DNA from: Thalia democratica
Lineage: Eukaryota
Reading direction: 5' to 3'
Length of the DNA: 64,000 bases
NCBI GenBank assembly: GCA_965202585.1
Contig: OZ241827.1
Location: forward strand, 75,330,001-75,394,000
A model generated the notes under the pieces. The model was not told the DNA's origin and did not search any database. It worked only from the letters and a program-made list of their open reading frames with translations. Position numbers and translations under genes: made by a program. Shown here piece after piece: positions 1-64,000 of this stretch. The number at the start of each line of letters is the position of its first letter. The first letter of the stretch is position 1.

Positions 1-1112
1 AGTTTATTAGATAAGATCATATAAAGCGTTAGTAAATAGTTATCATAAATAAAATGAAAATGTGTAGGATACAGAGTGTAAACTTTTATTTTGAAAATAA
101 TTGTAATTATTACGCAGTGGGCTGGCAAGTGGCTATTGACCATTTTAATGTCTTGAAAATTAAACCAAGAGATTTATTTAGTTGTATACAGCTGGACATT
201 CTTTTGAAATTTCGATTCGATTATAATCAGGTTTAAGTAAATTAATAGTTATGTAAGCTTAAACATAACGTATTTTGACGTTTTAAAGTCTACAAATTAG
301 TTGAAAAAATCTCGATTTTTTGTCAAAATTAAGGCTTACAGTAACTGTTAAACATACCTTAAAAGCTTTTATAAAAATATTTATTTTACATTTTTTTGGT
401 TAACTGTCAATTTGTAAAGTTACAGTTCTTTGAAAATTTAAAAAGAAAAGTGTATTATTTCCATACAAAAAAACTACTAACTTTCAAAAATTTTATTGGT
501 GTGTTTACAGCAATTTAGGGTATTTTCAAGAGAGAATATCTCAATGACCTTGTGCTGAATTATCTTTTTTTTATGTTTTAGAAAATATGACAAATGCTTA
601 TATACAGATTTACATAAAATCTATCATTAGGAAATAGCTATGACGAGCATAAAGTTATTGTTATAGGAAAATTTATTAATTTTTCAAAAAACATAAAACT
701 TTAATGTCAATTATTTTCCTTATCTTAAAAGCTATCTAAAATTTTTATTTTTATTTTAGAGAACGCACCTTTGCCTTTAATTTAAAAAAAAATTATTTAA
801 TTTGGGGTTGGAATTATTTCATGGGGTCCCTCCAAAAATAAAGGTTTTTTTTCGTTTTTTTTCATCAAATGGTATTAGAACCAAAAATAAATATTTTTTT
901 TTAATTTTTTTTTTGATTTCCCTTAGTTTGCATGTTATAAAAACTCGTAAATAGTTATTTTATAAATAATGTTAATATCTTTTACGATTTGGCCCAAAAT
1001 CAAAATGTATTATATTACACTATCATTTAGATATATTCAGACCTTTTAATGTAATTAAGTACCATTTAACTACAAGACAAACAAATTTTTTCATTATAAA
1101 CTTTATTAAAAA

Positions 1113-1150
1113 CTTAAGCGCTTTCGGAATGTCCAAATTCCCTTATCAAA
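1113..1150 (-). ncRNA. Putative minimal hammerhead ribozyme motif (inverted pLTR copy)
   Basis: Exact reverse complement of 1731-1768. Confidence 0.5.
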
Positions 1151-1190
1151 ATACTAAACACTCACTAGTTAAACTAACACAAAATAAATA

Positions 1191-1598
1191 AGCATCGGGG
1201 TAAAAGTACGCATTACTTATAGATCAGAAAAAGTAGGGAAATATTTCTCTCTAAAAGATTCAATAAGTAGCTTGTATCAAAGTTGTCTCGTCTATAAATT
1301 TACGTGTCCAGGTGATCTGAACAACCAGTACATTGGTGAGACAGAAAGACAACTTTTCGTCAGAATTAAAGAACATGTGACTCCAACCAACAGTGCGGTG
1401 TTTAAACATATCGAAAATTGTGTATTTTGTACTAATTGTAAAAATATTTATGATTGTTTCAAAGTTATTAAAACGTGCACTTCGTATAATGAATTATTAT
1501 CTTCAGAAGCATTACTAATTAAAAAATTGCAGCCAAATTTGAATAATCAGCTTGGTCCTGATAAAGGATCAAGAGTAACTATTAATGTTTTTAAATAA
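1191..1598 (+). pseudogene. Penelope-like GIY-YIG endonuclease, C-terminal fragment
   Basis: Open frame ...KVGKYFSLKD...VYKFTC...YIGETERQLFVRIKEH...ELLSSEALLIKKLQPNLN, typical of the PLE endonuclease. No RT domain upstream. Confidence 0.88.
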
Positions 1599-1730
1599 TC
1601 CATTTTGTCTTAATTGTTTATAAAAATCCATTTTTGTTAATTACTTGTCGTTTTAATTAGTTGTGTTTTTACAAATGATATAATTTCACTCAATTTATTT
1701 GTGTTAGTTTAACTAGTGAGTGTTTAGTAT

Positions 1731-1768
1731 TTTGATAAGGGAATTTGGACATTCCGAAAGCGCTTAAG
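1731..1768 (+). ncRNA. Putative minimal hammerhead ribozyme motif in Penelope pLTR
   Basis: TTGATAA-G-GGAAT(ttggac)ATTCC-GAAA-GCGCTT: core boxes with a U3/A8 swap, a 5-bp stem II and a palindromic stem III (AAGCGCTT). Stem I pairing is weak. Confidence 0.5.
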
Positions 1769-4700
1769 TTTTTAATAAAGTTTATAATGAAAAAATTTGT
1801 TTGTCTTGTAGTTAAATGGTACTTAATTACACTATCATTTGCCTTGGCCATTTCCTAGATAAAAAATTGATAAAAGGAAAAAAAAGTTAATAAGAATGTG
1901 AATTACATCAAACTAAATTAAAATAAAATAATTTAATTAAATTTGTTGTATATTCACATTCTTATTAACTTTTTTTTCCTTTTATCAATTTTTTATCTAG
2001 GAAATGGCCAAGGCAAATGATAGTGTAATATACTACATTTTGATTTTGGGCCAAATCGTAAAAGATATTAACATTATTTATAAAATAACTATTTACGAGT
2101 TTTTATAACATGCAAACTAAGGGAAATCAAAAAAAAAAAATTAAAAAAAAATATTTATTTTTGGTTCTAATACCATTTGATGAAAAAAAACGAAAAAAAA
2201 CCTTTATTTTTGGAGGGACCCCATGAAATAATTCCAACCCCAAATTACATAATTTTTTTTTTAATTAAAGGCAAAGGTGCGTTCTCTAAAATAAAAAAAA
2301 AAATTTTAGATAGCTTTTAAGATAAGGAAAATAATTGACATTTAAGTTTTATGTTTTTTGAAAAATTAATAAATTTTTCTATAACAATAACTTTATGCTC
2401 GTATAGCTATGTTTTTAGATTTATAGAAATAAAATTTCGATGCCTATTTTCTGTTTTCATTGAAAAAAATACCAACTAAGTTTACCATATTTAATGCCAA
2501 TTACCTTATTAAGTTTTCCAGTACAAATTAAACCAAGTTTAAGAAAAAAGGCAAAAATAACTTTGCAAATAAGTTTTACAGGTATTTTTCTGTAACTTTC
2601 TGCAAGCATTTTTGACAAAAACTATAAAGAATTTGGAGTAGTTTTAAAACTGTAATGGCAAAAACTGGATTTAAAGTAAACTAACTCAAACTACTTAAAT
2701 ACTTGAAGCAGAAAATGATAAAACCTTTTTTGAAACAAAGAATCAAAGATTTGACTAATTATGTTTAACACTTAATCTGATTTTTTTTAGCATAATTATT
2801 TTATTATAACCAATGGCCTCTGAATCCCGTTTTCATCTAACTGTGTACTAGTCAGTTTGTGTTTAATATCTGAATAAATATCAATCATAAAGACCTTATA
2901 AATTTTTTTACCTCATTCATAAAATTTTGTAGCTATATTATTTTAATTATCATTTCTTTATTTGGATAGCCTCACATTTATAAACAGTGGTAGGAGTTTA
3001 TTAAAAGAATTAAATCTAATCATAAATTATACTTCGTTCTACTAAAAGTACAAATAACAAGACATTGCAGTGTTTTATTAATACTATGTAGTAGTGCATA
3101 GTTTATACTAAAGCTATTAAAACTTGTGTAAATCAAATTTTTCTAGCATTAGTTAGTCTAGATTTTCTTTAATATCCTAACTTTTTGTAAGAGTCGTGAT
3201 ATTTAAAATAAAATATAAAAAAAAGATTTTATAAGGTGTACGATTATTCAAACTCGGGCAATTCAGAACCCTAAAATTCGAATACTTAAAAAGCTTTTAA
3301 AGGGTGCTAACTAAAAATGCAGTACATATTTTAATTAAATAAAAGTGCGTTAGTACGTCTAACTAATACCTACAAGCACTTTTTGTCTCATTGCAGAAAG
3401 TTAAATTCTTTTTGTGATATGGCTAAAATATATTTTAAAATATACCATTTTTAAATTCTTTTCTAAAAAAAAATTTTCATTCAATTGTTCTTATTATCAT
3501 AATTTTATGAGTTTAAATATATGATGGTTTTCGAGATTACCTACATCATATTTACAATTAAAAAAAAATATTTATATATATTACTTTTTGAGCTGTGGCT
3601 GTTAAATTATTTATTTAACTACTTGAATTTTCCCTAATTTAATCGTCATGTAATTATTTTACTAAACAATTAGTACAGTAAAGTCTGTATTAATATTTTA
3701 GTAGATTAATAGTAGAAAAAAGGCTATATCAACTTGGTTTTAAGTTTTTACGAAATAATACCTTTCAATATAAATTGAATTTTTATTTTATACAATTTTT
3801 AGTAGAAGTGTTTATTTTAACTTTTACTTAATACCACAAACAAAAAACTGTTCAAAAGTTGTTTTAAACAGAAGTTTTAAAAGTGGCTTTAGTTAAACTT
3901 GTTTATTTTGATTCTCTTACATAGAATCTATGTCTATCTCATTAAGTTACTAAATTTCTTTCAGAAATAAAGTTGGTTTTACAATGGTATAATATTGTAA
4001 AGTTTTTGTAATGCACTTAACAGTATGATACATAATATGAAACGATATAAAATCTTAATTAAACTTGCATTACACTTACTTTATTTATTTTCAAACAAAA
4101 ATAAAACTGTTTTAAATTTCATATTTATCTAATAATATCCCTAAAGTGAATATTGGTTTGTTTTAAGTAGAAGTTAGATAAAATACAGTGTACTGTACTT
4201 ACAAAACATTTGTTAATAAGAATATAATTGAAAATAAATGATAAAAAAATCTCTTTGTTCAGTAAAATCTGAAGAATGAAATGGACTAACTATTTTTATT
4301 TTTTGTTTTACGATACTACATAAATCAAAAATCACAACAAAATAGTAAAGTAAAATTTTAAATCTAATAAATTTATAAAACAAACTAAGTTTTTCTTACT
4401 TCAATAAGATTTGCGAAGTTCTAAAAAAAGTTCTTCCATTATTTTTTATGATTTTATTTTTCATTTTAAATGTTTTAGGCTTAGGCTCTATTTTCGTTTG
4501 TATATTACAAAAAGTTTTTGAGTACATTCTGAATAAATGTTTTCTAAGTAATTATGTTACTTGGTTAATTTTTGCTTCAATTCTTTTTCACTTATTTCAT
4601 TTATGGTTTAATAATTATAAATATAATATACTTAATACGTACTACAAAATATATTATTGATATAATTTATTATTTTGTCAATTTTGTATCTGAAAACATG

Positions 4701-6144
4701 AAAATTTCTAAAATAACCTACGGGTAATACAGCTCCCACTAAAAATTGTAGAACAAAACAAACAAAAAACAAAAAAGTCTCTTACTAAAACTAAATAATT
4801 ATAGTAACAGTCATTTGTCTAGTAATACTTCCAGAAAAATTTTAAATTGTATTTTTGACTTTTACACTATTTTAGTTTCTAACAAATATCAAAAATAAAC
4901 TATTGATTTTTTCAATATTTAGAGCAATCTGATACTAAGTTTTTGAAACTTTAGACATACTTAATAGTATTATATTTTTGTTGAATAACATGAAAATTTA
5001 CTAAAAAATTAAAAATATTCCAGATAAACGTATTTCAAAAGTTTTAAAATAGTATTTTATTCAACTACTGTAATAATTAATGTTCTAAACAATTTTAGTA
5101 TAAAAATAAGGCTATTAAACACTAAGCTACGATAGAAAAATTGTACACATTATACTTGGAGTTACTACTAAAGTTTGGTAAAACTGCCATATAATTCTTT
5201 TTTTCACCACACAGACTTGTTTTTTGCTTACAAAACACTTAAATACTTAAAAAATAGGCGAACTATAAAAATACTTTATTAAGTTCAGAATACATAAATG
5301 ATTGTTTTAATGAACATTAAGTAGCCAGTGTTTAATTCTACAGAATACTTAGATAAGTCAAGATAGCAATGTCAAGCAATCAACCAAAAGCTATATCAGA
5401 TGAGCATCTGAAAAAGCTGTATTCGAATGCGTTCAATTACCACACAGATGATGGCATTTTAGCAACAAAACTACAAGCCAAAGTTTGTTTTATTTTTTCA
5501 TGTGACTGTTGTTAGTTATTAAAAAAAAATAATTATTTACTTTTTTACAAAATATAAATAATTTAAATAAAAAATATAACGCTTGCTACCAAAGAAGTCT
5601 TAATCTCTTAGTTAGATGTTTTTTGTTCATTTTTTAATAAAAATTTGTATCTTTTCTAATTATTATTTATTATTTTTTCTTTAGAAAATTAAATAAAAAA
5701 ACTTCTGCAACAATAGTTAATTATACAAGACACATCATTTTTTCCTCGATGTTTCTTATTAAATTTTATATGTAGGTTTTCTTTGAAACGTACGGTGCTT
5801 GGTTCAGGAAAGGTGGCAGAGTGCCTAAAATTTTGTACTGGGAATGGGGAGATATTAAGTTTGTCACCGATGGAAATGGTAAAGTGTCTGGTGCAAAGTT
5901 CAAACATTCTCCAAATGTAAGTTTTTTTTTAGTTAAATTCTTGCATGACATAAGAATCATTAAAATATTCAATTTTATTTTACTGAACCAGATTCATATG
6001 TAATCATTTTGAGCTTACTCATGTTAAAAACTTAGTTACTAACTTTTTGAACAAGCAATTGTATGTAGGGTATTTACCACTATTGCACGGAGGTACACTT
6101 TTGTTTAATAGTTACACTTCAATTTAGTTCTATTTTATTCAAGT

Positions 6145-8419
6145 TGAAGAATAACTCCTTGTCAATTTAGTTTAATAATTTATTAACAATGTAAAATCTA
6201 AAACGAAAATAAGTATAAATATAAACACTAAAATGAGCTATAGATTAGTTATTCTACATCCCCTTCAGCTCATTTAAGATAATAACAAGTTTAAGGCAAT
6301 GACATAGCTCGTCAAGAGGGGATTTAAACAAGTAACAAAAATATTTTACTAAGATGAGACTAAATTTTATGCATTAACAAAGCTAAATTGACTTAAATAA
6401 AAAAAATCTTTAAACAAGGGAATTATTTAAAGAAAAACAAAACTGAAATAAAACGCATTAAATAAATCCAAAACAATTTAAATTCATGCAATTCCACGCT
6501 GAATCCTTTCTGGCTCAGCAATCATCACTATCAGCACCAATTGAACACTCAGCACCAACTTTTGTGTAAACAGGAACAAACAGACTTCACTTACGGTAAT
6601 TTCTACTTTGGAGTACTCCACTCTCAAGCTTCCCTGGCGTATTGAAGTCTTTCAACCTACGCAAAGCAAGCGGCACCTTGTTTTTTTTGAGAACTATAGG
6701 AGAAGGAATGTACTCTTCCTCAACCTCTTCATGATTCGCTTCAGGCTCACTGGTTTTACCAGTATTGGCACTGTTGGAATCCTCTGTAATCTTTACAGAA
6801 GAATCAGGACGTTGATGACCAACATTGCACTCCTGTGAGCTTGGTAGATTACCGCACCAACCATGGGAAGTTTTTACTTCAATGCTTGTTGAGGCTGGGT
6901 TGTACATCCTTAAAAACTTACTCTTTCTCCGAGTAAGTCTCCGTGAACCATCAACTTGACTACATACTGATCATGTGGAAGCACCTCCATTACAACTCCA
7001 CTTCTGTCCCATTTACGTGGATGACTGCCGCTCTAGCTTTGCAGTAGACACCTACTGCCAACGTACAAAGGTCGCAATTTTCTAGCTTTGTGGTTGACAG
7101 CTCCACTGAAGTCTTGAAATCTATCACTATCTAGGCTGCCTGATTCAGTAACATTGGACCTTAGCAGTCTTTTTGCTTGCTTTACAGCGACTTCTGCTCT
7201 TTCATTTGACTTTGGATAGTATGCAGCTTGAATTAGAGTTGAATCCTGAGCTGAACCTTGAGTTGAAGTTAAATCCGGATCTGAAACTCGAGTTAGAATT
7301 TTTCTTCGATTCGGAAAAAGACGCACTGATTCATAAGAACTCCAAAAGTAATATCTATCTAGACCGTAATCTTCTATCAGATTTCTAACGGATCCCGTGC
7401 CACCGTTTCTTCAAACTGAGATCTGTGAATTTTCCAAACCGAAACGTGAAGTAAACTTGGAATGTTGGAAGTCGACACTTTCGAGTTGGTTGAGACGGCT
7501 GTCAGAAAGTGAAGAGTTGTGAAACTCAACCGAACGGACTGGAATTTCTGATGCGATTCCATAAGTTTCATCTTCATTAGTTTTTTCAGCTGCATATTCA
7601 GAATTTTCAGCCTTAAACGGAAGTTTGCATGGTTTTCATGGACTTTGCTTCCGCTTGGGCAACTGCAGGTTGCCTCGTGCGAATTGAGTTAACTTTGATC
7701 TTTTTCACTCAAACTTGCAAAAACTTTAGAAAGCTGATAAGGCAACTGAGAACCAACACTGGGAAAATCTCTATCTATAATAAGAAGATCAACCATCGTT
7801 TCATACGAGAGAAAAAACTTAGTCACTGAGTTACTGACATAAATAATACTGTTACAGCTAATCACCTCATCCTTTGGAGACATTCCACTGATAGTAGCTC
7901 TAAAGCGCCTATAATGTTTATTGAAGTTTGGTTAGCAGCCCAAATTTTGACTGATACGGGAAGTAAGTCATTCTTTCCAAAACCAGCATTGTGAAAATCT
8001 TTCCACCCCCAAAGGTTTGATTGTGCACCAGTATTAGCTAAAGCACTTACCCATGCAAACTTTTTTGTGCCATGTCTAGCAATCTTGACTGATGCACGAG
8101 GATGGTCAGTCGTTGCCTTGGCTTTACGCAAGGAGTTCTTGCTGAATATGGTGTTATTCAACATGATTCTTTTAATTGCATGTAGTGACATTATTTGGAT
8201 ATCTTATTGCATAAAATCAGAATGATCAGCTTGGATTTGAACAGCATTAACCTTTTTTGATTGATTACGCCAACAAGATAGACAATGTCTGAAAGGCTTT
8301 TTATTTCAATTACCTTTTTCTTTAAAAGGATAGAAAAGCTTTTTACAGTTCTGGCAAGGAACATGTTGGGACTTATCTCCTAATTTGATACGTCCCTTCT
8401 TCTGACGTTGAAAGGAAGA
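6145..8419 (-). mobile_element. Ty3/Gypsy LTR retrotransposon remnant, truncated copy (3' LTR 6145-6258; gag and 5' LTR deleted)
   Basis: TG...CA LTR preceded by CAAGT, with the polypurine tract adjacent. Integrase C-terminal motifs (AYYPKSN.RAEVAVK; HDQYVVKVDGS) and protease region (SALANTGAQ) are present. Junction at 8420 jumps to sequence matching ~38317. Confidence 0.9.
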
Positions 8420-8420
8420 G

Positions 8421-11400
8421 ACTTACCTTTGTTTAAAATTTCTACTAGGTTTTTCAAGTTTAAGAAACGATCTTTAAACTAGCTCTATAATTTAATTAGT
8501 TTTATTCTACTTTTAACAAACTTAATTTGTTGTATTATAACAAAATTTTAAATATGGTATGCTTAAAAAAATCATAGGTTCTTTTCCACACTGGTGACAA
8601 GAATTGTCCGGTTAAATCGCTGTTGATGTATAAACAAAGGAACAGCAACAGTCACGACCCAAACACACCTTTTTTGCAATTTTGCACGCAATTTTATTCG
8701 ATGAACACTGATAACCCGCTTACTTTCTCTGCATGGTACGCAAACACAGAAACGGGAAAAGCAAATGTTACGTACATAAGTAACATTATGGCTAAAATGT
8801 GTGGTAAGTTGTATCTTTAATTTCGCTTCTTCTAAAGTCTTTTTCAAAACCATCTACTACATTTTTCATTATAGGTGGACAAAATAACCAACAAAACGAG
8901 CTGTCTTTTTGGAAGGAAAAGCACTACACCAACCTATGTATTCTTGAAACAAGTAAAATCAGAACGCCACAAGAAAACTGTCAAGTTACAATAAAACAAG
9001 TTCTCAACATCAACGATTTGTTTAGAGGTTACTCCTGTTGCGAACTAAAGCAAGCTGCTACAACATCGAGTGGACCAAGTTCTGCTACATTGGCAAGCAA
9101 CCGTCAGAGTCTTTCTCCGCCTCCTACTAAGAGGCCACCAAACATTTTTCTTCCTAACATCTATCAAGCGTACAAGAATCAGAAGAATTTTTCATCAATG
9201 TGAATAGAAAAATTGTAGAAAAGTTACACTATATTCTTCTTAACTGTCAGTTCAATAATGTAACGCTGCTGAACGAACTTCTCGAGTATGGGGTCAACCC
9301 TTCGGATGATGAACAAATAAAAGCTCTAATGGAACTCCATTCTTACCAATTAAACTTCGTTTGCCCACCTCTTGCTGTAAACAACCAGGAAAAGGAGATC
9401 TACAAACGGTACATCGCCGAAGCTTGTTCGTTTATCGATTTCAGGAAAATAATTTTGAGTCAACCGTTCAGAACTTTCTATGCCAACATGCTTAAGTTGA
9501 AGTTTGGCATGGATCCAGAAAATCATCTCCACGTTCGCGCCATTGAGAAAGCGTCCGATATCATATCAAGAAGATAGGCAATAAAGAAGATAGGCTTCCG
9601 GTTTTACAATGTTTTTACCAATTGCACATTTCTTTTAGCATTATTTTACGTTCTGCTGTTGTTATGCAGTTTTTCGCTTTAACAGTTTGCTTTACTTTTT
9701 AATGTTTTTAAGGAGACTGAAAAATCTTACTGCTTAATTATGCTTAAATCCACGTTTAAAATAAAGTTTTTACCACTCGTACGTTTTTTCAAGCATTTAT
9801 TAATTTCCTCTAACTTTATTATGCAGTTTCTCACACTTGCAGTATCCAACTTTTTCAAAGTTTTTATGACGACTGAATATTTTCTACTTCTAATTTCTTT
9901 CTAAATGGGTGTTTTTAGTCGTTTGATTTTTTAGAAAATTTTATGCATTTACAAGTACTTTAAATGCATATAGAAACTTTTTAAAAGCCGTTTTTACAGA
10001 GTTAATTTGCTGTTTATTTGTTTTAGTTATGAACTTGAATTAAAATTAATCTAAATAACTTACTGTTTCTTAGAAATGATTACTAAATAAAAGTATGTTT
10101 TGATATGCATTTTGACAAAAAAAATGTTTTTTGAATCTTAAGCTGACACAAGTAGATTTAATTTGTGTCTATAGAATAGTAGAAAAAAGTAAAATTTTTA
10201 AAAACAAAATAATGTTGTCATTCTATAACTAAATCTTTCACGAAGAACTAACAACTTAAGTAAAAAACGGTTAAAATACCAAAAAAGTAAAAAAATAATT
10301 ATATTACTTTAGTAGCTTTTAAAAAATGTAAGTAAACTTAAAAATTATCATAAGCAAAAAACTAATAATTACACAAAAATTTAAATTTGTAAAAGTTAAA
10401 GAAATAAATTATTTAAATTTAAAATTATTTTAGAACGTAATATACAAGAATTAATTTTGAAAACATGTTTTTTTTATGACCAGATAAAATAAAAAGTATT
10501 CAATAATCAGGAGCATCATACTTATTTGATCATTATTTATATATAAAATCGAAAGTATTTTAAACTTGTATTGAAACAGAAGAAAAGTTTTTAAAGTTTC
10601 AAACTTGCATGTAAAAAAAACTTCGTAATTTCCTTAAAACGTAAATAAGCGGAAACTTGCTAATAATATGCATACAAGTTTTATGCTTGCTTTCATTCAA
10701 AATATCAGCATTTAGTATTTGTTGGAAAAGAAAAAGGTAATAAAAAGTTGACAAGATTAAGTCAAAAAATAAAAGTTATGTTTTCGACCGAAGTTTTCTC
10801 AGAACTTAATCAATACAGCTAAAACAATTTAATTGTGCTTAGATAAAATTATGTAAAAAAATTGTTTAATGCGGTCATAGCAAACAGTCATTCATCCATA
10901 TACTAGGATTATCAAAACCAATTTTTTTTTAATAGTTAATTAAGTGTTATATACGCTAAAACAGTAATTGACTAGAAAGCATTACTTTGACAGGTATAAG
11001 AACGAAAGATTTGAAAAGTTGAGAAATTTCTATGTAGCTTGAAAAGTACTTATACTTGCTCATGAAGTCAATTTATTTTTTTAGTTTAAATTGGTTGCTT
11101 TCTACACTTTACTAGTAAGTAAGCATTTATAATCTTTGTCAATAAAAAAAGTTTAAAGCGTAAATTCATTTGCTGTATATCTTCTTATTTGAAAAATAAC
11201 CAGGTTTAACAAGTAGTCAAAGTGTTTAAACATATGTTTGAGTATATTTTAATTAAAATAATTTCAAAAATCTATGATGTTTTAGCCTTAAAATATGTTT
11301 GTGAAGTTTTGCAACATAACTACATAAGGTCTTCCAAATTTGATTATGTCTAATTTTTTATGTATATTTTTTTTATAAATTTATTCTTATGCTTATACAG

Positions 11401-14400
11401 GGGTAAGCAAACTGCAACCTAGAGTAAAATGTAGCTGGTAAAGCGAAATCTGAGGCCCGTTATGTACTTTTTAGTCTAAAACTTACTTTTTGAAAGCAAA
11501 AAAAAAGTGGTCTAAACAAATGCTGTTAACTATTCAACATCAAAAAAGTGCTTGTGCTTTATCATTAGTTATTTATTTTATTTATCATTTTGAATAAGGA
11601 ATGCAAACTGCACCTTACTGTATTATAATGACCCTTGGCATAATATTAATGTTTAACAAAAAAAAATCTCTTATTTAAAAGGGTCCTTATTTATATTGTA
11701 AGTTTAAAACGGTTAAGGCTTTATATACAATTAAATTCAAGCACGATTTCTGAAAAAATTTTCAAGCAAAAGTTTCTACTTAGCTTTAGGTTTAGTTTAA
11801 CCGTTCTTTAAACTAAACCAGAAGCATTGAGGAATACTACATTATTGCATAAAATAGTATGTTAGAAGTTGGCAACGGATAAGACTCACAAGCAAGACAT
11901 AAATCCCTCAATGTACATTTAGCATGGAATAATTATTATTTTAAAAAACAATTTGCAAATTATTAGATTAGCCTAACTATAAAACTTACCTTTGTTTAAA
12001 ATTTCTACTAGGTTTTTAAAGTTTAAGAAACGATCTTTAAACTAGCTCTATAATTTAATTAGTTTTATTCTACTTTTAACAAACTTAATTTGTTGTATTA
12101 TAACAAAATTTTAAATATGATATGCTTAAAAAAATCATAGGTTCTTTTCCACACTGGTGACAAGAATTGTCCGGTTAAATCGCTGTTGATGTATAAACAA
12201 AGGAACAGCAACAGTCACGACCCAAACACACCATTTTTGCAATTTTGCACGCAATTTTATTCGATGAACACTGATAATCCGCTTACTTTCTCTGCATGGT
12301 ACGCAAACACAGAAACAGGAAAAGCAAATGTTACGTACATAAGTAACATTATGGCAAAAATGTGTGGTAAGTTGTATTTTTATTTTGTTCTTTCTAAAGT
12401 CTTTTTCAAAACCATCTACTACATTTTTCATTATAGGTGGACAAAATGACCAACAAAACGAGCTGTCTTTTTGGAAGGAAAAGCACTACACCAACTTATG
12501 TATTCTTGAAACAAGTAAAATCAGAACGCCACAAGAAAACTGCCAAGTTACAGTAAAACAAGTTCGCAACATCAACGAATTGTTTAGAGGTTACTCCTGT
12601 TGCGAACTAAAGCAAGCTGCTACAACATCGAGTGGACCAAGTTCTGCTACATTGGCAAACAACCGTCAGAGTCTTTTTCTGCCTCCTACTCAGAGGCCAC
12701 AAAACATTTTTCTTTCTAATATCTATCAAGCGTACAAGAAACAGAAGAATTTTTTCATCAATGTGAATAGAAAAATTGTTGAAAAGTTACACTATATTCT
12801 TCTTAACCGTCAGCTAAATAATGTAACGCTGCTGAACGAACTTCTCGAGTATGGGGTCAACCCTTCGGATGAAGACCAAATAAAATCTCTAATGGAACTC
12901 CATTCTTACCAATTAAACTTCGTCTGCCCACCTCTTGCTGTAAACAACCAGGAAAAGGAGATCTACAAACGGTACATCGCCGAAGCTTGTTCGTTTATCG
13001 ATTTCAGGAAAATAATTTTGAGTCAACCGTTCAGAACTTTCTATGCCAACATGCTTAAGTTGAAGTTTGGCATGGATCTAGAAAATCATCTCCACGTTCG
13101 CGCCATTGAGAAAGCGTCCGATATCATATCAAGAAGATAGGCAATAAAGAAGATAGGCTTCCGGTTTTACAATGTTTTTACCAATTGCACATTTCTTTTA
13201 GAATTCTTTTACGTTCTGTTGTTGTTATGCAGTGTTTCGCTTTTACAGTATGCTTTACTTTTTAATGTTATTAAGGAGACTGAAAAATTTTACTGCTTAA
13301 ATCTCCATACATCCACTTTAAAATAAAGTTTTTACCACTCGTACGTTTTTTCAAGCATTTATTTACATTCCTCTAACTTTATCATGCAGTTTCTCACACT
13401 TGCAGTATCGAACTTTTTCAAAGTTTTTATGACGACTGAATATCTTCTACTTCTAGTTTCTTCCTAAATGCGTGTTTTTAGTCGTTTGAATTTTTTTGAA
13501 AATTTTATGCATTTACAAGTACTTTAAATGCTTAAAGAAACTTTCTAAAAGCCGTTTTTATAGAGTTAATTTGCTGTTTATTTGTTTTGTTTAAGTGCTT
13601 TGAATTAAAATTAGTCTAAATAATTTACTGTTTCTTAGAAATAATTACTAAATAAAAGCATTTTTTGATTTGCATTTTGACAAAAAAAATGTTTTCTTAA
13701 TCTTAAGCTGACACAAGTAGATTTAAAGTGTGTTTATAGAATAGTAGAATAAAGTATAATTTTTTAAAAACAAAATGATGTTGTCATTCTATAATTAAAT
13801 CTTTCACGAAGAACTAAAAACTTAAGTAAAAAACGGTTAAAATACCAAAAAGTAATAAAATAATTATATTACTTTAGTAGCTTTTAAAAAATGTTAGTAA
13901 ACTTAAAAAATATCATAAGCACAAAACTAAAAAATACACAAAAGTTTAAATTTGTAATAGTTAAAGAAATGAATTATTTAAGTTTTTAATTATTTTAGAA
14001 CGTACAATATAAGAATTTATTTTGAAAGCGTGTTATTTTTTGTGACCAGAAAAAATGAAAAGTATTCAATAATCAGGAGCATCATACTTATTTGATCATT
14101 ATTTAAATAGCAAAATCGAAAGTATTTTAAACTTGTTTTAAAACAGAAGAAAAGTTTTTAAAGTTTCAAACTTGCATGTAAAAAAAAAACTTCGTAATTT
14201 CCTTAAAACGTAAATAAGCGGAAACTTGCTAATAATATGCATACAAGTTTTATGCTTGCTTTCATTTAAAATATCAGCATTTAGTATTTGTTGGAAGAGA
14301 AAAAGGTAATAAAAAGTTGATAAGATTAAGTCAAAAAATAAAAGTTATGTTTTCGACCGAAGTTTTCTCAGAACTTAATCAATACAGCTAAAACAACTTG

Positions 14401-15490
14401 ATTGTGTTTAGATAAAGTTTTTTAAAAGAAAAATGTTTAATGCGGTCATAGCAAACAGTCATTAATCTATATACAAGCATTATTTAAACCAAATATCTTT
14501 TAATACATTAGTTAAATTAATTATTATATACGCTAAATCAGTAATTGACTAGAAAGCATTACTTTGATAGGTATAAGAACAAAAGATTTGAAAAATTGAG
14601 AAATTTTTAATATACCCTGAAAAGTACTTATACTTACTCATGAAGTCAATTTATTTTTTTAGTTTGAATTGATTGCTTTCTAAACTTTACTAGTAAGTAA
14701 GCATTTGTAATCTTTGTCAATTATAAAAGTTTAAAGCGTATATTATCTGCTGTATATCTTCTTATTTGAAAAATAACCAGGTTCAACAATTAGTCAAAGT
14801 GTTTAAACATATGTTGGAGTATATTTTTATTAAAGTAGTTTCAAAAATCTATGATGTTTTAGACTCAAAATATATTTGTAAAGTTTTGCAACATAACTAC
14901 ATAAGGTCTTCCAAATTTGATTATGTCTAACTTTTTATGTATATTTTTTTATAAATTTATTCTTATGCTTATTCAAGGGTAAGCAAACTGCAACCTAGAG
15001 TCAAATGTAGCTGGCAAAGCGAAATCTGAGGCCCGTTATGTACTTTTTAGTTTAAAACTTACTTTTTGAAAGCAAAAAAAGTGGTCTAATCAAATTCTGT
15101 TTTTTATTCAATATCAATAAAGTGCTTGTGCTTTATCATTAGTTATTTATTTTATTTATCATTTTGAATAAGGAATGCAAACTGCGCCTTATTGTAATAA
15201 AACGACCCTTGGCATAATATTAATGTTTAACAAATAAATAAAAAAAAATCTTATATTTAAAAAGGTCCTTATTTATATTGTAAATTTAAAACGGTTAAGG
15301 CTTTATATACAATTAAATTCAAGCACGATTTCTGAAAAAATTTTCAAGCAAAAATTTCTACTTACCTTTAGGTTTAGTTCAACTGTTCTTTAAACTAAAC
15401 CAGAAGCATTGAGGAATATTACATTATTGCATAAAATAGTATGTTAGAAGTTGGCAACGGATAAGACTCACAAGCAAGACATAAAGCCCT
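8421..15490 (+). repeat. Local tandem duplication, unit ~3.56 kb (8421-~11930 and ~11943-~15490)
   Basis: Both units begin acttacctttgtttaaaatttctactagg and end near ...catttagcatg. Each carries the last two DUF3504-like exons. The units differ by scattered substitutions and indels. Confidence 0.95.
12141..13140 (+). CDS. Duplicated last two exons of the DUF3504-like gene (12141-12366, 12437-13140), frame intact
   Basis: Acceptor atcatag, donor G|gtaagt, 70-nt intron, acceptor ttatag, open to TAG at 13140. It has no upstream exons of its own. Confidence 0.65.
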
Positions 15491-15850
15491 CGATGTGCAT
15501 TTAGCATGAAAACTACTTTACAAAACAAAAAATAGTATCTTTCTGAATCAAATTTGTAATGGTATGGTCTTAATTTATTCATAATACATACTAAGTGTGT
15601 TTGTGTATATTTTGTTAAACTTTTAATGCTGTAATGATCTTTTAGTGTAACGAGACCCTTCAAAACGTTTTGCTTAACATGTTCGGCCTGACTAAGTCTT
15701 TTTTTAGTTAGTCCGGCTTGTTGAACAAAAAACTTATTGACCCATAAAATTTATGTGTACCGTTTTAAACAAAATCCGCAAAGTCATTACTTTTAGAATC
15801 AATAGATTAAAGATTAAAGACAAACAATATAAAGCAAAAACTCAAGCAAT

Positions 15851-18215
15851 ATGGAGCAGCAGCAGATGGAGCAAGCTTTCGAGGAAGCAGATAACATTGT
15901 TTCACTGGGAGGATGGTCTGACACGATCCCTGCGACAGAAGAAGTTCAAAATGTTGCGAATGAGGTAACAAGTTTAATTGAAAAACTGCAAGTTACTTTT
16001 ATAAAACAAAATATTTTAAAAGTGTTAATATTTTAAGAAATTCAAAATTGAGATTGAACAGTAACCCTACATCATAGTTTTTATTTTTTAATTTACCTTT
16101 CATTTAAGGTGAGAGGCCACGTAGAGATGAGATACGAAAACTTGAAAGAGTTCAAAGCAGTTTCGTACAAGAGTCAGGTTGTAGCCGGAACCAACTACGA
16201 AATTGAAGTGATTTTTGTGGTGTCTTGTTTATGTTAATATTTTTCGTTAACTATATACATCAAGGGTTGGTACCCCAAAACTATTGCTTCACCTTGAAAA
16301 AAAAATAAATAAGTTTACAAAAAGCATCAGTTTCAAAATTTAAGTTTTTTAAGATCATGCTTTCATTGCTGCATGCCCGACTTAAGCTGCACCATCCAAA
16401 ACTAAATTAAAATATCTTTTCAAGCTGAAAACTGAGTCTTTAACATATATAAGATTTGTTATGAAAAAAAAAAGTTATGAAATCTTGAAGTTGTACAAAA
16501 ACACAGCCACAATATTATTAAATGTCATTAGATTTCCTGCTAATTTTCTATTATCTTATTTTAGATATTCGAAAATTTGTAATGTTGTAGCTACAAACTC
16601 AATCTGTGTCAGCTTCATCTTAAACATACACAACTTTCAATACAAAAAGTTTTTTGATAGCTTAATGATGGATATGCATGATCTACATGTAAATTCAAAA
16701 ATTGTTTTCGAAGAATAAAAACTAAAAAATGTATTGATTGTAAACGAACTATCAAAAATAAGCGAAATTTTTAAGCGATAGGGTAAAGCCGGCAGGCAAA
16801 GAAGAAACAACATGAAAAACGAAGCATGCTTGCTATAAGGTGAACACTATTTAACGGCATGAGCTAGCAAGCGCGTGCGTAGAGAAGTAACAAAATCAAC
16901 AGGCTACGCTAAAGGTGCAAATAAAAGCAAGGCAACAAGTGCAGTTTACCAAAAACAAGCAAAAAAGTAAAAAAGACGAAGTGCTCACAGCTCAAGACAA
17001 AAGTTTTAAATAAGGGGAAATTTTTAATAATTAGCTTTTTCGAATCCCTTCACAAAAACTCCACGCGTTTGCATTAAAACCTTTTTACGTGATCACATAC
17101 GAACTGCTACTTTAATTTTTTAAAACAGGTTCAAATTGATGATGAAAAGACTACAACTATTTTCGTTTTCAAGCCTCTGATGGGTAAAAAGGCAGAGTTT
17201 AAAGGATTCAAAAAGGAAGTTCAACATGACTCTAACATTCTTGGAGGATACAGTGATGTTAAAAGGGCAACTGAAGAAATACAGAAGATTTGTGATCAGG
17301 TTTCTTTAAACTTAGTATAAATACCTCTATAGAAAGGTTCAATCATACTTTTTTAGATATTTTATTTAATTAATCCAAAATTTTCAAAAAATAAGAAAAA
17401 TAACTTAATAGGTTATATTATTAAAGGTTTTAATAAAATAAATATTTAAAGCTAACATTTCAAACTCTGCATTAAAGAAAATAAAGAAGAGCAAAAAAGT
17501 ACTAAACTAATAATTGAAAATTGGTTTAAGGATCCAATATTTTTTCTACAGCTTAAAATGAAGCACATTTAAAACGAGTCTAAAACAATTGTTTTTAAAG
17601 ATAAGAGCACAAGTTGAGAGTGGGTACGGATATGATGTGAAGTTTGGCATGTACTTGGCACTACAATACCAAAAACAAGTTGTAGCCGGAACAAACTACA
17701 AGATACTGGTAAGAAATTTTTGATATTAAAGACTATGTTAATCTCGAGATTGAAATATTAAAGTATCTTGAAGTTTATAATGCAGTTTTGGAATACATTC
17801 AAATGCGACTACAGTTGAAGTTTGCTTTAGTATGATTATAAAGAAATAATAAACACTGAATAACATCAAAATTTTTTTGTAATTTTACAAAATGTGTTAT
17901 TACAAGCTTTGTATATATTTTTTACTTTACAATTTGTTTTCCATTTTGTGAAAAATATCTTTTTATTTTTATATTTTGAACAATTCAAATGTGATTATCT
18001 GTAATAGTACAAGACATTGTTCTTTAACGTAATTCAATAAAAATATGGTGTTCGCATTTTGTGTAAGTTAAACAAAAAATTGTCGTTAAATAATTTGAAA
18101 ACAAACTAAAAAAATATTTATAATTTAGATTCAAATCGACCTTGCCCGGGTGTTTGTCACAGTTGAAGTGTTCAGAGGTCTTAATGGATCTGTGACTATA
18201 AACAAAATTTTTTAA
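15851..18215 (+). CDS. Two-domain stefin-like (type 1) cystatin, 192 aa, copy 1. Exons 15851-15964, 16109-16207, 17129-17299, 17601-17708, 18129-18215
   Basis: All junctions are GT-AG and phase 0. Two LGG(W/Y)S N-terminal motifs and two QVVAGTNY motifs. No signal peptide. Ends ...VTINKIF*. Confidence 0.92.
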
Positions 18216-21200
18216 AGCTATAAATTTTTGAGTTTTATTCCAGATTATGTACACGTTTTAATGAATTTTCTGCTAATTTTGTTTCTAGGGTAAAATAAAA
18301 AATTTTAATCTTTGTTAAGTATTTTATACTCACTTTTCAACATCATTTATGGCAATTATTCAATAAGTGTACTCGTTTTTTAAATAAATCCTTTGAGTAA
18401 TTTATATATTTTTAATATTTTTTGAATTTTTTTGAGTAAATGTTTCAGCCTGATGTTGAAAAAAAAGAATGATTTTAAATAACTAATTTTAATTGGTTTT
18501 TAATATTTTTTGCAAAAAAAAATCTTTGCTGTAAAATAGAAATCTGACTATGTATAAATATAAACTATAAAAATACAATATGATAAATTGCATGCATACT
18601 ATACTGAGTTTTACTAAAAGTGTACAGCTCTTTGATTTTAGATAATGTTTTAAGTTTTTTACTGTTACATTTTCAATCAAATAGTTTTAGTTTATAGTAT
18701 TTAGACTGAAAGATAAAAGTTACTTTTAATCCTAAACAAATGTTGTCACCACAAAAACAAATAATTTTATCAAATGTATTATAAAAGGTTTTAAAGTATT
18801 TTGAAAACTCAAAACAAGTTGTTTTTAAAATTTTATGTTTGAAAATACAAATACTTATCATAATATAAAGCATCGCTTTATTAAAGCTCCAAAAAACAGC
18901 ATAAGGTTTTTTATATGCTAATGTGCAAATTTAAAGTCGGAAATTACGCTAGTGTAATGTTTGCACATAGCAAATACAAAAACAAAAAGAGCTTCCTTGT
19001 TTGACTAGTTACAAAACTTATAAATAAATACAAAACATTCTACAAAAGCTCTGTATGTACGTGTTTAATTTTTAAACTTCAATTACTTTACTTTATAATA
19101 GCTTTTTTAATGTTAACTTTTTTTTCGATACATTTTACAGATGCAACAAAACAAAATTTTATAGTTAATATTTTTAAAGTACTAATTTAAATTTTTTGTG
19201 TCGGCTACAATGATGGTAACAAAAAGCAAAACAGTAAGAATGAAAAAATATGTTTAGTCAATTAGTTTTAGTAAAATGATTTACCACAATCTGTATTAAA
19301 TTGAAATTTACAGCTTTCAATTCTTATTTTGATAATATTTGTACTGTACAACTTATTCATAATTAATCATTTTGCTTTATCTACTTTAATATCGTTACTA
19401 ATTTTTTAATATTTCTAATCGATTTATACAATTGTGTTTTGTCTTTGCAACCTGTAATTTTTGTATGTATTTTATAAGATTTTAATAAAATTATAACCAA
19501 GCAGATTTAGAAACTATATTAATCTGAAAATTACTTATGAAAATATAAATTACAATTATTTAATATATTTATCCTTTTAATTTTAGACTTAAAATGAAGG
19601 TTTTGTTTTTAATTTTCTTAAGATTTCAATAAAAAAAAAGAAGCTTTCAATTGCTGACTTAAGAAATACGAGAGTAAAACAAAGTTTTTGTGAAAAATCT
19701 AAAACTAACTTATGCCAAAAGTTTATTGCGGTAAATTTAATAAATATATTTTGTTTTATTTAAACCTTTTAATATATACTTTTAAACTTTCTTATTAAGT
19801 TTATTGACTAATATTTGACTTAGTACTTCAATAAATATTCTTTGAAAAAACATATAAAAAACATTAGTTTATAATACAGTTTGTATGATCTGTTTTTAAT
19901 TATTATTTTATTTTTAAAAATATTCTTGCGACAAAAAAAAATTAAATAAAACTTTATATTTCTATTTGGTCGCAAACCATTAAAAAAAGCATTTTACGGG
20001 CTATTTTTACCTTTTCTCTATAATACAGTTCGATAAATTTAATAATATTTGTAGTACTTTTTAATTCTGCACCTAACTCACGTTAAAATAAACACAAGGG
20101 TTTTCATTGAACAAAAAAATCCTATATATAAAAACAACGCAAGACAAAAAGAAAGGAAAGTAACAAAAGGTTGTACATTTCTTTTTTGCCGCAACCCAAT
20201 AAAGAAATCATGATTACGGGCCGTAATTTTACCCTACATTAGCTGTGTGTGACCCGCGGGCTGCAATTTTCCGATCAATCGTTTATACCAAAATATAGAA
20301 GTAGCAGAAGAATTTATAAGCTCAATTTTGTATCATATTACTGAAGGATTCTAAATGTAGTTCTAAGTAACTTAAGTTTTTTTTTATCAATAGAAACATT
20401 TGTGATTTTAGTGTTTTCCTCACAATTTGCAATGTATTTTTGCAACAATAAAATTGAAAATAGTCTTATACTCAGCATTTTTAAGTTTATTGCTTTGTAA
20501 GTATAGTTTACACTGGTTTTCAAATAACTTAAATAACGTTTTTAACGTTGATACTAAAATACAGTAGTATGTATACAAAAGTTATGTAAATTGTAATCAA
20601 CTTAAAAACTTCGAAATTAAACAACACACTCCTGGGAATTCAAATATACAAGTTTTATGAACTATGAAAAAAAAACGCTCATTATATTTGTTTATAAGGC
20701 TCAATGTAGTTTAGAACACTTAAATGAAAAATTATAGTTTTGTATTTATAAAAATATCATACCACCCAACTAAACTTACTAAGTTTCATTATAATTTATA
20801 GACCGTTTATATCAAAATAGATACAAAAATGCTAAATATTTTTCTAGAAAAACAACTTTTTATATAGCTAAGTCATAGCTTTTACTAATTATCTATTTGC
20901 AATCGATTGCAATTAAATATATATTAAGTTATAAATTACACTTTAATCTGAGCTAAATTTACTCTATTAAAATGGTATACAGTTTAGCACAATTTAACGT
21001 TTCTTCTTAGTTATGTCCCCCGTTTTGTTGATAAGTTTCATATTTGTGTACTAAATCAATGCATATTTTATGACTTAATAATAGTTATAGTACATTTTTT
21101 TGTTTTAAAAACATTGTAAAAAGCACTACCGATAGTAAAACAATAATTAATTTTATTTTTAATTGTGATTTTTAAAATTTACCTATACTTAAAATTACTA

Positions 21201-24000
21201 TACAGAAAATGACAGAGTAAAATGATCTATTATAAATTATGAAGTATTAACTTTTACTTGAGTACAGTTTTACTTCTTTACTTGTTAAGTTTAGATTAAA
21301 AAGTTAACAAAATAACATCATCAAAAAAACCTTCAATCATATCCTTTCAGGGTCCTCATTGAAATTAATTGGAACAATTTTGTCTCTTGTGTGCATTTAA
21401 ACTTATATGTATTTTTTGGGGAAAATTTTTAGTTAACTAAAAGGTTTATTTTTGGAAAGATGATAGCTGAAATTATTTTACCACATATTGTAAAAATTAA
21501 CTAGTTTATATTTTAGCACTTTTAAGATTTAATTAAAAGCTGAATTGATTTCAAGAGCTTCACAGAATTAAACACTCTAAAATAAAATAAAAATATTGAT
21601 CATTCAAATATTCCAATATAATTACATTATCAAAATATAGGGTATAATGCAAAAATATCTTTCTAGCTACGATAGTTTAGTGATTTCTACATGTCTTATA
21701 TAAGGCACAACCGAGGATTCTAGCATCAGTTACTACTTATAAATACTATCTAATATATTAAATGTTTGTGTTGATAACCGAAATTTAAAAGCAATAGAAC
21801 ATTTTGATATGCTTTTATTAAGATAGTGTTATGCATAAAGCTTGCTCAATATAATAAAAAAACTAAATATAAACTCTTTAGTAAAACATTTTTTACTTAA
21901 AATTAAATTTCAAGTTTTTTATTTTTATTTTTATAATTATTATTATGTTAAGTTTAATAGCATTTTCCTACACTAAGAGCAAAGATTTAAATTACTATTA
22001 TGATGCTAATTTATAGTAGCTTACTAGATAAAATAGTGACTTAAGCAAAAACTACTATTAAAATTTTTTTTTATAAACTTTATAGACAGTATAAACACCT
22101 GCTATAAAAAACAAATTTAACATAAATTTTATATCTATCAAATCTTTATCAAATACAATTGAATTTATAAACTTTAACAATTGTCTGTGCAAAATTTATG
22201 CCAACAAATAAATTAATACAAATAAATATACCCTAAATTTAAAAATTTTGGCAAAGTTTAAATATATTTTTATTTATTTTCTAATATTTCTGAATATTCA
22301 TTTACATTTACTAATTAACACCAATAGACATTGAGTAAAAATTCTACACATATATGCTCTTTTAAAGAAAATGTGCTGAATTGACTAAATCTAAAGATAA
22401 TATTTAGTAAAAAGTTGCTTAAAAACTAGTTTCTGACAAAAAAATAATCTTAAGTCAAAACTGTTTTTGATTTTTAAAAGTTTTCAAGCATTAAATTTGT
22501 TAATTTGATTAAAATAACTGGTTACGACAGCTACCAAATAAAACAAGAAAAACCAGGTTGCAGAATGTCACATGCATTTCTGTTGATATTTTTGTGGTTT
22601 TGTTTATTCCAGTTTAATAAAAAGTATTATTAGTGTCTTCATCCTGCTTATGTTGTCATATTTTAAATTGGTAAATTTTTCTATATACTGTCAATAAAAT
22701 ATTTAATAAAATATTAAAATAAAATAAGGTGACAAAACAATTATAAACTTTGCATTGAAAAACTTTAAATATAATTAAAGTAAAACATAAAATTTGTTTT
22801 GCGAGCTTTTAAATTTACCGCTAATTAATAAAAAAATATTAAGTTTGATTTTCTTGAATTATTAAATAATCGAAACAATATATGAAAATTTTGCAAAAAA
22901 GTACTAAGTCTAAAACTTAACTAAGTAACAGTAAACATTAAAAAAATTTTCAAAATTGTATAAGAATTTTCAGTTGGTAAAACATTTTATGAGTTTTTTT
23001 TAAATAAATTGATAAACAACTTTTTAGACTTTACTTTTGTAAGACTAGCTAAAGCAAATTTTCTATTTGGGTTCATTTTCATTTGAAATCTTAATATTAA
23101 AACTTAAAACTGAAACAGAGTCTTTACCAACTGACATTTCGTAGATAACATTATCAATTGTAACTGTCAAAATTTAAATTCAGCTTGGGAGTGAAAAAGA
23201 CTATGTTAACAAAAATAAGTTGGATCCGACCTGCATAAGGTAAAATCAATTTTTAAACTAATAAACTACATCAGGGATCGACAAACTGTGGTCCAAGGCC
23301 AACATGTACTTAATGATACATATTGCCTACAACCCAAAAAAAAATTATAAAACTTATAATGTATATTGCAAGGTTTAAAGTGAAAATGTAAGAGTACTGG
23401 GTAAAACCAACGGTAAATTATTCGAACAAAGTAAATTTAACAAAGTTGTAACTTATGAGAAAAGAAAAACAAAGTAAAAATTTTGTGAATTTGTAAATTG
23501 ATAAGTATCAAATCAGAATTCAGAACCACTTTTAAAAATAGTAAAGTTACTTTGATCCATAAAATATAATTTACTTTATGTTAAAGTAATCAACATTGTA
23601 AACAGGTAGCACACAAAAATAGTTGTTTGTTCTTTATCAAGTTTTAACAACAGTTCGATTATCAGATTTAACCTGCTAAACGCATTAAAAGTAATTACAA
23701 TTAATGTTTACTAAACTCAAATTTAATAGAGTCATTATTAAAATAGCATAGCTTTAAGTAACAAAAACTACAAGTGGATTAAATCAAATTAATTGTTTCT
23801 ATATATATGTGTAACCATTTTATGAGTCAAAGAAAACTTACTAACATTATCAGTTTTTTATTATTTGACTATAATATGTAATAAAATAAAATTAAATAAA
23901 AAAATTATAGCTTTTGAATATCTTGAAAATCATAAAATCATCAAATACTTAAGTTAAATAATACTGCTAAAATTTTTAAAGAGTATTATTTGTTTTTATA

Positions 24001-25278
24001 ATGAGTTTCAAGTTTTTGCTGTTCGTAATGCCTGCTATACTGCTTCTGAATACAGTAGAGGGTAATAAAAAAACAGAGAAAAATGGGAGATTTCTAGAAA
24101 TAACTCATAAAGACAGAGAAGCTTTTATTAAGTATCACAACAATGCAAGAATAAAATTGAGTTACTTTGATGAATTCTTATTTATTCTTATAACTATAAT
24201 GAAAATTATTTACAAAAAACTAAACTGTACTTTTTTTTCTTGACAAAACATGATTCTTATGATTTATTTTATATTTCTGTTTTACTGAATTTTGATACAA
24301 AGCTATTCATAGCTTTACAGTTTACTTAAATATATTTTTTAAGTATTTTGTCTCCAATTTAGTAACAAATCACGATATTATAAGTACTATTCGTTTGAAG
24401 GTTAAACCGAGCGCAGCCAACATGATTGAGCTGAAGTGGGACAAAAGACTGGAGCACCTCGCCAAGAAGCACGCCAAAAAGTGCGTGTTCGCACACAGCG
24501 AGCAAAAATCAAGAACTTCCAGGAAGTTCAAAACCGACATCAGTGAAAACATCGCTCACGAAGGCAAAGTTCACTACAAGTTTGAAGGAGACTACGAATG
24601 GAGCGATTTCAGTGTTGAAAAAGCCAAGAAGAACCCCAAAGCCACGGTGGTGTATGAAGAGCTAGATTTCCAGACTGTTGTTGGAAACGCAGTAAAATAT
24701 TGGGCAGGTGAGAGTGAGCATTACGACTACAATAACGACAAGTGTGCACATGACGAAGTGTGTGCACACTACACCACGATGGTCAACGCTCAAACTGAAT
24801 ATGTTAGCTGTGCAGGTAAGACAGTAAAATAACATGACTGTTTTAAAAATGCATATTTAAGTTTGAAAACCAAAAAAAAATCAATCATCTTCTTATAGAA
24901 AGTATTTTAGGTATTTAGTTTACACTACATATTGATTGCCTAGATTCTAAATTTTTGCAAAATTTAAGTTCTGTGTGTATAAAGACGTATATAGTACTTA
25001 TTTCTAATGATAGTTAAAGCTATATAGCTTTAGTATGTGTTAATACAAGTTAATGATAAACTAACCTTATACGAATGTTAGCTATATTTCGTTGATATTT
25101 TACAGTTCGAAGATGTTATAAGTTGGATGGAGTTAAAAGAAGTTATCCTGTATATCTGACAGTTTGCAATTAAGGACTAATAAGAAAGTACACGGGAATA
25201 CCCTACATTAAAGGTAAACTTGGCTCAAAGTGTCCGAAAAAAAAAAAGTGTTTACAACTGTGCAATATAATTATTTAA
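24001..25278 (+). pseudogene. Secreted CAP/SCP (CRISP/allergen-5-like) gene, left-arm copy, disabled. Exons 24001-24156, 24401-24815, 25106-25278
   Basis: Signal-peptide-like N-terminus, HNNAR, VKPSAANMIELKWD, ENIA, CAHYTTMV, VCN. The exon 1 donor reads TTGAGT (GTGAGT in the right arm), and TAA at 25171-25173 replaces the Tyr of CNY. Confidence 0.88.
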
Positions 25279-28200
25279 TGGAAATAGTAAAATTTGTTTA
25301 TGAAACTTCAACTTGCGATTGTTTTTTCGTCAAACATAGATTATATTTATTAAATAGAATGAAACACAGTTATTTTGTCATAATATATATATATAAAAGT
25401 ATTTTTCGTAACAATAAAGATTGACAATTGTATTAACTTATAAATTTGAAAAAATTAAATTTCAAGAAGAATTTTTATAACGTTAGAGTTTTAATTAATC
25501 TGTTTAATGCAGTCTTTAAAACATTTACATTAAAATAATTTTAAATCAATTATAGGTCAAAAGTAAAAATAGAAATTTTTAAATAAAAACCTTATGTTGT
25601 AATTACTGTGTTTAAAAACTTTAGATTTAGATAATGTATTTCGTACCTAACAAACACTTCTTTTTTCATGTTTAAAACTATTTTCAATTAGAAATTTTAC
25701 CATACTATTTATAGTTAGGTTGCAATCTAAAAACTACTTACAGTTATTGTTTGAAAAATAAACATCTACTAACCGTGTTTTAGCCATACTTTTGATTATA
25801 TGTAGTTTATTACTAACTCGTTTTTTGTATTTTATTTTAGCTCGAAGTTTGATTATTATAAATAATACGCATGTTGTATTATGACTGGTATTTTAAAAAC
25901 CTAGACTGAATAAAAACGCATAGTAAAGAAAATATCTGAACTAATATTGTATTTAGAAAGGCAAGAAAATGAGTATTTCAGTGGAGAAAAGTGTGTTCTT
26001 AAAGGCACATCAAAGTTTTTTATAATGTGAAACTATTTATATTAAAACATAAAGACTAGTTTGTATAACTAAAACAGTTCATGAAACAGATATTATTTTC
26101 ATTTAAGTAATTTTTAAGGTATTAGACTAAAAACTTAGAATTAACTTGAAGTGAATTCTGTCCAAAAAATACTTAATCTTAAAAACATCAGACTTAACTA
26201 AAGTATGTTTCTTAATGTATATTTAGCTACCTTAAAATGATTTTACTAAACTAAAATTTTTATAAATAAATGCTGCATTGTAATGTATAGTTCAACCAAT
26301 TGATTTTATTTACTACTGATATTTACATAAAGTGAGTATCTGTTTTCAAAATAGTTAGTACTTATTTATACATAAGTAAAAAACGTACCAAACAATTTAA
26401 GAACTTTAAACTATTACTTTAATTAGACTAAAAACAAAAAAATCTTTGTATTTTTAAACAGTTTATAAATATTTGATAATCTTTAAACTTAAAGCTTAAA
26501 AAAACTTAATTATTATTTCTTCCTAAAAAATTCTTGGAAAAACAGAGTATTACTTCCTTTGATACTGAAAAATTTGTGCTTTAAGTTTCAGTTTTATCAA
26601 CCTGTTTTATGAATGATTTTAAACGTAAATTAAACTCACTAAACTATTAAAAGCATTATTTTAGTGCTAAATAATCAAATATCCTGGAAAGTTTAATGAC
26701 CGTTATAGGTATTCATTTTGTGTGCCACTCGATAACTGAATAGTTATTTTCGTGCACCAGGTGCTACAGCCAAATAATTTAAGCGCTTTTCTTTATCGTT
26801 CAATATATAATTATATTAATAATAATGTACGAAAAAGAACATATAAATCCATACAATACAGTCAAAAACAAGTATATTATTAAAATTTCATTGTTTAATG
26901 AACGACAAAAAAAAAAAGCTAAAAAGGTTTGGTCTGAGGACCTGGTGTACAAAAAACCTTTCAGCTATCGAAATACAGTGCTTACTCACTTATCCTGTCC
27001 TCGATTATTTGGTTTTTTACTAATCCGGTCGGTCTAGATCGAGAAGTAGATTTATTTAAATCAATGCTCTACGGTAAATACAATACTAATTCTATTTCAA
27101 TAACTACGCAAGCAGTGCAGTGTAAAGTTAAAATTCTTAAAAAAGAAAAACTTGATTTTATAATTCATATCTTTCGTATTATACAAAAATTAGATTATCA
27201 AAAAAAGGGCTCATCCAAACTTCAAATTGTGAATTGGATGAAACAGAGTTGTGCTTAAGATTTTTATCAGGACTTACTTCAGCATTAGTACACAACCAGA
27301 ATCCGACAAGGATGAAACAATATACCTGAATCGACACCAGAAAGTATTTGAAAACTTATCCTATTCCGTGATAAGAAAGAAAAAATAGTCATGTCAAACA
27401 AACCTTCATTCTTTTTTTATTTTAGAAAGAGTTTAGATTTTAGTTGAACTGCTAACAATGTAATTTTCTTTCGTTAGATTGATTTAAAATTTACAAAGCA
27501 TTTTTTTGTTACTTTTTCGTGTATTTAAACCTTCAGTTCGTGTAAGAAAGTTAAAATAGTTCAAACTAACAGACAATTAAGTGTACATTTTATTATATGC
27601 TTAGCATAATATCAATGAGGTAGATTATAAAAAAAACGATATTTTGTCAACTACAAAAAAAAGCTTACCCAACGTGGCGGTTTAAGCGAGGCAGTACATT
27701 ATTTTAAAACAGTGCTCACATAATTTACTTACAAAGAACAATTAAACTTTAATCACGTGAATTGGTTTATTAGGTCTATTAACAAAATTGTTATCTAAAA
27801 AGGGACATTAAAATTTAATTTGCGCAAAAAAACTTAAAATAGACAATCAATATGTAAACAATTAGTCAAAGTATTCAGTAAAAAAACACTGAGATGATTT
27901 ATACGCAGCTGTAGCTATACCTATATTTATTTTTTGTTTATCATGTGTATAAATTTGCCATAGTGAAATATGTTTGTATCTGTATTACTTTGTAAAAGTT
28001 AAATTTCAATTTTTAATTTATTTTACAAGTAAAAATAGTATCCAAATTTGCCATAAACATTTCTTGAGATTTTTGTTTGTGTAGTATAATATGTTTTGTT
28101 TAAATTTTATTCTAATTTTTAGCTTTTTACTTATACTTTTAATGTGCTGTTTTTTACAATTTTTCTTAAATGCTGTGTATTTTTTACAACTGTTTGACTC

Positions 28201-31200
28201 ATTTAAAATTTCAATAAATTATGAATGTTTGGAACAATAGTTTAGTTTGTTGTTTCGTTGGACAGCTGTTTTTTAGCTCTAATGGTAATTGTGAGTTCAA
28301 TTATTTACTAAACATTTATGCTATTTTCTGACAAAGGAATATGCTATTTTCAACAGCTAGCACAGGTAGTAATAAAATTTGTAGTGTAAAAAGTTTTTGT
28401 ATAGCAATAAATTAGTATCTAAAAAATTTAAAGTTTTCTAGAAAGTTGGTGGCGAACTTCATAAATAGCAACATTCAAAGTAAAATAAACAAAGATTTCT
28501 CGTTTAAAAAACAGTTACAAAATTGACATCTTATTGTAAAGCTTTTAATAAATTTATAAGGTAATAAACTATAACGATCTGTTTATTTTCAGAGTAATTA
28601 AATTGCTTAAATGTTCTGTTTATTATCAAAATTTTATTTTGAAGTAAACTAATTGTGACAGACTTTTACTTTTTGTTCCTACTTCCTAAAAATAATTACA
28701 AATATTAAAAAATCTAATAATTATCTTAGCAACTTTGCAAAATGTAGATTTTTTTTCTTATTTAAATGTAACTTTCTTTAGACAAAGCTGACTGAAAGTA
28801 ATATTTCGATAAAAAAAGGTCGCAATAAACGTATATTTTAAAATGTCAACGTACAAAGTTTAATATTATTTAAAAAATAGCCAACATTATCATGACTACT
28901 TCAAAATCAGATAATAATGATTTTTAACACACTTTGCTTTGTATTTTTTGGAATGATTATTTTTGTGTGTAGTTATTGTTTCGAATACTGAACATTTCCG
29001 CTTGTTAAATAGCTCAACAATATTTTTTCTAAGTTCTTAGTTCGTCTTGTAAGTCTTAGTCTAAAAGTTACTTATAGATTACTTAAGTTTTTTTTAAAAA
29101 AGTGTATAAAGCTAAAGCACTTTTATTTCACGCTACTTATTTTTTTAATCACTTAATTTATTTTACAAGCAGCAAGCTGTACTGTTTTATAACTATTAAA
29201 AAAAAATTGTTTGTTTCCAAAAACATACTTGTGTTATAATCAGCTTGTTTAGGCGAGAAACTTTTAAGTAATTACAAATAAAACATGCTATATGCTAAAA
29301 ATTAAAAGGTTTGTTTTATTTTTAATTTTTATTTCAGACTGTATTTGATAATTTACAGTAAGAATAGTACACAATAGTTTATTTTAAATAAAATTAGACA
29401 GTACGGAAAAAATAATATTATAGTTCAAACTTTTATTGTTAGTCACATTGTTTATATCAACTTGGAATTTCTTTAAATAAGGTTTCTTTAAATAAAAGGT
29501 AAAATAAGTATATTTTCTTTCAATGTACTGAAATAAAATTAAAACAAACTAAAACCATTTCAACGAAAAAAATGAGAAATTAGCTGAATTAAAATAAACC
29601 AAGTGATGCTAGTTTTTCTTCATTTATGTCAAATATTAAACTTCGCCTTAAGGCTAAGTTTAGTTTATGACTCGAACAAATAACTTTTCATGAAAAAGTA
29701 CTTAATTGATTTTAATTTGTTTGAAAGTGTAATTTAACACTACGTAACTTGATAATTTTGAGGTGACGTTTATAAATGAAATGTTTTAGTTTATAAAAAG
29801 TTGATATAAGATGTAGTAGTAACTGTTTTTTTTATGTATATAAGATTGTTTCTAGTTTCTTTTTATTTTCAAAATATTTGTAGGTTTTTCTTCATCCAGA
29901 AGTCTCTGACTTGAAGTGGCTTTAGTATTTGAATCATGAGCTTCTTTATATAAAGCTGTAGTACATTTATTTAGATTTCAACTAAAAAAGTGATTAAATA
30001 AAAATTTTTATTGTTTTTAGTTTTTAGTCTATTTTTGTTAATTTTTTCACTGTAGAAGTTTTGTCGGATTTATTTCTTAACGAACCGATCTCTAAAAAAA
30101 AGTTTGAAAATAAATTAAATAATTAAAAAATGTTTTAAATTATGATTTTGTGAAAAAATTTAAATTTTTATTTAATTAATTCAAATATTTTATGCCTGTC
30201 ATAAAGTTAGTTGAATACAAGCACATAAAAGTCACACCAAAACAAGAAACTTTTAAGCCAGGTTATTATCAATACGAAAGTCAAGAATCAGAAAGTGAAG
30301 TAGAAAAGGTTTATTTTAAAACTTTATTAGGATTGGTTTATTAGATAATATCGTGAAAAGCGTTAGTATAGATTTATCATAAATAAAATGAAAAATGTTT
30401 AGGATACAGAATGTAAATTTATATTTTGAATATAATTTTAAATACTACACAGTGGGCTAGCAAGTGGCCATTGACCATTTTAGTGTCTTAAAATTAAACC
30501 AAGAGATTTATTCAGTTGTTTAGAGATGGGATTTTTCTTTCAAAAATTAGAGTTGGTTATAATCTGCTTCAAGTATATCAATAGTTATGTAAGCATGAGT
30601 ATAGCAAATTTTTGCCGTTTTTAAGTCTGAAAATTGTTTAAAATACCTTAAATTTTGGTTAAAGTAAAGTACAGCTACTTCTAACAAATACCTTAAAAGC
30701 TTTTAAAAATATTTTATACTATGTTTTTATTTTCTTTAGTTTAGTGTTAATTTATGAAATTAGAATTTTTTTAAAGTTTACAAAAAAAAGTGCACTATGT
30801 TTCATTAAAAAAACTGCAAAATTTCGAAAATTTCATTGGTTTGTCTATATCATATAAGGTGTTTTTCAGAGAGAATATTTTAATTGCCTAGTGCTGAAAT
30901 ATATTCTATTCTTATGTTTTAGAAAATATGCCAGAAGTTCTATATAAGTTTAGGAAAAAAAAACAATTATTTGGAGTATAACTATCTTTAAGTTTGAAAA
31001 ACAATTTTTTGATGCCTATTTTCTATTTTTATTTAAAAAATGTCAATTCTTAATAAAAAAAAAAGTTTAAATTTTTTTAGTTTTGAAATAACTTATTGTG
31101 TTTTCTAATACAAGTTAAACAAAACTTTTAAAAAAAGGTGAAAAAATTTAAATAAGTCTTACAGGTATTTCTCTGCAAGCAATTTTTGACATAAACTATG

Positions 31201-34200
31201 AAGAATTTTGATAAATTAACTGAAAAGGCAAAAACTGGTTAGAATTAAACTAACATAACTTGTTAAATGCTTAAAGTAGTAAAAAATTATAAAAATTTTT
31301 GAAACAAAGAAATAAAGTTTCGACTATGACGAAGCTTAGTCTAGTTTTCTTTTCAGCAAAAGTTTTTAATATTATTAATGGTCGGTTGAATACCGTTTTT
31401 CAGTCAACTATAAACAGTTTGTGTTTAACATCTGCATAAAAATTATAAAAACCTTATTATTTATTTTACCTCATTCGGAAAATTTTGTAGCTATATCTTT
31501 TTAATTATCATTTTTTAAATTTAGATAGCCTCACACTTATAATAAGTGGTAGGAGTAACAAAACACAAATCTAATCATAAAGTTAACTTCGTTCTTATAA
31601 AAGAATGTTATTACAAAACATAATGGATTTTAATTAGTACTTTTGTAATATATTATACTTTTATACTAAAGCTATTATACACTTCTTAAAAATAAATTTT
31701 CCTAGCATTAGTTAGTCTAATTTTTTTTAAATATCCTAACTTGTATGTAATAGTCGTGACATCTTAACTAAAATAGAAATGGAGTACTTTATTAGGGTTT
31801 CCAACTATTGAAATTCGGGCAATTCAAAACCAAAAAATTCAAATAATTAAGAAACTTTAAAGGGCCAAAACTCAAAAAGCAGTATGCATTTTAATTAAGT
31901 AAATATGTACGTCTAACTAATACCTACAAACACTTTTTGTTTTTTTGCAGACAATAAAATGCTTTTTGTGATATGGCTAATATAAATTAAAAATTATAGT
32001 GTTTTTTTTAATTTTTTACTAATAATTTATAAATTCAGGTTGTTCTTATTATCATAAGCTTATCAATTTAAATATATTATGTTTTTTGAGTTGACCTACA
32101 TATTTCTAACATAAAAATAATAATATACTAATTTTAGAACGTGGCCCTTCAACTATATTTTTAAGAACTTGAATTGTCCGTACTTGAATTGTCATGTAAA
32201 AATTTTTTTTAGTATTTTATATAAACTAATCTTTAATATTAAATTTGTAGATTAATAATAGATAGAAGGCTATATCAACTAAGTTTAAAGTTTTTACAAA
32301 GACTTGCCAAAAAAAAATTATGTTTATTTCAAAATTTAATTTTCTAGTGTTTTGAATAAAAATGTTTAATTTAACTTTTATTTGTTACAATAAACAAAAA
32401 AAAAAAAAACTTTTCTAAAGTTTTTTTTAACGTTAGTTTTAAAAATGGCTTTAATTAAACTTGTTTTTTTAATTCTCTTACAAAAAATATATGTCTATCT
32501 CATTCACTTATTTAATTTATTTCAGAATAAAAAAACAGTTTTACAATGATCTAAATTACTTGCTTTTGTTTTAAAAGTTTTTGCAATGCCCCTTAAAACA
32601 TGATAAACATTATGAAATAACATAAAATTTTAATTAAACTTGCATTACACTTACTTTATTTATTTTCAAGCAAAATTTTTTTATTATAAATTTCATGTGT
32701 ATATAATGATATCCCTAAAGTGAATATTTTTATGTTTTAAGTAGAAGTTTGATAAAAAACAGTGTACTGTACTTACAAAACATTTGTTATTAAAAACATA
32801 ATCAAAAATAAATGATAAAAAAAATCTTTGTTTTAATGACCAGTGAACTGACCTAACTGGATATTTTTTGTTAATTTTACCATAGAATATAAATAAACAA
32901 GAACACAACGACAAATTAGTAAAGTAAAATTTCAAACTTTTAAAATTTTTAGAATAAACTAAATTTTTCTTACTTCAATAAGGAAGGCGAAGTTCTAGAT
33001 AACATTTTTTTTTACTATTTCTTGTTTTTAAAGTTTTAAGCTTAGACTGTATTTTGATAGGAATGTTATTAAAAAGACTTGTGTACTTTTTGAGTAAAGT
33101 TTTTATATGTAAATATTTGTTTAATTTCCTTTTCCTTGATTTCATTGATTATTTTATTTTTTGAGGTTATAAATTTTACATTATAACAATTGTTTTTCAG
33201 CTAGCTAACAAAAAATTGTAAAACCACGAGTCGATAACGTCTCAATAACTGTAACTTTCTTTAGTACATCAGGTTCTTTGACCAAACCTTTTGAGCGCTT
33301 TTTTATTTGTTGAAACAATATTAATAATTTTTAAAATATAGTTATATAAGCATCGTAATATAAGAGATTTATTTTATAGCCTCAGTTTTTCATAAAGTTC
33401 GACACCAGATTTATAAGTTGAATTTTATTTAATTGATGTATTGTCACTAGATGTTACAAAAAAAACTATATTTTATAATCAAAAAAATCGATACAAAATA
33501 CTACTCACATACTACAAAATATATTATACATCTTTTTTAATGATTTTGTTAATTTTGTGTCTGAAAGCATAAACAGTTCAAAACGACCACCGGGTAATGC
33601 TGCTCAAAAAATGTAGAAGTAAATAGAGACTCTTACTAAAAATAAAAAGCTTAAGACTTTTAATTCTACCTCCCATTTCTTTTTTGCTTAAAATGTTTAA
33701 ATAAATGATTGTTGTAATGAAATCAAGTAGCCAAGGTTAAATTCTACAGAATACTTAGATAAGTCAAGATAGTAATGTCAAGCAACCAACCGAAAGCTAT
33801 ATCAGATGAGCATCTGAAAAAGCTGTATTCGAATGCGTTCAATTACCACACAGATGATGGCATTTTAGCAACAAAACTGCAAGCCAAAGTTTTTTTATTT
33901 TATTCTTCTGACTGCTTTTACTTATCTATACAAGTTATTTAACTACTAATGTTTCCACAAAAGATGGTTTTAGTAAAAAAAATGTGAAAGCTCATAACTG
34001 AGGTCAATCGATTGGTGTTGCAAAAGACCTTTCGGTCATCGTGCCTACCATCATATATTTTGTAAAAAAAATTGATAAGTTTTTAATAGAAGTGTATACT
34101 ATTATAAAAGTTTAATGGTTGCTACCAAACAGGTCTTAATCTCGTACTTAAATGCTTTTTATTGACTTTTTAATAGAAGTTTGTATATATTCTTATTATA

Positions 34201-35123
34201 ATCAATTATTTATGCTTTATAAAATCAAATAAAAACTATACTGCAACAATAGTTAACTAAACAAGACGCATCTTTTTTTCCTCGATGTTTCTTATTAAAT
34301 TTTATTTGCAGGTTTTCTTTGAAACGTACGGTGCTTGGTTCAGGAAAGGTGGCAGAGTGCCTAAAATTTTGGACTGGAAATGGGGAGATATTACGTTTGT
34401 CACCGATGGAAATGGTAAAGGGTCTGGTGCAAAGTTCAAACATTCTCCGAATGTAAGTTTTTTCTTAGTTAAATTCTTGCATGACATAAGAATCATGAAA
34501 AATAATAAATCTAATTGAATCAGATGTATATGTGATTATTTTGAGCTTAATCATGTTAAAAACTTCGTTATTAATTTTTTTAAACAAGCAATTTTATTCA
34601 GGGTATTTACCACTTTTGCACGGAAGTACACTTTTTTTTGATAATTTTACTTCAATTTAGTTTTGTTTTTATTCAAGTTGAAGAATAACTCCTTGTCAAT
34701 TTAGTTTAATAATTTATTAACAATGTAAAATCTAATACGAAAATAAGTATAAATATAAACACTAAAAAAGAGCTATAGATTAATTATTCTACATCCCCTT
34801 CAGCTCATTTAAGATAATAACAAGTTTAAGGCAATGACATAGCTCGTCAAGAGGGGATTTAAACAAGTAACAAAAATATTTTACTAAGATGAGACTAAAT
34901 TTTATGCATTAACAAAGCTAAATTGACTTAAATAAAAAAAAAAACTTTAAACAAGGGATTTATTTGAAGAAAAACAAAACTGCAATAAAACGCACTAAAT
35001 AAATCCAAAACAATTTAAATTTATGCAATTCCACGCTGAATCCTTTCTGGCTCAGCAATCATCACTATCAGCAGCAATTAAACACTCAGCACCAATTTTT
35101 GTATAAACAGGAACAAACAGACT

Positions 35124-35765
35124 TCAGTTACGGTGATTTCTACTTTGGAGTACTCCACTCTCAAGCTTCCCTGGCGCATTGAAGCCTTTGAACCAACGCA
35201 AAGCAAGCGGCACCTTGTTTTTTTTAGGAACTATAGGAGCAGGAATGTACTCTTCCTCAACCTCTTCATGATCCGCTTCAACCTCACTGGTTTTACCACT
35301 ATTGGCACTGTTGGAATCCTCTGTAATCTTTACAGAAGAATCAGGACGTTGATGACTAACATTGCACTCCTGTGAGCTTGTTAGATTACCGCGCCAACCA
35401 TGGAAAGTTTTTGCTTCAATGCTTGTTGAGGCTGGGTTGTACATCCTTAAAAACTTTCTCTTTCTCCGAGTAAGTCTCTGTGAACCATCAACTTTGACTA
35501 CATACTGATCATGTGGAAGCACCACCATTACAACTCCACTTCTGTTCCATTTACGTGGATGACTGCCGCTCTAGCTTTGCAGTAGACAACTACTGCCAAC
35601 GTACAAAGGTCGCAACTTCCTAGCTTTGTGGTTGACAGCTCCACTGAAGTCTTGAAATCTATCACTATCTAGGCTGCCTGATTCAGTAACATTGGACCTT
35701 AGCAGTCTTTTTGCTTGCTTTACAGCGACTTCTGCTCTTCCATTTGACTTTGGATAGTATGCAGC
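35124..35765 (-). pseudogene. Gypsy integrase C-terminal fragment
   Basis: AAYYPKSNGRAEVAVKQAKRLLRSN and LPHDQYVVKVDGSQRLTRRKRKFLRMY, with frameshifts. Confidence 0.8.
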
Positions 35766-36227
35766 TTGAATTGGAGTTGAATCCTGAACTGAACCTTGAG
35801 TTGAAGTTAAATTCGGATCTGAATCTCGAGTTAGAATTTTTCTTCGATTCGGAAAAAGATGCACTGATTCATAAGAACTCCAAAAGCAATATCTAACTGG
35901 ACCGTAATCTTATATCAGATTTCTAACCGATCCCGTGCCACCGTTTCTTCGAACTGAGATCTGTGAATTTTCCAAACCGAAACGTGAAGTAAACTTGGAA
36001 CGTTGGAAGTCGACACTTTCGAGTTGATTGAGACGGCTGTCAGAGAGTGAAGAGTTGTGAAACTCAACCGAACGGACTGGAATTTCTGATGCTATTCCAT
36101 AAGTTTCATCTTCATTAGTTTCTTCAGCTGCATATTCAGAATTTTCAGCCTTAAACAGAAGCTTACGTGGTTTTTCATGAACTTTGCTTCCGGTTGGGCA
36201 ACTGCAGGTTGCCTCGTGCGAATTGAG

Positions 36228-36752
36228 TTAACTTTGATCTTTTTCACTCAAACTTGCAAAAACTTTAGAATGTTGATAAGGCAGCTGAGAACCAACACTG
36301 GGAAAATCTTTATCTATAATAAGAAGATCAACCATCGTTTCATACGAGAGAAAAAACCTAGTCACTGAGTTACTGACATAAATAATACTGTTGCAGCTAA
36401 TCACCTCATCCTTTGGAGACATTCCACTGATAGTAGCTCTACAAGCGCCTTTAATGTTTATTGGAATTTGGTTAGCAGCCCAAATTTTGACTGATACGGA
36501 AAGTAAGTCATTCTTTCCAAAACCAGCATTGTGAAAGTCTTTCCAGCCCCAAAGGTTTAATTGTGCACCAGTATCAGCTAAAGCACTTACCCATGCAAAC
36601 TTGTTTGTGCCATGTCTAGCAATCTTGACTGATGCACGAGGATAATCAGTCGTTGCCTTGGCTTTACGCAGGAAGTTCTTGCTGAATATGGTGTTATTTA
36701 ACATGATTCTTTTAATTGCATGTAGTGACATTATTTGGGTATCTTGTTGCAT
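36228..36752 (-). pseudogene. Gypsy aspartic protease region
   Basis: VSALADTGAQ (DTG motif). Confidence 0.85.
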
Positions 36753-36893
36753 AAAGTCAGAATGATCAGCTTGGATTTGAACAGCATTAACCTTTTTTGA
36801 TTGATTACGTCAACAAGATAGACAATGTCTGAAAGGCTTTTTATTTCAATTACCTTTTTCTTTGAAAGGATAGAAAAGCTTTTTACAGTTCTG

Positions 36894-37692
36894 TCAAGGA
36901 ACATGTTGGGACTTATCTCCTATGTTGACACGTCCCTTCTTCTGACGTTGAAAGGAAGAAACTGCAGATATAGTCCGCGAATTCTCAGTTGCATGGTGTC
37001 CCATTTCTTTGCTTTCAATAAAGGAAATTATATAAAATGATGACCTGGATAAGATATCTTCAGTACTGAGAACTTCTCTTCTTATGTCATCGTCCCCAAC
37101 GCCAGCGAGTATCAAGTCTTTTATTGCTTCTTCTGTGAAGCTCGTCACATTGCTTTTCCAACAGTCACACTCACTGACTGTAGTGAAATAGCAGATTTCT
37201 GCTTTGCTTCGTACACGTGTGGCAAAAGTTCTAAACGGTTCATCATGGTCCTGATATAGGTTCATGAGTTCTGCTCTCTTTACACCAATAGCAACTTTTA
37301 TGACTGCAATCGACTCCATCAGTTTAGCAACGTAACTTTCTGATTTGGCCATCAGTCGAGGATCACTTGCTAATATAAGAGGATATAAGATCGTCAAGCT
37401 TGTCCTGCGCACACTGAAAAAGCTGTATGCTTGCATTTCAGTTGCTTATATTCGAACCAATCTTGAATGCCTCCCACCTCCGAATGAAATAAAGCCATTT
37501 CTCTCGGCTGATCCCCCGGTCAACCCTTGGTCGAATCAGTTGAGGTGCATTTGGCATTACTCCATTATTGGATAACCAAGAATCTTGCTGATGCTCCAAT
37601 TTGTGGAGGTTGAGAAGGCTACTCACTACATCATCGGATCGATCTGGCGTCTGGAACTCGCATCTACGTATTGGGCACTTTACTGCAACCAT
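36894..37692 (-). pseudogene. Gypsy gag, frameshifted
   Basis: MVAVKCPIRRCEFQT...APQLIRPRVDRG...RWEAFK and QDHDEPFRTFATRVRSKAE...DDIRREVL, spread over two frames. Confidence 0.8.
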
Positions 37693-40600
37693 TTTACTTT
37701 TCTCAAATTGTTGATAAGATTTTACATGAAGAATAACTCCATGTCAATTTAGTTTAATATTTTATTAACATTGTAAAATCTGAAACGAAAACAAATATAT
37801 ATATAAACACTAAAATCAGTTATAGTTTAATTATTCTACACAAGTTTAGTTTTTCATTAAAACTTAGTTAAACTTTACTAAGTTGTACATTTATTTAGTT
37901 TTAAAATTTAGTTTAATTATAACTTAAGTTGTGAAACTGAAATATTGTGCGAAAGTGACGCCGTAAAAGTTTGTACAATGATTTTGAAGTACTAACTTTT
38001 ATTTAGCTTTGTTCAACCATTTTTAAACTTTAAAATACAGTATTGCTTAAATTTAAAGTATATCGGCAAAATTTTCAATTGTACATCGAACTGCTCAAAA
38101 TTGTCAAATTTAAAAATGTTTTACATAAAAAATGTTTCTTTTACCTTATATATTGTAAAAATCTTACACTTAAAAGCAGAAACATGTAACTAGCTATTTT
38201 TATGCTGTTCTTGTTTTGACTGTGTTTACATTTAATTTCTTTTGTAAAATAAAGTTTGTACATCTTTTCTCAGAAAAAAATCAATTTGCAAATTATTAGA
38301 TTAGCCTAACTATAAAACTTACCTTTGTTTAAAATTTCTACTAGGTTTTTAAAGTTTAAGCAACGATCTTTAAACTAGCTCTATAATTTAATTAGTTTTA
38401 TTCTACTTTTAACAAACTTAATTTGTTGTATTATAACAAAATTTTAAATATGATATGCTTAAAAAAATCATAGGTTCTTTTCCACACTGGTGACAAGAAT
38501 TGTCCGGTTAAATCGCTGTTGATGTATAAACAAAGGAACAGCAACAGTCACGACCCAAACACACCATTTTTGCAATTTTGCACGCAATTTTATTCGATGA
38601 ACACTGATAATCCGCTTACTTTCTCTGCATGGTACGCAAACACAGAAACGGGAAAAGCAAATGTTACGTACATAAGTAACATTATGGCAAAAATGTGTGG
38701 TAAGTTGTATTTTTATTTTGTTCTTTCTAAAGTCTTTTTCAAAACCATCTACTACATTTTTCATTATAGGTGGACAAAATGACCAACAAAACGAGCTGTC
38801 TTTTTGGAAGGAAAAGCACTACACCAACTTATGTATTCTTGAAACAAATAAAATCAGAACGCCACAAGAAAACTGCCAAGTTACAGTAAAACAAGTTCGC
38901 AACATCAACGAATTGTTTAGAGGTTACTCCTGTTGCGAACTAAAGCAAGCTGCTACAACATCGAGTGGACCAAGTTCTGCTACATTGGCAAACAACCGTC
39001 AGAGTCTTTCTCTGCCTCCTACTCAGAGGCCACAAAACATTTTTCTTTCTAATATCTATCAAGCGTACAAGAAACAGAAGAATTTTTTCATCAATGTGAA
39101 TAGAAAAATTGTTGAAAAGTTACACTATATTCTTCTTAACCGTCAGCTAAATAATGTAACGCTGCTGAACGAACTTCTCGAGTATGGAGTCAACCCTTCG
39201 GATGAAGACCAAATAAAAGCTCTAATGGAACTCCATTCTTACCAATTAAACTTCGTCTGCCCACCTCTTGCTGTAAACAACCAGGAAAAGGAGATCTACA
39301 AACGGTACATCGCCGAAGCTTGTTCGTTTATCGATTTCAGGAAAATAATTTTGAGTCAACCGTTCAGAACTTTCTATGCCAACATGCTTAAGTTGAAGTT
39401 TGGCATGGATCCAGAAAATCATCTCCACGTTCGCGCCATTGAGAAAGCGTCCGATATCATATCAAGAAGATAGGCAATAAAGAAGATAGGCTTCCGGTTT
39501 TACAATGTTTTTACCAATTGCACATTTCTTTTAGAATTCTTTTACGTTCTGTTGTTGTTATGCAGTGTTTCGCTTTTACAGTATGCTTTACTTTTTAATG
39601 TTATTAAGGAGACTGAAAAATTTTACTGCTTAATTATGCTTAAATCCACGTTTAAAATAAAGTTTTTACCACTCGTACGTTTTTTCAAGCATTTATTTAC
39701 ATTCCTCTAACTTTATCATGCAGTTTCTCACACTTGCAGTATCGAACTTTTTCAAAGTTTTTATGACGACTGAATATCTTCTACTTCTAGTTTCTTCCTA
39801 AATGCGTGTTTTTAGTCGTTTGAATTTTTTTGAAAATTTTATGCATTTACAAGTACTTTAAATGCTTAAAGAAACTTTCTAAAAGCCGTTTTTATAGAGT
39901 TAATTTGCTGTTTATTTGTTTTGTTTAAGTGCTTTGAATTAAAATTAGTCTAAATAATTTACTGTTTCTTAGAAATAATTACTAAATAAAAGCATTTTTT
40001 GATTTGCATTTTGACAAAAAAAATGTTTTCTTAATCTTAAGCTGACACAAGTAGATTTAAAGTGTGTTTATAGAATAGTAGAATAAAGTATAATTTTTTA
40101 AAAACAAAATGATGTTGTCATTCTATAATTAAATCTTTCACGAAGAACTAAAAACTTAAGTAAAAAACGGTTAAAATACCAAAAAGTAATAAAATAATTA
40201 TATTACTTTAGTAGCTTTTAAAAAATGTTAGTAAACTTAAAAAATATCATAAGCACAAAACTAAAAAATACACAAAAGTTTAAATTTGTAATAGTTAAAG
40301 AAATAAATTATTTAAGTTTTTAATTATTTTAGAACGTACAATATAAGAATTTATTTTGAAAGCGTGTTATTTTTTGTGACCAGAAAAAATGAAAAGTATT
40401 CAATAATCAGGAGCATCATACTTATTTGATCATTATTTAAATAGCAAAATCGAAAGTATTTTAAACTTGTTTTAAAACAGAAGAAAAGTTTTTAAAGTTT
40501 CAAACTTACATGTAAAAAAAAAACTTTGTAATTTCCTTAAAACGTAAATAAGCGGAAACTTGCTAATAATATGCATACAAGTTTTATGCTTGCTTTCATT

Positions 40601-42184
40601 TAAAATATCAGCATTTAGTATTTGTTGGAAGAGAAAAAGGTAATAAAAAGTTGATAAGATTAAGTCAAAAAATAAAAGTTATGTTTTCGACCGAAGTTTT
40701 CTCAGAACTTAATCAATACAGCTAAAACAACTTGATTGTGTTTAGATAAAGTTTTTTAAAAGAAAAATGTTTAATGCGGTCATAGCAAACAGTCATTAAT
40801 CTATATACAAGCATTATTTAAACCAAATATCTTTTAATACATTAGTTAAATTAATTATTATATACGCTAAATCAGTAATTGACTAGAAAGCATTACTTTG
40901 ATAGGTATAAGAACAAAAGATTTGAAAAATTGAGAAATTTTTAATATACCCTGAAAAGTACTTATACTTACTCATGAAGTCAATTTATTTTTTTAGTTTG
41001 AATTGATTGCTTTCTAAACTTTACTAGTAAGTAAGCATTTGTAATCTTTGTCAATTATAAAAGTTTAAAGCGTATATTATCTGCTGTATATCTTCTTATT
41101 TGAAAAATAACCAGGTTCAACAATTAGTCAAAGTGTTTAAACATATGTTGGAGTATATTTTTATTAAAGTAGTTTCAAAAATCTATGATGTTTTAGACTC
41201 AAAATATATTTGTAAAGTTTTGCAACATAACTACATAAGGTCTTCCAAATTTGATTATGTCTAACTTTTTATGTATATTTTTTTATAAATTTATTCTTAT
41301 GCTTATTCAAGGGTAAGCAAACTGCAACCTAGAGTCAAATGTAGCTGGCAAAGCGAAATCTGAGGCCCGTTATGTACTTTTTAGTTTAAAACTTACTTTT
41401 TGAAAGCAAAAAAAGTGGTCTAATCAAATTCTGTTTTTTATTCAATATCAATAAAGTGCTTGTGCTTTATCATTAGTTATTTATTTTATTTATCATTTTG
41501 AATAAGGAATGCAAACTGCGCCTTATTGTAATAAAACGACCCTTGGCATAATATTAATGTTTAACAAATAAATAAAAAAAAATCTTATATTTAAAAAGGT
41601 CCTTATTTATATTGTAAATTTAAAACGGTTAAGGCTTTATATACAATTAAATTCAAGCACGATTTCTGAAAAAATTTTCAAGCAAAAATTTCTACTTACC
41701 TTTAGGTTTAGTTCAACTGTTCTTTAAACTAAACCAGAAGCATTGAGGAATATTACATTATTGCATAAAATAGTATGTTAGAAGTTGGCAACGGATAAGA
41801 CTCACAAGCAAGACATAAAGCCCTCGATGTGCATTTAGCATGAAAACTACTTTACAAAACAAAAAATAGTATCTTTCTGAATCAAATTTGTAATGGTATG
41901 GTCTTAATTTATTCATAATACATACTAAGTGTGTTTGTGTATATTTTGTTAAACTTTTAATGCTGTAATGATCTTTTAGTGTAACGAGACCCTTCAAAAC
42001 GTTTTGCTTAACATGTTCGGCCTGACTAAGTCTTTTTTTAGTTAGTCCGGCTTGTTGAACAAAAAACTTATTGACCCATAAAATTTATGTGTACCGTTTT
42101 AAACAAAATCCGCAAAGTCATTACTTTTAGAATCAATAGATTAAAGATTAAAGACAAACAATATAAAGCAAAAACTCAAGCAAT

Positions 42185-44540
42185 ATGGAGCAGCAGCAGA
42201 TGGAGCAAGCTTTCGAGGAAGCAGATAACATTGTTTCACTGGGAGGATGGTCTGACACGATCCCTGCGACAGAAGAAGTTCAAAATGTTGCGAATGAGGT
42301 AACAAGTTTAATTGAAAAACTGCAAGTTACTTTTATAAAACAAAATATTTTAAAAGTGTTAATATTTTAAGAAATTCAAAATTGAGATTGAACAGTAACC
42401 CTACATCATAGTTTTTATTTTTTAATTTACCTTTCATTTAAGGTGAGAGGCCACGTAGAGATGAGATACGAAAACTTGAAAGAGTTCAAAGCAGTTTCGT
42501 ACAAGAGTCAGGTTGTAGCCGGAACCAACTACGAAATTGAAGTGATTTTTGTGGTGTCTTGTTTATGTTAATATTTTTCGTTAACTATATACATCAAGGG
42601 TTGGTACCCCAAAACTATTGCTTCACCTTGAAAAAAAAATAAATAAGTTTACAAAAAGCATCAGTTTCAAAATTTAAGTTTTTTAAGATCATGCTTTCAT
42701 TGCTGCATGCCCGACTTAAGCTGCACCATCCAAAACTAAATTAAAATATCTTTTCAAGCTGAAAACTGAGTCTTTAACATATATAAGATTTGTTATGAAA
42801 AAAAAAAGTTATGAAATCTTGAAGTTGTACAAAAACACAGCCACAATATTATTAAATGTCATTAGATTTCCTGCTAATTTTCTATTATCTTATTTTAGAT
42901 ATTCGAAAATTTGTAATGTTGTAGCTACAAACTCAATCTGTGTCAGCTTCATCTTAAACATACACAACTTTCAATACAAAATGTTTTTTGATAGCTTAAT
43001 GATGGATATGCATGTAAATTCAAAAATTGTTTTCGAAGAATAAAAACTAAAAAATGTATTGATTGTAAACGAACTATCAAAAATAAGCGAAATTTTTAAG
43101 CGATAGGGTAAAGCCGGCAGGCAAAGAAGAAACAACATGAAAAACGAAGCATGCTTGCTATAAGGTGAACACTATTTAACGGCATGAGCTAGCAAGCGCG
43201 TGCGTAGAGAAGTAACAAAATCAACAGGCTACGCTAAAGGTGCAAATAAAAGCAAGGCAACAAGTGCAGTTTACCAAAAACAAGCAAAAAAGTAAACAAG
43301 ACGAAGTGCTCACAGCTCAAGACAAAAGTTTTAAATAAGGGGAAATTTTTAATAATTAGCTTTTTCGAACCCCTTCACAAAAACTCCACGCGTTTGCATT
43401 AAAACCTTTTTACGTGATCACATACGAACTGCTACTTTAATTTTTTAAAACAGGTTCAAATTGATGATGAAAAGACTACAACTATTTTCGTTTTCAAGCC
43501 TCTGATGGGTAAAAAGGCAGAGTTTAAAGGATTCAAAAAGGAAGTTCAACATGACTCTAACATTCTTGGAGGATACAGTGATGTTAAAAGGGCAACTGAA
43601 GAAATACAGAAGATTTGTGATCAGGTTTCTTTAAACTTAGTATAAATACCTCTATAGAAAGGTTCAATCATACTTTTTTAGATATTTTATTTAATTAATC
43701 CAAAATTTTCAAAAAATAAGAAAAATAACTTAATAGGTTATATTATTAAAGGTTTTAATAAAATAAATATTTAAAGCTAACATTTCAAACTCTGCATTAA
43801 AGAAAATAAAGAAGAGCAAAAAAGTATTAAACTAATAATTGAAAATTGGTTTAAGGATCCAATATTTTTTCTACAGCTTAAAATGAAGCACATTTAAAAC
43901 GAGTCTAAAACAATTGTTTTTAAAGATAAGAGCACAAGTTGAGAGTGGGTACGGATATGATGTGAAGTTTGGCATGTACTTGGCACTACAATACCAAAAA
44001 CAAGTTGTAGCCGGAACAAACTACAAGATACTGGTAAGAAATTTTTGATATTAAAGACTATGTTAATCTCGAGATTGAAATATTAAAGTATCTTGAAGTT
44101 TATAATGCAGTTTTGGAATACATTCAAATGCGACTACAGTTGAAGTTTGCTTTAGTATGATTATAAAGAAATAATAAACACTGAATAACATCAAAATTTT
44201 TTTGTAATTTTACAAAATGTGTTATTACAAGCTTTGTATATATTTTTTACTTTACAATTTGTTTTCCATTTTGTGAAAAATATCTTTTTATTTTTATATT
44301 TTGAACAATTCAAATGTGATTATCTGTAATAGTACAAGACATTGTTCTTTAACGTAATTCAATAAAAATATAGTGTTCGCATTTTGTGTAAGTTAAACAA
44401 AAAATTGTCGTTAAATAATTTGAAAACAAACTAAAAAAATATTTATAATTTAGATTCAAATCGACCTTGCCCGGGTGTTTGTCACAGTTGAAGTGTTCAG
44501 AGGTCTTAATGGATCTGTGACTATAAACAAAATTTTTTAA
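42185..44540 (+). CDS. Two-domain stefin-like cystatin, copy 2. Exons 42185-42298, 42443-42541, 43454-43624, 43926-44033, 44454-44540
   Basis: Coding sequence appears identical to copy 1, with the same splice sites. Confidence 0.92.
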
Positions 44541-46605
44541 AGCTATAAATTTTTGAGTTTTATTCCAGATTATGTACACGTTTTAATGAATTTTCTGCTA
44601 ATTTTGTTTCTAGGGTAAAATAATAAATTTTAATCTTTGTTAAGTATTTTATACTCACTTTTCAACATCATTTATGGCAATTATTCAATAAGTGTACTCG
44701 TTTTTTAAATAAATCCTTTGAGTAATTTATATATTTTTAATATTTTTTGAATTTTTTTGAGTAAATGTTTCAGCCTGATGTTGAAAAAAAAGAATGATTT
44801 TAAATAACTAATTTTAATTGGTTTTTAATATTTTTTGCAAAAAAAAATCTTTGCTGTAAAATAGAAATCTGATTATGTATAAATATAAACTATAAAAATA
44901 CAATATGATAAATTGCATGCATACTATACTGAGTTTTACTAAAAGTGTACAGCTCTTTGATTTTAGATAATGTTTTAAGTTTTTTACTGTTACATTTTCA
45001 ATCAAATAGTTTTAGTTTATAGTATTTAGACTGAAAGATAAAAGTTACTTTTAATCCTAAACAAATGTTGTCACCACAAAAACAAATAATTTTATCAAAT
45101 GTATTATAAAAGGTTTTAAAGTATTTTGAAAACTCAAAACAAGTTGTTTTTAAAATTTTATGTTTGAAAATACAAATACTTATCATAATATAAAGCATCG
45201 CTTTATTAAAGCTCCAAAAAACAGCATAAGGTTTTTTATATGCTAATGTGCAAATTTAAAGTCGGAAATTACGCTAGTGTAATGTTTGCACATAGCAAAT
45301 ACAAAAACAAAAAGAGCTTCCTTGTTTGGCTAGTTACAAAACTTATAAATAAATACAAAACATTCTACAAAAGCTCTGTATGTACGTGTTTAATTTTTAA
45401 TTTATAGATAGTTTTTTTTATTGTTAATTTATTTTTGAACATTTTACAGATGCAACAAAATTTTATAGTTAAAATTTTTAAAGTACTAGTTTAATTTTTT
45501 GTGTCGGCTACAATGATGGTAACAAAAAGCAAAACAGTAAGAATGAAAAAATATGTTTAGTCAATTAGTTTTAGTAAAATGATTTACCACAATCTGTATT
45601 AAATTAAAATTTACAGCTTTCAAATCTTATTTTGATAATATTTCTACTGTACAACTTATTCATAATTAAAAATTTTGCTTTATCTACTTTTACATCGTTA
45701 CTAATTTTTTATATTTCTAATCGATTTATACAATTGTGTTTTGTCTTTGCAACCAATAATTTTTGTATGTATTTTTTAAGATTATAATAAAATTATAACC
45801 AAGCAGATTTAGAAACTATATTAATCTGAAAATTACTTATGAAAATATAAATTACAACTATTTAATATATTTATACTTTTAATTTTAAACTTAAAATGAA
45901 AGTTTTTTTTTTTAATTTGCTTAAGATTTCAAGAAAAAAAAAAGAAGCTTTCAATTGCTGACTTAAGAAATACGAGAGTAAAACAAAGTTTTTGTGAAAA
46001 ATCTAAACTTAACTTATGCCAAAAGTTTGTTGCGGTAAATTTAATAAACATATTCTGTTTTCTTTAAACCTTTTAATGTATACTTTTAAACTTTCTTATT
46101 AAGTTTATTGACTAATCTTTGACTAAGTACTTCAAAAATATTCTTTGAAAAAACATATAAAAAACATTATTTTATAATACAGTTTGTATATACTGTTTTT
46201 AAATATAGTTTTACTATATAAAAATATTCTCGGGACAAAAAAAAATAAAATAAAATTTTACATTTCTATTTGGTCGCAAACCATTTAAAAAAATCATCTT
46301 TACGGGCCGTAATTTTACCCTACATAAGCCGTGTGTGACCCGCGGGCTGCAATTTTCCGATCAATCGTTTATACCAAAATATAGAAAAATCAGAAGAATG
46401 TATAAGCTCAATTTTGTATCATATTACTGAAGGATTCTAAATGTAGTTCTAAGTAACTTAAGTTTAATGTTTTACCGTTTACAAATTTCATAGAATTTTG
46501 TTATTCTTATCTTATATTACGTAATTATAGGTTTTTAAAAACAAATATTTTCGAGTAAAAACAAATGTTTTTTTCTGATTCAACAAGTTTTATCTAACAA
46601 CACGT

Positions 46606-48447
46606 ATGGATTGGAAGAGCAGATTGAGTTTTTTGTTTTGGTTAATTTGCTCGTGCATTGTAAACGGGCAAGTAAAGAACGGAATCGATGCATTGGTAGG
46701 AGAAGTTCCTTACCAAGTATCTTTAAGGTTAGCGGAATTCAAACATATTGTCAGTTTAGACGGTAAAATCGATAGTTTTGATTTGAAAAACAACATTCGT
46801 CCTAAGCATTTTGAACTAGATGAAAACTATAAGTTTCCACACATTTGCGGAGGGTCTTTACTGAACAGCCGTTGGGTTATGACAGCTGCTCACTGTTTAG
46901 GAAAATACGGTGACGAGTATCAGGTGCAAACATACGCAGTGACCGCAGGAACTATATATAGACGACTAAACCAACAGGATCCTACCCGCAGAACTGTCTT
47001 TTCGAAAAGTTACTATGTTCACGAAAACTACTACTCGGGTCCGAATGTTTTTAAAAGGTACCAGTACGATATCGGGTTAATACTTCTCAAAGATAAAATG
47101 TATGACGCACCCATCTCGAGTATACAGCCCGCTCACTTATCCAGCATACTTGAGCCATGGTATAGATGGTCTTGTAGACTTTCCGGCTGGGGCGACATAG
47201 ACGCAGAAGGAACCCTTCCAAATACTTTACAAGTTCAAACAGGTGTAACTGTTCAGTGGGTAGAAAATAAAACCTTCAGTCATTGTAGTGCTGAGGTTGC
47301 AAATTCTGACGATTGCGTTGGCAGCACTTCGGGCGACTCGGGAGGTCCGGTAGCTTGCGAACCACAGCTTAGTGATGATAATGAGTATAAAGTCGTGCAA
47401 GGCGTTGTTTCTTGCGGTGCAGAGTTTAAAATGGTGGGCCATGAAAGCGGAGCTTGTACAGCTGTAAAATCCGGCGCTTATGTAGGCTGGATGGAGGAGA
47501 AAATGCGATCGCAGACTCCGAACATGGTTTTCAAACAGAAAGGATCGGATGCAAGAGACAACGAAGCGCCTTACCACGTTTCAATATCAGGAAAGTATCA
47601 AAATAGATATCATGGGATCATCATTTGCCAGGGTGCAATTATTGGCCCAAGGTGGGTTTTAACAGCGGCCAGCTGTTTAGATAAAAATCCTTTGGAGCAT
47701 ACGAGAGGACCCCATCGTAACGATCCAAATGAACCAGAAGCATTAATAGAGCCACCAAGAGACCTTGAACACGTTATTGTAAAGGCTGGTTTACGTTATA
47801 ATGAACGGGGGCAAGTGATAGCATCTCAGATTAAATTTTCCAGGAATTCTGAAAACTTGATTCAACACTATAAGTATGAAATAAATAGGGAATATGGTAA
47901 CAGCAAAGACGAACACAACATCGGGTTGATACGACTGGAAGAGGAGTTTAATTTCACTAATAATAACGTACAGCCGATAGGGCATAATTTGATCCACCGT
48001 GGTACGACAAACTGCAAAGTTGTAGGATGGGATGCCGGTTACGGGCGTGAAAGAGTCGAGCACAGCGCGCATCTGCAAAGCAGGAAAGTGGAAGTCCAGC
48101 CCCAAAGACAGTGCATGTCTCCCGGGTTGAAGCCGAGAGCTTTTGATGGCTTGATCAGTACACGCGCGCACATTTGTGCCAAGCAAGAAGACGACAAGCC
48201 GACTTTCAGCGTCGGAGCTGGAACGGCACTGATTTGCAGAGACAGCGGACGCAGCTACAAGGTCGTCGGAGTGGCGTCTTTCGGCGGATACTGGGAACGA
48301 GTTGGAGGCGGTGCGGGTAAAAAAATCTTCACAAACCTCGCGCAAAAGGATGAGCACTTTGACGAGAACGGAATAAATGTTGCTGAGCTAACAAACGGTG
48401 GATGGATCGATAACGTGATTGGTGAAGACACAATAGCAGAAGAATAA
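46606..48447 (+). CDS. Intronless secreted S1-family serine protease, 613 aa: intact catalytic domain followed by a catalytically dead homologous domain
   Basis: Hydrophobic N-terminus. Domain 1 has TAAHC, YDIGLI and GDSGGP. Domain 2 has TAASC, HNIGLI and VGAGTA. Elevated GC relative to the flanks. Confidence 0.95.
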   Translation: MDWKSRLSFLFWLICSCIVNGQVKNGIDALVGEVPYQVSLRLAEFKHIVSLDGKIDSFDLKNNIRPKHFELDENYKFPHICGGSLLNSRWVMTAAHCLGKYGDEYQVQTYAVTAGTIYRRLNQQDPTRRTVFSKSYYVHENYYSGPNVFKRYQYDIGLILLKDKMYDAPISSIQPAHLSSILEPWYRWSCRLSGWGDIDAEGTLPNTLQVQTGVTVQWVENKTFSHCSAEVANSDDCVGSTSGDSGGPVACEPQLSDDNEYKVVQGVVSCGAEFKMVGHESGACTAVKSGAYVGWMEEKMRSQTPNMVFKQKGSDARDNEAPYHVSISGKYQNRYHGIIICQGAIIGPRWVLTAASCLDKNPLEHTRGPHRNDPNEPEALIEPPRDLEHVIVKAGLRYNERGQVIASQIKFSRNSENLIQHYKYEINREYGNSKDEHNIGLIRLEEEFNFTNNNVQPIGHNLIHRGTTNCKVVGWDAGYGRERVEHSAHLQSRKVEVQPQRQCMSPGLKPRAFDGLISTRAHICAKQEDDKPTFSVGAGTALICRDSGRSYKVVGVASFGGYWERVGGGAGKKIFTNLAQKDEHFDENGINVAELTNGGWIDNVIGEDTIAEE

Positions 48448-49308
48448 TAAATAACACGTTGAACTTAACAGAAAAACTAAAAAGCAACTAGTACTCTAAC
48501 AGACTTAAACAAGAATTTTTAGCAAGTAAAACTAGTATAACTATTTAATAAAAATATGAATAGATAAATTGTGTGTTATGTATAAAAGTACTGTTATGAA
48601 AAATAAAAAATGCATTAGTTGTCAACTAAAAAAAAAATCAAAAGTATATATTGATACCAAGTGAACTGTTAAAACTTTAAAAAGCAATATTTTTAATTTT
48701 TTTAAGTCGTTACGAAAAACAATTAGAATGCTTTAATTTAATTTAATGTACTGAGTTTCAATTATGCTGTGTAACTTCAGTGCTCCAATACATACAACTC
48801 TATGTTTATCTCAGTAATTTTGGCAAAAATATTTGAGCCAAAAAGTTTACTTTATGAACAGGTAGTTGTTTATTTGGCAGAGCTGAAATCGATAAACAAA
48901 CAAGCTTCGGCGATGTACCGTTTGTAGATCTCCTTTTCCTGGTTGTTTACAACAGGAGGTGGGCAAACGAAGTTTAATTGGTAAGAATGGAGTTCCATTA
49001 AAGCTTTTATTTGTTCATCATCCGAAGGGTTGACCCCATACTCGAGAAGTTCGTTCAGCAGCGTTACATTATTGAGCTGACGGTTAAGAAGAATATAGTG
49101 TAACTTTTCAACAATTTTTCTATTCACATTGATGAAGAGATTCTTCTGATTCTTGTACGCTTGATAGATGTTAGAAAGAAAAATGTTCGGTGGCCTCTGA
49201 GTAGGAGGCGGAGAAAGACTCTGACGGTTGCTTGCCAATGTAGCAGAACTTGGTTCACTCGATGTTGTAGCAGCTTGCTTTAGTTCGCAACAGGAGTAAC
49301 CTCTAAAC

Positions 49309-49654
49309 CAGGGTTTCCCAAACATTTTTGCAAATGGCCCCCTTTAAAGAGTTTGAAAAAGCAATGGCCCCCTTCAACATATAGGTTACTCATAAACTAT
49401 ACACATAAGACCTTTTTTTTTTGCTCTTCATCTTCAACTCAAGAAAATCTAGTGTAAGTTTCTAAACTACCATAAAATACACATAAGACATTTTTTTTTT
49501 TTTTTTTGCTCTTCATCTACAACTCAAGAATATCTAGTGTAAGTTTCAAGTTATGGCCTTATGGCCCCCCCTCTTCCCCCTTTGCTGCTCATGGCCCCCT
49601 GAGTATCTGTCATGGCCCCCTACGGGGCCACTTGGCCCACTTTGGGAAACCCTG
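49309..49654. mobile_element. hAT-type MITE, 346 bp
   Basis: Perfect 14-bp TIR CAGGGTTTCCCAAA. 8-bp target duplication CTCTAAAC (49301-49308, 49655-49662). The other three copies have a single site (GTTTAGAG). Internal ~70-bp tandem duplication. Confidence 0.95.
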
Positions 49655-52600
49655 CTCTAAACAAATCGGTGATGTTGCGAACTTGTTTTACTGTAATTTG
49701 ACAGTTTTCTTGTGGCGTTCTGATTTTACTTGTTTCAAGAATACATAATTTGGTGCAGTACTTTTCCTCCAAAAAAGACAGCTCGTTTTGTTGGTCATTT
49801 TGTCCACCTATAATGAAAAATGTGTAAGATACTATGGAAAAAGACTTAAGAAAAAACAAAATAAAAATACAACTTACCACACATTTTTGCCATAATGTTA
49901 CTTATGTACGTGACATTTGCTTTTCCCTTTTCTGTGTTTGCGTACCATGCAGAGAAAGTAAGCGGGTTATCAGTGTTCATCGAATAAAATTGCGTGCAAA
50001 ATTGCAAAAATGGTGTGTTTGGATCGTGACTGTTGCTGTTCTTTTGTTTATACATCAACAGCGATTTAACCGGACATTTCTTATCACCAGTGTGGAAAAT
50101 AACCTATGATATTACTTAAACTTCTTAAGTTTTAAATTTTGATTTAAAATACAACAAAATCAGATTGCTAAATGTAGAAAAAAAACTAATTAACTAATAG
50201 AGCTAGTTTAAAGATAGTTGGTTAAACTTAAAAAACCTAGCAGAAATTAAAAAAAAAGTAGGTTTTATAGTTTGACTAATCTATTAATGCACAAATTGTT
50301 TTTTTTTTTTAAATGTACAAGCTAATTTTTTTAAAACAAATTAAATACAAAGGCAGTCAAAACAAGAGCATAAAAATAGCTAGTTACATGTTTCTGCTTT
50401 TAAGTGTAAGATTTTTACGATATATAAGGTAAAAGAAACATTTTTTATTTTAAACCTAATAAAATATGACAAGTTTAAGCAGTTCGATGGATAATTGAAA
50501 ATTTGTCGATATTTTTTAAATTTAAGCTATACTTTATTTAAAAGTTTAGAAATGGTTGAACAAAGCTAAATAAAAGTTAGTACTCAAAAATCATTATCTG
50601 AACTTTTATGGCGTCACTTTTGCACAAAATTTCAGTTTCACAACTTAAGTTATAGTTAAATTAAAATTAAAAATAAATAAATGAACAACTTAGTAATGTT
50701 TAATTAAGTTTTAATGAAAAACTAAACTTTAATAAAAAAACTAAATTTAAATATAACATAAGTAATTTAACTATAACCTACATACATATGCTTGTTCAAA
50801 AAATATTAATGTAGCTTTTTTAAATGAATAAGCTCAAAATGATCACATATGAATCTGGTTCAGTAAAATTAAATATTTTCAATGATTCTTATATCATGCA
50901 AGAATTTAACTAATAAAAACTTACATTTGCAGAATGTTTTAACTTTGCACGCAACACTTTACCATTTCCATCGGAGACAAACGTAATATCTCCTCATTTC
51001 CAGTACAAAATTTTTGGCACTCTGCTACCTTTCCTAAATCAAGCACCGTACGTTTCAAAGAAAACCTGCAAATAAAAGAAAATAAGAAACATCGAGGAAA
51101 AAAAGATGCGTCTTATATAATTAACTAATGTTGCAGAAAAATTTTTATTTAATTTTCTAAACAAAAAATAAGTGATAATAATTAGAAAAGATACAAATTT
51201 CTATTAAGAAATTAATAAAAACATCTAACTAAGAGATAAAGACCTTTTTGGTGGCAAGCGTTATACTTTTTATTCAAATTACTTGTATTTTGTAAAAAAA
51301 AAGTAATTAATTTTCATTTTCTGAGTAATAACAGTCAAAAGAAAAAATAAAACAAACTTTGGCTTGTACTTTTGTTCCTAAAATGCCATCATCTGTGTGG
51401 TAATTGAACGCATTCGAATACAGCTTCTTTAGATGCTCATCTGATATTGCTTTCGGTTGATTGCTTGACATTGTTATCTTGGCTTATCTAAGTATTCTGT
51501 AGAATTTAACACTGGCGACTTGATTTCATTAAAACAATCATTTATTTGAACACTTTAATCAAAAAAGAAATGGAAAGTAGATAATAAAGTCTTAAGTTGT
51601 TTATTTTTAGTAAGAGTAACTATTTACTTCTACACTTTTTGAGCAGCATTACCCGGTGATCAATTTGAACTGTTTATGCTTTCAGACACAAAATTAGCAA
51701 AATCATTAAAATAGAAGTGTAATATATTTTGTAGTACGTGAGTAGTATTTTGTATCTAATTTTTTTGATTATAAAATATAGTTTTTTTTTTGTAACATCA
51801 AGTGAAAATACATCAATTAAAAAATTTTCACTTATAAATTTAGTTGTCGAACTTTATCAAAAACTGAGGCTTTAAAATAACTTTCTTATATTACGATGCT
51901 TATATAACTATACATTTAAAATTATTAATACTGTTTTAACAAATAAAAGAGCGCTCAAAAGGTTTGGTCAAGGAATCGTGTAATAAATAAAATTACGGTT
52001 ATTGAGTCGTTATCAACTCGTGCTTTTACATTTTTTTTATTAGCTAGCTAAAATCAATTGATATAATCTAAAAATATTAACCTCAGAAATAAAACTATCA
52101 ATGAAATAAAGGAAAAGTAAACTAAGCAAAAATTTAATAAGTAATGTATGAAAATATAAAAACTTTATTCAAATTGTACTCAAGTCTTTTTAACAGTATT
52201 CAAATAAAAATACAGCCTAAGCCTAAAACTTTTCAAAAACAAGAAATAGTAAAATAATTTTTTTTCTAGAACTTCACCTTTCTTATTGAAGTAAGAAAAG
52301 TTTAGTTTGTTTTAATGATTCAAAAAGCTTAAAATTTTACTTTACTAATTTTTCGTTGTGTTCTTGTTTGTTTATGTACTATGGTAAAATAAATAACAAA
52401 TATCCAGTTAGTTCAGTTCACTTATCATTAAAACAAAGATTTTTTTATTATTTATTTTTGATTATATTTTTAATAACAAATGTTTTGTAAGTACAGTACA
52501 CTGTATTTTATCAAACTTCTATTTAAAACATAACAATATTCACTTTAGGGATATTATTATAAAAACATGAAATTTATAATAAAAAAATTTTGCTCAAAAA

Positions 52601-55600
52601 TAAATAAATTAAGTATTATGCAAGTTTAGTTTGAATTTATGTTGTTTCATATGTATACCATGTTTTAAAGGGTATTGCAAAAACTTTTAAAACAAAAGCA
52701 AGTAATTTAGATCATCGTAAAACTTTTTTTTTCTGAAAAAAAATTGATAACTGAATGAGATAGACATATATTTTATGTAAGAGAATAAAAATAAACAAGT
52801 TTATCTAAAGCCACTTTTAAAACTTACGTTAAAAACAACTTTAGAAAAGTTTTTTGTGTTTTTTGTAACATTTAAAAGTTAAATTAAACATTTTTATTCA
52901 AAACATATTGATATATACATAAAAAATTTCTTGGAAAGTCTTTGTAAAAACATTAAACTAAGTTTATCTAGCCTTTTATCTATTATTAATCTACAAATTT
53001 AATATTATAGATTAATTAATATTAGATATTTAATAAAATTTTTACATGACAATTCAAGTACGGACAATTCAAAATCTTAAACAAATGGTTTAAGGGCCAC
53101 GCTCAAAAAGTAGTGTAGTAATATTTTTATGTTAGAAATATGTAGGTCAACTCAAAAAACATTATATATTTAACTTGATAAGCTTATGATAATAAGAAAA
53201 ACCTGAATTAAAAAAAATTGTTTATAAAAAATTAAAAAAACACTATAAATTTTAATTTATATTAGCCATATCACAAAAAGCATTTTATTGTCTGCAAAAA
53301 AACAAAAAGTGTTTGTAGGTATTAGTTATACGTACAAACGCATATTTACTTAATTGAAATGCATACTGCTTTTTGAGTTGTGGCCCTTTAAACTTTTCTT
53401 AATTATTTGAATTTTGGGTTTCGTATTGCCCGATTTTAAATAGTTGGGAACCCAGTATTCTATTTATATTTTAGTTAAGGTGTCACGACTCTTACATACA
53501 AGTTAGGATATTAAAAAAACTTAGACTAACTAATGCTAGTAAAATTTGTTTTTAAGAAGTGTTTAGTAGCTTTAGTATAAAAGTATGATATATTACAAAA
53601 GTACTGATAAAAAGCTAATATGTTTTGTAATTTGTACTTTTAGAAGAACGAAGTTAACTTTATAATTAGATTTGTGTTTTGTTACTCCTACCACTTTTTA
53701 TAAATGTGAGGCTATCTAAATTAAAAAATGATAATTAAAAAGATATAGCTACAAAATTTTCCGAATGAGGTAAAACAAATAATAAGGTCTTTATAATTTT
53801 TATGCAGATGTTAAAGACAAACTGTTTATAGTGGACTAAAAAACGGTATTCAAGCGGCCATTAATGATATTAAAAACATTTCGCTGAAAAGAAAACTAGA
53901 CTAAGTTTTAGTCATAGTCGAAACTTTTTATCTTTGTTTCAAAAATTTTTATAACTTTTTACTACTTCAAGCATTTAACAAGTTATGTTAGTTTAATTCT
54001 AAGCAGATTTTGCCTTTTCAGTTTATTTATCAAAATTCTTCATAGTTTATGTCAAAAATTGCTTGCAGAAAAATACCTGTAATACTTATTTAAATTTTTT
54101 TTTACCATTTTTTAAAAGTTTTGTTTAATTTGTATTAGAAAATACAATAAGTTATTTCAAAATTAATAATTATCAAACTTTTTATAGTTATTAATAATTG
54201 ACATTTTTTAATAAAAATAGAAAATAGGCATCAAAATATTGTTTTTTTTAACCTAAAAATTTTTTTTTTCTTAATGATAGATTTTATGTAAATTCGTACT
54301 AATTACACTTATCATATTTTCTAAAACATAAAAAAAAAGATAATTCAGCACAATGCCATCGAGATATTCTCTCTTAAAAATACCCTGTACTGCTTTAAAA
54401 GCACTAATCTGGTTTTTGGAAGTGAGCAATTTTTTTTTTAAATTAGAAAGTATGTACTTTTCTTTTTAAATTTTCAAAGAATTGCAACTTTATAAATTGA
54501 CAGTAAACCAGTTAAAAAAAATATATAATAATTTCTGTTATAAACTTTTAAAATAGCTATTAGCAGTTGCTGTAGGCCATAATTTTGATAAAAACTTAAG
54601 GTGTTGTTAACCAATTTAAAGACTTAAAAACGCCAATATTATTTACATCAAAGCTTACATAAGTATACCTAAACCAGAATATAACCAAATCGAATTTTAA
54701 TAGAGGAAATCATTCTTTAAACAACTAAATAAATTTATTGGTTTAATTTTTAAGACACTAAAATGGTAAATGACCACTTGCCAGCACACTGTGTAGTAAT
54801 TCAATTACTCTATATTAGAAGTTAACAATCTGTACCCTAAAGATTTTAATTTTAGTTATGTTCAAATATTTACTTAAGTTTTATATGATCATATCTAAAA
54901 AACCAATTCTACCAAAGTTTTAAAATAAACCGTTGCTACTGCACTTTCTGATTCTTGACTTTCGTATGGATAACAACCTGACTCAAAAGTTTGTTGTTTT
55001 GGTGAAACTTTTATGTACTTGTATTCAACTAACTCAATGACAGACATAAAATATTTGAATTAATTAAATAAAAATTCATTTCTTTTTGAATTATAATTTA
55101 AAATATTTTTCAATTACTTCATTTATTTTCAAACTTTTTTTTTGAGATAGGTTCGTTAAGAAATAAATACGACTAAATATCTACAGTGAAAAAATAAACA
55201 AAAATAGACTAAAACCTAAAAACAAAAAATAAATAAAATCAATCACTGTTTAGTTGAAATCTAAATCGAAGTTTCACAGCTTATATGAAAGAGCTCACTA
55301 TTCAAATATTAAATCCACTTCAAGACAGAGACTTCTGGATGATGAAAAATCTATAAATATTTTGAAAAAAAAAAAGAACTAGAAACTATCTTATATACAC
55401 AATAAACACAGTTACTACTACATCCCTTACCAATTTTTTATAAACTAAAACTTTTTATTTATAAACGTCATCTCAAAATTACTAAGTTTCGTAGTGTTAA
55501 ATTACATTTTCAAACATATTAAAATCAATTAAATACTTTTTCATGAAAAGTTATTTGTTCGAGTCTAAAACAAAACTTTTCCCTAGGGCGAAATTTGTTA

Positions 55601-57332
55601 GTTTAGATAAATGAAGAAAAACTAGCAACACTTGGTTTATTTAAAATCAGCTAATTGCTCACTTTTTTTTTTGTGAAGTGTTTTGTACAGGTTTTAGTTT
55701 GTTTTGATTTTATACTAGTACATTTAAAAAGTTTATACTTATTTTTACCACTTAGTTTTCAAGAAAACTTTATATTTTATTCCAAGTTGATATTAACAAT
55801 GTGACTAACAAGTAACAATTACCGTTTCAACTATAATAATTTATTTTTCCGTACTAACTAATTTTATTTAAAATAAACTATTGTGTACTATTCTTACTGT
55901 AAATTATCAACTAGATTGTGAAATGAAAATTAAAAATAAAACAAACATTTTAATTTTTAGCACATAGCATGTTTTATTTGTATTTACTTAACAGTTTCTC
56001 GCCTAAACAAGCTGATTATAACACAAGTATGTTTTAAGAAATAAACAACTTTTTTAAATAGTTATAAAATAGTACAACTTGCTGCTTGTAAAATAGTTAA
56101 ATAAATAAAAAAAAAGATGCGTGAAATAAAATGATTTGGCTTTATACATTTTTTTAAAAACCACTTAAGTAATCTATAAGTAACGTTTAGACATAGAATT
56201 ACAAGATAACTAAGAAATATTTTAAAAATATTGTTAGGCCATTTAACAAGCGGAGATATTTAGTATTCTAAACACAAACTAAACACAAAATTTCTAAAAA
56301 TGCAAAGCAAATGGTGTTAAAAATTGTTGTGATTATTTTTTGAAGTAGTCATTGTAATGTTGGCTATTTTTTTAATAACATTAAACTTTTTACGTTAACA
56401 TTAAAAAATATACGATTTGTGTAACCTTTTATTTTGTCGAATTATAAATTTCAGTTAGCTTTGCCTAAAGAAAGTTGCATTTAATTTAAAAAAAATCTAT
56501 TTCATACAAAATTGCTAAGATAATCAAAATCTATTTAGAATTTTTAAAATTAGTAATTATTTTTAGTGAAATAGGAACAAAAAGTAAAAGTCTATCACAA
56601 CTAGCTTACTTCAAAATAAAATTTTAGTGTCAAACAAAATGTTTTTTCAGTTAAACTTGACCGAATAGTTAACATATTTTTATAGTTTAGTACTTTAAAA
56701 ATTTACTAGAAACTAACAATAAGATGTCAATTTTGTAACTATTTTTTTAAACAAGAGATCTTTGTTCAGCTTACTTGGAATGATACTATTTGAAAAGCTC
56801 GCCAACAACTTTCTAGAAAACTTTCTATAATTTTAGATACTATTTTATTGTAAGACAAAAACCTTTACACTATAAATTTTATTATCATTTGTGCTAGCTA
56901 TTGAAAGTAACATATTCCCTTATCAAAAAATACCATAAATGTTTAAAAAATAATTAAGCTCAAAATTATCATTAGAGCTTAAAAACAGCTGTCCAATGAA
57001 ACAACAAACTAAACTAGCGTTCCAAATTTTCATCATTTATTGAAATTTTCAATAAGTCAAACAGTTGTATAAATTACACAGCATTTAAGAAAGATAAAAA
57101 AAAACAGCACATTAAAAACATAAGTAAAAAGCTAACAAATAGAAAAAAAATTAAACAAAATATATTATACTACACAAACAAAATCTCAAGAAATTTTTGT
57201 GGAAAATTTTTATATTATTTTTACTTGTAAAATAAATTAAAACATAAAACTAAACTTTCAAAAAGTAATACAAACACAAACATACAATACTATAGCAAGT
57301 TTAAACACAAAAAAAAACAAGAAATAAATAAA

Positions 57333-58545
57333 CATCATCGTCTTATTAAAATGTACTTTTACAATTCTACACTTTTATAAATCACTGTATGGTATTTCAG
57401 CCAAGTTTATATTTAAATTTAATTTATAAATTTATAAATGTTTTTTGTAGTCTAGATTCTGAATATTTAGTTGTTCTAGGAAAGCGACTTTGTATGCGTC
57501 ATTAATGCAGAGATTTTTTAGTTTTTTCTTACGTTTTTAACAATGCCTAAGTATTGCAGGTTCATCTGGAATTTGTTCTGTGCTAAGCTTTAATTTTAAC
57601 TTATTCCAAGCTTTTCTATGTGTTGTTCATTTAATACTTGAACTACTTCTGTTTGTCCTTCGTAGCTACTGTCACATTTAGTGCATTAAGCTGCGTAAAT
57701 ACTAAAACTGTTACAAGTCAGATTTGGTTTTAGTTTTACAGTTTTATCTTAAATAGTTAAAAATTCTTTATCCAGATGTCTTAACACACGATTTATTGAA
57801 TAATTTAGGGAGAAATATTTCCCTACTTCTTTTTTTTTCAGAAAAACTTATTTTATTACAAAATATTGTAACATGTTTGTGCTGTTTTTAGAAAATTTTC
57901 CAATGGTTTTTTCACATATGGTATTGTTATAAAGTGTTTGTTTGTGAAGTATATTTAGTTTTAGTTAATCAAGATTCGAGATTGTTTATCTTTTGTTTTT
58001 GCTCTTTAAAAAAGTCTGTCGACAAGAATGTTTTACTAAATGTTCTTCATTTGTTAGCCTTGTTTGTTCGTTACGTTTTAAATTTTCGGAGACAAGATTT
58101 TCGTTTCTGAATTTAAGTTATTTTAAATTGTTTTTCACCACCTCCATACACACAAATTGAAGTTCATATGACAAATGTTCTGGTTAGTTTTCTATTCGTT
58201 ATCGAATAAGTTTGTTGCCTTTTTTTCTTACTTTACTATTACGAGTTTGTAATTTTTACTACTTAGATTGAAAAAGATTAATAAAGCGCATAAAAATCGT
58301 TTTGTTTAAAACCAAAACATAATTTCATTTGATATCTACTAATGTGTCTAGATATTGAACAATATCTTTCTGACTGGCTTGAAATACAAGTCTTATTTCT
58401 TTGTGAATTTTATTGAGTTTTTAATGAAACTGCTGTGCTTATAATTTAATTTAAAAATGCAGTACAAGACAGTTAGTTCAAAGGTTTGCACAAACAGCTG
58501 AAAAGTGCAGTTTCAGAAAGCTATAACTGTTTGCGGACAGATTTT
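57333..58545 (-). mobile_element. Degenerate Penelope-like fragment, right-arm-specific insertion (boundaries approximate)
   Basis: Absent from the left arm at ~27920. The minus strand shows IPYV..., GKYFSL (near-identical in DNA to 1230-1256) and IYAA*CTKCDSSYEGQT, with stops and frameshifts. Confidence 0.65.
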
Positions 58546-61206
58546 TAGCTACAGTCGCGTAAAAATCATCTCAGTTTTTACTGAATACTTTGACTAATTG
58601 TTTACATATTGATTGTCTATTTTAAGTTTTTTCGCCCAAATTAAATTTCAATGACCCATTTAAGGAAACAATTTTGTTTGCAGACCTGATAAACCAATTC
58701 ACGTGATAAAAGTTTAATTGTTCTTTGTAAGTAAATAACCTGAACACTGTTTTAAAATAATGTGCTGCCATGTTGGGCAAGCTTTTTTTTGTAGTTATGA
58801 CAAAATATCGTTTTTTTTTTTTTTATAATCTACCTCATTGATGTTATGCTATGCATATAATAAAATGTACACTTAATTATCTGTTAGTTTGAACTATTTT
58901 AACTTTCTTACACGAACTGAAGGTTTAAATACACGAAAAAGTAACAAAAATGCTTTGTAAAGTTTAAAAATTAATCTAACGAAAGTAAATTAGATTGTTA
59001 GCAGTTTAACTAAAATTGAAACTCATTCTAAAATAAGAAAGAATGGAGGTTTGTTTGACATGACTATTTTATGTTTCTTATCACGGAATAGGATAAGTTT
59101 TAAAATACTTTCTGGTGTGGATTCAGGTTTATTGTTTCCTCCTTGTCTGACTCTGGTTGTGTACTAATGCTGAAGTAAGTCCTGATAAAAATCTTAAATA
59201 CAACTCTGTTTCATCCAATTCACAATTTGAAGTTTGGATGAGCCCTTTTTTTGATAATCTAATATTTGTATAATACGAAAGATATGATTTATTAAATCAA
59301 GTTTTTCTTTTTTAAGAATTTTAACTTTACACTGCACTGCTTGCGTAGTTATTTAAATAGAATTAGAATTGTATTTACCGTAGAGCATTGATTTAAATAA
59401 ATCTACTTCTCGATCTAGACCGACCGGATCAGTAAGAAACCAAATAAACATGGACAGGAAAAATGAGTAAGCACTGTATTTCGATAACCGAAAGGTTTTT
59501 TGTACACCAGGTCCTCAGACCAAACCTTTTGAGCGTTTTTTTTTGTCGTTCAATAAACAATAAAATTTTAATAATGTACTTGTTTTTGACTATACTGCAT
59601 GGAATTATATGTTCTTTTTCGTGCAATATTATTATTATAATTGTATATTGAACGATAAAGAAATGCGCTTAAATTATTTGGTTGTAACACCTGGTGCACA
59701 AAAATAACTTTTCATTTATCGAGTGGCACACCAAATGAATACCTATAACGGCCATTAAACTGTTCAGGATGTTTGATTATTAAGCACTCAAAATAATGGT
59801 TTTAATAGTTTAGTAAGTTTAATTTACGTTTAAAATCATTCATAATACAGGTTGATAAAACTGAAATTTAAAGCACAATATTTTCAGTATCAAAGGAACT
59901 AATACTCTGATTTTACAATAATTTATTAGGAAGAAAAAAAATAAGTTTTTTTAAGCTTTAAGTTTAAAGATTATCAAATGTTTCTAAACTGTTTAAAAAT
60001 ACAAAGATTTTTTTGTTTTTAGTCTACTTAAACTAATAATTTAAAGTTCTTTAATTGTGTGGTACGCTTTTTACTTATGTATAAATAAGTACTTACTATT
60101 TTGAAAACATCTACTTACTTTATATAAATATTAGTTCTTAATAAAATCAATTGGTTGAACTATACATTAAAATGCAGCATCTATTTATGAGAGTTTTAAT
60201 CTGTTCAAAACTTTTAAATTATATAACTTAGTAAAATATTTTTAAGGTAGCTAAATATACAATAAGAAACATATTTTAGTTAAGTCTGATGTTTTTAAGT
60301 TTAAGTATTTTTGAGTCAAAATTCACATCAAGTTAACTCTAAGTTTCTAGTTTAATACCTTAAAAATTACTTAAATGAAAATAGTATTGATTTCAGGAGC
60401 TGTTTTACAAACAAGTATTTATTTTTATATAAATAGTTTCACACTTTGAAAAACTTTGATGTACCTTTAAGAACATACTTTTCTTCACTAAAATACTCAT
60501 TTTCTTGACTTTTAAATACAATACAGGTTCAGATATTTTCTTTACTATTCATTTTTACCCAATCTAGGTTTTTAAAATACCAGTCGTAACACAGCATGCG
60601 TATTGTTTATAATAATCAAACTTCGAGCTAAGATTAAAAACAAAAAACGAGTTAGTAATAAACTACATACAATCAAAAGTATGGCTAAAACACGGTTAGT
60701 AGAAGTTATATTTTTCAAACAATAACTACAGGTAATTTTTAGATTGCAACCTAACTATAAATAGTATGGTAAAATTTCTAAATGAAAATAGTTTTAAACA
60801 TTAAAAAAGAAGTGTTTGTTAGGTACGAAATACAAAATCTAAATCTAAAGTTTTTAAACACAGTAATTACGCTTTTTTACTAAAAACTTCTGTTTTTACT
60901 ATTGACCTATGGTTGATTTACTCAAAATATTAAATGTAAATAATTTACAAACTGCATTGAATACATTATTTAAAACTCTAACGATATAAAAATGTTTCTT
61001 GACATTTAAGTTTTACATAATTTATTAGTTAATACAAGTGTCAATCTTTATAGTTACGAAAAATACTTTTAAATATATATATTATAACAAACTAACTGTG
61101 TTTCATTTTATTTAAAAAAATAATCTATGTTTGACGAAAAAACAATCACAAGCTGCAGTTTTATAAACAAAGGTTACTAATTGCATTAAACAATTATACT
61201 GCACAC

Positions 61207-62455
61207 TTATAAACACTTTTTTCCTTTCGGACATTTTGAGCCACGTTTACCTTCAATATAGGGTATTCCCGTGTACTTTCCTATTGGTCCATAATTGCAA
61301 ACTGTCAGATATACAGGATTAACTCCATCCAACTTGTAACATCTTCGTACTGTAAAATGTCAATGAAATATAGCTAACATTCGTATAAGGTTAGTTAATC
61401 ACTAATTTTTATTAAGACATTTTAAAACTATTTAGCTTTAACTATCCATAGAAATAAGTAATATCTACGTCATTATATATACAGAACTTAAATTTTGCAA
61501 AAATTTAGAATCTAGGCAATCAATATGTAGTGTAAACTAAATACCTAAAATACTTTCTATAAGAAGATGATTGATTTTTTCGGTATTCAAACTCGAATAT
61601 GCACTTTTAAAACAGTCATATTATTTTACATTCTTACCTGCACAGCCAACATATTCAGTTTGAGCGTTGACCATCGTGGTGTAGTGTGCACACACTTCGT
61701 CATGTGCACACTTGTCGTTATTGTAGTCGTAATGCTCACTCTCACCTGCCCAATCTTTCACTGCGTTTCCAACAACAGTCTGGAAATCTAGCTCTTCATA
61801 CACCACCGTGGCTTTGGGGTTCTTCTTGGCTTTTTCAACACTGAAACCGCTCCAGTCGTAGTCTCCGTCGAACTTGTAGTGAACTTTGCCTTCGTGAGCG
61901 ATGTTTTCACTGATGTCGGTTTTGAACTTCCTGGAAGTTCTTGATTTTTGCTCGCTGTGTGCGAACACGCACTTTTTGGCGTGCTTCTTGGCGAGGTGCT
62001 CCAGTCTTTTGTCCCACTTCAGCTCAATCATGTTGGCTGCGCTCGGTTTAACCTTCAAACGAAAAGTACTTATAATATCGTGATTTGTTACTCAATTGAA
62101 GACAACAATTTAAAGTCTTACTTTAACAAAAACTACTTAACTTTAAATGTTTAAACTAAAATTCAATACAATGAAAATATAACAAAAATAATAAAAAGTG
62201 TATTTTGTCTAGAAAGAGTTTTTTTAGTTGATTATGTAATCAATGTTTATAATAGTTAGTAGAATAAATAAAAATTTATAATTATTTAAAGTAACTCACT
62301 TTTCTTCTTGCATTGTTGTGATACTCAACATAAGCTTCTCTGTCTTTTTGAGAAATTTCTATGAATTTTCCGTTTTTCCCTCTTTTTTTAACACCCTCTA
62401 CTGTATTAATAAGAAGTATAGTAGGCACTACGAACAGCAAAAACTTGAAATTCAT
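61207..62455 (-). CDS. Secreted CAP/SCP (CRISP/allergen-5-like) protein, ~237 aa, right-arm copy. Exons 62455-62300, 62052-61638, 61349-61207
   Basis: MNFKFLLFVVPTILLINTVEG...YHNNARRK|VKPSAANM...YVGCA|VRRC...TVCNYGPIGKYTGIPYIEG...CPKGKKCL*. Splice sites are canonical. The stop may be 7 codons premature relative to the left copy. Confidence 0.88.
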
Positions 62456-64000
62456 TCTAAAACTAACAATACTAAATAAAAATATAGGCAGTATTATTTG
62501 ACTTAAGTATTTGATGCTTTTATGATTTAAAACATATTCGAAAGCTATAAACTTTCTTATTTAACTTTATTTATTTGTTAATTTAGTAAACTATTTTCTG
62601 AATGTTAATGATAACTAGTTTTCTTTGACTCATAAAATATTTACAAATATAAATATATAGAAACAATTAATTTGATTTAATCCATGTGTAATTTTTGTTA
62701 CTTAAAACCATGCTATTTTAATAATGACTATATTAAATTTGAGATTAGTAAACTTTAATTGTAATTACTTTTAATACGTTTAGCAGGTTAAAACTGATTA
62801 TTGAACTGTTGATAAAACTTAATAAAGAACAAACTTATCTTGTGTGTTGTTTGTTTACAATGATAGTTTTTTATTTAACATAACGTAAATTAGTTTTTTT
62901 AATCAAAGTAGCTTTACTATTTTTTTTAAAGTGGTTCTGATTTGATATTTAGCAATTTACAAATTACCAAAATTTTTACTTTGGTTTTTTTCTCATAAGT
63001 TACAACTTTGTAAAATTTATATTGTTCGAATAAATTTATCGTCGGTTTTACCCAGTACTCTTACATTTTCACTTTCAACCTTGCAATATACATTATAAGT
63101 TTTATAATGTTTTCTTTGCAGGTCACAGGCTATATGTATCATTAGGTACATGCTGGCCGTGAACCGCAGTTTGTCGATCCCTGATGTAGTTTATAAGTTA
63201 ATAAGTTTTGATTTATTGGAATACAATTACATTTTCCCTAGCCACAGTTTAACCTTATGCGGGTCGTATCTCACTTATACATATGTTGACATAGTCTTTT
63301 TCATTCCCAAGCCGAGTTTAAGTTTTGACAGTTACAGTTTATAAATTCAAATGTATTTGATTATAATTTGCTAAGAATAAAACTAATGTTAATTTTATTC
63401 AAAGTTGTTTTTAGCAGGGATTAAAACTATCTATAACTTTTTTTAAACTTGATTTTAATAGTAGTTTCTGCTTAAAGCATCTAATTTATCAAGTAAGCTA
63501 CTTAAAACTAGCATCATAGTAGTAATTTATATGTTTACTCTCTTAGCGTAGGAAAATGCTTTAAAACTTAACATAACAAAGTTTAAGAAATAAAAATGTT
63601 AAAGAACTTTTAAGTAAAAAATAAATAAGGTTTTAATAAAGAATTAATGCTTTGTTTTATTTATTATATTAATCAAACTGTATGCTGACTCCTATGTTAA
63701 TATTAGACAGTAAAGTGTTATAGTGCTTTTGAATTTGGGATATCTACACACACGTTTAATAGATTAGAAAGTACTTATAAGTAGTTACTGATTCTATAAG
63801 TCCTCGATTGTGGTTTGTATAATACATGTAGAAATCACAAAACTATCGTTGTTAAAAAAATATATTTGCATTATACCCTATAATTTGGTAATGTATTTAA
63901 AATTTGAGTATAATCATCAAAAATTTTAACTTAAGAGTATGAAACTCCGTGAAACTCTAGAAATTAATTCAGACTTAATTTAAACCCTAAAAATACTAAA

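Follow-up and report, generated by a model that had tools for sequence, protein, structure and literature searches.

The domesticated DUF3504 genes described in animals are KCTD1 isoform b (KCTD1b), KIAA1958, WOC/ZMYM2-4 and QRICH1 (Kojima & Jurka 2011, PMC3212892). A separate domestication has been proposed in tunicates, where a candidate DUF3504 gene of Halocynthia roretzi (BAB40645) has orthologues in Ciona and Oikopleura (PMC3212892), the tunicate gene being listed as BAB40645/XP_002125964/CBY34656. Crypton fossils are also on record in tunicates, and the Cryptons of animals lack terminal repeats and have ends that are hard to see (PMC3212892).

We analysed a window of 64,000 nucleotides from the salp Thalia democratica (assembly GCA_965202585.1, contig OZ241827.1, positions 75,330,001 to 75,394,000), in which a spliced gene occurs in several copies, here called A to D. 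The host is a very AT-rich planktonic, pelagic tunicate, and the family is known so far from this genome and one metagenome contig. The salp genes resemble KCTD1b, KIAA1958, WOC/ZMYM2-4 and QRICH1 in that a Crypton recombinase-like domain with lost tetrad residues lies in an intron-containing, host-type gene and is fused to other regions. They share with the domesticated genes the signs of purifying selection and a block order (FF..F.RG, CPV, WY..G.N) that is found in KCTD1. On the other hand, they have no significant sequence match to these genes and are fused at the C-terminus to another partner region, which is unrecognised. While domesticated DUF3504 genes are single-copy and deeply conserved, the salp family is multi-copy and partly pseudogenised, and the tyrosine that is lost in all vertebrate DUF3504 genes is present in the salp genome copies.

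The comparison with CryptonA elements of animals gives a similar mixture. In kind the two proteins agree, and the Atlas matches of the salp gene's third exon are DUF3504 clusters, but the tetrad is broken (His and Arg II are both Leu), the copies share long flanks holding other genes and the salp protein has a long C-terminal extension, while a C-terminal domain is missing from animal Cryptons. The sequence of Crypton origin inside an intron of bird ATF7IP (PMC3212892) is likewise recombinase sequence kept within a host locus, and it serves best as a collinear template for the conserved blocks; unlike the salp sequence, it keeps the whole catalytic tetrad. The first-pass annotation had regarded the locus as a candidate for an undescribed system. 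That claim to novelty falls, as Crypton-derived DUF3504 genes, the candidate tunicate one included, were described in 2011 (PMC3212892).

Gene structure, copies and transcripts

The intact form of the gene is found in copy B (33775-39473, plus strand), where four exons are bordered by AG and GT and separated by canonical GT-AG introns. Joining 33769-33888, 34312-34452, 38474-38699 and 38770-39473 gives one open frame of 396 codons, or 393 when counted from the ATG at 33775. Exon 1 (33775..33888) runs from this ATG to a donor GT at 33889; its homologous counterpart on TARA Oceans contig L001 (267-392) shares the 3' border. Exon 2 (34312..34452) keeps the frame with its 141 nt, is the predicted site of the Arg-I block FRKGGR and is absent from the TARA homologue. 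Exon 3 (38474..38699) encodes the DUF3504-like core (GDKNCPV ... WY..GK.N). Exon 4 (38770..39473, stop at 39471-39473) encodes a degenerate box II (YTNLCIL ... FRGY), then a linker rich in Ser, Thr and Pro, and finally a helical C-terminal stretch of about 125 residues, of no recognised kind and with no detectable relatives. These exons and splice sites agree with those of the first-pass annotation, which was also right that a real spliced protein-coding gene is missed here by lists of open reading frames.

Intron 2 of copy B harbours a high-copy repeat (34590..37842, minus strand) whose minus-strand ORFs contain gag-, protease- (DTGA) and integrase-like strings, with no Pfam match at E<=0.01. 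The contig depth of this repeat in the DNA runs is 10^3-10^4, compared to about 50 for a single copy. It is also present in copy A (about 6073-8421), is absent from copy C and is not part of the gene.

Copy A (5369..9577, plus strand) has exons at 5369-5482, 5776-5916, 8578-8803 and 8875-9577; its first exon had originally been placed at 5363-5482. Its exon 4 is short by 1 nt (a T6 run reduced to T5, near 9184-9189), which breaks the frame; the missing nucleotide may reflect a true mutation or an assembly error in the homopolymer. Copy D (12141..13140, plus strand) is a 3' half consisting of exons 3 (12141-12366) and 4 (12437-13140), with an open frame and 99.3-99.6% identity to copy B. Copy C (48883..51477, minus strand) is a pseudogene with exons at 51477-51358, 51065-50925, 50103-49878 and 49807-49655 plus 49308-48883. 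Two in-frame stops lie in its exon 2, a 346-nt MITE (49309-49654) with an 8-bp target duplication (CTCTAAAC) interrupts its exon 4, and its 3' end is truncated, with the last ~44 codons missing. The gene had been described as amplified four times, and this holds only in part: A, B and C are full-length loci, D is a 3' half, and B is the only certainly intact locus. Birth and death of the family, also suggested earlier, is borne out for the local copies. The DNA runs also contain a fifth type of the sequence, which represents further copies elsewhere in the genome, so that the family may be dispersed; exon depth summed over contigs in these runs is about 2-6 times single copy.

Within the window the copies sit, together with neighbouring genes, in co-duplicated blocks of 3.5 to >15 kb. 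An inverted duplication, which also carries a CAP-domain gene, has copies B and C at its inner ends, while the 8-kb block shared by D and B also carries cystatin-like genes. A cystatin exon has its acceptor near 42129. A discrete mobile unit with common ends and unrelated flanks was looked for among the copies in the window and not found, and we rejected the view of the copies as discrete transposon insertions because their flanks are co-duplicated. The first-pass annotation would have recognised a transposon by Crypton-like termini and dispersal; within the window the copies are instead found in large segmental duplications.

In run X1, whose behaviour is that of RNA, a spliced contig lacks precisely the 70 nt of intron 3 and bears all six copy D-specific variants. 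In a second splice, copy D exon 3 is joined to a non-coding exon X (10860..11114, plus strand; at least 255 nt, 5' limit not fixed) with its donor GTAAGT at 11115. This second splice, and the absence of the intron 3 joint from three DNA-like runs, led us to reject a DNA retrocopy as the source of the contig. Transcript evidence is restricted to copy D; over exons 1-2 the depth of X1 is nil, and X1 contains no transcript from the intact copy B or any full-length copy. With regard to the RNA-seq check proposed earlier, X1 confirms the removal of intron 3, but only in a truncated copy attached to a non-coding exon rather than to exons 1-2. The copy D transcript could encode at most an N-terminally truncated protein.

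Likely relationship to Crypton recombinases and selective constraint

To assess descent we used Atlas, a protein-language-model search whose score is a lead and comes with no E-value. For exon 3 alone the first match was a DUF3504 cluster (score 0.96, 184 features in common); by the calibration of the tool itself, shuffled sequences reach a first match of 0.95 or higher in about one case in 100. The next matches were DUF3504, DUF3435, NDC10_II, Tyr recombinase and Phage_integrase, and all ten of the ten best matches belong to the same family or clan. The Pfam family DUF3504 also covers active Cryptons. For the exon 2 and exon 4 pieces Atlas recognised no family, returning noise for exon 2 and weak matches for exon 4, among which the U-box/RING-like ones (0.62-0.68) were treated as noise.

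Pfam hmmscan of the four exon translations, searched separately, gave no PF12012 or PF00589 match at E<=10, and the homologue fragment P0001 had no Pfam match to either family. Against 1.84 billion proteins, phmmer with exon 3 found one true match, the TARA fragment; P0002 and P0003 from the same search are repeat artefacts, unrelated by Pfam. Because that search contained no tunicate protein at E<=0.001, the salp family, which like the BAB40645 group would be a Crypton-derived DUF3504-type gene in a tunicate, appears either very divergent from the BAB40645 gene or independent of it. Word-indexed homology searches returned nothing for exon 4 and only the TARA fragment for the exon 3 profile, which had no match in JGI metagenomes. 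The PDB profile search gave only noise, and AlphaFold on exon 4 alone as a single sequence was uninformative (pLDDT 36).

The blocks VFFE..FRKGGR, DGNG, GDKNCPV, PFLQ, WY..GK.N, YTNLCIL and FRGY have the order, and a similar spacing, of the alignment that has been published for animal Cryptons together with KCTD1 and the ATF7IP fossil, a comparison made by eye with no score or chance expectation. The motif string quoted in the first-pass annotation is present in the spliced protein. Its DUF3504/Crypton assignment is supported by the exon 3 Atlas match and by the block order but not by a significant Pfam, HMMER, PDB or structural match in searches of separate exons. On these sequence likenesses, Crypton/DUF3504 descent of the gene is likely, not formally shown.

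In the block alignment all local copies have YTNLCIL in place of YTNHSLR, which puts L-x-x-L at the H-x-x-R site: the His and the second Arg of the R-H-R-Y tetrad have become Leu, and the intact tetrad of an active Crypton is absent. The TARA homologue also lacks H-x-x-R (CTNLCIV), giving a common NLCI[LV]E in place of NHSLR, so the replacement noted earlier holds in this genome and the loss extends beyond it. The nucleophile Tyr, said to be retained, is indeed kept in the local copies (FRGYS), at 32 residues past L-x-x-L compared to 35 in a published Crypton-like sequence; it is not conserved in the TARA homologue, which has FKNRF at this site and lacks all of exon 2. Most likely the product of the family is related to a transposon recombinase but catalytically dead, a protein that could not cut and rejoin DNA because Leu stands in place of His and Arg II and the Tyr is not kept in the homologue.

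The homologue on contig L001 comprises exons 1, 3 and 4 with intron positions identical to those of the local gene. Its exon 3 is 48% identical (E 6e-15), and DNA similarity between the contig and the local gene is confined to exons. Between copy B and this homologue pS is 0.76 (saturated) and pN is 0.275. The homologue is one only, from a metagenome contig, and could be a paralogue; at the sequence level the comparison indicates that a non-catalytic protein, with what would be a host-type function, has long been under constraint. Of the differences between copies A and B, 14 are synonymous and 20 non-synonymous (binomial p about 0.005), with an omega of about 0.36, and among the local copies omega is 0.36-0.5 (p about 0.005), a moderate constraint. 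In exon 2 the local copies show 4 non-synonymous and 1 synonymous changes, without synonymous excess and too few to test.

Several earlier suggestions can be judged from these values. Past purifying selection is upheld by the omega of copies A and B, although non-synonymous changes outnumber the synonymous ones said to be so many. The proposed search for orthologues outside the genome yielded one homologue under strong purifying selection. Domestication as a non-catalytic protein agrees with the loss of H-x-x-R and with the pS and pN of the TARA comparison; against it, only one of four copies is certainly intact and RNA comes from the truncated copy D alone.

Origin of the family and alternative explanations

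We consider it reasonably probable that the locus belongs to a low-copy, lineage-specific tunicate gene family that arose from a Crypton-type recombinase, is non-catalytic, has grown by segmental duplication and is now decaying. The protein would consist of about 215 residues derived from a Crypton-type tyrosine recombinase (a domain of the DUF3504 kind), the Ser/Thr/Pro-rich linker and the helical C-terminal region of about 125 residues. Recombinase chemistry, with its cutting and rejoining of DNA, would be gone; by analogy with KCTD1b, ZMYM2-4 and QRICH1, the protein would most likely work in the nucleus as a module that binds DNA or protein. Instead of transposing, the family would have grown within the window as blocks of 3.5 to >15 kb, neighbouring genes included, underwent segmental duplication and gene conversion. 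Decay would be under way, with B intact, A carrying a 1-nt frame break, D reduced to a 3' half and C dead. Copy D would be transcribed because a tandem duplication placed it behind the non-coding exon X, an exon that probably belongs to the downstream cystatin-like gene.

Alternatively, there may be no host gene here: the copies would be fossils of a Crypton transposon family that was defective or non-autonomous, passively carried by segmental duplications and decaying. Such a fossil would account for the lost catalytic residues, the broken or partial state of three of the four local copies, the further copy types elsewhere in the genome (DNA runs) and the lack of an observed full-length copy transcript, and both the indistinct, repeat-free ends of animal Cryptons and the recorded tunicate fossils are in keeping with it (PMC3212892). 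We nevertheless find it rather unlikely. The dead state is common to the TARA homologue, with synonymous sites saturated, pN only 0.28 and introns at the same positions; long constraint on a protein unable to catalyse transposition is not expected of a transposon and therefore counts against a fossil. In addition, the duplicated blocks reach far past the gene and include other genes, and exon depth in the DNA runs is just a few times single copy. It is improbable that this is an orphan lineage-specific gene with no tyrosine recombinase descent, whose motif likeness and Atlas match arose by chance, as might be suspected from the missing significant Pfam, HMMER and PDB matches, the noise given by the exon 2 and exon 4 pieces in Atlas and the uninformative exon 4 model. 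Against chance, the 0.96 Atlas match names the family that had been predicted independently from motifs, at a level that about one in 100 shuffled sequences attains, all later exon 3 matches are recombinase-fold families, and seven blocks follow the order of the published alignment.

Recruitment of transposons as host genes is already known in animals, and the salp family is real but fairly ordinary; if it were only a transposon fossil, its value would be for annotation alone. Within the reading of a decaying gene family, we tentatively hypothesize an independent and comparatively recent salp recruitment of a Crypton recombinase, in which a new C-terminal domain, helical in structure, was fused to the dead fold. 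Exon 2, with its Arg-I, may already be missing from the working isoform, as in the TARA homologue, and tandem duplication may have created the truncated, promoter-captured copy D. The family would be in an early multi-copy phase of birth and death, not hundreds of millions of years on. To our knowledge, the well-studied Crypton domestications (KCTD1b, KIAA1958, WOC/ZMYM/QRICH1) are all ancient and single-copy, and because of this the route from recombinase to host protein cannot be followed in them. If our hypothesis is true, a tunicate case would be added beside the one proposed in 2011, and a young multi-copy family with the Tyr kept, an exon being lost and intact, broken and chimeric copies together would offer a view of the early steps of domestication.

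Gene model and local copies

The window is strongly AT-rich, with 22-25 % G+C outside genes, and segmental duplications make up most of its length. At locus B, the four-exon model proposed in the first-pass annotation holds: exons 33769-33888, 34312-34452, 38474-38699 and 38770-39473 (+) have AG/GT at all borders and splice into a single 396-codon open frame terminated by a stop, with the ATG at 33775 and an in-frame stop four codons 5' of it. Marine metagenome runs contain DNA identical to this gene. Within the window, BLAST with the exons as queries found all four at three loci, A (5369..9577, +), B (33775..39473, +) and C (48883..51477, -), and exons 3 and 4 only at D (12141-13140, +). The claimed fourfold amplification therefore comes down to three four-exon loci, two of them damaged, and one partial copy. 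Copy D, which lacks exons 1 and 2, is open, is 99.3-99.6 % identical to B and originated by a tandem duplication (8421-11926 versus 11984-15508). At copy A, the locus whose coordinates the first-pass annotation gives, a T6 run in exon 4 is short by one T, breaking the frame; the deletion is missing from all contigs listed for the DNA runs and may thus be an assembly error. Copy C has two stops in exon 2, a truncated 3' end and, in exon 4, a 346-nt MITE (49309-49654) with an 8-bp target duplication CTCTAAAC and inverted ends CAGGGTTTCCCAAA.

The duplicated blocks far exceed the gene in size. An inverted duplication (21512-33922 versus 64000-51324), which includes a CAP-domain gene, has B and C at its inner ends and runs on into them; the 8-kb block shared by D and B includes cystatin-like genes. 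In the upstream flanks (1-5290, 30336-33697 and 54903-51546) B goes with C (85 % identity, A being 76-78 % identical to either), but in the gene region A goes with B (92-94 %), and A and B have a repeat insertion in intron 2 that C lacks. This discordance between flank and gene probably reflects gene conversion or a secondary duplication that begins about 70 nt 5' of the ATG. Summed exon depth in DNA runs is about 2-6x single copy, versus 10^3 to 10^4 for the intron 2 repeat. One DNA-run contig (39075-39324), whose depth is about threefold that of single-copy sequence, combines variants in a way not seen in any of A to D and represents a fifth sequence type; the genome thus has further exon 4 copies outside the window.

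The intron 2 repeat of B (34590-37842) and A (~6073-8421) has a very high copy number (depth up to ~5x10^4 in DNA runs) and carries minus-strand ORFs with gag- and integrase-like strings and a protease-like DTGA motif; no Pfam match was obtained at E<=0.01. The CAP/CRISP-domain exons (145 aa; Pfam CAP, E 4e-11) lie one per duplication arm, at 24395-24832 (+) and 61621-62058 (-). At the exact centre between the arms is an intronless 613-aa ORF (46606-48447, +) with a signal-like N-terminus and two trypsin-like domains (Pfam Trypsin, E 8e-45), of 37-39 % G+C amid 23 % G+C.

Transcription of copy D

We compared contigs of four sequencing runs over 33700-39500. Introns are covered in three of them, which are DNA-like, and the fourth, X1, behaves as RNA. 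A 1,534-nt X1 contig spans exons 3 and 4, skips the 70-nt GT..AG intron 3 exactly and extends about 580 nt past 39500; it differs from B at six positions, all six with the letters of copy D. A second X1 contig departs from the genome precisely at the exon 3 acceptor and continues into sequence matching 11085-11114 perfectly, a stretch with stops in all frames and GTAAGT directly 3' of it. These contigs confirm intron 3 together with the acceptor of exon 3, and the observed transcript consists of a non-coding exon (exon X, at least 10860..11114, +) joined to exons 3 and 4 of D. It could encode at most a protein starting from a Met within exon 3. Exons 1 and 2 have no depth in X1.

In the B unit, the counterpart of exon X has its 3' end at 41026. 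A cystatin/stefin-like gene (ATG 42186; QVVAG motifs near 42509 and 44001) has its ATG exon 1.1 kb 3' of this point, and the tandem duplication breakpoint (11926/11943) lies between exon X and that ATG exon. From this arrangement we infer a putative promoter capture driving expression of copy D. Just 3' of copy B, 42186-44100 (+) holds two tandem cystatin/stefin-like genes with a GGWSD..PATEEVQ leader exon and QVVAGTNY exons; a copy of the pair sits in the D unit, some 26.3 kb upstream. These genes may have as 5' leader the non-coding exon whose 3' end is at 41026 (11114 in the A unit).

Probable Crypton descent and catalytic residues

The motif match to DUF3504/Crypton reported from the first reading agrees with a by-eye comparison of block order and with a protein-language-model Atlas, but has no backing from conventional searches. 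HMMER/Pfam with the exons taken separately, a word-indexed homology search with exon 4 and a PDB search gave no significant match, AlphaFold on exon 4 alone gave no usable model (pLDDT 36), and exhaustive phmmer of exon 3 against 1.84 billion proteins gave one true match only (P0001). Nor did the Atlas recognise the exon 2 or exon 4 pieces on their own. For exon 3 (75 residues), the best named Atlas cluster is DUF3504 (0.96, 184 shared features), the family predicted from motifs, followed by DUF3504 again, DUF3435, NDC10_II, 'Tyr recombinase' and Phage_integrase; the ten best all agree, every one being a Crypton or tyrosine-recombinase family. By the Atlas's calibration, such a first match occurs about 1 in 100 times for shuffled sequences.

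The blocks follow the order seen in an alignment published for Cryptons of animals and the genes derived from Cryptons (PMC3212892, Additional file 4): WFE....F.TRGRE corresponds to VFFETYGAWFRKGGR here, DEDGR to TDGNG, G..xCPx to GDKNCPV, AFFQ to PFLQ, WYENKAIGKNLL to WYANTETGKANV, YTNHS/CLR to YTNLCIL, and IRHY to FRGY, which lies 32 residues past the His position (35 in the bird ATF7IP sequence). Overall, the gene very probably descends from Crypton/DUF3504. That it is an unrelated orphan gene, as the empty profile and structure searches would allow, is improbable given the block order and the Atlas result.

Under the same block alignment, the His and second Arg of the R-H-R-Y tetrad are Leu in every copy, bearing out the reported change of H-x-x-R to L-x-x-L; exon 2 has an Arg where Arg-I is expected, and Arg replaces the second His. 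The putative nucleophile Tyr is kept in the local copies (FRGY), as reported; it is not conserved in the homologue encoding P0001 (FKNRFCCE versus FRGYSCCE).

Constraint and place among known genes

P0001 is an ORF on a 1,268-nt TARA Oceans scaffold (L001). Its exon 1 (267-392) ends ...KLQAK+gt exactly as in the local gene, exon 3 (508-733) has the same length of 226 nt, and exon 4 is still open from 812 to the contig end. A 115-nt intron parts exons 1 and 3, and tblastn found no trace of exon 2. NLCIVE replaces the H-x-x-R block, as in the local family. At the scaffold start (1-147) is a near-perfect 27-nt inverted repeat pair (1-27, 121-147), which may represent a small hairpin element or an artefact of the assembly.

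Of the changes between local copies A and B, 14 are synonymous and 20 non-synonymous (omega 0.36, p ~0.005); B versus C has an omega of 0.44. The earlier remark that many differences are synonymous holds only in part, non-synonymous changes being the more numerous. The excess of synonymous change is located in exons 1 and 3 and the C-terminal region; neither exon 2 (4 non-synonymous changes, 1 synonymous) nor the linker or the box II part shows it, although per-exon counts are too small to be tested individually. Because exon 2 shows no such excess, has stops in C and is absent from L001, we suggest that it is possibly no longer in the working mRNA; at 141 nt, its skipping preserves the frame.

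DUF3504 derives from Crypton recombinases (Kojima and Jurka, PMC3212892), and a tunicate DUF3504 gene (BAB40645 and orthologues) has been proposed as a further domestication (PMC3212892), so the family's kind is already known. Vertebrate DUF3504 genes have lost the Tyr and the second Arg (PMC3212892), whereas the salp family keeps the Tyr. The family is unusual in being young and multi-copy, in retaining the Tyr, in its unrecognised C-terminal region and in the chimeric transcript that copy D yields.

Crypton fossils are listed in tunicates (PMC3212892), and the copies could be such a fossil family, a reading we consider rather unlikely beside the constraint seen in L001. We favour, as the somewhat probable reading, a host-type dead-recombinase gene family in birth-and-death. 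Compared over exons 1 and 3 and the first part of exon 4, B and L001 have a pS of 0.76 (saturated) and a pN of 0.275, and their DNA similarity is limited to exons. This pattern, taken from one contig of one homologue, suggests that a protein already lacking H-x-x-R has been under purifying selection for a long time, and it is chiefly this long constraint that speaks for a non-catalytic role in the host.
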